A stretch of DNA of 64,000 bases from Laetmonice hystrix (lineage: Eukaryota): contig OZ249449.1 in assembly GCA_965235115.1 (NCBI GenBank), positions 8,804,001 to 8,868,000 on the forward strand. The letters run 5' to 3'. Of this stretch, positions 1-64,000 are shown piece by piece. Within the stretch, counting starts at the first letter, position 1; each line of letters starts with the position of its first letter. The notes under the pieces were generated by a model, which searched no databases, was not told where the DNA came from, and saw only the letters and a program-made list of their open reading frames with translations. The position numbers and the translations under genes were made by a program.

Positions 1-54
1 ATTTGCCATGTGTATTTCTATAAATCCCTGTTTTCTCACCAACAAATGCTAATA

Positions 55-175
55 CGCGATCGTTAAGCGATCACGATCGTCTTCATCGAAAAACCGGAAG
101 CCGGGGTATTTTACTACAATCGCGCATGCGTTCCGTGCCTTGTTTTCCGGTTATCGGTGGCGCCACCTGGTGTTC
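55..175. promoter_or_regulatory. CpG-rich promoter-like motif cluster (ETS, NRF1-like, CTCF-like)
   Basis: CCGGAAG at 94-100, CGCGCATGCG at 121-130, reverse ETS TTCCGG at 145-150 and minus-strand ACACCAGGTGGCGCCA at 159-174, set in AT-rich flanks. Confidence 0.45.
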
Positions 176-1076
176 TGTGAGCTAAACGTCTGAAGAACAC
201 CTACTGACCTAGTGCAGAACCCAGAGGAGAGGGCTTGCGTGCTCTTAGTGATATTGAATCTAGGACTTTTGTGTCAGAAGTTGCAATTATTTGCTTCAGC
301 ATGTCCACGCATGGTGTGATGTGTCTCATCTGGGGGAAAAAATAAACTTTTAACTTTGATTTCCCATTAATATATAATTAGGGAAGCTAAATGGTGGGGC
401 ACGTGCCCCCTGTACCCCCTGGATCCGCCTTTGTCTTAGCTGAAATAAAGTATAGACATTTATTTCTGCAGTTATCATCTTCATGATGGTCTGGTGAGAT
501 GATTACAGGATTCTGCAATGAAAAAAAACAACAACAAAAAACGAACAGTAGGCCTATACTATAATTTTTATATGTACAGTACAAAGGCGAAACATCCTTA
601 AAATATAGTCTAGGCCTACAATAGGCCCTAAAAAGTATTTTTGTGGCACACCTTTATTCAATTCAACTACACAAGAATGCACTAATTAAATTAGTAATTA
701 TTAAAGAGTATTCTTTCAAAATTTTTCCCTGGATCCTCCTTAGGCGCTCGCGGCTCCGAAATTTCGGTGCTTCTCCATCAGGTTCCCCACTGTGAGAAAT
801 ATTCCCCCACTGTGAGAAATATTTCTGGTTAGAACACTGTATAACGTTTTTTTGTGTAGCCAGTGCTGACCCGTTGAGCATGTGTCCCCCCTCACCTTGC
901 AAATGGAAGCAAAATTACTACTTGCCAATAATTTACTAACCACAGTATGTCATGGGTCTTAATGTGCTGTTAAATTTGGGTGTTTTATGAATGACTACAG
1001 TTGGAAGGTAGAATTGGATAAGAATGAAGCAGATATTCAAAATCATGCAAGCTTGCTTTTTCCATGCTTTTAACAG

Positions 1077-4000
1077 AGCAAGAACAGGATGAAGCAATGG
1101 AAAGACTAAGAAAAGAACGTGAACTACGCAAAAAGAAAGAAGAAGAAGATAGTTTAAACTTGGAGGAGACCAAAGAACAGGTACTTGTATATCTATATGG
1201 ACACATAATAAGGTTACTCTTTCAAAGTCAGAATTATGAAACACTTGAATTTAGGTCTCAATATACCTGGTAGATTTGAAAAAGAAAATTAGGGTTTTAT
1301 TTATTATAAAAAGGTCTGTGCAAATATTTTAAGTCTTACTTGTACTTTGGCCATATCATGAACCCCCCTTCGTCTGAAGTATGAGACGCTGTCATTGAAG
1401 ACTGAGAGGAAGACAGTTTCCGTGGAATGTTAGCTCACATTGCAGGTCCTACAGCTAGAGAGACAGATGGAGAAGCTCAAGTCAGAGAAACATGAGCTGT
1501 TCTCACGCTTGAAGAAGGTCCTTCACCAGGAGGATGAAACAAAGAAAAAAGCTCAGCTCAAAGAACAAAAGTAAGTGTATAACATTTCTTTATGAGATTT
1601 CAGATAAACCTTCATTAAGGAACACCTCCCCCCCCCGCCCCCAATCACCCTTATAAGGAACATTTTATTCTAGGCCCTAATTTGAACAACATGAGAGTCG
1701 GGGGATTCCTGTTGGACAACCCCCTTTTCTGACAATAACCTTGAAATAGTTCACTGGTGATGTACTTTATGCGTGTATGTTTGTATGTGTTTTATGTATG
1801 TTCATGTTATGAGGCTGTAAATAATTACTTTGTGTACAGGATCCCACATTTGTGATGGCAATATTAGTTGAGTGGAATATCCTGATCAAAGATGATTAAT
1901 AAAAAAATTAAAAAATATCAATGACATAATTCTGGGTAATGCTTTGGTAGTAACAATATAATATTTTGGTAGTGGCATGATATTTTGGCAGTGACATGAT
2001 AATGTTTTGGCAGTGACATGATAATGTTTTGGCAGTGACATGGTAATGTTTTGGCAGTGACATGATAATGTTTTGGTAGTGACATGATAATGTTTTGGCA
2101 GTGACATGATAATGTTTTGAGAGTGACATGATAATGTTTTGGCAGTGACATGATAATGTTTTGACAGTGACATGATAATGTTTTGGCAGTGACATGATAA
2201 TGTTTTGGCAGTGACATGGTAATGTTTTGGCAGTGACATGGTAATGTTTTGGCAGTGACATCATAATGTTTTGGCAGTGACATGATAATGTTTTGACAGT
2301 GACATGATAATGTTTTGGCAGTGACATAATATTTTGGCAGTGACATGACTATTTCTTGTGTAAAACTTGACAGTGAGATGATGGCAGGTCTCGGACCTCA
2401 GTACCAACATAACCTCGTCCAAGGCCACACAGTCTTCATGCAGGGGGCTGTACCAGGCCGACCTAAATACCTGTCAATTCACCAGTCAGTGCCACAGGTA
2501 CGTTTATCTTGTAAATAATTCCTGGAACCTGGAATTTTTATGTAAACTTGATGAACTAAAAAACATTAAAATCAGTTGTTGATCATTGACAGTGCAGTTA
2601 TATAACTTTGTTAAATGGAATTGCAGCTCGAAAAAGGTTACAATCTGCTCCAATTATTGTCATAAATTCCTTCCAAATAGGGTAAATTATTTTTTATTGG
2701 CAGGGTATAAAGCGCCAGAGAAGTCCATCACCACCCCCTGTGAGCATGTACCCTAATTATAGCGGGGGTGGAAACAAGTACCCTCCGAGTAGCTACCCCT
2801 CAAGTGTCAAGCAGGAGCCCTACCCAACACCACAGAGTGAGTGTGAAATTCTAGATTCATTTGTGTTGCTTTTTCAGTTCTTTTTCAAAGGGAATAAAGA
2901 CATCAAAATCTGGCAATGATATTTTAAGTTTAACTTCCAAAGACTTTGACTGGTATCATTTTTTTTATTATTCAAACTGAGCTAGATCTAGTCCTGCTCA
3001 CTTGTTTTTTTTTTCTTTATAGCCATCTAGCTAAATGCAAGTTTCCTACCATCTTTGATACGGTTGCATAATATTCTTTCTGCAATCTGCAAACAGGTCT
3101 GAAAGCACGACTCGGTGACCAGGCATCCTACCAACCCTCCTCGACCCACGTAACGTACGTCACCCAATCAGGGCACACGTATCAGCAGGCTCAGCAGCAG
3201 CAACCCACGTATGCCGGCAGTCAACCCAGCGGCTCCAGCAAGTATGCTGCCAACCAATCTGCATTCACGTCTTATCCGAGTCACTACGCTCAACATCAGA
3301 AGGCCATAACCGATCACCCAGCATACACTCAGGGTTATGCAGCGCAACGTCTCACCCAACCTGGTTTGTATTAGATTTAGAATCAAACCATTGGACCTTT
3401 TTTTTTTTACCTTTTGTAATTTTCTATCTGGGCCAAATGATATGATCTCATAGACTTGCCAGGTGTTGTGGTCTTAATTCTGAATTTTCATGATCACCTA
3501 TTTCATTTTTGATAAAATGTTAGGCTTTTGATGATGATATTAAGTGGAGTATTTGGACGATACAGGTTATATGAGTTCAGCCCACACCACACCAAGCCTA
3601 CCCTTACAGCAGCAATTAGAACATGCCAACCAGAAATCAGGATTCAGCGAGGAAAAGTACAAGTTGCAACAAGTGAGTCCTTTGAATCCTTAAGGCTTTC
3701 AATCGTCGGGGGGAAAAAGAAGCAAAAAAAAAACAACTAAAAAATGATCAGTCTCACATTCCGAGTTGTGTTTTGCAGCAGCAGCTGGCAGCTGCAGGTA
3801 TGCCGCAGCAGGGCCAGCAGGCACCCATCATGGCGGCACAGATCCCTATATCCCAGCAACAGAACCCAGCCGCCGCTGCCGCTCAGCCTTCCGCTGGTAA
3901 AGGTAGCATCGTGACCGGATACCCAGTCCGCACACAGGCGACAACATCTAGTTACCAGCCAACGACTACAGTGAAGGTTAACTAAATCAATTTAGCAAAC

Positions 4001-4399
4001 ATTGGCATCAGCAAAAGTTAATCATGACATTATAAAAGCATAATGGAACCGATCCAAATAGTGCATTTTTTTCAGTTACAGCAGTGTGTTAACAGTGAAT
4101 GCATGATGGTAAAAGGTCTTGATAGTGTTATTCAATTTCATATTCATTGTTTATGAATACATTTTGTTTCTTTCCTAATTAAATGCATTACAGGATACCG
4201 TCTTAAACAAGATCTTTGTTTTATGGGGGTTTATAATTGGTTTCCGGTAAATAACCAATAATGACATCCCAGGAAATTTGCTGAGCATAATTTTGTGACC
4301 CTGTGGCTGATCATTCTGAACATATCTTTCTGTTGTTTTCAGAGTATTTACGCTGGGCAGCAGGGCCAGCGACTGCCGTACAACTCACGAATGTGGTAG
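1077..4399 (+). CDS. GPS2: G protein pathway suppressor 2 (NCoR/SMRT-HDAC3 complex subunit), 5'-partial. Exons 1077-1180, 1446-1570, 2374-2497, 2704-2836, 3097-3363, 3566-3672, 3779-3976, 4343-4399
   Basis: All introns are GT-AG with consistent phases (370 full codons plus stop). The coiled coil LEETKEQ-VLQLERQMEKLKSEKHELFSRLKKVLHQED and the C-terminal LQQQLEHANQKSGFS match recalled human GPS2 (LEETKEQILKLEEK...KHQLFLQLKKVLHEE; LQKQMEHANQQTGFS). The first coding exon was not found and is probably upstream of the window. Confidence 0.92.
1961..2347. repeat. 22-bp minisatellite (GACATGATAATGTTTTGGCAGT)n, about 17 copies, in a GPS2 intron
   Basis: Direct tandem units. They explain the three overlapping minus-strand ORFs with a 22-aa period (3 units = 66 nt). 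Confidence 0.95.
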
Positions 4400-6644
4400 G
4401 TACTCATCACCTGAACAACATCATAGACAGGGTGGTCGAGAAAATACCAATTTTTGTTAATGTGTACTGTTAGCATTGGACACATAGTGTGACAGGTCTG
4501 AAATGTGAAAGTGTTTGTATGGGACACTGCGTATGTGTGGGAGGGTGGGGACATTTTGAAATCAAGAACTTGGTATTTCTGCACACTCTCTTGCGTTCTT
4601 ATGCAGAGGGATTCCTTTATGAAGGGTTGAATTGTATTTTGTCAGCAATAAAGGCCCCCTACTGTTAATTTTGGGAGCCACCTCACAGCCAACAAGATTC
4701 TTATAATTAAAAGAATTTCACCATTTCTGTTCTGTTCTGTTGACATTGATGATTCAAGCCATCCACCAGTATCATTTCAAATCTTTGCTGAAGTCCAAGA
4801 ATTTGGGTACTCTAGTATGTAAATGAATGAAAAATAAAAATAAAAACAGAAACAAGACAGTTTCAATTGATTTGCAGTCAGGCCTTGTTGAAATGCGGTA
4901 ATTAGTTGTGTATGCTGTATGTGGCCACCCATACATAGTGCCATCCTGGTGTCGGAGTGAAGAAAGCTATTAACATTGCTGGTTTGTGTATATAATGTCC
5001 AAGGCGTTGTATAGAAATGTGAATGTATCGAGACGTATTTTCACACACCCATATGTTGGAGTCGTATGGTGACGTGAATGGTAATTCTTGGTTTAAATTC
5101 TAAAGGTAAAATCTTCTAAGAAAATGAAGAGCTACTCCTGCTATATTTGAGTCAGATGTCATTAATTATATAAAAGCAAAAGTTGGGATGCTCTGTTCAG
5201 TGATACTGTGATGTAAGAAATCATTGTTTAAAAGACCAGGTGTATGTACTTTTTAACAATCGAAGTTTCTGTTTTTGTGAGAGATGCTTAAAATTAGTGT
5301 TGTACATTTTGTACTAAGGTTGAGAATTATTTGCGTGTCCTGGTAAAAGATTTGGTCCTTGGGAATCATGTCGGCACTAAAACTTTTCTTGATTAAATCG
5401 TAATATTGTGCATTGTAACAATGAAAAATTAAAAAAAAATTAAAAAATTAAAGGATGCATGGATTTAGTTATTCATATTGCTCTTCTTTCTCCTCCTTCT
5501 CTTTCTTCTCCACCTCCTATTTCAGTATGTGTTGTGTTTTGGGGCAATTTTGTTTCTATGTATTGTGAATATAATCCTAGTTCTACCGGTACCGACAGTC
5601 GGGTGGCATTTGCGTTCCCGATGCCATCCGGCGGAATCACCCAGACCGATCAAAGACTTAAAGTTAAACTTAACCTAGAAAGAACGTTTTTGACTGCAGC
5701 TTATACTCGTCCGTCACTGCCCAAGCCTGTTATTCGTTCAGCCCAAATAGCTGGTCGGATTAACCTCGTAAATAATAAACCATCTTATTCCTTTAACGGT
5801 GTAATTGTTGGAGGCCTCTTGGCTGCAGATCTTTTTCTCTGAGTCAGGGCAGGATCTTTTCAGTGGTCACATCCCCAGTGGTCCTAGCTTACGTGGTAAG
5901 CCTCAGCCAGTGAGACTTACGACCACTCAATGTTAAAAATTTGTGTGCCAGTGGCAGCGCCAATTCGTGTACCGATCAACTCACCGGCATCCATTTATCG
6001 GGGGCAACGTCTTCTTTTAGTTGTTTGACAAGTATTTTAAGGATAAAACATCAAATTACGAAGTGTCGTACAGCTGCGGCTTCCCTGGCCTGTTTATGTC
6101 CCAGCATGCATCTCTCTGACCTAGCAAGGTCCCCTGCTCTACGTATGTCGTAACATAGCGGACGCGTCTGTTAGGCAGGGTACAAGGCTACTCCCTGACC
6201 CGGGAGGTCAAAATGGCTGCGATAGGCAGAGAGCGAAATTCGTCGATTCCAGACTTTGTGCTGCCCTTATTATTTCTCGTCGTGCTTTCCAAACGTGGAA
6301 ATAAGTGAGATAAGTTACTTTAAGCGTGTTTATTAATATTCAGTTCAGATATGTGGGCAGGGGAGGGATTTTCATGGTAGTTGGATGATTTGACCGAACA
6401 CACCAGGAACTTGCACTACGTGGCGTCCGTCTCTGTATACGGTAGTACGAAGACGGATTCTTTGTCTACAGTGGTCCCAGAACTTCTCACGGTAGAATTC
6501 AAATCCCCCATGGTGCTTATTTGAGAAACGTGTGCTAGATTTGGGAGAGGTCGGTGGTTTCAGTGATGTACTTCAAGTTCTTCAACTGGAAAACTCACTG
6601 CTTCGATTTAACCCTGGCTGTTCACAGCTGAGTCGTAAACTTAA

Positions 6645-6971
6645 AGTGCCACCCTAAATTCCTCAAATACTTACCTCTGAACTCCAGTGACACCATATTA
6701 AAATGTCAAGTTCGAGCAATAAGCAAAAGTATTACAAAAATAGAGTTATGTTAAGGGCCCAGAGTTACCGTTCAGTCCGACCTCTATTTTCTGAAGCCGC
6801 TGGGAGCTAGCGGCAATCACGCGTGGTAACGACAGCAGAGACAATTTTGTTTTCATTTTTCCATTCCATTTTTAAAAATACTTTTGCTTATTGCTCGAAC
6901 CTGAAATTTCAATGTGTCACTGGGGTCAAAGGTAATAATAATAAGTCTTTGGGGGAATTTGGGGTGCCATT
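6645..6971. mobile_element. TTAA-flanked MITE with ~95-bp imperfect TIRs (Kolobok/T2-like)
   Basis: TTAA at 6641-44 and 6972-75. Left arm AGTGCCACCCTAAATTCC...GTTCGAGCAATAAGCAAAAGTATT is mirrored by AATACTTTTGCTTATTGCTCGAAC...GAATTTGGGGTGCCATT. Superfamily is inferred from the TTAA TSD and purine-purine end. Confidence 0.75.
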
Positions 6972-7684
6972 TTAAGTTCGGGTCCATCTAACCTAGTCCT
7001 TTTGGACTTTGTGACTTTATTGTGAAAACGTAGCGTGCACGTTTTTAACTGTCCGCAACTTGTGAAGTTCCAGAAATAGTCGCATCTTGATTCTTGAGGA
7101 GCATGTTTAGAATATTGGAAATCGATTTCCGAAAGTACTAGTTGAACAACTATTATAAATACACAATGTACTGACAGTAACGCTTCTAATTCGCAGAAGT
7201 AATTTTAATATAACCCAGTGAGTCGGAATAGGAAAACGCGTCCTACTTTTGAAATGTATACTTGTAGTGAAAGGCCTAGTGTTAGATGATGCTATACACA
7301 GCACTGGGTTTTTCTTAGCAGGTTTATATTGGTAGAGTTAACCTTGATTTCATGGGGGCCTTCTCATTACCGAGATCTGTATATAGTCTCCTTAACCCGT
7401 CAATCAATGTAATTCTTTTCACCTCTCTGTTGCAAGAAGGTATATTTTAATAATATCAATTAAAGAAAACGTAAGGCACCTCGCGTAATACAACGTAAAA
7501 CGATTCTAAACAGGCGTAGCAAGTTACCAGGGTCGGTGAGTAGGCCTATTTATGATATTTAATCAATTACAGTAGTATTATTGCTAATAGTTAGAGAAAC
7601 TAGACGTAACTATGTCTGCAATTGATCTAGATCTACGCTAGACTGCCAACACTATCACCAGAATGCTTTGAAACCCCGTTTCCT

Positions 7685-9870
7685 TTATATATTCTCAATT
7701 TGTCCAACTTTTCTTTCCTGGAGCGTTGTTGCTGGACGTGCTCCGCGGAGCTGGCTGCAGACGGTATGAATGAGAACTAGGCCTGATGTCACCATCAGAC
7801 CTCCCGCCAAGTGAAACGACATCCCATAATTCCCGGTTGATCGATACAGGATTTCTGTGGGTGTAAGGAACAAGTCATTCAAAGTTGTTTCAAGTTGTGA
7901 TTTAAGATAATTTTATCTATAGACGGCGAAAATTATGTTCAATTGTTTAATGGGTAGGCCAACCACCATTTTTTTACCATCTTCCCTCAAAGAGGTTCAG
8001 CATGCACTGCACGCGACGTTGTGTTACATTGTAATGAATCATGATGAATAAGGCAATTTCCTACCGCTCAATTAAGCGACCAGTATTTATAGAACATGTA
8101 TTGCAAATCTATCGTACAAACCTACCTGAGAGGACTAGTGACCCACATAAATATAGGCCTATATGAGAAACTTTTGAGTTGAGCCAATTGCCCATAGACT
8201 GTGGTTCCTTATGGATTATTTTTGTGATACCTTTACGTAAAAAACTTGATTTCTTGCATTCTTGTGGATCACAAGAAATTGCGATGGATCACAAGACATC
8301 TTGCGATAAGTCTTACGGCGTTTGAAACCATGAGAAAAAGCTGCAAGAACACCGCAAGGAGATCACAACGATAGGGTCCGACGATGCAGCACACCACAAC
8401 AAACGGCAATCACTCCGTAAAGGGAACTGCAAAGAACCACAATCTATGGGCATGCAATTGGCTTGACTCTACTCAAGAAGGAGGAACTCATACCGCCAAG
8501 CGGCCCACCAAGGATGGTTCCAGGGCCGGCAGATAGACACAGAGTCCCAAAGGCGGTCGGGACGGAATCTAGGTCAACCAACTGGGCCGCGTTGGGAAGC
8601 CAGTTCGAATGCATGGGCGCTGACAGTATGCCGTAAACAACAGCAAACGCGACCAGACCACGTAAGGACAACACAAACACTGGAAAGACAACCGTCAAGA
8701 CACCAAGCAGAGTATTTACTGACAAGGAAATAATTAAGGGATTCATTCGGGGTATTTGTAGCAAAAAGCCTGACAGAAATCTGGCAATTGCTGACGAGAT
8801 TCCAAGGATGAAATATAGAAATGCAGCATCCTCTTCGGTGTACCCCAAACTTAACGCGTACGATCCCAAATGTAAATATATCACACTTGTCGCCATTGAA
8901 TATATTCCTGTGCTCAGACACAGCGATAGAAGTGCCTGATTTCGTAACAGAGTGAAATACTTCAGGCATTGTCGGAAAATTCCACCTGACGTTTCTCTTG
9001 CTGAATTCTTGCTTCCTACTTCCTTATCCGTATTTGGTCTGTAGATGGCGCCACAAACCACACAATTCAGTAGGAGGCCGGCCATCATTAAAATGGCCCC
9101 CCGCCAACCGTAAACCTCATCTAAACGGTGGATCACGACAGGAAAAGTCATTGAGGCTACTCCGATCCCACCACTGGCAAGTCCAACGACGAAACCGAGT
9201 CGTTTGTCGAAATATTTTGTCAGGACGGACATGGCTGGTACGTATATGGAGCTCAGCCCGATTCCTAGCAGTATTCCATAGGTAAAAAGGACTTGGCCAG
9301 AGCTAGTTGCAAATGACGTCATAACCAAACTGGCAGAAGACAGTGTCGCCCCAAATATTGAGACTCTTCGTTCACCATATCGCTCTACGAAAATACCACA
9401 CAGAGGTCCTGAAAAAAGCAACGCAAAAGGTCTGAACCCCACTGAGAAAGACTTAAGTCTGGATGTGCAAGTATACATGTAGGCCCATATATTTTAGCCT
9501 CGCAGATGTAGTCTGACCTTCCATTATTTCACTTCATTTCATTATTGAAACTTATTATGAAGCAAAAGGGATTCAGAAAATCCTTCTTTCCAAGTTTTCA
9601 TTGCATCCGAATGCTTAATGCATTACACAATTTCTGAGATATAATTATAACATCATGTGGTGTATTTGATGTATTACCCCAAAACAAGGCCACCCCCCAG
9701 CAAAGTGACGGAATCAGCGCCACGACGGTCTGCGAGTCGTGGAAATGTCTGCTGAACATGATGTAGATGATACCCATAGAGAGAAGTATTGCGGCGTGTA
9801 AGGCGTTGGCTGTAACACTGGCGGCACCAACCACCCAGCTGTAGCCAGAATCAACCACTGGCTTGCCCAT
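7685..9870 (-). CDS. SLC16/MCT-family transporter type A, copy A1 (425 aa). Exons 9870-9678, 9408-8494, 7854-7685
   Basis: TM1 motif DSGYSW (cf. SLC16 DGGWGW), loop GPLCGIFVERYGERRV, TM5 motif YFDKRLGFVVGLASGG. About 12 hydrophobic segments; two phase-1 GT-AG introns; open frame. Confidence 0.9.
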
Positions 9871-10966
9871 AATGCTAAAAGAACAATGCAAAAATTGTGC
9901 ATTAAAGACAGAGAGAATACATGTGTAGACACTTATATGGTCGGACGGACGGACGTAGAAACAAATTGGCAGCTCTGCCTCTTGAGTTGGAGCTAATAGT
10001 AGGCCAAATTAATAGGCTATGTAAACAACAACAAACAAACACAGAAAAAAAAGAAACAACTTGCCTGCAGATGTATTAGTGAATCATAGACGAACATCCA
10101 CCCTGTCAACACGCGTAGCCAAACAGGTCTGGGAATCCTAAGGGGACTGACTACATGCGTGCATATATGTGTCAGTACGTCACCCCACAAACCGTCCCGG
10201 AGATAGGTGAATGCATCATTGGATAATACCACGGTACGCCAGCTCTCCAAGCAACCATGAGTAAACACAACGTCAGGGTTATGTTACTCTTGGGGGCATT
10301 GAACATTTGTATGACAAGGTCACAAGCACTGCCGTAGGCCTATATAAACACGTGTTAGGGCCTCATTTATGCGCTTGGAGTATTTCTAGTTTGAGGAAAA
10401 GAGTCAATAGTAAGCAAGAATTAACAAATAAGGGTTTTTTTGCGGGGCCACGGTATGGGGCGATTTGTTGAATGGACACCATCCCTGCATTTTTTCTACA
10501 CGGTGCTCAACTGGAAGCAAACGGAGGGGGTGGCAGTGGCGGATCGGGGGGGGGGGCTTGGGGGGCTTAAGTCTATACCAAACCTTAACGGAGCACTCAT
10601 GGGGACTGCATTGTTGACTATAAGCATATCTCAGTGATGATGGTCAGGCAGGCTCGTTGCTAAAGCCCCAGTCCCACCAAAGCCGATTGTATACAGATCT
10701 GAAATTTATTTTAAGTCGTGATGAATCGTAATGAAAATAACAACCCGAAGACCTAGCTAGCTACGAACCTTAACGTACGGTTTCTGATTGGTCGCAAGAT
10801 CGTCGGTGACTGGTTAAATCTCCTGAGCTAAAATACGAGTTTTGCTGCTGGTTATGCCAGGGCGTAGAATCTATATATAGATCTACGTAAGCACGCAAAG
10901 CACGCAAACGTTACGCTCTGGTCCCAGGATGGCAGGTCGGGGCATCAAGGCCTCTCGGCTCATGTC

Positions 10967-11075
10967 GGGAATGGACGTGACGTCATCAAAATGAGCAATA
11001 AAAGATGTTAAACCTAACCCTAACCGTTACCTTAACACTCACTATCGCTCATTTGGTGACGTCACGGCCATTCCC
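10967..11075. mobile_element. ~110-bp hairpin element with CCTAACC loop (Helitron/Helentron-associated type)
   Basis: Arms GGGAATGGACGTGACGTCATCAAAATGAGC and GCTCATTTGGTGACGTCACGGCCATTCCC around AAACCTAACCCTAACCGTTACCTTAAC. Family assignment is from general knowledge only. Confidence 0.6.
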
Positions 11076-11738
11076 TGACGTGTGCCGGCCTCACGCTCGT
11101 CCGCTCACGTTCCCTGCTAGAACGTATCGCTCGTAGATCTATGTGACGATCATGGGAATTAAGGCTGTGTAGACGTCCTTGCATGGCCTTACAGACTACA
11201 ACTTTCACGCACACAAGAATCCCTTGCAAGCAGAGGGAGGGTATGATGTGTGATGTATGTTTTACCGGGCCTTCTAACGGAGCTTGCCGCGAAATTATTG
11301 TCATTTTCACGCATCCCCGACTGTTCCGACAACACTGCCAGCAGACTGTCACTGAGCAGTACACCCATACATACCCGGCACCAAATCCACAACAACGGAA
11401 TGAAACATTCGACTTCTTGTAATTGTGTTACCATTGTTACACTGAGGTGGCCTATAAATTCACATATAGAGAGGTCCATGGAAGTGAAACGTGCCGACAA
11501 ATGAAGAAATTTAAAGCATCGCCATCTATTTCCTATGTTGATATCCGGCGATTTACGCAGCGACACCTCCCCGCGTAAGTTTTTGGCGAAGTAAATTAAG
11601 CGTAAAATAAAGGCGTCTACCCTTGGCCTCCTAGCGGAGACACCGGGGGGCTTGGTACAGGTGTGCCATGAAATATTGCAGTCATGGAATACTGCAGATC
11701 TTAATGCGTCAAAATACGGCAATAGGCCTATTTCATGA

Positions 11739-12034
11739 CAATCTAATTAAAAGTAGATCTTGGTAGGCCTATTCCGCGTCTCTCTCGGCTGTGTCAGTGC
11801 TGCCTGCGCTCCATAGGGCCTACCTCGATCTAAGGACATCCCATTAGGGGTCACCTCAGGTTGACCTCTGGATTCAGCCAATCAGCGAGTCGCCTACGAA
11901 ATCTTCGGTGTGCGCTCGTAGGCATTTCCAATGGCACACTTGAATCTGGGTCAAAGGGCAGCCTGAGGTGACCCCATACGGGATGCCGTTAGATCCTAGT
12001 ATGAAATAACTAAGATCTAATTTTAATTAGATTG
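11739..12034. mobile_element. 296-bp MITE with 22-bp TIRs and 9-bp TSD (Mutator-like), present only in copy 1
   Basis: TIRs CAATCTAATTAAAAGTAGATCT and AGATCTAATTTTAATTAGATTG (21/22). TSD ATTTCATGA at 11730-38 and 12035-43. Empty site near 40126-40140. Confidence 0.85.
11831..11991. mobile_element. Nested ~160-bp MITE with TA ends, inside the 9-bp-TSD element
   Basis: TAAGGACATCCCATTAGGGGTCACCTCAGG is mirrored by CCTGAGGTGACCCCATACGGGATGCCGTTA. Confidence 0.7.
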
Positions 12035-13529
12035 ATTTCATGACTGCAATTTTTCGTAGCCATTGGCTATGAAATATTGCAGTCATAAAATATTGCCACA
12101 TTGCGCTTTCGTACTGCAATATTTCATGACTGCAATATGTCATAGGCAGCATTATTCCATAGCTATAGGCTATGAAATATTGCAGTCTGTGAGATATTGC
12201 AGCATTTCATGACTGCAATATCCCCGAGTTCACCAGATTTCCACCAGACCACGTGGAAATCTCGAGGTGTGCCTGCTGGGAAATAAAGTAGATATATATA
12301 GGCCTAGGCCTATCGAAGGGGCATCAAGCAGTGATATTTTTCTTTATTTAGGCCTAAGGCTTACGCTGCGGGTGTTTGTCTTTGGATTAGAGTAGAGCGG
12401 GGCGAGACGCCCTCTTGAAGAAAGACGCCCCCCAGTGTTATCATTGAGTTGGGATTCCCTAGCCATTTTTCGCATAAATCTGTCTCTCCCCTAAGCGCCA
12501 GAGCTGCCTGCCAGCCCGGGCAGGCATACGTCGTGATTCCGCCGGATATATAATGCATATTATTTTATGCACTAATGGACGTAGAGTTGACGCCAGGCCA
12601 TTTGCGATTTGCGATATTTTCATGAAAGTAGGTCAACATTACATTTTATGAATATTTTCGTATAAGGTTTGCGCAACACTCTTGTACTCTGGTCACATTA
12701 CCTTTGTGTGATTCAGCCTAAGTACTATCATGATAACATAACGTACAGAAGTAATTATCTGTAAATAGGGGAAAAGAGTTCGACCATCCACGCCGAAGAT
12801 TTTATGTCACGCTCGCCTCGGGGTGTTCCATGAACTAGTTCACGCAAAGCCCTCTAGGTGGCACCAGTCGCTGCGCATGTGTGCTGAGTCGTTTGCAGTC
12901 ACTGCTTCTTCCGGAGTCATGGCTTCGATCGCGGCCGGACAGTGAAGGAATTACGAAAGTATTTGGCAGAAAGAGGTTTTCCATGCAACAAGAAGACCAA
13001 ATACGGGAAACCTGTTTCACTGGCTAACGAGGTAGAGCGTACCTATAGCCCAATCGAGCCCGACAATCATGTAGGAAAGAGAGCAGCGGTGTGTCGTACT
13101 GGATGTTGACACCGGAAGTCCCAGTGTCGGCTGGCGGCGCATGGCGGGATTTGAGTGAACTAGTTTTTAGAAGCTCCCGTAGGCCAATAAGAGCCGAACA
13201 CTTGAGAGAAGACCAACTGTAGCTTCTCCCTTCCATTTATTGAGCAGGGCGTTGTTGATTAGAGTGCTATAGATCTAATATCGAACTCCTGACCCAGCCT
13301 CCTGCTCTAATCCCCTAAAACTGAGCTGTGTGCAAAAAGTCCTCTTCCAAACGTAAATTATTGTTTCGCCTCAACTATAACCGGATAATGGTAAGTAGGC
13401 TACATTTGTAGGTAGACTAGGGGCCTATGTGTATAAGGAACGCGGGGCCCGTTTGTCACAGTGAAGACTTTTTAGCAGGCAAATCTGTGTAGCTAACCTT
13501 GTTACACCCTCCAGTCCAATCTTAAAACG

Positions 13530-13717
13530 CAAGGGTGTAGCCAGGGGGGTTTCCGGGTTGCCCGGACCCCCCCCCCCCCAAAAAAAAGATAATTAATAAC
13601 TAATTAAATAACTAAATAGATCTAAATGAATTACTAATATTACGGTTGGGACCCCCCCCCCCCCGCCATTTCAGTCGGAACCCCCCCCCCCTTATCTCAG
13701 TTCTGCCTACACCCCTG
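13530..13717. mobile_element. hAT-type MITE with 8-bp TSD
   Basis: TIRs CAAGGGTGTAGCCAG and CTGCCTACACCCCTG. TSD TTAAAACG / TTATAACG (perfect in the paralog at 41584). Confidence 0.85.
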
Positions 13718-14410
13718 TTATAACGTGCAGTCCGCAATCTTATGTAGGCCCTACAACATCCAATGAAACATCCACGTCCTGTCAAACCGTATTAGCTATA
13801 TCATCCAGTCAAATCTTGTAATAAAACATTCAGCAAAACTTGCCGTAACGTACCTTCACGTTGGACCTTGAGAAAAGACCCTGTGTAATCGAGTGGTGAC
13901 CCTGCCAGGTCGATTTAGGTATGGTTCATCGTAGGGTTCAGAAATAAAGAATTTACCAGGAAAAGGCTATCTGAAGGAGGGTCTAATCCCTAACCCTAGG
14001 GCCTAACCTGAAGATGACTGTGACAGTGACTGACAACGATTTATACCGTTATCGGCAAGGCTTCTATCAGAATAAAGTTCAACTAGATCTATAGACAATC
14101 AGAGATTGGCCGACCTGACAGACCTTGAACCCGTCAGTCTGACCTTATAGCATGATCTTTCAACAAAATCAGACCCACATACTAATACAGTGTGATGCAA
14201 TATGACAAGATGCCTGACCTCGGAAATTCTCATATAATGTATTCGGCAGTTTCCGCCATTCAGGATATATACCTCTTGGAACCGGACTTTAGTTCATAAA
14301 ATAGGCCAATTTTTTAGAAGTCTTGAGGAAAAATGACACTGCCTTTATTCTCATTGGGTGATGCCCGGATCTACATTCGAGTCGATTCTGCTTACGTCGG
14401 CATCTGGGAA

Positions 14411-16886
14411 ATGGGAAAGTTCTGGAAACTGAGAGATGTACGTCTACATGTCCGCTTCATTTGTTTCAGAATTAGCAGTCTTTATTGACGATCTTTAGCC
14501 TTTTGATGGTGGTGAGGTCGCATCAAAATCCTACAAATTATGGTAAGTCTTCTTAATCTAGGTTCTGGGGTTGAATGCCACTTTTTTGGTAGAAAATCCT
14601 TCCATTTTGGACACAGGTCCATAGACGTGAACAAAAATTAAACAGCATATGGTCTGTTTTCTTGTAGGATATCAGGCGGTGTTTTAACTACACATGGATC
14701 ATTTGTGCCGCGTCGTTCTTCGTGAAAACCGTGTCTGGTGGCGTGACGTACTCCATGGGGGTGTTCTACATCATCTTCTGTGAAAAACTGGAGGGAAGCA
14801 AAGAAATGATAGCCTTTGCCGCATCCATGAATCTGGCTTTTATGCTTTTATCGGGTGAGGAAAAATACTTAAAGATGACAACCATTTAAAAATATCATTG
14901 ATACTTTTTTATTTTATTATGATGGGTATTGTTTGATCAAAAAGACATAACAAATTTTTGGTCTTCTTCAGAGGTTGAAGATCTGTAGAGCCCAAGATTG
15001 TTACAATGTCTGTGTTCCCGCGATTAACACATACGGGTATAATGCATAATCCGCATGAGAGGGGGTCCCCCCTAACTAAAATTTCTGCCCCCCGGACCCG
15101 ATCAACCATATACCTCATGGCAATCACACAAATTATACACAAGTAGTTTACATATTCGGAAAGAAGTTATGTTATTCCATTTGCAGGACCAATCTCTGCA
15201 GTTCTTGTCGCCAGGTGGGGAGAGAGATGGACCACCATTGCCGGTGCTCTCCTGGGAACAGTGGGCATGGTCTCTGCTTCCTTCTCTACCAACGTGTTTC
15301 ATATAATCTTCACATACGGTATCCTCACTGGAGTAGGTCTGGGCTTGATCAGTATTCCGTCCTTGTCAATCCAGGCCAAGTACTGCGATAGACGCTTAGA
15401 GTTAGCCACCGGCATAGTGTTGTCTGGTACTGGATTTGGGGCTTTCCTTTTTCCAAGACTCGTAGTTCTCCTTGAGGGGCATTTCGGATGGCGTGGAGCG
15501 TTGGTGTTACTCGGCGGAGTTTTCCTCAACGTGACTGTCAGTGGCGCCCTTTACCGGACGCCAAAAGTTTCCACGTCTTGTGATGACCTGTCCAGTCGGA
15601 ATACAAGCGGGGAAAGATATAGGAACTTCATATCTATGTTCCGCAATGTTCCATTCGTGTGTATATGTCTTGGCATGACTTCGTTTTATTTCTTCAACAC
15701 CATCATGTACACCCATTTTGGTGCCTACTCTCTGTATCTTGGACACACAAAAGATGGTGTAACAGTTCTTTACCAGATCATGGGGGTTACCGTCACAGTT
15801 GGTAGGATACTGGCAGGCACCATTGCTCAAATTCCGTGCGTAAATTCCAGGGTACTGATGATTATGGCTACTCTTGTCCTGGCTCTATGCACTTCAGTGG
15901 TCCCTGTGTTTAAGAGCTGGGCCGTCTTGGCGGGATTTGCGTTTGTCATGGGGCTACTCATGGGACCTATACACGTCCTTATTTATCCTGTTGCCAACAC
16001 GATGGTCAGACCAGAAGATGTGCCGATGGCGTTTGGGCTGTTATCGATTTTCTCAGGGCCTCCTTCAATGTTTGGTGGTGCGGTGGGGGGTAAGAAAGCA
16101 AAATAATCATTGCTCCTTTAAGATAATATCAGATAATACATAATATTAATATTAAGATAACACATTCATTGTGGCTACTTTATAAGCAGACAAAGAAAGT
16201 TTGTGGCAAATACTGTCATACTATGATAAATAATTAGTGGCCAACATGATAGAAACAAATAAAGTTAATTTATCAAGGAACCCAAGAATGAGATTTGTTT
16301 TTTAGTAGTACCTCCATAGTTATATATGTTTTCACCTTGGCTTATAACTATAATATCTGCTAGTGATTCCAAGCTTAGGAAAAGAAATGCTTAGACCTAC
16401 TATTAGGCCTACTTTGATCTGAATTGGTGAATGTCTTTTTTCACACTTGTGTCTTGCTCTGTGGATATTTACCAAGAAAATACGTCAGCATGACCCAGAA
16501 ATGATACATGATCGCTAAATGTTAAAATATTCCCTGTCACAATTTATTTAGAGGGAAGGAAATACCTTAATTCGTTCCCACAAAATAAATTCGAGGGAAC
16601 GAATTAATGTACATATGTATAACGTTTTTACAGTCGTGTCCCCTTAGGAGCTCTGTACTTTTGCACTGAAACAATGTCTGTTTATATATTTACAGCCTCA
16701 GTGTACGAGTCGACAGGCAAGTACACCAACACTCTATACGTGGGCGCCGGGTTTCTGTATGCCACAGTCCTGATTTTGGTGCCCATACTCTGGCAGGATC
16801 TCCAACACCTCTGTCAGTCACGTCTAAGTAAACAAAGGCAGACCACCATCCAGAGTCATGAGGTGGATGGAGTGACAGATTGCTGA
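14411..16886 (+). CDS. SLC16/MCT-family transporter type B, copy B1 (435 aa). Exons 14411-14437, 14668-14854, 15187-16089, 16696-16886
   Basis: The 27-nt first coding exon (MGKFWKLRD|gt) keeps its ATG, frame and donor in all six B copies. Motifs GPISAVLVARWGER, YCDRRLELATG and FGWRGALVLLGG. GT-AG introns, open frame. Confidence 0.88.
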
Positions 16887-18598
16887 GTAAAGCAACGGAC
16901 AGAAAATAATCCTTCACCAGACAATCAATGTTGTGCGTTGACATAATTTCGTGTCTTCTGCATGTAAAATTGAAGCAATGAGTTCTCTGTAGCTGCGACA
17001 TGTGTGGCACATCGCCGGCAGCGATTTGTTATTTTAACACGTAACAGTGCACACCATATATGGAAAATGGCATGGGGTTTCCCTGAGTTTGCCTGACCTA
17101 TATGTCTGGATATATTAAAATATTGATGTTCAAACATCACGTGACCAAAACAAGGGTAGGCTACTTTACGACACTGTGCCTGCACAGACTGCAGACAACG
17201 ACATCTTTCTCCATATTGGTGCAAGATTAATGCATCAAACTAGCTGGATAGCCGCAAAACTTGACGCCTGGCAAGTTTTAAGACAATCTACATCGTATTT
17301 ACTGACCGATGGTCGGTGTTAGTTCCCAGGATTGCCTTTGATGGGGAGTCAGTGAGCCAGGAATCGTAGAACTGACAGTGCATACATACAGGGTCAGCCG
17401 TCATACTCCAACAAGTCAGGATAAATGAAGTAGGTCAGCGACAGTGTCGCTGTCAGATCAGTTAACGATATTTAATAGCCCAGACCCATTAGTTTCCAGA
17501 AAAGGTGACATTATATTTAATTTACCACTTTATTTAATCAGATTCAGAGAATCGTACGACGTGCAGGTGTCTATTATGGGGATTTCAAAGAACAAAATTA
17601 AAATATTGGGGCTTATCTTGAGTTGCCGTTTCAATCGGCATTCAATTAGCGTTTCCTGACTAGTTTATGCCTACAAGCTGCTATATAGGGCCTATTCTAC
17701 AAATGTGTTAAGTTATATGCCTACCTACACATATAATGAACTAAGTTTCACGAGAATATAGGTTACGGTGCCATTCCATGCGACCTCCCCGTGTCCGATG
17801 TCCATGTAGATCTACGGCTTTTAAAACGTCCCACATACCGATTGGGGAGTGTGGGTTTGGGCTTTCGTCGACTTAAAGCGAGGGTCTCGTCCTTCAGCAT
17901 TGTGCGATAAGGGGTCCACCCTAACGGTCGATGTGCTATTTATAGATGTCAGTTCCTATGCTACAGCAAAGGATGGACGTAAAATAGGTCACTAGGCCAA
18001 GGCGGTTGAGAGCATGGTCTAACGGATGAGACTGCTGCTTTAAAGCGACAGTCTCGTCCTTCAGCAGTGTGCGCTAGGCTGGCCATCCTAATAGTCGATG
18101 TGCTATTTATAGACGTCAGTTCCTATGTTGTGAGACAAGACCGTCGCTTTAAGAAGGGTAATCTCAGGTTACACTTTGTTAGAGGTGTCTGTATTACGTC
18201 TAGTCCTCGATCGCCATCGGAACTGGATCGGCCGGTAGATCCATATAGCTATGGATACGAATATCACGTTGTACATATTGCTTCTTACAACAACCAAAAA
18301 TATTGGCAGGACATATTATGTTGCTTTGTGTGTTGCATCTAACAAAATACTTTGAACACCTGCTGTCGCTTGAATCCGTTATCACCCAGCTACGACCACA
18401 TCTCGGAGCCATTAAATAACCTCTGCATAACCGGAAGATAGTGTGGCGTCGTGAAGGACCTCCTTTGAGATCTAATACTACCACAAGTATGATCACTGAT
18501 TGACAACGATTTCTGCCTTCATCAGCTCGGTCTAAATCAGACCAAAGTTGAACTAGGATTAGACAATCGGATATCGACCACCCTGACGGCTCCTGTCG

Positions 18599-18706
18599 GG
18601 GAATGGCCGTGACGTCATAAAAATGAGCGAAAAAAGATGCGAAACCTAACCATACCCCTTACCTAACACTCATTATCGCTCATTTGGTGACGTCAAAGCC
18701 ATTCCC
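18599..18706. mobile_element. CCTAACC-loop hairpin element, second locus
   Basis: Same arms as 10967-11075. Confidence 0.6.
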
Positions 18707-19029
18707 TAACTTGTGCCGCCCTGGCAGGCCCCGAACCCAAGGTAGGCGCTGCTGAGTGGCAACATTTGTAGGCGTGAGTCTGCCATAGCATGATCTGCCA
18801 AGATAATCAGACCTATACAGTGTAATGCATTACGACAAGCTGGCTGACCTAGGACTTTCCCAACTGTACTCGGCAGTTTATATATGTCTTGGAACCGGAC
18901 AATAGTTCGTAAAATGTGGCAAATTTTTAGAAGTGTTGAGGAAGATTAACACTGAGTTTTTTCTCATAAGGGAATGCTGGGTGACGCAAGGATCTACATT
19001 TGAGGTGATTCTGCTTCCCCATCTGAAAA

Positions 19030-22000
19030 ATGGGGAAGTTCCGGAAGGTGAGAGATGTATGTATACGTGTACATATATTGTTTTACAATTTACAACATCT
19101 GTAGGGCCCTCAAATGCGAAAATTACGCCATATATATGAGACCTCAGCTTTATGTGGAAAGAAATTAACGTCATAGTGGTTTCTCATTTACCTGCCCGTT
19201 TCTAAGATATGGCTAGGTCTGAGATATTTACGGGGGATGAAGTTTTACTACCGCAACAGCACCAGTAACAACAACACTCATTTCTATTCCTGGCAGACAA
19301 AGCACTGATGCCATGCTATCTAGTGAGCGCCCTCCACCGTAATATTCGACACTTAGTCGTTTGACCAGCCGAAAAAAAACAGGCAGGCAGGCACGTAGGC
19401 CTATATCACATTTCTGACACATATCTAACAATTGGCTCACAGGAAATGTGGAAAAAATTACCTCAAAGGTGAAACAAAATATTTACTACATATATGAAAA
19501 ATGTGTACATCAAATATTATGAAAACCAAGTTTGTCCATGTAAACACTATCTTGTGGGGATTACCAAAGCTTTGTCAATGGCGGTGCAGTAGTGGTGGTT
19601 TCGGCCATATACTTATGCTATGGAAATGGGTTCAGGAATCATAGGACCGGCTTTAGACTGCACTGAGGTGCCATAGACAATATTAGAGAAGCTTAAACGT
19701 GAACTGGGTTAAGTGTGAAGCCCATATATATATAGGTGGCCTGCATACATCGGCACACAATAGACCGATATACATTGTCAGGGACCCGGATTTATACTTG
19801 AGTACCTTTGTCCGATAACAGCAGTAAGAACCATATACTAATACCACATCTTGTTTACTTTTATTTTATTTCCACAAGGTGTCAAACCGGTCTCTTTTTA
19901 ATCCGTAAAGTACATTTCGTAAATTGATGTAGCCTGGGCCTGGAGGAATCTAGGCCAATATAGACATGTACATTAATAATTATTATATTGCAAATTTATG
20001 TTTTCTTGCAGGACATCAGGCGGTATTTTAACTACACATGGGTCATTTGCGCCGCGTCGTTCTTCGTGAAAACCGTGTCTGGTGGCGTGACGTACTCCAT
20101 GGGGGTGTTTTACATCATCTTCTGTGAAAAACTGGAGGGAAGCAAAGAAATGATAGCCTTCGCCGCATCCATGAATCTGGCTGTTATGTGTTTAACTGGT
20201 GAAGACAATACTTAAAGATGTCCTCTCGGGACTTTAAAAAAATGCATGGTCATTTGAAAAGATACATCTGTAGCCTATTATAGCTGTTGATATCATTGAT
20301 AGTTTCTCGAACTTTTTGATACTTTTTTATTTTATTATCATGGGTATTGTGTGAAACAACCCCCATATAAGTCATTAAATGGACTTTTTCAGAGCTTGAA
20401 CATCTTTAGAGCCCAAGATCCGACTCTGTTGGTTGGGGACTCCATCAGTTCCCACATAGAGTTGTGACAATGTCTATGTTCCCACGATTATCATATATGC
20501 GGGTATAATGCATGATAGTTTGCATGAACGTATCCAGAGGGGCCACCTGTAACTAAATTTTCTGCCCCCCCCGGACCCAATCAACCATATACCTCGTGGC
20601 AATCACACAAATTATACACAAGTAGTTTACATATTCGGAAAGAAGTTATGTTATTCCATTTGCAGGACCAATCTCTGCAGTTCTTGTCGCCAGATGCGGA
20701 GAGAGATGGACCACCATTGCCGGGGCTCTCCTGGGAACAGTGGGCATGGTCTCTGCTTCCTTTTCTACCAACGTGTTTCATCTAGTCTTCACATACGGTA
20801 TCCTCACTGGAGTAGGTCTGGGCCTGACCAGTATTCCGTCCTTGTCAATACAGGCCAAGTACTGCGATAAACGCCTAGAGTTAGCTTCCGGCATAGTGAT
20901 GTCTGGGACTGGATTTGGGTCTTTCCTATTTCCAAGACTCGTAGTTCTCCTTGAGGAACATTTCGGATGGCGTGGAGCGTTGGTGTTACTCGGCGGAGTT
21001 TTCCTCAACGTGACTGTCAGTGGCGCCCTCTACCGGACTGTGCCAAAAGTTTCCACGTCTTGTGATGACCTGTCCAGTCGGAATACAAGCGGGGAAAGAT
21101 ATAGGAACTTCATATCTATGTTCCGCAATGTTCCATTCGTGTGTCTATGTCTTAGCATGACTTTGTTTTGTTTTTTTAACACCATCATGTACACCCATTT
21201 TGGTGCCTACTCTCTGTATCTTGGACACACAAAAGATGGTGTAACAGTTCTTTACCAGATCCTGGGGGTTACCGTCACAGTTGGTAGGATACTGGCAGGC
21301 ACCATTGCTCAAATTCCGTGCGTAAATTCCAGGGTACTTATAATTATGGCTACTCTTTTCCTGGCTCTATGCACTACAGTGGTCCCTGTGTTTACAAGCT
21401 GGGCCGTCTTGGCGGGATTTGCGTTTGTCATGGGGCTACTCCTGGGACCCATCAACGTCGTCATTTATCCTGTTGCCACCACGATGGTCAGACCAGAAGA
21501 TGTGCCGATGGCGTTTGGGCTATTCGCGATTTTCTCAGGGCCTCCTTCAATGTTTGGTGGCGCGGTGGGGGGTAAGAAAGCAAAATAATCATTGCTCCGT
21601 TAAGATAATATCAGATCATAGATAATATTAATATTAAGATAACACATTCATTGTGGCTACTTTATAAGAAGGCGAAGAAAGTGTGTGGCAAATACTGTCA
21701 TACTATGATAAATAATTAGTGGCCAACATGATGGTCAGACCTGAAGATGTCACGATGGCGTTTGGGCTGTTGACGATTTTCGGTGGGCCTGCAATGTTTG
21801 GTGGTGCGGTGGGGGTTAAGAATGCAACAGAATCTTTGTTCTTAGTCCACAACCTTGGACATAATAACACATTTATTGGGGGTACTTTATAGGAAGGAAA
21901 AGAAAGCAAATCAAGTTCATCAAGCAACCCCCCCCCCCACCAAAAAGGGTGTTTTCTTCAATATTATTGATATCATTGCCACTTTCTCTACTTTTTCATG

Positions 22001-22561
22001 TTATTATGATATTATGAATTATGATGGGTATTGTGTTAAAGAACATAAAACCCATATAAAACCAGTAATTTTTTATGTTAATGATAGCCTTGGCCTTCTT
22101 CTAGTGATTCCAAGCTTGGGGAAAACAAATGTTTAGAGCTATTTCTGACAATTTGATCTCAATTGGTGAATGTCTTTTATTAACACTTTTGTCTGGCTCT
22201 CTGGATATCTACCAACAAAAAACGTGACCCAGAAAGGATCCGTGATCGATAATCGTTACAATATGCCCTGATAAGGCTACATTATTCAAACATAATGTTA
22301 CTTTCAGCGGTGCCAGTATGCACTCATCTTCTTCTTTCCGGTGAAACAATGTCTGTTTATATATTTACAGCCTCAGTGTACGAGTCGACAGGCAAGTACG
22401 CCAACACTCTATACGTGGGCGCCGGGTTTCTGTACGCTACAGTCCTGATTCTGGTGCCCATACTCTGGCAGGATCTCCAACACCTCTGTCAGTCACGTCT
22501 AAGTAAACAAAGGCAGACCACCATCCAGAGTCATGAGGTGGATGGAGTGCAAGATTGCTGA
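19030..22561 (+). CDS. SLC16 type B, copy B2 (436 aa). Exons 19030-19056, 20012-20198, 20666-21571, 22371-22561
   Basis: MGKFRKVRD|DIRRYFNYTW; all splice sites canonical; open frame. Intron 1 is largely non-homologous to that of B1 and B3. Confidence 0.85.
21724..21815 (+). pseudogene. Second copy of the exon-3 3' end (B5/B6 type) inside B2 intron 3, with dead donor
   Basis: Encodes MVRPEDVTMAFGLLTIFGGPAMFGGAVG, followed by TTAAG instead of GTAAG. Confidence 0.85.
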
Positions 22562-22960
22562 GTAAAACAACGGACAGAAAATAATCCTTTATCAGGCAAA
22601 ATAGTTTCATCGCTGCTTAATCTAGGCATCAATGTACGCGATGCGCGTTGGCATCTGTTTTTCAATTATCCTGATACAGCTTGGGTTTTACAGAGTAATG
22701 CTGGTCTTCTGCCCTTTCTCAAATGCCTGGAACAGCCCCAACTAATCTTGTTAATACTTGAAATTTATAGTAGGCCCTATTCCCTTCACAATATCTTAAA
22801 ATACATACGTTTGAATAAAAACACCAAACGTAGCGCCGTCTGGACGGATTCCGCTCAGTTATCCCTACAGCCGTGCCCTGGAATGGATCATGCGAGTAGT
22901 CGGTCTCGGGTTGGTCCCAGTAAGGTAAGTAGGTATCTAAATGCAGATTTTCCACCTTAC

Positions 22961-23115
22961 CAGCTCTGAGGAGCCCAAGGGGTAACATTTACATGCCGAC
23001 ACCCGTAACTTCCTGCTGGAGCTTGCGCCCGCCACAGTGAGCGTGTAAACTATCTTGGTGTTGGCGGAATGGCCACGACTGTCATACGGTGTTGCAGTGA
23101 CACGGGACAAATTCA
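22961..23115 (-). pseudogene. Exon-like antisense relic (phase 1 to 0), also at 51582-51736 and 56740-56894
   Basis: Acceptor TATTATAG, donor CTG|GTAAGG, open frame VNLSRVTATPYDSRGHSANTKIVYTLTV...SACKCYPLGSSEL. Family unknown. Confidence 0.4.
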
Positions 23116-23780
23116 CTATAATATTTTCAAAATAAATATGTTCAAAAATATTTGTTCTGCTTAATGAGGGCTTGGATTTGGGTCCCAAATGAAATAGACC
23201 CCCCCCCCCCCGATTTTGAAGTGAAGCAAAATAAGCATGTTGTTATTCATGTCTATTCTCAATAGATCTATGGGCCTATTTTTCCTCTAATTTTTATCTT
23301 GAGGTGCCGGGAGGTAGGTCCCCTCTAGAATTTTTAGTCTTCAAAATGAAACATTTTTTTAAAATAACAGTTAAATGAAGACGGATCAATGAAAATTTGT
23401 CAGGCGCTAGTGTGTTGGCGACATCTTATCAGCATGTTATGTTGTGTCGACGGGTCCCCTGGCCAGTGAAACGTCTTTATTAGCATGGTAGGCTACCACC
23501 ATGGGACACGTCAAGAGTCGACTCAAGATATGTACCGGCGCAATTTATACAGATATGTGCATGGTTAACCTCATTCAGCTGATGTAATAATATTATTATA
23601 TTGTATAAAGAATTCTGTGTCTGTATTGTGGTCATAGATTCATACATGCATTGCAGCAGTCAAAGCGATGCACTACAAAATAGACCCACATAGCCTAACC
23701 ATATTACTTTCATAAAAAGATGGCATTATACTGAATCTACCATCATAATACAGTTTCAGTGGCAGATGCTCAGCCACACA

Positions 23781-24045
23781 CAGTGGCGTATCCAGAAATC
23801 TTTTAAGGGGGGTTTCCGAAGTTTAGGTACTTCAGAGATGGCCATTAGTCCATGGTTCCCTGAGTAATTAAAAAAAGAAGACATCATGCAATCTCGGGAC
23901 ATCGTGTGGAAATATGAAGGTTTCCTTTGGTTAAAATAATGCATTTTACACCCCTTTTTTTTATCTAAATGTCCTTAATATGGTAATTTTTTTAAGGGGG
24001 GGGGGGGTTCCAGGATACTTGGAAACCCCCCTGGATACGCCACTG
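23781..24045. mobile_element. hAT-like MITE with 15-bp perfect TIRs
   Basis: CAGTGGCGTATCCAG...CTGGATACGCCACTG; TSD degenerate. Paralogs at 52411-52680 and 57566-57830. Confidence 0.8.
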
Positions 24046-25114
24046 CGACACATACGGGGCCCGATGGCCCAGAAACCAAGAGGTGTTCCAACCTTAAACC
24101 AAGTGGACCCTAAGCCTAGGTCCATAGACTTCATTTTCGGCTTGGTCCCAGGGTGGGATACATAGGGTTCCGTCTATTCCCGGCCCCAAATACAATGTAT
24201 ATCTTTTCAACGGCCGGCTGTCCGATATGTCACGCTCAGAATTCCCCCTCAAATGTACCCGACATTTCCAACGTTTGTAGACAATTTTAACAGAAAGAGT
24301 CTTTCCCCTCTTGGTTGTAGGCCTATGTCAGTTATTCAACTAGATAATGTCGAGTGGTCGTTGTGATAAGATTCGCTGAGTGTGAGCATTTGTAGCGGCG
24401 AGTCTGTCAATATATCATGATAGTTCGAAAAAATTGGACCTATAGTATACTAATAGGCCTATGGTGACAAGTGCTAGTGTGAGGCCAAAAAAAATTGTGA
24501 GACCAATTTTTTTTTTAATTTTGCAGATAAACAGAGTATGTTCTTTTAAAATTCAGCAAAAAATGATACCTCACTGGGTTAGTTTTTTTTGTTAAGAGCG
24601 TTTGAAATTGTATATGTTCGTCATGTACGTCATGTACACTGTAAACTATTTTTCATTTTTACCACTTCTATTTGTTATAACGGTGACATCCGCTGGATAG
24701 GGGATGGGATAATAAGGGAAAACTGTTTCACTGGCAACCGAGGTAGAGCATGTTTATAGCCCAATCGAGCCGGACGATCATGTATATACTCGGAAAGAGA
24801 GCGGCGGTGTGTCGTACTGGATGTTTACACCGAAAGTCCCAGTTTCGGAGGAAGTGGGCTTTCAGCGCTGGCGGTGCATAGCGGGATTTGAGTGACCTAG
24901 TTTTGAGAAACTCCCGTATTATGACCTCTGAATTTCTCAACTAGATTTCGCAGTTTCGGGATATGTACCTCTTATCAGACATTAGTTCGTAAATGTGGCA
25001 AATTTTTAGAAGTGTTGAGGGAGATTACTACTGACGTTTTTCTCATAAGTCCATCCTGGGTGACGCACGGATCTACATTTGAGATGATATTCTACTTATG
25101 TCCCCATCTGGAAA

Positions 25115-26101
25115 ATGGGACCGTTTCAGAAACTAAGAAATGTATGTATCCGTTCCAATTTTTAAAGAATTCTCAGCGTTTTTATTGATGACCTTTAGCC
25201 TTTTGATGGTGGTGGGGGTCGTATCAAAATCCTACGAATTATGAAAAGTCTTCTTATCTAGAATCCGGTGTAGAATGCTAATTTTTGGGGTAAAAAAATC
25301 CTTCCATTTTGGACACAGGTCCATGGACATGGACATTAATTATACTGCAAATGATTTATGTTTTCTTGCAGGACATCAGGCTGTGTTTTAACTACACATG
25401 GATCATTTGCGCCGCGTCGTTCTTCGTGAAAACCGTGTCTGGTGGCGTGACGTACTCCATGGGGGTGTTTTACATAATCTTCTGTGAAAAACTAGAGGGA
25501 AGCAAAGAAATGATAGCCTTGGCCACATCCATGAATCTCGCTGTTATGTGTTCAACTGGTGAAGAAAATACTTAAAGATGTCCTCTCAGGGACTTTAAAA
25601 AATGCATGGTCATTTGAAAAGATACGTCTATAGCCTATTATAGCTGTTGATATCATTGATAGTTTCTCGAACTTTTTGATACTTTTTTATTGTGTGAAAC
25701 ACCCCCCATATAAGTCATCAAATGGACTTTTCCAGATTTAAACATCTTAAGAGCCCAAGATCCGACTCTGTTGGTTGGGGACTTTATCTGTTCCCACATA
25801 GAGTTGTTACAATGTCTATGTTCCAACGATGCGGGTATAATGTATAGTCTGCATGAACGTATCCAGGGAGGCCCCCTGTAACTAGATTTTCTGCCCCCCC
25901 CCCCGGACCCAATCAACCATATACCTCGTGGCAATCACACAAATTATACAGAAGTAGTTTACATATTCGGAAAGAAGTTATGTTATTCCATTTGCAGGAC
26001 CAATCTCTGCAGTTCTTGTCGCCAGGTGCGGAGAGAGATGGACCACCATTGCCGGGGCTCTCTTGGGAACAGTGGGCATGGTCTTTGCTTCCTTCTCTAC
26101 C
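25115..26101 (+). pseudogene. SLC16 type B copy B3, truncated. Exons 25115-25141, 25372-25558, 25998-26101
   Basis: Breaks at ...GMVFASFST and runs directly into the antisense of a type A exon. Confidence 0.9.
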
Positions 26102-26275
26102 CCAGCAAAGTGAGGGAATCAGCGCCACGACGGTCTGCGAGTCGTGGAAATGTCTGCTGAACATGATGTAGATGATACCCAAAGAGAGCAGTATGCCGGC
26201 GTGCAAGGCGTTGGCTGTAACACTTGCGGCACCAACCACCCAGCTGTAGCCAGAGTCAACCACTGGCTTGGCCAT
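26100..26275 (-). pseudogene. SLC16 type A fragment A' (first coding exon only; donor and exons 2-3 deleted)
   Basis: MAKPVVDSGYSW...IPSLCW (58 codons), then antisense B3. Upstream A-type 5' region is retained to ~26960. Confidence 0.9.
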
Positions 26276-27719
26276 AATGCTGAAAGAACAATGCAACAAT
26301 TTTGCATTAAAGACAGAGAGAATACATGTGTATATATAGACACTTATATGGTCAGACGGACAGACGTATTGGCAGCTCTGCCTCTTGAGTTGGAGCTAAT
26401 AGTAATAGGCTATGTAAACAACAACAAACAAACACAGAAAAGGAAAAAGAAACAACTTGCCTGCAGATGTATTAGTGAATCCTAGACGAACATCCACCCT
26501 GTCAACACGCGTAGCCAAACAGGTCTGGGAATCCTAAGGGGACTGACTACATGCGTGCATATATATGTCAGTACGTCACCCCAAAACCCTCCAGCAACCA
26601 TGAGTAAACACAATGTCAGGGTTATGTTACTCTTGAGGCAATTGAACATGTTTATGACAAGGTCACAAGCACTGCCCTAGGCCTATATAAACACATGCGC
26701 TTGGAGTATTTCTAGTTTGAGGAACAGAGCCAATAGTAAGCAAGAATTAACAAATAAGGGCTTTTTTCGCGGGGCCATGGGACGGGGCGATTTGTTGAAT
26801 GCACACCATCCCCGCATTTTTTCTACACGGTGCTCAACTGGAAGCAAACTGAGGGGGTGGCAGTGGCGGATTGGGGGGGGGGGGGGTGGCTTGGGGGACT
26901 TAAGTCTATACCAAAAATCAACGGAGCACTCATGGGGACTGCATTGTTGACTATAAGCATATAAGGTGTCTAAAATTTATAATTTCCCCAAGAAGTATAC
27001 CTTTCGATTGATTGTTACATGGTAAAAAAAATTGTTTCAGACCTGGGATTCATAGTAAAACTAAAGTCAATTTACAGAAGAAAAAATGCTTTGGTCGGTA
27101 CCTTTTTCCTGAAGAAATTCATTTTTGCAAAGCCCATCAGAAACGTTTTGCTAAGGGCCACACGAATTATGTTTCTAAATTTCAAACACAGATAACCTGA
27201 AGCATTAAATTACAAAGCATGATAGCAATAGAATGGAGAATAGGCCTAATAATTGAGATCATACATTCCAGCACCCAAAATTATCTCGGACGTCACGGAA
27301 AAAAAGGCACCTATACTTTGAACTGCTACAGAAACTACACCGTTAGGATGATATCAGTATAATGACATTTCTCAGAAACCTCATTACCTATAGAATACGT
27401 TTAGGCCAAAAATACATTAATATTCATGTTTTTCAATTTTGACCTTCTTTTTCGCCAAATGTACATTTCTGGGCGATATGACTACTTGCACTATGTGGCG
27501 TCGGTCTCTGTATACGGTAGTACAGAGACGGATACTCTGTCTACAGTGGTCCCAGAACTTCTCACGGTAGAATTCAAATCCCCCATGGTGCTTATTTGAG
27601 AAACGTGTGCTAGATTTGTGAGAGGTCCGTGGTTTCAGTGATGTACTTCAAGTTCCTCAACTGGAAAACTCACCACTTTGATTTAACCCTGGCTGTTCAC
27701 AGCTGAGTCGTAAACTTAA

Positions 27720-28045
27720 AGTGCCAACCTAAATTCCTGAAATATTTACCTCTGAACTCCAGTGACACCATATTAAAATGTCAAGTTCGAGCAATAAGCA
27801 AAAGTATTATAAAAATAGAGTTATGTTAAGGGCCCAGAGTTACTGTTCGGTCCGACCTCTATTGTCTAAAGCCGCTGGGAGCTAGCGGCAATGATGCGTG
27901 GTAACGACAGCAGAGACAATTTTGTTTTCATTTTTCGATTCCATTTTTAAAAATACTTTTGCTTATTGCTCGGACCTGAAATTTTAATGTGTCACTGGGG
28001 TCAAAGGTAATAATAATAAGTCTTTGGGGAATTTGGGGTGCCACA
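27720..28045. mobile_element. TTAA-flanked MITE, paralog of 6645-6971
   Basis: TTAA at 27716-19 and 28046-49; same TIRs. Confidence 0.75.
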
Positions 28046-28758
28046 TTAAGTTCGGGTCCATCTAACCTAATCCGTTTGGACTTTGTGACTTTATTGTGAA
28101 AATGTAGCGTGTACTTTTTTAACTGTCCGCAACTTGTGAAGTTCCAGAAATAGTCGAATCTTGATTCTTGAGGGGCATGTTTAGAATATTGGAAACCTAT
28201 TTCCGCCAGTACTAGTTGAACAACTATTATAAATACACAATGTACTGACAGTAACGCTTCTAATTCGCAGAAGTAATTTTAATATAACCCAGTGAGTCGG
28301 AATAGGAAAACGCGTCCTACTTTTGAAATGTATACTTGTAGTGAAAGGCCTAGTGTTAGATGATGCTATACACAGCACTGGGTTTTTCTTAGCAGGTTTA
28401 TATTGGTAGAGTTATCCTTGATTTCATGGGGGCCTTCTCATTACCGAGATCTGTATATAGTCTCCTCAACCCGTCAATCAATGTAGTTCTTTTCACCTCT
28501 CTGTTGCAAGAAGGTATATTTTAATAATATCAATTAAAGAAAACGTAAGGCACCTCGCGTAATACAACGTAAATCGATTCTAAACAGGCGTAGCAAGTTA
28601 CCAGGGTCGGTGAGTAGGCCTATTTATGATATTTAATCAATTACAGTAGTATTATTGCTAATAGTTGGAGAAACGAGACGTAACTATGTCTGCAATTGAT
28701 CTAGATCTACGCTAGACTGCCAACACTACCACCAGAATGCCTTGAAACCCCGTTTCCT

Positions 28759-30973
28759 TTATATATTCTCATTTTGTCCAACTTTTCTTTCCTGGAGCGT
28801 TTTTGCTGGACGTGCTCCGCGGAGCTGGCTGCAGACGGTATGAATGAGAACGAGGCCTGATGTCACCATCAGACCTCCCGCCAAGTGAAACGACATCCCA
28901 TAATTCCCGGTTGATCGATACAGGATTTCTGTGGGTGTATAAGGAACAAGTCATTCAAAGTTGTTTCAAGTGGTGATTTAAGATAATTTTATCTATAATA
29001 TTATATAGACGGTGAAAATTATGTTCAATTGTTTAATGGGTAGGCCCTATGGTACCTAGAGCGGCCAACCACCATTTTTTTACCATCTTCCCTCAAAGAG
29101 GTTCAGCATGCACTGCACGCAACGTTGTGTTACATTGTCATGAATCGTGATGAATAAGGCAATTTCCTACCGCTCGATTAAGCGACCAGTATTTATAGAA
29201 CATGTATTGCAAATGTATCGTACAAACCTACCTGAGAGGACTAGTGACCCACATAAATATAGGCCTATATGAGAAACTTTTGAGTTGAGCCAATTGCCCA
29301 CAGACTGTGGTTCCTTATGGATTATTTTTGTGATACCTTTACGTAAAAAACTTGATTTCTTGCATTCTTGTGGATCACAAGAAATTGCGATGGGTCACAA
29401 GACATCTTACGATAAGTCTTACGGAGTTTAAAACCATGAGAAAAAGCTGCAAGAACACCGCAAGGAGACCACAACGATAGGGTCCAACTGCTTACGCCAC
29501 AACACACGGCAATCACTCCGCAAAGGGAACTGCAAAGAACCACAATCTATTGGCATGCAATTAGCTTGACTCTACTCAAGAAGGAGGAACTCATACCACC
29601 AAGCGGCCCACCAAGGATGGTTCCAGGGCCGGCAGATAGACACAGAGTCCCAAAGGCGGTCGGGACGGAATCTAGGTCAACCACCTGGGTCGTGTTGTGA
29701 AGCCAGTTCGAATGCATGGGCGCTGACAGTATGCCGTAAACAACAGCAAACGCGACCAGACCACGTAAGGACGACACAAACACTGGAAAGACAACCGTCA
29801 AGACACCAAGCAGAGTATTTACTGACAAGGAAATAATTAAGGGATTCATTCGGGGTATTTGTAGCAAAAAGCCTGACAGAAATCTGGCAATTGTTGACGA
29901 GATTCCAAGGATGAAATATAGAAACGCAGCATCCTCTTCGGTGTATCCCAAACTTAATGCGTACCATCCCAAATGTAAATATATCACACTTGTCGCCATT
30001 GAATATATTCCTGTGCTCAGACACAGCGATAGAAGTGCTTGATTTCGTAACAGAGTGAAATACTTCAGGCATTGTCGGAAAATTCCACCTGACGTTTCTC
30101 TTGCTGAATTCTTGCTTCCTACTTCCATTTCTTTATTTGGCCTGTAGATGGCGCCACAAACCACACAATTCAGTAGGAGGCCGGCCATCATTAAAATGGC
30201 CCCCCGCCAACCGTAAACCTCATCTAAACGTTGGATCACGACAGGAAAAGTCATTGAGGCTACTCCGATCCCACCACTGGCAAGTCCAACGACGAAACCG
30301 AGTCGTTTGTCGAAATATTTTGTCAGGATGGACATGGCTGGTACGTATATGGAGCTCAGCCCGATTCCTAGCAGTATTCCATAGGTAAAAAGGACTTGGC
30401 CAGAGCTAGTTGCAAATGACGTCATAACCAAACTGGCAGAAGACAGTGTCGCCCCAAATATTGAGACTCTTCGTTCACCATATCGCTCTACGAAAATACC
30501 ACACAGAGGTCCTGAAAAAAGCAACGCAAAAGGTCTGAACCCCACTGAGAAAGACTTAAGTCTGGATGTGCAAGTATACATGTAGGCCTATATATTTGAG
30601 CCTCGCAGATGTAGTCTGACCTTCCATTATTTCATCTCATTTCATTATTGAAACTTATTATGAAGCAAAAGGGATTCAGAAAATCCTTCTTTCCAAGTTT
30701 TCATTGTATCCGAATGCTTAATGCATTACATAAATTCTGAGATTTAATTATAACATCATATGGTGTATTCGATGTATTACCCCCAAAAAAGTACATCCCC
30801 CAGCAAAGTGACGGAATCAGCGCCACGACGGTCTGCGAGTCGTGGAAATGTCTGTTGAACATGATGTAGATGATACCCAAAGAGAGCAGTATGCCGGCGT
30901 GCAAGGCGTTGGCTGTAACACTGGCGGCACCAACCACCCAGCTGTAGCCAGAGTCAACCACTGGCTTGGCCAT
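28759..30973 (-). CDS. SLC16 type A, copy A2 (425 aa). Exons 30973-30781, 30511-29597, 28928-28759
   Basis: Same exon sizes as A1 (193/915/170), canonical sites, open frame. Confidence 0.9.
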
Positions 30974-32597
30974 AATGCTGAAAGAACAATGCAACAATTT
31001 TGCATTAAAGACAGAGAGAATACATGTGTAGACACTTATATGGTCGGACGGACGAACGTATTGGCAGCTCTGCCTCTTGAGTTGGAGCTAATAGTAATAG
31101 GCTATGTAAACAACAACAACAGAAAAAGAAAAAGAAAAAGAAACAACTTGCCTGCAGATGTATTAGTGAATCCTAGACGAACATCCACCCTGTCAACACG
31201 CGTAGCCAAACTGGAAATCCTAAGGGGACTGACTACATGCGTGCATATATATGTCAGTACGTCACCCCAAAACCCTCCAGGAGATAGGTGAATGCATCAT
31301 TGGATACCACGGTACGCCAGCTCTCTAAGCAACCATGAGTAAACACAACGTCAGGGTTATGTTACTCTTGGGGCCATTGAACATTTGTATGACAAGGTCA
31401 CAAGCACTGCTGAAGGCCTATATAAACACATGCGCTTGGAGTATTTCTAGTTTGAGGAAAAGAGTCAATAGTAAGCAAGAATTAACAAATAAGGTTTTTT
31501 TTTCGCTGGGCCACGGGACGGGGCGATTTGTTGAATGGACACCATCCCTGCATTTTTTCTACACGGTGCTCAACTGGAAGCAAACTGAGGGGGTAGCAGT
31601 GGCGGATCGGGAGGGGGAGGGGGCTTGAGGGGCTTGAGGGGCTAAATCTATACCAAACCTCAACGGAGCACTCATGGGGACTGCATTGTTCACTATAAGC
31701 ATATCACAATGATGATGGTCAGGCAGGCTCATTGCTAAAGCCCCAGTCCCACCAACGCCGATTGTATATGCCGTTCTGTCAAGATCTGAAATTTATGTTA
31801 AGTCGTGATGAATCGTAATGAAACAATAACAACCGGAAGACCTAGCTAGTAAGGCTCAGTCAGTGAGGCTTACGACCACTCAATGTTAAAAATTGGTGTG
31901 TCACTGGCAACGCAAATTCATGTACCGATCAACTCACCGGCATCCATTTATCACGGGCCACGTCTTCTTTTAGTGGTTCGACAAGTATTTTAAGGATAAA
32001 ACATCAAATTTCGAAGTGCCGTACAGCTGCGGCTTCTGTTGCCTGTTTATGTCCCAGCATGCATCTCTCTGACCTAACAAGGTCCCCTGCTCTACGTATG
32101 TCGTAACATAGCGGACGCGTCTGTTAGGCAGGGTACAAGGCTACTCCCTGACTCGGGAGGTCAAAATAGCCGCGATAGGCAGAGAGCGAAATTCGTCGAT
32201 TCCAGACTTTGTGCTGCCCTTATTATGTCTCGTCGTGCTTTCCAAACTTGGAAATAAGTGAGATAAGTTACTTTAAGCGTGTTTATTATTATTCAGTTCA
32301 GATATATGGGCAGGGGAGGGGTTTTCATAGTGGTTAGATGATTTGACCGAACACACCAGGAACTTGCACTATGTGGCGTCCGTCTCTGTATACGGTAGTA
32401 CAGAGACGGATACTCTGTCTACAGTGGTCCCAGAACTTCTCACGGTAGAATTCAAATCCCCCATGGTGACTATTTGAGAAACGTGTGCTAGATTTGTTAG
32501 AGGTCGGTGGTTTCAGTGATGTACTTTAAGTTCCTCAACTGGAAAACTCACCATTTTGATTTAACCCTGGCTGTTCACAGCTGAGTCGTAAACTTTA

Positions 32598-32913
32598 AGT
32601 GCCAACCTAAATTCCTGAACCTAAACTCCAGTGACACCATATTAAAATGTCAAGTTCGAGCAATAAGCAAAAGTATTATAAAAATAGAGTTATGTTAAGG
32701 GCCCAGAGTTACTGTTCGGTCCGACCTCTATTTTCTGAAGCCGCTGGGAGCTAGCGGCAATGATGCGTGGTAACGACAGCAGAGACAATTTTGTTTTCAT
32801 TTTTCCATTCCATTTTAAAAATACTTTTGCTTATTGCTCGAACCTGAAATTTCAATGTGTCACTGGGGTCAAAGGTAATAATAATAAGTCTTTGGGGAAT
32901 TTGGGGTGAAACA
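32598..32913. mobile_element. TTAA-type MITE, third paralog with decayed ends
   Basis: Same internal sequence as 6645-6971. Confidence 0.7.
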
Positions 32914-33695
32914 TTAAGTTCGGGTCCATCTAACCTAATCCGTTTGGACTTTGTGACTTTATTGTGAAAACGTAGCGTGCACTTTTTTAACTGTCCAAAA
33001 TAGTCGAATCTTGATTCTTGAGGAGCATGTTTAGAATATTGGAAACCTATTTCCGCCAGTACTAATTGAACAACTATTATAAATACACAATGTACTGACA
33101 GTAACGCTTCTAATTCGCAGAAGTAATTTTAATATAACCCAGTGAGTCGGAATAGGAAAACGCGTCCTACTTTTGAAATGTGGAATCAGAGTCATATAGG
33201 CCCTTGAGCCATACAAACTACCCATCAAACTAACATGGAAAGTTAGTAGACTAAAGATTATATCCGAGAAACGCCTACTTGTCGTGAAAGGCCTAGTGTT
33301 AGATGATGCTATACACAGGGGTTTTTCTTAGCAGGTTTATATTGGTAGAGTTATCCTTGATTTCATGGGGGCCTTCTCATTACTGAGATCTGTATAGTCT
33401 CCTCAACCCGTCAATCAATGTAGTTCTTTTCACCTCTCTGTTGCAAGAAGGTATATTTTAATAATATCAATTAAAGAAAACGTAAGGCACCTCACCTAAT
33501 ATAACGTAAAACGATTCTAAACAGACGTAGCAAGTTACCAGGGTCGGTGAGTAGGCCTATTTATGATATTTAATCAATTACAGTAGTATTATTGCTAATA
33601 GTTAGAGAAACGAGACGTAACTATGTCTGCAATTGATCTAGATCTACGCTAGACTGCCAACACTACCACCAGAATGCCTTGAAACCCCGTTTCCT

Positions 33696-36007
33696 TTATA
33701 TATTCTCAATTTGTCCAACTTTTCTTTCCTGGACCGTTGTTGCTGGACGTGCTCCGCGGAGCTGGCTGCAGACGGTATGAATGAGAACGAGGCCTGATGT
33801 CACCACCAGACCTCCCGCCAAGTGAAACGACATCCCATAATTCCCAGTTGATCGATACAGGATTTCTGTGGGTGTAAAGAGTGAGTGAGAGTGAGTAGTG
33901 GTGGTTTTCCGCCGTGCCGGCATCCGGGGCCATCTTCACGGCGAAAACTGGGTTAAAAGACCATGAAATGAGTGGGTGTAAAGAACAAGTCATTCAAAGT
34001 TGTTTCAAGTTGTGATTTAAGATAATTTTATCTATAGACGGCGAAAATTCTGTTTAATTGTTTGATGGGTAGACCCTATGGTACCTAGAGCGGCCAACCA
34101 CCAGTTTTGTTTTACCATCTTCCCTCAAAGAGGTTCAGCATGCACTGCACGCGACGTTGCGTTACATTGTCATGAATCGTGATAAATGAGGCAATTTCCT
34201 ACCGCTCAATTAAGCGACCAGTATTTATAGAACATGTATTGCAAATCAATCGTACAAACCTACCTGAGAGGACTAGTGACCCACATAAATATAGGCCTAT
34301 ATGAGAAACTTTTGAGTTGAGCCAATTGCCCACAGACTGTGGTTCCTTATGGATTATTTTTGTGATACCTTTACGTAAAAAACTTGATTTCTTGCATTCT
34401 TGTGGATCACAAGAAATTGCGATGGATCACAAGACATCTTCCGATAAGTCTTACGGAGTTTAAAACCATGAGAAAAAGCTGCAAGAACACCGCAAGGAGA
34501 CCACAACGATAGGGTCCAACTGCTTACGCCACAACACACGGCAATCACTCCGCAAAGGGAACTGGAAAGAACCACAATCTATTGGCATGCAATTGGCTTG
34601 ACTCTACTCAAGAAGGAGGAACTCATACCACCAAGCGGCCCACCAAGGATGGTTCCAGGGCCGGCAGATAGACACAGAGTGCCAAAGGCGGTCGGGACGG
34701 AATCTAGGTCAACCACCTGGGTCGTGTTGTGAAGCCAGTTTGAATGCATGGGCGCTGACAGTATGCCGTAAACAACAGCAAACGCGACCAGACCACGTAA
34801 GGACAACACAAACACTGGAAAGACAACCGTCAAGACACCAAGCAGAGTATTTACTGACAAGGAAATAATTAAGGGATTCATTCGGGGTATTTGTAGCAAA
34901 AAGCCTGACAGAAATCTGGCAATTGTTGACGAGATTCCAAGGATGAAATATAGAAACGCAGCATCCTCTTCGGTGTACCCCAAACTTAAAGCGTACCATC
35001 CCAAATGTAAATATATCACACTTGTCGCCATTGAATATATTCCTGTGCTCAGACACAGCGATAGAAGTGCTTGATTTCGTAACAGAGTGAAATACTTGAG
35101 GCATTGTTGGAAAATTCCACCTGACGTTTCTCTTGCTGCCTTCTTGTTTCCTACTTCCATATCTTTATTTGGCCTGTAGATGGCGCCACAAACCACACAA
35201 TTCAGTAGGAGGCCGGCCATCATTAAAATGGCCCCCCGCCAACCGTACACCTCATCTAAACGTTGGATCACGACAGGAAAAGTCATTGAGGCTACTCCGA
35301 CCCCACCACTGGCAAGTCCAACGACGAAACCGAGTCGTTTGTCGAAATATTTTGTCAGGATGGACATGGCTGGTACGTATAGGGAGCTCAGCCCGATTCC
35401 TAGCAGTATTCCATAGGTAAAAAGGACTTGGCCAGAGCTAGTTGCAAATGACGTCATAACCAAACTGGCAGAAGACAGTGTCGCCCCAAATATTGAGACT
35501 CTTCGTTCACCATATCGCTCTACGAAAATACCACACAGAGGTCCTGAAAAAAAAGCAACGCAAAAGGTCTGAACCCCACTGAGAAAGACTTAAGTCTGCA
35601 TGTGCAAGTATACATGTAGGCCTATATATTTGAGCCTCGCAGATGTAGTCTGACCTTCCATTATTTCATTTCATTTCATTATTGAAACTTATTATGAAGC
35701 AAAAGGGATTCAGAAAATCCTTCTTTCCAAGTTTTCATTGTATCCGAATGCTTAATGCATTACACAATTTCTGAGATATAATTAAAACATCATGTGGTGT
35801 ATTCGATGTATTTCCCCCAAAAAAGTTCATCCCCCAGCAAAGTGACGGAATCAGCGCCACGACGGTCTGCGAGTCGTGGAAATGTCTGCTGAACATGATG
35901 TAGATGATACCCATGGAGAGAAGTATTGCGGCGTGTAAGGCGTTGGCTGTAACACTGGCGGCACCAACCACCCAGCTGTAGCCAGAGTCAACCACTGGCT
36001 TGGCCAT
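33696..36007 (-). pseudogene. SLC16 type A copy A3, probable splice-defective. Exons 36007-35815, 35543-34629, 33865-33696
   Basis: Exons are open, but the first coding-intron donor is G|GAAATA (35814-13) where A1, A2 and A4 have G|GTAATA. Confidence 0.7.
33881..33971 (-). mobile_element. 91-bp 5'-truncated retroposon (SINE/LINE 3' end) with 13-bp TSD
   Basis: TSD GTGGGTGTAAAGA at 33868-80 and 33972-84. Minus-strand 3' tail CACTACTCACTCTCACTCAC. Absent from A1, A2 and A4. Confidence 0.85.
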
Positions 36008-36095
36008 AATGCTAAAAGAACAATGCAAAAATTGTGCATTAAAGACAGAGAGAATACATGTGTAGACACTTATATGGTCGGACGGACGGACGTAG

Positions 36096-37721
36096 TGTAG
36101 CGGGATTTCCCTGACCTGAGACATTAAATTCGGGTCATGGAGCACCGACTAGCTGTAACGGGCTTTAGGGGCGAGTGGGCCATAATAGAAGTATTCGGGT
36201 TACTCTTATGATAGGCACCGACTTTACAAGGGGAGAGGGAATAAATAATAGGCGTGCCGTTTAACTCTTAAACAGAGTTCCTGTTTTACAGGGGCTTATA
36301 GGGCGTACTTCTCGTTGTGTTCAAATTAGTACTTCATTATGCGTGGGGAGGACAACGGGTAGGAACGGATTACTGGATGGCGTTAACACTATTCTGGGAA
36401 ATCGAGAACTCTCAGACCGTCAGTTTAAATTAAGAAAATACTTTGGCTTTAATGCAGTAGTAACATATACATGGCCTAGCATCCACCGCTAGGAACATCG
36501 TTCTCCAACTATTTATACCGTCACGATTATACCTACACCGGCCTGCTACTGGACGCCGACTTAGCATCCTCCGCAAACATTGAGGCTCGCTCGGCCTGAC
36601 CCACTTTCACTATTACTGGCTTAACGCATACGTATAGCCTACGCACATCATTACATACAACCCGGTGGTTGTACCACGCACTTAAACCTAATCCAACCTA
36701 AAACCTCACCCTAGCCGAGAAGGCGGGCAACTAGGGCGTAACTCTACTAAACTAAATAAACCTTGTCAATCTTCACATCATAAAACGGCTATTTAAACCT
36801 GCGTGAATGACCCACACACAAAACAATCGTAACACAGCATTGCATTTCTGACTGAGCACGTAAATAAAACCCGCAAAATAAAAGTAGCATCTTGGGAGGC
36901 TGACGGAACGTGATCATACCTGGTTTGTTTGATCAGGGGGTAGGAAGGGAAAGGTGGCGGCAACTGGAGGGTGGTCACGCCGGCGCGTGCGAGAAGCACG
37001 GTCAACGGCGGTGTCTGAGGGTGGCTGAAGGTTGCTGAGGCTGGTAACGATGCAGGCTCTAAGTAGGTGAGGTTTCCCTTACGAGCGGCAAACTCGCTCC
37101 GTATTTATAGGCCGGGGTCCTGGAGGGGCAGATGAGGGGAGGGCGGTCAGTATCCAATGGGAGGGCTCCATCTCAGATGGACTGAGAAAAGGATGAATCA
37201 AGGGGGGGGGGCGAGGACGGATGTGGTAATGGTCTAAAAATAGATGGACTGGGCCAGGAGGGATGGACGGAAGTGGGTATCTGCCTACAGCAGTGAAGGG
37301 TTCCTGACTTCTGATTAGAGGATAAAATAAATGCGCTTCACTCGCATTCTGCCTTAAGAAATATACCATATACTAAAAGGAGTTCCCCTAAAATAAAGTA
37401 ACATACTGATAACTACACCATGAGAAAATAAGGTTCTAGGGAAGGAACAAATAAGTCACCGGCCTGTCAGGCCGCTGTGCGGACCGAGACTAAACAAAAT
37501 GGCTCCCGATTGCTGTTGTGGATCACTCTTACAATGACATATACCTGATACTATAACAATACAACTGCTTAACAAGGCAAATCACGGTATGTTACCAATA
37601 AACGATGGACACAGGATGACACACCAAATCCTGTGAACCTAGGTCAACACATTATTAAATAACGAGCAAGAGACTACACTGTGGGCACATTATCGCTCAC
37701 ACCATGAGTTAAACCGCTTCA
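36096..37721 (-). mobile_element. 1626-bp solo LTR (Gypsy-like 4-bp TSD) in the A3 5'-UTR intron
   Basis: TG...CA ends with inverted TGTAGCGG / CCGCTTCA. TSD GTAG/CTAG; empty site GTAG at 9955-58. Minus-strand TATAAATA at 37109-02, CCAAT at 37154-58, GC box at 37141. No internal coding region. Confidence 0.8.
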
Positions 37722-38748
37722 CTAGAAACAAATTGGCAGCTCTGCCTCTTGAGTTGGAGCTAATAGTAGGCCAAATTATGTAAACAACAACAAACAAACA
37801 CAGAAAAAGAAAAAGAAACAACTTGCCTGCAGATGTATTAGTGAATCCTAGACGAACATCCACCCTGTCAACACGTGTAGCCAAACAGGTCTGGGAATCC
37901 TAAGGGGACTGACTACATCCGTGCATATATGTGTGTCAGTACGTCACCCCACAAACCCTCCAGGAGATAGGTGAATGCATCATTAGATAATACCACGGTA
38001 CCCCAGCTCTCTAAGCAACCATGAGTAAACACAACGTCAGGGTTATGTTACTCTTGGGGCCATTGAACATTTGTATGACAAGGTCACAAGCACTGCCGTA
38101 GGCCTATATAAACACGTGTTAGGGCCTCATTTATGCGCTTGGAGTATTTCTAATTTGAGGAAAAGAGCCAATAGTAAGCAAGAATTAACAAATAAGGGTT
38201 TTTTTTCGCTGGGCCACGGGACGGGGCGATTTGTTGAATGGACACCACCCCTGCATTTTTTCTACACGGTGCTCAACTGGAAGCAAACTGAGGGAGTGGC
38301 GGATCGGGAGGGGGGGGGGGAGGGGGGCTTGAGGGGCTTAAGTCTATACCAAACCTTAACGGAGCACTCATGGGGACTGGATTGTTGACTATAAGCATAT
38401 GTCAGTGATGATGGTCAGGCAGGCTCATTGCTAAAGCCCCAGTCCCACCAAAGCCGATTGTATACTATGTTCTATGCCGTTCTGTCAAGATCTGAAATTT
38501 ATTTTAAGTCGTGTTGAATCGTAATGAAAATAACAACCCGAAGACCTAGCTACGAATCTTAACGTACGGTTTCTGATTGGTCGCAAGATCGTCGGTGACT
38601 GGTTAAATCTCCTGAGCTAAAATACGAGTTTTGCTGCTGGTTATGCCAGGGCGTATGTATAGATCTACGTAAGCACGCAAAGCACGCAAACGTTATGCAC
38701 TGGTCTCAGGATGGCAGGTCGGGGCATCAAGGCCTCTCGGCTCATGTC

Positions 38749-38857
38749 GGGAATGGACGTGACGTCATCAAAATGAGCGATAAAAGATGTTAAACCTAAC
38801 CCTAACCGTTACCTTAACACTCATTATCGCTCATTTGGTGACGTCACGGCCATTCCC
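38749..38857. mobile_element. CCTAACC-loop hairpin element, paralog of 10967
   Basis: Same arms and loop. Confidence 0.6.
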
Positions 38858-38865
38858 TGACGTGT

Positions 38866-39482
38866 ACAGGTGTGCCATGAAATATTGCAGTCATGAAATA
38901 TAGCTATAGGCTATGAAATATTGCAGTCTATGGAATATTGCAGCATTTCATGACTGCAATATTTCATAGGCGGCATTATTCCATAGCTATAGCTATGAAA
39001 TATTGCAGTCCGTAGAATATTGAAGCATCTCATGACTGCAATATTTCATAGCTATAGCTATGGAATAATGCCGCCTATGAAATATTGCAGTCTTGAAAAA
39101 GCCTAGTAGGCTACTGCAATATTCCACGGACTGCAATATTTCATAGCTATAGCTATGGAATAATGCCGCCTATGAAATATTGCAGTCTTGAAAAAGCCTA
39201 GTAGGCTACTGCAATATTCCACGGACTGCCATAGGCCTATTTCATAGCTACAGGCTATGACATATTGCTGCCTATGAAATAATGCAGTGATGCAATACTG
39301 CAATATTTCATAGGCAGTAATATTTCATAGCCTGTACCTATGAAATATTGCAGGCTATGAAATATTGCAGCATTGCGTCACTGCAATATTTCACAGGCAG
39401 CAATATTTCATAGCTACAGGCTATGAAATATTGCAGTGACGCAATGCTGCAATATTTCATAGGCAACAATATTTCATAGTAC
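38866..39482. repeat. ~620-bp nested palindromic satellite, present only in copy 2
   Basis: ATGAAATATTGCAGT / ACTGCAATATTTCAT units with TAGCTATAGCTA symmetry centres. Empty site at ~11083. Confidence 0.9.
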
Positions 39483-41583
39483 ACCGGCCTCACGCTCGTC
39501 CGCTCACGTTCCCTGCCGAACGTATCGCTCGTAGATCTATGTGACGATCATGGAAATTAAGGCTGTGTAGACGTCCTTGTATGGCCTTACAGACTACAAC
39601 TTTCACCCACACAAGAATCCCTTGCAAGCAGGTTGTGTGTATGTTTTACCGGGCCTTCTAACGGAGCTTGCCGCGAAATTATTGTCATTTTCACGCATCC
39701 CCGACCGTTCCGACAACACTGCCAGCAGACTGTCACTGAGCAGTACACCCATACATACCCGGCACCGAATCCACAACAACGGAATGAAACATTCGACTTC
39801 TTGTAATTGTGTTACCATTGTTACACTGAGGTGGCCTATAAATTCACATATAGAGAGGTCCATGGAAGTGAAACGTGCCGACAAATGAAGAAATTTAAAG
39901 CATCTCCATCTAGATCTATTTCCTATGTTGATATCCGGCGATTTACACAGCGACACCTCCGCGCGTAAGTTTTTGGCGAAGTAAATTAAGCGTAAAATAA
40001 GGGCGTCTACCCTTGGCCTCCTAGCGGAGACCCCGGGGGGCTTGGTACAGGTGTAGAATCTACGTGCCATGAAATATTGCAGTCATGGAATATTGCAGAT
40101 CTTAAAAAAATACGGCAATAGGCCTATTTCATGACTGCAATTTTTCGTAGCCATTGGCTATGAAATATTGCAGTCATAAAATATTGCCACATTGCGCTTT
40201 CGTACTGCAATATTTCATGACTGCAATATGTCATAGGCGGCATTATTCCATAGCTATAGGCTATGAAATATTGCAGTCTGTGAGATATTGCAGCATTTCA
40301 TGACTGCAATATCCCCGAGTTCACCAGATTTCCACCAGACCACGTGGAAATCTCGAGGTGTGCCTGCTGGGAAATAAAGTAGGCCTATAGATATCTAGGC
40401 CTAGGCCTATCGAAGAGGGGCATCAAGCAGTGATTTTTTTCTTTATTTAGCCTAGGCCTAGGCTTACGCTGCGGGTGTTTGTCTTTGGATTAGAGTAGAG
40501 CGGGGCGAGACGCCCTCTTGAAGAAAGACGCCCCCCAGTGTTATTCATCCTTGAGTTGGGATTCCCTAGCCATTTTTCGCATAAATCTGTCTCTCCCCTT
40601 TAAGCGCCAGAGGTGCCTGCCAGCCCGGGCAGGCATACGTCGTGATTCCGCCGGATATATAATGCATATTATTTTATGCACTAATGGACGTAGAGTCGAC
40701 GCCAGGCCATTTGCGATTTGCGATATTTTCATGAAAGTAGGTCAACATTACATTTTATGAATATTCACATTACCTTTGTGTGATTCAGCCTAAGTACTAT
40801 CATGATAACATAACAGAAGTAATTATCTGTAAATAGGGGAAAAGAGTTCGACCATCCACGCCGAAGATTTTATGTCACGCTCGCCTCGGGGTGTTCCATG
40901 AACTAGTTCACGCAAAGCCCTCTAGGTGGCACCAGTCGCTGCGCATGTGTGCTGAGTCGTCTGCAGTGACTGCTTCTTCCGGAGTCATGGCTTCGATCGC
41001 GGCCGGACAGTGAAGGAATTACGAAAGTATTTGGCAGAAAGAGGTTTTCCATGCAACAAGAAAACCAAATAAGGGAAACCTGTTTCACTGGCTAACGAGG
41101 TAGAGCGTACCTATAGCCCAATCGAGCCCGACAATCATGTAGGAAAGAGAGCAGCGGTGTGTCGTACTGGATGTTGACACCGGAAGTCCCAGTGTCGGCT
41201 GGCGGCGCATGGCGGGATTTGAGTGAACTAGTTTTGAGAAACTCCCGTAGGCCTATAAGAGCCGAACACTTGAGAGAAGACCAACTGTAGCTTCTCCCTT
41301 CCATTTACTGAGCAGGGCGTTGTTGATTAGAGTGCTATAGATCTAATACCGAGCTCCTGACCCAGCCTCCTGCTCTAATCCCCTAAATCTGAGCTGTGTG
41401 CAAAAAGTCCTCTTTCAAACGTAAATTATTGTTTCGCCTCAACTATAACCGGATAATGGTAAGTAGGCTACATTTGTAGGTAGACTAGGGGCCTATGTGT
41501 ATAAGGAACGCGGGGCCCGTTTGTCACAGTGAAGACTTTTTTAGCGGGCAAATCTGTGTAGCTAGCAGTCCAATCTTATAACG

Positions 41584-41770
41584 CAAGGGTGTAGCCAGGG
41601 GGGTTTCCGGGTTGCCCGGACTCCCCCCCCCCCAAAAAAAAATCTAAATGAATTACTAATTACTAGATCTAAATGAATTACTAATATTACGGTTGGGACC
41701 CCCCCCCCCCCCCCGCCATTTCAGTCGGAACCCCCCCCCCCCCCTTATCTCAGTTCTGCCTACTCCCCTG
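41584..41770. mobile_element. hAT-type MITE, paralog of 13530, with perfect 8-bp TSD
   Basis: TTATAACG at 41576-83 and 41771-78. Confidence 0.88.
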
Positions 41771-42501
41771 TTATAACGTGCAGTCCGCAATCTTATGTAG
41801 GCCCTACAACATCCAATGAAACATCCACGTCCTGTCAAACCGTATTAGCTATATCATCCAGTCAAATCTTGTAATAAAACATTCAGCAAAACTTGCCGTA
41901 ACGTACCTTCACGTTGGACCTTGAGACTATGTAATCGAGTGGTGACCCTGCCAGGTCGATTTAGGTATGGTTCATCGTAGGGTTCAGAAATAAAGAATTT
42001 ACCAGGAAAAGGCTATCTGAAGGACAAGGTCTAATCCCTAACTCTAGGGCCTAACCTGAAGATGGTGCGGCGGCGTGAAGGGCATCCTTTGAGATACCAC
42101 GAGAATTCCGACCAGTGACTGACAACGATTTATGCCGTTATCGGCAAGGCTTATATCAGAATCAAGTTCAACTAGATCTATCTAGACAATCAGAGATTGG
42201 CCGACCTGGCAGACCTTGAACCCGTCCGTCTGACCTTATAGCATGATCTTTCAACAAAATCCGACCCACATGTACTAATACAGTGTGATAATATGACAAG
42301 ATGCCTGACCTTGGAAATTCTCATATAATGTATTCGGCAGTTTCCGCCATTCAGGATATATACCTCTTGGAACCGGACTTTAGTTCATAAAATAGGCCAA
42401 TTTTTTAGAAGTCTTGAGGAAAAATGACACTGCCTTTATTCTCATTGGGTGATGCCCGGATCTACATTCGAGTCGATTCTGCTTACGTCGGCATCTGGGA
42501 A

Positions 42502-44991
42502 ATGGGAAAGTTCTGGAAACTGAGAGATGTACGTCTACATGTCCGCTCCATTTGTTTCAGAATTAGCAGTCTTTATTGACAATCTTTAGCCTTTTGATGG
42601 TGGTGAGGTCGCATCAAAATCCTACAAATTATGGTAAGTCTTCTTAATCTAGCTTCTGGGGTTGAATGCCACTTTTTTTGTAGAAAATCCTTCCATTTTG
42701 GACACAGGTCCATAGACGTGGCCAAAATTAAACAGCATATGGTCTGTTTTCTTGCAGGACATCAGGCGGTGTTTTAACTACACATGGATCATTTGTGCCG
42801 CGTCGTTCTTCGTGAAAACCGTGTCTGGTGGCGTGACGTACTCCATGGGGGTGTTCTACATCATCTTCTGTGAAAAACTGGAGGGAAGCAAAGAAATGAT
42901 AGCCTTTGCCGCATCAATGAATCTGGCTGTTATGCTTTTATCGGGTGAGTGAAAATACTTAACATACTTAAAGATGACGAACATTTAAAAATATCATTGA
43001 TACTTTTTTATTTTATTATGATGGGTATTGTTTGAACAAAAACACATCAAAGATTATTGGTCTTCTTCAGAGGTTGAAAATCTGTAGAGCCCAAGATTGT
43101 TACAATGTCTGTGTTCCCGCGATTAACATATACGGGTATAATGCATAATCCACATGAGAGGGGTCCCCCCTAACTAAAATTTCTGCCCCCCGGACCGGAC
43201 CAACCATATACCTCATGGCAATCACACAAATTATACACAAGTAGTTTACATATTCGGACAGAAGTTATGTTATTTCATCCGCAAGACCAATCTCTGCAGT
43301 TCTTGTCGCCAGGTGCGGAGAGAGATGGACCACCATTGCCGGGGCTCTCCTGGGAACAGTGGGCATGGTCTCTGCTTCCTTCTGTACCAACGTGTTTCAT
43401 ATAATCTTCACATACGGTATCCTCACTGGAGTAGGTCTGGGCCTGATCAGTATTCCGTCCTTGTCAATCCAGGCCAAGTACTGCGATAAACGCTTAGAGT
43501 TAGCCACCGGCATAGTGTTGTCTGGGACTGGATTTGGGGCTTTCCTTTTTCCAAGACTCGTAGTTCTCCTTGAGGAACATTTCGGATGGCGTGGAGCGTT
43601 GGTGTTACTCGGCGGAGTTTTCCTCAACGTGACTGTCAGTGGCGCCCTCTACCGGACTGTGCCAAAAGTTTCCACGTCTTGTGATGACCTGTCCAGTCGG
43701 AATACAAGCGGGGAAAGATATAGGAACTTCATATCTATGTTCCGCAATGTTCCATTCGTGTGTATATGTCTTGGCATGACTTCGTTTTATTTCTTCAACA
43801 CCATCATGTACACCCATTTTGGTGCCTACTCTCTGTATCTTGGACACACAAAAGATGGTGTAACAGTTCTTTACCAGATCATGGGGGTTACCGTCACAGT
43901 TGGTAGGATACTGGCAGGCACCATTGCTCAAATTCCGTGCGTAAATTCCAGGGTACTGATGATTATGGCTACTCTTGTCCTGGCTCTATGCACTTCAGTG
44001 GTCCCTGTGTTTAAGAGCTGGGCCGTCTTGGCCGGATTTGCGTTTGTCATGGGGCTACTTATGGGACCCATCAACGTCCTTATTTATCCTATTGCCAACA
44101 CGATGGTCAGACCAGAAGATGTGCCGATGGCGTTTGGGCTGTTATCGATTTTCTCAGGGCCTCCTTCAATGTTTGGTGGTGCGGTGGGGGGTAAGAAAGC
44201 AAAATAATCATTGCTCCGTTAAGATAATATCAGATATTATATAATATTAATATTAAGATAACACATTCATTGTGGCTACTTTATAAGAAGACAAAGAAAG
44301 TTTGTGGCAAATACTGTCATACCATAATAAATTAGTGGTCAACATGGTGGAAACAAATGAAGTTAATTTATCAACGAACCCCAGAATGAGATTTGTTTTT
44401 TTAGTAGTACCTCCATAGTTATTATGTTTTCACCTTGGCTTATAACTATAATATCTGCTAGTGATTCCAAGCTTAGGAAAAGAAATGCTTAGACCTACTA
44501 TTAGGCCTACTTTGATCTGAATTGGTGAATGTCTTTTTTCACACTTGTGTCTTGCTCTGTGGATATTTACCAAGAAAATACGTCAGGATGACCCAGAAAT
44601 GATACATGATCGCTAAATGTTACAATATTCCCTGTCACAATTTATTTAGAGGGAAGAAAATACAAAAAGTACCTTAATTCGTTCCCGCAAAATAAATTCG
44701 AGGGAACAAATTAATGTACATGTATACCGTTTTTACAGTCGTGTCCCCTTAGGAGCTCTGTACTTTTGCACTGAAACAATGTCTGTTTATATATTTACAG
44801 CCTCAGTGTACGAGTCGACAGGCAAGTACACCAACACTCTATACGTGGGTGCCGGGTTTCTGTACGCTACAGTCCTGATTTTGGTGCCCATACTCTGGCA
44901 GGATCTCCAACACCTCTGTCAGTCACGTCTAAGTAAACAAAGGCAGACCACTATCCAGAGTCATGAGGTGGATGGAGCGACAGGTTGCTGA
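42502..44991 (+). CDS. SLC16 type B copy B4, exon-3 acceptor mutated. Exons 42502-42528, 42758-42944, (43285 or cryptic 43300)-44190, 44801-44991
   Basis: Exons are open, but the acceptor reads CCGCAA|GACC instead of CAG|GACC. An in-frame cryptic CTGCAG lies 15 nt downstream. Confidence 0.65.
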
Positions 44992-46549
44992 GTAAAACAA
45001 CGGACAGAAAATAATCCTTCACCAGACAATCAATGTTGTGCGTTGACATAATTTCGTGTCTTCTGCATGTAAAATTGAAGCAATATGAGTTATCTGTAGC
45101 TGCGCCATGTGTGGCACATCGCCGGCAGCGATTTGTTATTTTAACACGTAACAGTGCACACCATATATGGAAAATGGCACGGGGTTCCCCTGAGTTTGCC
45201 TGACCTATATGTCTGGAAATATTAAAATATTGATGTGACCAAAACAAGGGTAGGCTACTTTACGACACTGTGACTGCACACACTGCAGACAACGACATCT
45301 TTCTCCATATTGGTGCAAGATTAATGCATCAAACTAGCTGGATAGCCGCAAAACTTGACGAATGGCAAGTTTTAAGACAATCTACATCGTATTCACTGAC
45401 CGATGGTCGGTGTTAGTTCCCAGGATTGCCTTTGATGGGGAGTCAGTGAGCCAGGAATCGTAGAACTGACAGTGCATACATACAGGGTCAGCCGTCATAC
45501 TCCAACAAGTCAGGATAACTAAAGTAGGTCAGCGACAGTGTCGCTGTCAGATCAGTTAACGATATTTAATAGCCCAGACCCATTAGTTTCCAGAAAAGGT
45601 GACATTATATTTAATTTACCACTTTATTTAATCAGATTCAGAGAATCTTACGACGTGCAGGTGTCTATTATGGGGATTTCAAAGAACAAAATTAAAATCT
45701 TGGGGCTTATCTTGAGTTGCCGTTTCAATCGGCATTCAATTAGCGTTTCCTGACTAGTTTATGCCTACAAGCTGCTATATAGGGCCTATTCTACAAATGT
45801 GTTAAGTTATATGCCTACCTACACATAATAAGTTTCATGAGAATATAGGTTATGGTGCCATTCCATGCGACCTCCCCGTGTCCGATGTCCATGTAGGTCT
45901 ACGGCTTTTAAAACGTCCCACATACCGATTGGGGAGGGTGGGTTTGGGCTTTCATCAACTTAAAGCGAGGGTCTCGTCCTTCAGCATTAAAGCGACAGTC
46001 TCGTCCTTCAGCAGTGTGCGCTAGGCTGGCCATCCTAATGGTCGATGTGCTATTTATAGACGTCAGTTCCTATGCTGTGGGACAAGACCGTCGCTTTAAG
46101 AAGGGTAATCGCAGGTTACACTTTGTTAGAGGTGTCTGTATTACGTCTAGTCCTCGATCGCCATCGGAACTGGATCGGCCGGTAGATCCATATAGCTATG
46201 GATACGAATATCACGTTGTACATATTGCTTCTTACAACAACCAAAAATATTGGCAGGACATATTATGTTGCTTTGTGTGTTGCATCTAACATAATACTCT
46301 GAACACCTGCTGTCGCTTGAATCCGTTATCACCCAGCTGCGACCACATCTCGGAGCCGTTAAATAACCTCTGCATAACCCGAAGATAGTGTGGTGTCGTG
46401 AAGGACCTCCTTTGAGATCTAATTCCACCACATTATTATGATCACTGATTGACAACGATTTCTGCCTTCATCAGCTCGGCCTAAATCAGACCAAAGTTGA
46501 ACTAGGCCTTGAGACAATCGGATATCGACCACCCTGAAGGCTCCTGTCG

Positions 46550-46657
46550 GGGAATGGCCGTGACGTCATAAAAATGAGCGAAAAAAGATGCGAAACCTAA
46601 CCATACCCCTTACTTAACACTCATTATCGCTCATTTGGTGACGTCAAAGCCATTCCC
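46550..46657. mobile_element. CCTAACC-loop hairpin element, paralog of 18599
   Basis: Same arms and loop. Confidence 0.6.
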
Positions 46658-46980
46658 TAACTTGTGCCGCCCTGGCAGGCCCCGAACCCAAGGTAGGCGC
46701 TGCTGAGTGGCAACATTTGTAGGCGTGAGTCTGCCATAGCATGATCTGCCAAGATAATCAGACCTATACAGTGTAATGCATTACGACAAGCTGGCTGACC
46801 TAGGACTTTCCCAACTGTACTCGGCAGTTTATATATGTCTTGGAACCGGACAATAGTTCGTAAAATGTGGCAAATTTTTAGAAGTGTTGAGGAAGATTAA
46901 CACTGAGTTTTTTCTCATAAGGGAATGCTGGGTGACGCAAGGATCTACATTTGAGGTGATTCTGCTTCCCCATCTGAAAA

Positions 46981-49900
46981 ATGGGGAAGTTCCGGAAGGT
47001 GAGAGATGTATGTATACGTGTACATATATTGTTTTACAATTTACAACATCTGTAGGGCCCTCAAATGCGAAAATTACGCCATATGAAACCTCCGCTTTAT
47101 GTGGAAAGAAATTAACGTCATAGTGGTTTCTCACTTACCTGCCCGTTTCTAAGATATGGCTAGGTCTGAGATATTTACGGGGGATGACGTTTTACTACCG
47201 CAACAGCACCAGTAACAACAACACTCATTTCTATTCCTGGCAGACAAAGCACTGATGCCATGCTATCTAGTGAGCGCCCTCCACCGTAATATTCGACACT
47301 TAGTCGTTTGACCAGCCGAAAAAAACAGGCAGGCAGGCACGTAGGCCTATATCACAATTCTAACACATATCTAACAATTAGCTCACAGGAAATGTGAAAA
47401 AAAATTACCTCAAAGGTGAAACAAAATATTTACTACATATATGAAAAAAGTATACGTCAAATATTATGAAAACCAAGTTTGTCCATGTAAACACTATCTT
47501 GTGGGGATTACCTAAGCTTTGTCAATGGCGGTGCAGTAGTGGTGGTTTCGGCCATATACTTATGCTATGAAAATGGGTTCAGGAATCTTAGGACCGGCTT
47601 TAGACTGCACTGAGGTGCCATAGACAATATTAGAGAAGCCTAAACGTGAACTGAGTTAAGTGTGAAGCCCATATATCGGGTGGATAAAAAAAAACGCCCC
47701 GAACTTTAAACTCCAATATTTCAAAAAGTATTGATTGTAATTCAATGAAATTTTTCTTACTATCACTTCATGATGTTGTCTCTTAGTTGTTAATGTTACA
47801 ACTCAATAGCTTGGATAATATGTCCGTGGAGCTAAAAACAAAAATCATTGTACAAAAACGCAATGCCGGGCTAAAGCGAGTGGTAGTCGCACCCAAAGTC
47901 CCAGGCCTCACACTCGAGTAGGTGGTCAATCGGTCCCCCGTTTTCACTTCATACTGCTCTCAGTCTCTTTTTACATGCGCCAATGCACTTCCTGATCTCT
48001 GATAGGGAATTATCTTCCCATTATTGGGAAATAAGCAGCGTTCTGAACGTGTTGCTAAACGTGATAATGATACGATTCCCCTTGAACTTCTGGTTACAGT
48101 CATATCGTCCTAATGTTACAGTTTTTCTGAAGGGTTTGGCACAGTAAACATCTGGTTTTCTCTAGAAGTACTAGGATTAGCACATAATCTATTATATCTA
48201 GTGGTTCACAACATTATACATATTGTAAAACATGCAAAAACTAGATATTGAAAACTTTTTTTACCCAAGGTACAATGCGGTGCATCAAACAGGTGTCAAA
48301 TTGGACACCTGGCAGCTGCATGATATTTGACCTAATTCCGGCATTGTGTTTTTAGACACTGATTTTTGTTTTTAGCGCCACGGGATTAATATCAAAGCTA
48401 TTGAGCTGAAACTTTAACATACAAGAGATAACATCATGAAGTTATATTAAGAGAAATTTTATTACATTATAATGCAAAGTTATTGAAATATTAAAGTTTA
48501 AAGTTCGGGGCGTTTTTTTTTATCCACCCGATATATAGGTGGCCTGCATATATCGGCACACAATAGACCGATATACATTGTCAGGGACCCGGATTTATAC
48601 TTGAGTACCTTTGTCCGATAACAGCAGTAAGGACCATATACTAATACCACATCTTGGTTACTTTTTTTTTATTTCCACAAGGTGTCAAACCGGTCTCTTT
48701 GTAATCCGTAAAGTACATATTCGTGAATTCATGTAGCCTGGGCCTGGAGGAATCTAGGCCAATATAGACATGTACATTAATAATTATTATATTGCAAATT
48801 TATGTTTGCTTGCAGGACATCAGGCGGTGTTTTAACTACACATGGATCATTTGTGCCGCGTCGTTCTTCGTGAAAACCGTGTCTGGTGGCGTGACGTACT
48901 CCATGGGGGTGTTTTACATCATCTTCTGTGAAAAACTGGAGGGAAGCAAAGAAATGATAGCCTTCGCCGCATCCATGAATCTGGCTGTTATGTGTTTAAC
49001 TGGTGAAGAAAATACTTAAAGATGTCCTCTCAGGGACTTTAAAAAATGCATGGTCATTTGAAAAGATACGTCTATAGCCTATTATAGATGTTGATATCAT
49101 TGATAGTTTCTCGAACGTTTTGATACTTTTTTATTTTATTATCATAGGTATTGTGTGAAACAACCCCTATTAAATCATTAAATGGACTTCTTCAGAGATT
49201 GAACATCTTTAGAGCCCCCAGACCAGACTCTGTTGGTTGGGGACTCCATCCATTCTCACATAGAGTTGTTACAATATCTGTATTGCCACGATTATCATAT
49301 ATGCGGGTATAATGCATAGTATGCATGAACGTATCCAGAGGGGCCCCCTGTAACTAACATTTCTGCCCCCCGGACCCGACCAACCATATACCTCATGGCA
49401 ATCACACAAATTATACACAAGTAGTTTACATTTTGGGACATTTTGGGACAGAAGTTATGTTATTTCATCCGCAGGACCAATCTCTGCAGTTCTTGTCGCC
49501 AGGTGGGGAGAGAGATGGACCACCATTGCCGGGGCTCTCCTGGGAACAGTGGGCATGGTCTCTGCTTCCTTCTCTACCAACGTGTTTCATCTAATCTTCA
49601 CATACGGTATCCTCACTGGAGTAGGTCTGGGCCTGACCGGTGTTCCGTCCATGTCAATCCAGGCCAAGTACTGCGATAAACGCTTAGGGTTAGCCACCGG
49701 CATAGTGATGTCTGGGACTGGATTTGGGTCTTTCCTATTTCCAAGACTCGTAGTTCTCCTTGAGGAACATTTCGGATGGCGTGGAGCGTTGGTGTTACTC
49801 GGCGGAGTTTTCCCTCAACGTGACTGTCAGTGGCGCCCTCTATCGGACTGCGCCAAAAGTTTCCACGTCTTGTGATGACCTGTCCAGTCGGAATACATGC

Positions 49901-51112
49901 GGGGGAAGATATAGGAACTTCATATCTATGTTCCGCATTGTTCCATTCGCGTGTCTATGTCTTAGCATGACTTTGTTTTTTTTTTTAACACCATCATGTA
50001 CACCCATTTTGGTGCCTACTCTCTGTATCTTGGACACACAAAAGATGGTGTAACGATTCTTTACCAGATCATGGGGGTTACCGTCACAGTTGGTAGGATA
50101 CTGGCAGGCACCATTGCTCAAATTCCGTGCGTAAATTCCAGAGTACTGATAATTATGGCTACTCTATTCCTGGCTCTATGCACTACAGTGGTCCCTGTGT
50201 TTACAAGCTGGGCCGTCTTGGCGGGATTTGCGTCTGTCATGGGGCTACTCCTGGGACCCATCAACGTCCTAATTTATCCTGTTGCCACCACGATGGTCAG
50301 ACCAGAAGATGTGCCGATGGCGTTTGGATTGTTGACGGTTTTTGGTGGGCCTGCAATGTTTGGTGGTGCGGTGGGGGGTAAGAATGCCACAGATCCTTGT
50401 TCTTAATAAGATTCTAAGTCAATAGCCTTGGACATAATAACACATTCATTGCGGCTACTTTGTAGGAAGGCAAAGAAAGAAATCAGGTTCCTCAAGCAAC
50501 CCCCCAAAAAGGTTTATTCTTCAATATCATTGATAGTTTCTCTTTTAATGTTATCATGATTGGTATTGTGTGAAAGAACTCACATAAAACCCGCATAAAA
50601 CCAGTAATTATTTATGTCAATGATAGCCTTGGTCTATAACTACAATTTCTTCTAGTGATTCCAAGCTTGGAGATAACAAATGTTTAGAGCTACTCCTGCC
50701 AATTTGATCTCAATTGGTGAATGTCTTTTATTCACACTTTTGTCTGGCTATCTGGATATCTACCAACAAAAAACGTGACCCAGAAAGGATCCGTGATCGA
50801 TAATCGTTACAATATGCCCTGATAAGGCTACATTATTCAAACATAATGTTACTTTCAGCGGTGCCAGTATGCACTAATCGTCTTCTTTCCAGTGAAACAA
50901 TGTCTGTTTATATAATTACAGCCTCAGTGTACGAGTCGACAGGCAAGTACACCAACACTCTATACGTGGGCGCCGGGTTTCTGTACGCTACAGTCCTGAT
51001 TCTGGTGCCCATACTCTGGCAGGATCTCCAACACCTCTGTCAGTCACGTCTAAGTAAACAAAGGCAGACCACCATCCAGAGTCATGAGGTGGATGGAGTG
51101 ACAGATTGCTGA
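46981..51112 (+). pseudogene. SLC16 type B copy B5, frameshifted. Exons 46981-47007, 48816-49002, 49475-50377, 50922-51112
   Basis: A +1 C at ~49812-14 (TTCCCTC versus TTCCTC) gives TGA at 49873-75. A -1 follows in the T run at ~49976-86. Both indels are in homopolymers, so an assembly error is possible. Confidence 0.7.
47676..48531 (-). mobile_element. 856-bp internally deleted Tc1/mariner element in B5 intron 1
   Basis: ~200-bp imperfect TIRs starting TCGGGTGGATAAAAAAAAACGCCCCGAACTTTAAACT; TA flanks. Minus-strand remnant EIRKCIGACKKRLRAV*SENGGPIDHLL at ~47999-47916 resembles Tc1/mariner transposase C-termini. Empty site at 19725-34. Confidence 0.88.
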
Positions 51113-52410
51113 GTAAAACAACGGACAGAAAATAATCCTTTATCAGGCAAAATAGTTTCATCGCTGCTTAATCTAGGCATCAATGTACGCGATGCGCGTT
51201 GGCATCTGTTTTTCAATTATCCTGATACAGCTTGGGTTTTACAGAGTAATGCTGGTCTTCTGCCCTTTCTCAAATGCCTGGAACAGCCCCAACTAATCTT
51301 GTTAATACTTGAAATTTATAGTAGGCCCTATTCCCTTCACAATATCTTAAAATACATACGTTTGAATAAAAACACCTGGCACAATGCCAGAGTTAGGTAT
51401 AGGGGACACGCCCCCTTGTTGTTGTTCTGAAAGTGCCATACAGACCAAACGTAGCGCCGTCTGGACGGATTCCGCTCAGTTATCCCTACAGCCGTGCCCT
51501 GGAATGGATCATGCGAGTAGTCGGTCTCGGGTTGGTCCCAGTAAGGTAAGTAGGTATCTAAATGCAGATTTTCCACCTTACCAGCTCTGAGGAGCCCAAG
51601 GGGTAACATTTACATGCCGACACCCGTAACTTCCTGCTGGAGCTTGCGCCCGCCACAGTGAGCGTGTAAACTATCTTGGTGTTGGCGGAATGGCCACGAC
51701 TGTCATACGGTGTTGTAGTGACACGGGACAAATTCACTATAATATTTTCAAAATAAATATGTTCAAAAATATTTTTTCTGCTTAATGAGGGCTTGGATTT
51801 GGGTCCCAAATGAAATGGACCCCCCCCCCCCCCGATTTTGAAGTGAAGCAAAATAAGCATGTTGTTATTCATGTCTATTCTCGATAGATCTATGGGCCTA
51901 TTTTTCCTCTAAATTTTTATCTGGAGGTGCCGGGAGGTAGGTCCCCTCTAGCATTTTTAGTCTTCAAAATGAAACATTTTTTTAAATAACAGTTAAATGA
52001 AGACGGATCAATGAAAATTTGTCAGGCGCTAGTGTGTTGGCGACATCTTGTCAGCATGTTATGTTGTGTCGACGGGTCCCCTGGCCAGTGAAACGTTTTT
52101 ATAGTGAAGCATGGTAGGCTACCACCATGGGACACGTCAAAAGTCGACTCAAAATATGCACCGGCGCAATTCATACAGATATGTGCATGGTTTACCTCAT
52201 TCAGCTGATGTAATGATATTATTGTATATATCTTATACAGGATTCTGTGTCTGTATTGTGGTCATAGATTCATACATGCATTGCAGCAGTCAAAGCGATG
52301 CACTACAAAATGGACCCACATAGCCTAACCATATTGCTTTCATAAAAAGATGGCATTATACTTAATGTACCATTATAATACAGTTTCAGTGGCAGATGCT
52401 CAGCCACACA

Positions 52411-52680
52411 CAGTGGCGTATCCAGAAATCTTTTAAGGGGGGTTTCCGAAGTTTAGGTACTTCAGAGATGGCCATTAGACCATGGTTCCCTGAGTAATTA
52501 AAAAAAGAAGACATCATGCAATCTCGGGACATCGTGTGGAAATATGAAGGTTTCCTTTGGTTAAAATAATGCATTTTACACCCCTTTTTTTACCTAAATG
52601 TCCTTAATATGGTAATTTTTTTTAAGGGGGGGGGGGTTCCAGGATACTTGGAAACCCCCCTGGATAGGCCTACGCCACTG
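52411..52680. mobile_element. hAT-like MITE, paralog of 23781, with a 6-bp insertion in the right TIR
   Basis: CTGGATAGGCCTACGCCACTG versus CTGGATACGCCACTG. Confidence 0.8.
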
Positions 52681-53765
52681 CGACACATACGGGGCCCGAT
52701 GGCCCAGAAACCAAGAGGTGTTCCAACCTAAAACCAAGTGGACCCCAAGCCTAGGTCCATAGACTTCATTTTCGGCTTGGTCCCAGGGTGGGATACATAG
52801 GGTTCCGTCTATTCCCGGCCCCAAATACAATGTATATCTTTTCAACGGCCGGCTGTCCGATATGTCACGCTCAGAATTCCCCCTCAAATGTACCCGACAT
52901 TTCCAACGTTTGTAGACAATTTTAACAGAAAGAGTCTTTCCCCTCTTGGTTGTAGGCCTATGTCAGTTATTCAACTAGATAATGTGGAGTGGTCGTTGTG
53001 ATAAGATTCGCTGAGTGTGAGCATTTGTAGCGGCGAGTCTGTCAATATATCATGATAGTTCGAAAGAATTGGACCTATAGTATACTAATAGGCCTATGGT
53101 TTAAGGACAAGTGCTAGTGTGAGGCCAAAACAAATTGTGCGACCAATTTTTTTTTAATTTTGCAGATAAACAGAGTATGTTCTTTCAAAATTCAGCAAAA
53201 AATGATACCTCACCGGGTTAGTTTTTTTTTGTTAAGAGCGTTTGAAATTGTATATGTTCGTCATGTACGTCATGTACACTGTAAACTATTTTTCATTTTT
53301 ACCACTTCTATTTGTTATAACGGTGACATCCGCTGGATAGGGGATGGGATAATAAGGGAAAACTGTTTCACTGGCAACCGAGGTAGAGCATGTTTATAGC
53401 CCAATCGAGCCGGACGATCATGTATATACTCGGAAAGAGAGCGGCGGTGTGTCGTACTGGATGTTTACACCGAAAGTTCCAGTTTCGGAGGAAGTGGGCT
53501 TTCAGCGCTGGCGGTGCATAGCGGGATTTGAGTGACCTAGTTTTGAGAAACTCCCGTATTACGACTAGATGGTTGACCTCGGAATTTCTCAACTAGATTT
53601 CGCAGTTTCGGGATATGTACCTCTTATCAGACATTAGTTCGTAAATGTGGCAAATTTTTAGAAGTGTTGAGGGAGATTACTACTGACGTTTTTCTCATAA
53701 GTCCATCCTGGGTGACGCACGGATCTACATTTGAGATGATATTCTACTTATGTCCCCATCTGGAA

Positions 53766-56283
53766 ATGGGACCGTTTCCGAAACTAAGAAATGTATGTAT
53801 CCGTTCCAATTTTTAAAGAATTCTCAGCGTTTTTATTGATGACCTTTAGCCTTTTGATGGTGGTGGGGGTCGTATCAAAATCCTACGAATTATAAAAAGT
53901 CTTCTTATCTAGAATCCGGTGTAGAATGCTAATTTTTGGGGTAAAAAAATCCTTCCATTTTGGACACAGGTCCATAGACATGGACATTAATTATACTGCA
54001 AATGATTTATGTTTTCTTGCAGGACATCAGGCTGTGTTTTAACTACACATGGGTCATTTGCGCCGCGTCGTTCTTCGTGAAAACCGTGTCTGGTGGCGTG
54101 ACGTACTCCATGGGGGTGTTTTACATAATCTTCTGTGAAAAACTGGAGGGAAGCAAAGAAATGATAGCCTTGGCCACATCCATGAATCTCGCTGTTATGT
54201 GTTCAACTGGTGAAGAAAATACTTAAAGATGTCCTCTCAGGGACTTTAAAAAATGCATGGTCATTTGAAAAGATACGTCTATAGCCTATTATAGCTGTTG
54301 ATATCATTGATAGTTTCTCGAACTTTTTGATACTTTTTTATTGTGTGAAACACCCCCCATATAAGTCATCAAATGGACTTTTCCAGATTTAAACATCTTT
54401 AGAGCCCAAGATCCGACTCTGTTGGTTGGGGACTCCATCTGTTCCCACATAGAGTTGTTACAATGTCTATGTTCCAACGATGCGGGTATAATGTATAGTC
54501 TGCATGAACGTATCCAGAGGGGCCCCCTGTAACTAAATTTTCTGCCCCCCCCGGACCCAATCGACCATATACCTCGTGGCAATCACACAAATTATACACA
54601 AGTAGTTTACATATTCGGAAAGAAGTTATGTGATTCCATTTGCAGGACCAATCTCTGCAGTTCTTGTCGCCAGGTGCGGAGAGAGATGGACCACCATTGC
54701 CGGGGCTCTCCTGGGAACAGTGGGCATGGTCTCTGCTTCCTTCTCTACCAACGTGTTTCATCTAGTCTTCACATACGGTATCCTCACTGGAGTAGGTCTG
54801 GGCCTGACCGGTGTTCCGTCCTTGTCAATCCAGGCCAAGTACTGTGATAAACGCTTAGGGTTAGCCACCGGCATAGTGATGTCTGGGACTGGATTTGGGG
54901 CTTTCCTTTTTCCAAGACTCGTAGTTCTCCTTGAGGAACATTTCGGATGGCGTGGAGCGTTGGTGTTACTCGGCGGAGTTTTCCTCAACGTGACTGTCAG
55001 TGGCGCCCTCTACCGGACTGTGCCAAAAGTTTCCACGTCTTGTGATGACCTGTCCAGTCGGAATACATGCGGGGGAAGATATAGGAACTTCATATCTATG
55101 TTCCGCAATGTTCCATTCGTGTGTCTATGCCTTGGCATGACTTCGTTTTGGTTCTTTAACACCATCATGTACACCCATTTTGGTGCCTACTCTCTGTATC
55201 TTGGACACAGAAAAGATGGTGTAACGATTCTTTACCAGATCCTGGCGGTCACCGTCACAGTTGGTAGGATACTGGCAGGCACCATTGCTCAAATTCCGTG
55301 CGTAAATTCCAGAGTACTGATAATCATGGCTACTCTTTTCCTGGCTCTATGCACTACAGTGGTCCCTGTGTTTACAAGCTGGGCCGTCTTGGCGGGATTT
55401 GCGTCTGTCATGGGGCTACTCCTGGGACCCGCCAACGTCCTTGCTTATCCTGTTGTCAACACGATGGTCAGACCAGAAGATGTGCCGATGGCGTTTGGAT
55501 TGTTGACGGTTTTTGGTGGGCCTGCAATGTTTGGTGGTGCGGTGGGGGGTAAGAATGCCACAGATCCTTGTTCTTAATAAGATTCTAAGTCAATAGCCTT
55601 GGACATAATAACACATTCATTGCGGCTACTTTGTAGGAAGGCAAAGAAAGAAATCAGGTTCATCAAGCAACCCCCCAAAAAGGTTTATTCTTCAATATCA
55701 TTGATAGTTTCTCTTTTAATGTTATCATGATTGGTATTGTGTGAAAGAACTCACATAAAACCCGCATAAAACCAGTAATTATTTATGTCAATGATAGCCT
55801 TGGTCTATAACTACAATTTCTTCTAGTGATTCCAAGCTTGGAGATAACAAATGTTTAGAGCTACTCCTGCCAATTTGATCTCAATTGGTGAATGTCTTTT
55901 ATTCACACTTTTGTCTGGCTATCTGGATATCTACCAACAAAAAACGTGACCCAGAAAGGATCCGTGATCGATAATCGTTACAATATGCCCTGATAAGGCT
56001 ACATTATTCAAACATAATGTTACTTTCAGCGGTGCCAGTATGCACTAATCGTCTTCTTTTCAGTGAAACAATGTCTGTTTATATATTTACAGCCTCAGTG
56101 TACGAGTCGACAGGCAAGTACGCCAACATTCTATACGTGGGCGCCGGGTTTCTGTACGCTACAGTCCTGATTCTGGTGCCCATACTCTGGCAGGATCTCC
56201 AACACCTCTGTCAGTCACGTCTAAGTAAACAAAGGCAGACCACCATCCAGAGTCATGAGGTGGATGGAGTGACAGATTGCTGA
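53766..56283 (+). CDS. SLC16 type B copy B6 (435 aa). Exons 53766-53792, 54023-54209, 54646-55548, 56093-56283
   Basis: MGPFPKLRN|DIRLCFNYTW; canonical splice sites; open frame. Confidence 0.87.
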
Positions 56284-58022
56284 GTAAAACAACGGACAGA
56301 AAATAATCCTTTATCAGGCAAAATAGTTTCATCACTGCTTAATCTAGGCATCAATGTACGCGATGCGCGTTGGCATTTGTTTTTCAATTATCCTGATACA
56401 GCTTGGGTTTTACAGAGTAATGCTGGTCTTCTGCCCTTTCTAAAATGCCTGGAACAGCCCCAACTAATCTTGTTACTACTTGGAATTTATAGTAGGCCCT
56501 ATTGCCTTCACAATATCTTAAAATACATACGTTTGAATAAAAACACCTGGCACAATGCCAGAGTTAGGTATAGGGGACACGCCCCCTTGTTGTTGTTCTG
56601 AAAGTGCCATACAGACCAAACGTAGCGCCGTCTGGACGGATTCCGCTCAGTTATCCCTGGAATGGATCATGCGAGTAGTCGGTCTCGGGTTGGTCCCAGT
56701 AAGGTAAGTAGGTATCTAAATGCAGATTTTCCACCTTACCAGCTCTGAGGAGCCCAAGGGGTAACATTTACATGCAGACACCCGTAACTTCCTGCTGGAG
56801 CTTGCGCCCGCCACAGTGAGCGTGTAAACTATCTTGGTGTTGGCGGAATGGCCACGACTGTCATACGGTGTTGTAGTGACACGGGACAAATTCACTATAA
56901 TATTTTCAAAATAAATATGTTCAAAAATATTTTTTCTGCTTAATGAGGGCTTGGATTTGGGTCCCAAATGAAATAGACCCCCTCCCCCCCCCCCCCGATT
57001 TTGAAGTGAAGCAAAATAAGCATGTTGTTATTCATGTCTATTCTCGATAGATCTATGGGCCTATTTTTCCTCTAAATTTTTATCTGGAGGTGCCGGGAGG
57101 TAGGTCCCCTCTAGCATTTTTAGTCTTCAAAATGAAACATCTTTTTAAATAACAGTTAAATGAAGACGGATCAATGAAAATTTGTCAGGCACTAGTGTGT
57201 TGGCGACATCTTGTCAGCATGTTATGTTGTGTCCCCTGGCCAGTGAAACGTCTTTATAGTGAAGCATGGTAGGCTACCACCATGGGACACGTCAAGAGTC
57301 GACTCAAGATATGTACCGGCGCAATTTATACAGATATGTGCATGGTTTACCTCATTCAGCTGATGTAATGATATTATTGTATATATCTTATAAAGGATTC
57401 TGTGTCTGTATTGTGGTCATAGATTCATACATGCATTGCAGCAGTCAAAGCGATGCACTACAAAATGGACCCACATAGCCTAACCATATTGCTTTCATAA
57501 AAAGATGACATTATACTTAATGTACCATTATAATACAGTTTCAGTGGCAGATGCTCAGCCACACACAGTGGCGTATCCAGAAATCTTTTAAGGGGGGTTT
57601 CCGAAGTTTAGGTACTTCAGAGATGGCCATTAGGCCATGGTTCCCTGAGTAATTAAAAAAAGAAGACATCAAATAATGCAATCTCGGGACATCGTGTGGA
57701 AATATGAAGGTTTCCTTTGGTTAAAATAATGCATTTTACACCTTTTTTTTACCTAAATGTCCTTAATATGGTAATTTTTTAAGGGGGCGGGAGTTTCCAA
57801 GATACTTGGAACCCCCTGGATACGCCACTGCGACACATACGGGGCCCGATGGCCCAGAAACCAAGAGGTGTTCCAACCTCAAACCAAGTGGACCCTAAGC
57901 CTAGGTCCATACACTTCATTTTCGGCTTGGTCCCAGGGTGGGATACATAGGGTTCCGTCTATACCCGGCCCCAAATACAATGTATCTCTTTTCAACGACC
58001 GGCTGTCCGATATGTCACGCTC
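56284..58022. repeat. Third copy of the B-downstream spacer (= ~22562-24238 and ~51113-52872)
   Basis: Colinear, including the antisense exon relic and the hAT-like MITE at 57566-57830. Homology stops at ~58022. Confidence 0.88.
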
Positions 58023-58137
58023 ACAGTGACAGTTTGGCAGTGCTGTCGGCTTCTGTGACTGTTGGATGACATAAAAACGGAGGCCATTTTTTGTGGCCTA
58101 GAATAATTGTGATCGACATGGCATTTCGTTCATTTTT

Positions 58138-58214
58138 AGAGAGAGAGACAGAGACATAGAGAGAGACAGAAACATAGAGAGAGACAGAGACATAGAGAGA
58201 GACAGAGACAGAGA
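58138..58214. repeat. GA-rich compound microsatellite (GAGAGAGACAGAGACATA)n
   Basis: About 3.5 copies of an 18-bp unit. Confidence 0.9.
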
Positions 58215-60750
58215 AACGAAAAGAAAAAAGAAAAAGTGAACTTGGTCTTAGTCGACTAGATACGTTCATCCTACCGTTCGAAGATCTGGCGTCTGAGACA
58301 ACAACCCAATGATAACCGCCAATACGGAACTATGCCACAGATGGACCCACTGACGGGGAACGGGTTGTATTGCTACATCCCTTTAGAAGAGTCGTATCAC
58401 ACTTTTCTTAGCCTTGCACCCTCCCGGCTCCAAGTGGACACTGTGTGACTCATCATACTCTCAGTGTTTGAACCATCAGCACGTGTTGCCAGAGACTACG
58501 ACCGAACGTGGACCCATGCAAGCTCCTTCCGACCCATCAGCCAGTTGATGGAAGACAGACCCGAGTCTATCTAAGCGATACTTTCAGGCGTGACCGTTCA
58601 CTGTACATATGACCGGTGGGTTCGTGGCTTTATATAGTGGGGAGGTCAAGCTGGATCTCTAGAGTGGTGTCCAACACAACCACATTGTTTTAGTAAGATA
58701 TAAACATTTTACAGGCGACATCCAAAGCCTTGGATATGCAGATCCCGTCTGGGGGACTACAAATGAGGTGGCGATCCACAGTTTCTTTCTGCAAGTTGAT
58801 TTTATTAAAAGATATTAATAAAAATGATAACATCAGGGCAACATGGACAATGAGGCACGTGACACCGACGTTCTGCATACGACAGTCGTCACTCAGCGTT
58901 TTCCAGGTAGAACAGTATTTCATATTAATCAAGACACCATTTCCACCGTCCTGTCTCTCCAAATTAAGTCAAGGTGCTACCACAGAATAGCTAGATACCT
59001 ACTCTGTGGTGCTACAACCAAGCATGTCTGGCGGTGTCATACTGTCTACAGGTAAAACTGTTGACTGTAACTGACTGACTGACGTACAGAGTCACCGGCG
59101 TGAGGTGTAGCAAACAAACCTGGACAATAGAAACCACCACCTGGAATTTATAGCACAAGGATTTATTAGAGCAGTGCGTTTACAGGCATATCTTTCACCT
59201 ACTCTGTTTACCACACAAATCTTGCTTACTTTTATACAGTAATTCATTTTGATTATTGTTTGTTCATGAAGGAGTAAACGTTTTAATAGCAACTAATGGA
59301 ATGTGTGCCCCTGACTCCATGGATCTGCAGCTAATACCAATTATGAGGACCTAAGAGATTATAAAAGGATGCAGTTTCCCAGCATCTGGAGATAGAAGTT
59401 GTGACGTTTCTCAAAGTATTTAGGCCCATAGCCTACTAATAACATGCGCGGGGGGGGGGGGGGGGTCTGGGGTCCTTCCTAAACATTTTTTGAATTTAGA
59501 AGGCCAAAAACGCTATTTTCTGATCAAAAAGGGGGCCGGACCCCCTGGATCCGCCCCTGGGCCTATATTTTCTTAACATAGGCCCGTAGGCCTTATAATA
59601 ACATAATATGCCTAACCCATATTTTTCTAACCTATATTTCACTGTTTTATATCACACTTAGATATTTTTTTAACATGTAGGCCCATAGCTCCTATAACAT
59701 AGAAAACTTTTTTACACTAGTTAGTATTGGATACGTGTGGCCTATGCATGGACTTTGGGCCCAAGGGGCGGGTCTTCATCATACCCCCCCCCCCCGACCT
59801 CCCACCCCCTTGGTTACGGGCCTACATCATGATGTTTGGGCCTGTAATGGTATATACCTAACAAATAATAAATACCAGGTGATATAACTGAATAAATCTT
59901 ACCCAATGAATAAAATAAATGAATATGACAGTTATAAAACACTGTCCCATTGCCACCCTAACGATTTTACTTATTGGCAGGTATGAATCTTTACTTAACT
60001 CTCACAGAGGAACGTTGCAAGGTTCAGTGAATTTTATTCAAGAGAACTTGGACACGTTTTCTGAATTCCCACAAGAGGTCGCCTGCTGACGCCTCCGGAA
60101 GTCAATCTATTTCCAGAATCCTCTCTCTGCGCCACGACACTTCGGGAACGCACATCCGTTGTTATCCAGAATCTATCTTATCTGCGTGCTCCCTCATCCA
60201 TCCAGATTCAATGTTCCAGTGCTAGCCTACCACGGATTTCCCTGGTTGGGGCTGTTGCCCGCCTTGTTAGGGGGATTCAGTTAAGTGGTTCATTTTATTG
60301 TTCTTCCTTAACGCTCTTTCTTCACGCTCTCTGCCCCGGGATGGTGCACATTTTTATTATCTGCGCCACCCATGTTCGCCCATTGACCTAATTCATGCTT
60401 CATCCGTCACAGGTATTCTCACGTAGAGGTCTACCTCTCACAGAGGTAAGTTGAAGGAGCTGAAATAATCATTGCGCTACCCATTGTAACACTGGTGTGA
60501 GGCGCTTTGCTTCGCATAGAATCCATGTGTGATAGTTGTGTGTGGTCGGCAATTTGTCATGTGTACAGTATGTGTGGTAATATACATAAAATGGAAAGTC
60601 TGATTATATTTGGTTAGAGATAGTCATCACTTAACTCTCCCAGGTACACTTTTCACAGTTAGTGCTCCCAACTTTGGAATCTATTCCTGAAACTGTTGGT
60701 GTTACCTACCCGTCTATAATGCAGAATTGTTGCACTGTTCTTTTAGCATT

Positions 60751-62697
60751 ATGGCCAAGCCAGTGGTTGATTCTGGCTACAGCTGGGTGGTGTGTGCTGC
60801 CAGTGTTACAGCCAACGCCTTGCACGCCGCAATACTTCTCTCCATGGGTATCATCTACATCATGTTCAGCAGACATTTCCACGACTCGCAGACCGTCGTG
60901 GCGCTGATTCCCTCACTTTGCTGGGGGATGCTCTTTTTTTCGGGTAATACACAGTCGATGACATCAAGTGATGTTATAAATCTCAGAATACATGTATAAT
61001 GAATGCAATGCAATGCAATGAAAACTTGGGAAGAACGATTTTTGGAATCCTCGTTGTCTCGTGATAAGTTTCAATAATGAATGACTAATTGGACGGTGAA
61101 ACTCCTTCTGCAGGAATAAATAGACATGTAGACTTGCACATCCAGACTTACGTCTTTCTTAGTAGGGTCCAGATCTTTCTCATTGCTCTTTTTCAGGACC
61201 TCTGTGTGGTATTTTCGTAGAGCGATATGGTGAACGAAGAGTCTCAATATTTGGAGCGACATTGTCTTCTGCCAGTTTGGTTATGACGTCATTTGCAACA
61301 AGCTCTGGCCAAGTCCTTTTTACCTATGGAATACTGCTAGGAATCGGGCTGAGCTCCATATACGTACCAGCCATGTCCATCCTGACAAAATATTTCGACA
61401 AACGACTCGGTTTCGCTGTTGGACTTGCCAGTGGTGGGATCGGAGTAGCCTCAATGACTTTTCCTGTCGTGATCCAACGTTTAGATGAGGTGTACGGTTG
61501 GCGGGGGGCCATTTTAATGATGGCCGGCCTCCTACTGAATTGTGGGGTTTGTGGCGCCATCTACAGGCCAAATAAAGATATGGAAGTAGGAAACAAGAAG
61601 GCAGCAAGAGAAACGTCAGGTGGAATTTTCCGACAATGCCTGAAGTATTTCACTCTGTTACGAAATCAAGCACTTCTATCGCTGTGTCTGAGCACAGGAA
61701 TATATTTGATGGCGACAAGTGTGATATATTTACATTTGGGATGGTACGCGTTAAGTTTGGGGTACACCGAAGAGGATGCTGCATTTCTATATTTCATCCT
61801 TGGAATCTCTTCAACAGTTGCCAGATTTCTGTCAGGCGTTTTGCTACAAATACCCCGAATGAATCCCTTAATTATTTCCTTGTCAGTAAATACTCTGCTT
61901 GGTGTCTTGACGGTTGTCTTTCCAGTGTTTCTGTCGTCCTTACGTGGTCTGGTCGCGTTTGCTGTTGTTTACGGCATACTGTCAGCGCCCATGCATTCTT
62001 ACTGGCTTCCCAACGCGGCCCAGTTGGTTGACCTAGATTCCGTCCCGACCGCCTTTGGGACTCTGTGTCTATCTGCCGGCCCTGGAACCATCCTTGGTGG
62101 GCCGCTTGGTGGTATGAGTTCTTCCTTCTCGAGTAGAGTCAAGCCAATTGCATGCCAATAGATTGTGGTTCTTTGCAGTTCCCTTTGCGGAGTGATTGCC
62201 GTGTGTTGTGGTGTGCTGCGTAGTCGGACCCTATCGTTGTGGTCTCCTTGCGGTGTCCTTGCAGCTTTTTCTCATGGTTTCAAACGCCGTAAGACATCGC
62301 AAGATTTCTTGTGATCCATCGCGATAATCAAGTTTTTACAAAAATAATCCATAAGGAACCACAGTCTGTGGCCAATTGGCTTAACCCAAAAGTTTTTCAT
62401 AATCTTGGTTGGCCGCTCTAGGCACCATTAAAGAATTGAACATAATTTTCGCCGTCTATAGATAAAAAGTGATCTTAAGTCACCACTTAAAGCAACTATC
62501 GATGACTTGTTCCTTATACACCCACAGAAATCCTGTATCGATCAACCGGGAATTATGGGATGTCGTTTCACTTGGCGGGGGGTCTGATGGTGACATCAGG
62601 CCTCGTTCTCATTCATACCGTCTGCAGCCAGCTCCGCGGAGCACGTCCAGCAACAACGCTCCAGGAAAGAAAAGTTGGACAAATTGAGAAAATATAA
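60751..62697 (+). CDS. SLC16 type A copy A4, inverted (425 aa). Exons 60751-60943, 61197-62111, 62528-62697
   Basis: Exon sizes 193/915/170, canonical sites, open frame ending GQIEKI*. Confidence 0.9.
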
Positions 62698-64000
62698 AGG
62701 AAACGGGGTTTCAAGGCATTCTGGTGGTAGTGTTGGCAGTCTAGCGTAGATCAATTGCAGAGATAATAGTTACGTCTAGTTTCTCTAGCTATTAGCAATA
62801 ATGCTACTGTAATTGATTAAATATCATGAATAGGCCTACTCACCGACACTGGTAACTTGCTACGCCTGTTTAGAATCGTTTTACGTTGTATTACGTTCAA
62901 GAGGTGCCTTATGTTTTTCTTAATTGATAATATTAAAATATACCTTATTGCAACAGAGACGCGAAAGGACTATACATTTGATTGACGGGTTGAGGAGACT
63001 ACAAATCTCGGTAATGAGAAGGCCTGAATGAAATCAAGGTTAACTCATAAACCTGCTAAGAAACGCCCAAAGTCAAAATCTCGGTAAATTTGGGACTTGC
63101 CCCCACATTAGTCTAAGTAATCGTCTTGGTGGACTATTTCTTGGTATAATGGCGGACGTGGATTTGCGTGACTTACCAGGGCTGCATAAACTGGCTAAAA
63201 CTCCAGTCCCACTAGAACCTGCGATTCCCCGCGACCAGTCCAGTCGTGCGACTAGGGTCGGTCGTTGGCAATCGTGGATATTCCCTGCTATTTGAGCGTA
63301 GCAGTCACATTGTAAGACCCGTCGTGCGGCCTGTATGGGTGTAGCTGGGACATATCGGGTCGTTTTGGGTGGAAAACTGTGGACATATCGTGCCGCAACA
63401 AAGTTTCCATCGCTAACCGACGCAAATCCCCAGGATTTGTGAGAAACAGTTTGCAGTAAAAAATAAGGTTGCAACAAAGCTTTGCAGCACCGGGGAGTTC
63501 TGTGCTAGGCCGGGGTCTTTTTTATTCTATGGATCTGTTTGTCATAATTAACTGAATTCTGTTAGGACAATTTACTACGTTTAATGCCATATGTAGCCTA
63601 TGTTTTGCTCTGACTGCGCTTATAATTCGTTCTTCCAGGATCAGAAATAATGGTCTATCTAAAGACAGACCTTAATGATTTTTTTAGAATAGATGTTCTA
63701 CATTACACATATTACCAACACTCCCACAACCTTGTATTCTCTTTTTTGTTAAAGTTTTCTTTTTCTTTGACGACCAACCATTGATGCATGTTTGTCCTAG
63801 GCGGGGGGGGGGGGGGCACTAAATCACATGGTCTGTCCTTGTCCAAATAGCATGATGCTGGGTCTTCACCCAACGCTCATCTCTGGGCAAACGGAATCCC
63901 TATCCATAACTCTTACCCCTAACCCCTATTTCATTGGGACTTTGCTATAGGGGTAGGGCAAAATGATAGGGTGGGAGTTGAAAGGGCGGATTGTAAGGGA

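What the first reader, a model, noticed from the sequence alone, without database searches (positions are those of the whole stretch)
25115..26960. Tail-to-tail fusion of two convergent transporter genes: a possible two-way antisense locus for the whole cluster
Seen: a deletion joins B3 (+) and A' (-) at 26100-01 through a 2-bp CC microhomology. Both 5' regions are retained, while both 3' ends, and the A' splice donor, are gone. Inference: the B3 transcript would run into antisense type A exon 1, and the A' transcript into antisense B3 exons. One locus could then make antisense or dsRNA nearly identical to all nine other paralogs of both subfamilies, acting as an endo-siRNA source or a dosage brake on the expanded array.
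Basis: partly seen in the sequence, partly recalled or inferred. Interest (0 to 1): 0.7.

Follow-up and report, generated by a model that had tools for sequence, protein, structure and literature searches.

The report
Two truncated transporter gene stubs fused
Two neighbouring membrane-transporter genes in a repeated gene cluster each lost their back end and were joined tail to tail, leaving two dead stubs; this is ordinary gene-cluster decay, and nothing shows that the stubs regulate their intact relatives.

Summary
Homology to all five other B-type copies stops at 26101. Homology to all four other A-type copies starts at 26100. The overlap is CC.

Both parents are SLC16/monocarboxylate-transporter-like MFS genes, about 36% identical to each other. 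B3 keeps exons 1-2 and 104 nt of exon 3, and its frame stops four codons past the joint (109 aa). A' keeps 178 nt of its first coding exon and about 680 bp upstream, but has lost its donor.

The cluster holds 11 copies. Six look intact, three carry point lesions (A3, B1', B2') and two are these stubs, so this is birth-and-death decay.

A simple deletion is the easiest history. A duplication edge is not excluded. Two bases of microhomology are expected by chance about 16% of the time.

The antisense or endo-siRNA reading is unsupported:
- Complementarity to the paralogs exists in the DNA.
- The only public runs are contigs from one sample, and no listed contig bridges the joint.
- One depth-2 contig, from a run that looks like RNA, matches A'-specific sequence.
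- The genome shows one Dicer, one AGO, two PIWI and no RdRP. That is the configuration of Capitella teleta, an annelid in which no endo-siRNA pathway was found.

Interest is low.

The parts
22823..25114 (+). B3 upstream region, colinear with the region upstream of B3' (51444-53765)
   Evidence: Self-BLAST gives 22823-26101 = 51444-54749 at 97.1%. Substitution-only divergence is 1.65%.
25115..25141 (+). B3 exon 1 (ATG plus 8 codons, GT donor)
   Evidence: The ATG, the 27-nt ORF and the GTA donor are conserved in B1, B1' and B3'. There is one B3-private change, Q for P at 25128.
25372..25558 (+). B3 exon 2 (187 nt, AG acceptor, GT donor)
   Evidence: It is 95% identical in protein to B3'. An X4 contig begins exactly at 25372.
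25998..26101 (+). B3 exon 3 remnant: the first 104 of 903 nt
   Evidence: Homology to all five other B copies ends at 26101.
26100..26101 (.). Junction microhomology CC
   Evidence: Alignments. There are no filler bases.
26111..26113 (+). TGA that ends the B3 frame four codons after the joint (109-aa product, ...FSTPAK*)
26102..26279 (-). A' first coding exon remnant. The ATG is at 26275-26273. 178 of 197 exon nt are kept (174 of the 193 coding nt counted from the ATG), and the donor is lost.
   Evidence: 58 of 59 residues identical to A2. The frame then runs on through antisense B3 to 25916, giving 120 aa.
26280..26962 (-). A' acceptor (26282-26280) and the conserved upstream region shared with A1-A3. 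It carries a private deletion of about 55 bp at 26592/26593 and a private 6-nt TATATA insertion at about 26333.
   Evidence: Alignment. Divergence from A1-A3 is 5.0-6.4%. An X4 contig at 26291-26439 has 0 mismatches at depth 2.
26306..26311 (+). First poly(A) hexamer (ATTAAA) that a B3 read-through would meet
   Evidence: This is a consensus match only.
25686..25691 (-). First AATAAA that an A' read-through would meet. It lies inside antisense B3 intron 2, before exon 2.
   Evidence: This is a consensus match only.

Best explanation
The locus is a rearrangement scar. A non-homologous end-joining event, most simply a deletion of at least about 6.6 kb, removed the last 799 nt of exon 3, exon 4 and the 3' flank of a B-type gene. 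It also removed the whole body of the convergent A-type gene downstream.

The parents are SLC16/monocarboxylate-transporter-like MFS genes in an 11-copy cluster that grew by block and tandem duplication. Neither stub can make a transporter. B3 encodes 109 aa, roughly the first quarter of the MFS fold. A' encodes 58 genuine residues followed by 62 nonsense codons, and it has no splice donor.

The stubs are most likely inert pseudogene fragments. Any RNA they make would be a by-product of promoters that have not yet decayed.

Shown: the breakpoints, the microhomology, the retained and lost parts, the truncated frames, and lesions in three sister copies. Inferred: that the event was a deletion rather than a duplication edge, that the junction is present in the animal, and that it has no function.
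For: - Breakpoints and the CC overlap.
- Gene family: MFS_1 at E 8e-25 and 2e-33. The best named relatives are MCT12/13 at 25-28% identity. The atlas neighbours are MCT8/13. A and B are 36% identical with shared intron phases.
- Truncated frames.
- Cluster layout and block colinearity, 5896-26101 with 31849-54749.
- Birth-and-death context: B2' has +1 and -1 frameshifts giving 4 stops. The B1' exon 3 acceptor is AG>AA and the A3 donor is GT>GA. A3 also has a 1.6-kb insertion upstream.
- A' has no near-identical sibling (best 5% divergence), whereas B3 has one at 1.65%. That pattern fits loss of an older A copy's body better than a junction made by the same duplication that produced B3.
- No structured RNA and no hairpin.
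- One Dicer, one AGO, two PIWI and no RdRP.
- There is no homology between the two sides that could mislead an overlap assembler, and there are no N runs in the window.
Against: - No listed read contig bridges the joint.
- At 16 of 17 checkable sites the short-read contigs carry the B3' letter, not the B3 letter. The B3 copy is therefore either at lower dosage (perhaps heterozygous), was dropped by bubble-popping, or, less likely, is not in that sample.
- Both stubs keep open frames and near-parental sequence, so recent or continuing use cannot be ruled out from sequence alone.
- One A'-specific contig in the RNA-like run X4 (26291-26439, depth 2) hints at low-level transcription there.
- Absence of function cannot be shown without strand-specific RNA and small-RNA data.
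Confidence: 0.72

Rival explanations
1. The junction was made directly by a tandem duplication or template switch (right breakpoint in B3 exon 3, left breakpoint in the A exon), not by a later deletion. The extra A copies in the left block were then collapsed by unequal crossing-over. The functional consequence is the same: two dead stubs.
For: Both sides keep reference orientation, as a tandem-duplication junction would. Block 5896-26101 is colinear with 31849-54749, and homology ends exactly at the joint. B3 to B3' divergence (1.65%) is in the range of the block duplication (2.1-2.5%). This history needs two events, the same number as duplication plus deletion.
Against: A' has no sibling of block age. 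Its nearest relatives are 5.0-6.4% away. The left block holds one A gene, not three. A1's 3' part shows no older lineage in a sliding-window comparison.
Confidence: 0.2
2. One reading: both retained promoters fire and the chimeric sense-antisense RNAs pair with each other or with paralog mRNAs. They would act as trans-antisense regulators or as small-RNA precursors that damp both subfamilies. In this animal any small RNAs would more plausibly be piRNAs than siRNAs.
For: Complementarity is real. 56-105 of 160 21-mers of the A' exon, 52-125 of 167 of B3 exon 2 and 18-46 of 84 of the exon 3 remnant are perfect in each paralog of the matching type. There is no poly(A) hexamer between the joint and the end of the antisense A exon. 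The B3 upstream region is 98% like that of intact B3'. One A'-specific contig appears in the RNA-like run X4. Pseudogene antisense regulators exist in a mollusc (PMC3537157) and pseudogene trans-NATs in human (PMC2984423).
Against: No transcript across the joint and no B3-specific RNA contig was seen. The X4 piece is at depth 2, of unknown strand, and lies in putative intron or upstream DNA. An AATAAA stops the A' read-through before B3 exon 2. A' has a private deletion of about 55 bp in its conserved upstream region. There is one Dicer, one AGO and no RdRP, and no endo-siRNA pathway was found in C. teleta, which has this configuration (PMC8915122, PMC11114477). Three sister copies are simply decaying. 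There is no conservation evidence.
Confidence: 0.05
3. Assembly artefact: the B3 copy and the A' stub were joined by a chimeric read or a mis-resolved repeat, and the joint does not exist in the animal.
For: The region is a nest of 92-98% identical duplications. No listed contig bridges the joint, and B3-private alleles are missing from the contigs of X1-X3. The junction-spanning ORF is not on record in any other assembly.
Against: The two sides share no homology that could create a false overlap (36% protein identity, opposite strands), so the joint must be present in reads. There is no gap in the window. B3 differs from B3' at 95 aligned columns (substitutions and indel positions) over 3.3 kb, which an assembler does not invent. 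A'-specific sequence is present in the sample (X4 26291-26439 with 0 mismatches; X3 26364-26594 with 1 mismatch). Logan contigs drop minority paths, so absence there is weak evidence.
Confidence: 0.1

Closest known systems
Truncated duplicate-gene relics in tandem arrays (birth-and-death evolution of multigene families; end-joining deletion scars)
   Same: There is an abrupt two-sided loss of homology at one point, 2 bp of microhomology and no filler. Essential gene parts are lost. Sister copies carry frameshift and splice-site lesions.
   Different: Two different subfamilies in convergent orientation are truncated by a single junction, so each stub faces the antisense of the other. That is a geometric curiosity rather than a new kind.
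Antisense RNA from a NOS pseudogene in the snail Lymnaea (antiNOS; PMC3537157), and pseudogene-derived trans-NATs in human (PMC2984423)
   Same: A rearranged gene copy whose transcript would contain a stretch antisense to functional paralogs.
   Different: In those cases the antisense transcript is demonstrated and, in Lymnaea, regulated. Here no such transcript is shown. The antisense stretch would arise only by read-through across a deletion joint, not by an internal inversion.
Pseudogene-derived endo-siRNAs (mouse oocytes: Tam et al. 2008 and Watanabe et al. 2008, from my own knowledge; rice: PMC2708354)
   Same: A pseudogene complementary to its parent genes could form dsRNA.
   Different: The genome shows one Dicer, one AGO, two PIWI and no RdRP. 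C. teleta, which has this configuration, shows no endo-siRNA pathway (PMC8915122, PMC11114477). No small-RNA data exist for this locus.
Drosophila Su(Ste)/Stellate (from my own knowledge): a repeat derived from a paralog gives antisense piRNAs that silence a tandem gene array
   Same: A defective paralog with antisense potential sits beside an expanded array. PIWI genes are present here.
   Different: Su(Ste) is a multicopy, bidirectionally transcribed cluster with proven piRNAs and a phenotype. This is a single 1.8-kb locus with no expression evidence.
Convergent cis-NAT gene pairs
   Same: Two promoters face each other.
   Different: Neither unit has its own 3' end or an intact gene. The overlap would be with paralogs in trans, not with the partner's own mRNA.

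Membership tests
SLC16 / monocarboxylate-transporter-like MFS genes (the parent genes) | MFS_1 domain across the large exon | tested here: met
   PF07690 at E 7.7e-25 (B3' exon 3) and 2.2e-33 (A2 exon 2), covering profile positions 50-345 of 347.
SLC16 / monocarboxylate-transporter-like MFS genes (the parent genes) | Closest named relatives are monocarboxylate transporters | tested here: met
   MCT12-B-like and MCT13 at 25-28% identity, E 2e-19 to 6e-16. The atlas neighbours are MCT8 and MCT13. The relationship is distant, so no orthology to a particular SLC16 member is claimed.
SLC16 / monocarboxylate-transporter-like MFS genes (the parent genes) | Full-length open frame of about 12 TM helices in the two fused copies | tested here: not met
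   B3 stops after 109 aa. A' keeps 58 genuine residues. The intact copies are 425-435 aa.
End-joining rearrangement scar | Homology to paralogs ends on both sides at one point, with 0-4 bp overlap and no long repeat | tested here: met
   The overlap is CC at 26100-26101.
End-joining rearrangement scar | The junction is physically present in reads of the organism | tested here: inconclusive
   Only contigs of one sample were available. No bridging piece is listed, and B3-private alleles are absent from the contigs.
Pseudogene-derived antisense or endo-siRNA regulator | Complementarity of 100 nt or more to functional paralog mRNAs | tested here: met
   The 178-nt A exon and the 187+104-nt B exons have maximum perfect runs of 31-91 nt in the paralogs of the matching type.
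Pseudogene-derived antisense or endo-siRNA regulator | A transcript that contains the antisense stretch | tested here: inconclusive
   The RNA-like run X4 shows no contig over the joint or over B3-private sites. One depth-2 contig lies at 26291-26439, strand unknown.
Pseudogene-derived antisense or endo-siRNA regulator | siRNA machinery: a second Dicer, an siRNA-class AGO or an RdRP | tested here: not met
   There is one Dicer_dimer locus, one locus with ArgoL1+ArgoMid+Piwi, two further Piwi-only loci and no RdRP. The counts are lower bounds. Mammals make some endo-siRNAs with one Dicer, so this lowers the idea but does not exclude it.
Pseudogene-derived antisense or endo-siRNA regulator | Small RNAs from the locus, and an effect on its targets | not testable with these tools
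   No small-RNA run was offered.
Convergent cis-NAT pair | Two complete transcription units whose own 3' ends overlap | tested here: not met
   Both 3' ends are deleted.

The most novel reading that the evidence does not exclude
Both stubs are still transcribed. The chimeric RNAs (B3 exons plus antisense A exon, and A' exon plus antisense B3 exon 3) would feed the PIWI pathway or act as long trans-antisense RNAs. A single deletion scar would then damp both subfamilies of an expanded transporter cluster. That would be a regulator born in one step from a rearrangement, in an animal without a classical siRNA pathway.
Probability: 0.04. Interest if true: 0.6.

Novelty: new member of a known kind. 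Interest (0 to 1): 0.15.

Why it matters
As it stands this is a clean example of how a tandem gene cluster sheds copies. One end-joining event disabled two genes of two subfamilies at once, beside three sisters that are decaying by point lesions. It is useful for annotation: B3 and A' should be flagged as pseudogene fragments, and A3, B1' and B2' as probable pseudogenes. It is also a marker for a structural variant that may be polymorphic. It would matter more only if strand-specific RNA and small-RNA data showed that the scar makes antisense RNA that acts on the paralogs. That would show a regulator created in a single step by a deletion.

Tried and rejected
1. Read support. The look-up of sequencing runs gave four runs of one sample and one study, all kept as contigs. 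Read laying listed no piece bridging 26100/26101. The contigs over B3 are the B3' copy, with 16 of 17 differences equal to B3' letters. The contigs over 26615-26855 carry A2-type letters. Depth ratios could not separate a heterozygous from a homozygous joint.

2. A look-up of the junction-spanning ORF (120-aa and 128-aa versions) in public assemblies found nothing on record. That is uninformative, because the window's own genome may be left out.

3. I tried to decide between deletion and duplication edge from divergence. A' is 5.0-6.4% from A1-A3, while B3 is 1.65% from B3', which leans towards deletion. A sliding-window comparison of A1, A2 and A3 is mosaic, at 1-6%, and decides nothing.

4. 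Rfam scan of 24000-28000 at E up to 0.1: no family. Inverted-repeat search of 24900-27200: one 18-nt pair only. So there is no built-in hairpin.

5. Taxon. I could not verify that. The protein hits are only distant vertebrate MCTs, the atlas gives no near taxon, and a words search of earlier notes was blank.

6. I rejected the idea that the 109-aa B3 product is a functional micro-protein. There is no evidence for it, and it is simply the N-terminal quarter of the MFS fold.

7. The bacterial promoter/terminator scan was not used, because it does not apply to an animal genome.
Full report
**What is there**

The window is animal DNA with GT/AG introns and no N runs. It lies at C19:8.80-8.87 Mb of a 627-Mb, 35-contig assembly. 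It holds a cluster of 11 related genes of two types.

- Both types have their large exons matching Pfam MFS_1, at E 7.7e-25 and 2.2e-33.
- Their best named relatives are monocarboxylate transporters 12 and 13, at 25-28% identity. The language-model atlas gives MCT8/MCT13 clusters as nearest neighbours.
- Types A and B are 36% identical in protein and share intron phases. They are old paralogous subfamilies of SLC16-like MFS transporters.

Layout:

| Copy | Strand | Coordinates |
|---|---|---|
| A1 | - | 5896-10760 |
| B1 | + | 14.4-16.9 kb |
| B2 | + | 20.0-22.6 kb |
| B3 stub | + | 25115-26101 |
| A' stub | - | 26102-26962 |
| A2 | - | 27484-31849 |
| A3 | - | 31849-38552 |
| B1' | + | 42.5-45.0 kb |
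| B2' | + | 48.8-51.1 kb |
| B3' | + | 53766-56283 |
| A4 | + | 60751-62697 |

Block 5896-26101 is colinear with 31849-54749.

**The observation**

A self-BLAST of 25101-27000 shows that all five other B copies match up to 26101 and no further. All four other A copies match from 26100 onward. The alignments give the joint to the base. Intact B genes read TCTACC then AACG. Intact A genes read CCCCCAGC on the + strand. The fusion reads TCTACCCCAGC. So CC at 26100-26101 can belong to either side, and there are no filler bases. The joint occurs once in the genome.

B3 keeps three parts:
- Exon 1 (25115-25141). Its ATG, 27-nt frame and donor are conserved in B1, B1' and B3'.
- Exon 2 (25372-25558).
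- 104 of the 903 nt of exon 3.

A' keeps 178 nt of its first coding exon (26279-26102, ATG at 26275). It has lost the last 17 nt and the GT donor.

Two refinements apply:
- The A exon is preceded by an acceptor (tttcag|), and a contig of run X4 stops there. A genes therefore have an upstream non-coding exon, and 'exon 1' is really the first coding exon.
- Two bases of microhomology are expected at about 16% of random blunt joins (my calculation). They fit end joining but prove nothing by themselves.

**Consequences for the two genes**

- The B3 frame runs ...FST, then PAK, then TGA at 26111-26113. That gives 109 aa, about the first quarter of the MFS fold, because exon 3 starts at profile position 50 of 347.
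- The A' frame keeps 58 genuine residues (58 of 59 aligned positions identical to A2). It then reads 62 codons of antisense B3 to a stop at 25915-25913.
- Neither stub can make a transporter.

**Context: a decaying cluster**

Three of the nine other copies carry lesions.
- B2' has a +1 (CC to CCC, at 49812) and a -1 (loss of a G, at 49980) in exon 3. That leaves 56 shifted codons and four stops.
- The B1' exon 3 acceptor is CAA instead of CAG.
- The A3 donor after the first coding exon is GA instead of GT. A3 also has a 1.6-kb insertion just upstream.
- A1, A2, A4, B1, B2 and B3' have open frames and canonical splice sites at the junctions I could place.

This is a birth-and-death family. The fused stubs fit it as its most drastic casualties.

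**How the joint arose**

Both sides keep reference orientation. The joint could therefore be a deletion between a complete B3 and a complete convergent A'. It could equally be the R|L junction of a tandem duplication or template switch.

- Substitution-only divergences are 1.65% for B3 against B3'. They are 2.1-2.5% for the B1 part of the blocks, 3.3-3.6% among the A1, A2 and A3 bodies, and 5.0-6.4% for the A' upstream region against A1-A3.
- A' therefore has no sibling of the age of the block duplication. That favours loss of the body of an older A copy, which is a deletion.
- The duplication-edge history needs a second event that collapsed three A genes to one in the left block. It predicts an older lineage in A1's 3' part, and the sliding-window comparison does not show one. 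Gene conversion could hide it, however.
- I put deletion at roughly three to one over a duplication edge. The functional outcome is the same either way.
- If it was a deletion, the intact copies indicate a loss of at least about 3.3 kb of B3 plus about 3.3 kb of A'.

**Is it an assembly artefact?**

Only four public runs hold the stretch. All are from one sample and one study, and all are kept as de Bruijn contigs.

- Laid on 23600-28600, no listed piece bridges the joint.
- Over B3 the contigs are the B3' copy. 16 of 17 listed differences equal the B3' letter, and X3 record 21 runs through 26101 into intact exon 3.
- Over 26615-26855 the contig carries A2-type letters (compare).
- A'-private sequence is present. 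X4 record 31 (26291-26439) has no mismatch and includes the private TATATA insertion. X3 record 22 (26364-26594) has one mismatch.
- Wherever the fusion locus competes with a paralog path, the contig follows the paralog. That is what bubble-popping does to the less covered path. It would fit a joint carried on one haplotype, but the depths do not settle this.

Against an artefact:
- The two sides share no homology that could produce a false overlap.
- There is no gap in the window.
- B3 differs from B3' at 95 aligned columns (substitutions and indel positions).

I rate an artefact at about 10%.

**The antisense idea**

The premise is geometrically sound.
- A B3 read-through would copy the whole 178-nt antisense A exon before the first poly(A) hexamer (ATTAAA at 26306).
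- An A' read-through would copy antisense exon 3 (104 nt) and then meet AATAAA at 25691-25686, before exon 2.
- Perfect 21-mers shared with each paralog of the matching type number 56-105 of 160 for the A' exon. They number 52-125 of 167 for B3 exon 2 and 18-46 of 84 for the exon 3 remnant.

Nothing shows that these RNAs exist.
- Run X4 behaves like an RNA library. Its pieces end at exon edges (25372 and 26281), and its repeat-to-unique depth ratio is about a hundredfold lower than in X1-X3. This is my inference, because the run type is not on record.
- X4 has no contig with B3-private letters or across the joint.
- Its single A'-specific piece has depth 2, unknown strand, and lies in putative intron or upstream DNA.
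- There is no Rfam family and no hairpin.
- A' carries a private deletion of about 55 bp in the upstream region that A1-A3 conserve.

The machinery also argues against the idea.
- The genome shows one Dicer-dimerisation locus and no eukaryotic RdRP.
- It shows three Piwi-domain loci. Only one of them carries ArgoL1 and ArgoMid. That makes one AGO and two PIWI.
- These counts are lower bounds.
- This is the configuration described for the polychaete Capitella teleta and said to be shared by other annelids and molluscs. In C. teleta no endo-siRNA pathway and no processive siRNAs from dsRNA were found, while piRNAs are abundant (PMC8915122). A phylogenomic survey likewise infers loss of DICER2 and siRNA-class AGO in Annelida and Mollusca (PMC11114477).
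I could not verify the taxon, but the factor count is a direct test on this genome.
- If the locus made small RNAs they would more likely be piRNAs. A long trans-antisense role like the Lymnaea NOS pseudogene (PMC3537157) also remains conceivable.

I put any regulatory role at about 5%.

**Comparison with what is known**

The locus works like, and is, a truncated-duplicate relic at an end-joining junction. It resembles pseudogene antisense regulators only in having complementary sequence. The defining features of that class were either not seen (a transcript), not testable (small RNAs, effect on targets), or tested and not met (siRNA machinery). It is not a cis-NAT pair, because neither unit has a 3' end.

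**Verdict**

The structural reading is sound, with the deletion probable. The functional reading is unsupported and disfavoured. This is an ordinary instance of a known kind, and its interest is low.

Noticed in passing
window 49475-50377 (B2' exon 3; indels at 49812 and 49980): There is a +1 insertion (CC to CCC) and, 168 nt later, a -1 deletion (a G lost inside a T run). Together they shift 56 codons and create four stops. B2' is a probable pseudogene, unless these are homopolymer errors of the assembly.
   Followed up: partly
window 43283-43284 (B1' exon 3 acceptor): The acceptor is AA instead of AG. All other B copies have ...gcag|GACC. The frame is otherwise open, so this is a probable splice-dead copy.
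   Followed up: partly
window 35813-35814 (- strand, A3 donor) and 36098-37731: The A3 donor after the first coding exon is GA instead of GT. A 1.6-kb insertion separates its ATG exon from the conserved upstream region.
   Followed up: partly
window 21483-21917 (B2): A tandem duplication of about 200 bp repeats the end of exon 3 and its donor (21724-21815 repeats exon 3 positions 812-903 at 91%).
   Followed up: no
window 26237-26281 and 25372-25440: Contigs of run X4 end at exon edges. A genes therefore have an upstream non-coding exon spliced to the acceptor at 26282-26280, and both subfamilies appear to be expressed in that sample. The position of the 5' exon is unknown.
   Followed up: partly
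window 24035 versus 52665-52670: B3' carries a 6-bp TAGGCC insertion that B3 lacks. This is the site of another first-stage note on this window (s1-349269).
   Followed up: no
window 38873-39483: A segment of about 600 bp with long imperfect inverted repeats (MITE-like) is present in block 2 and absent from block 1.
   Followed up: no
window 23767-24100, 24435-24935, 27441-27607: These are very high-copy repeats. Their contig depths are 100-700 times those of the single-copy flanks in X1-X3. They flank the fused locus but are not at the joint.
   Followed up: no
G000 C3:12.16 Mb; C20:22.57-22.58 Mb; C18:20.32 Mb; C1:10.05 Mb: RNAi factors found in the genome: one Dicer locus, one AGO-clade locus, two PIWI-clade loci, and no RdRP.
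   Followed up: partly
window 1935-2348: A short tandem repeat array shows up as self-matches at offsets of 63 and 107 bp.
   Followed up: no
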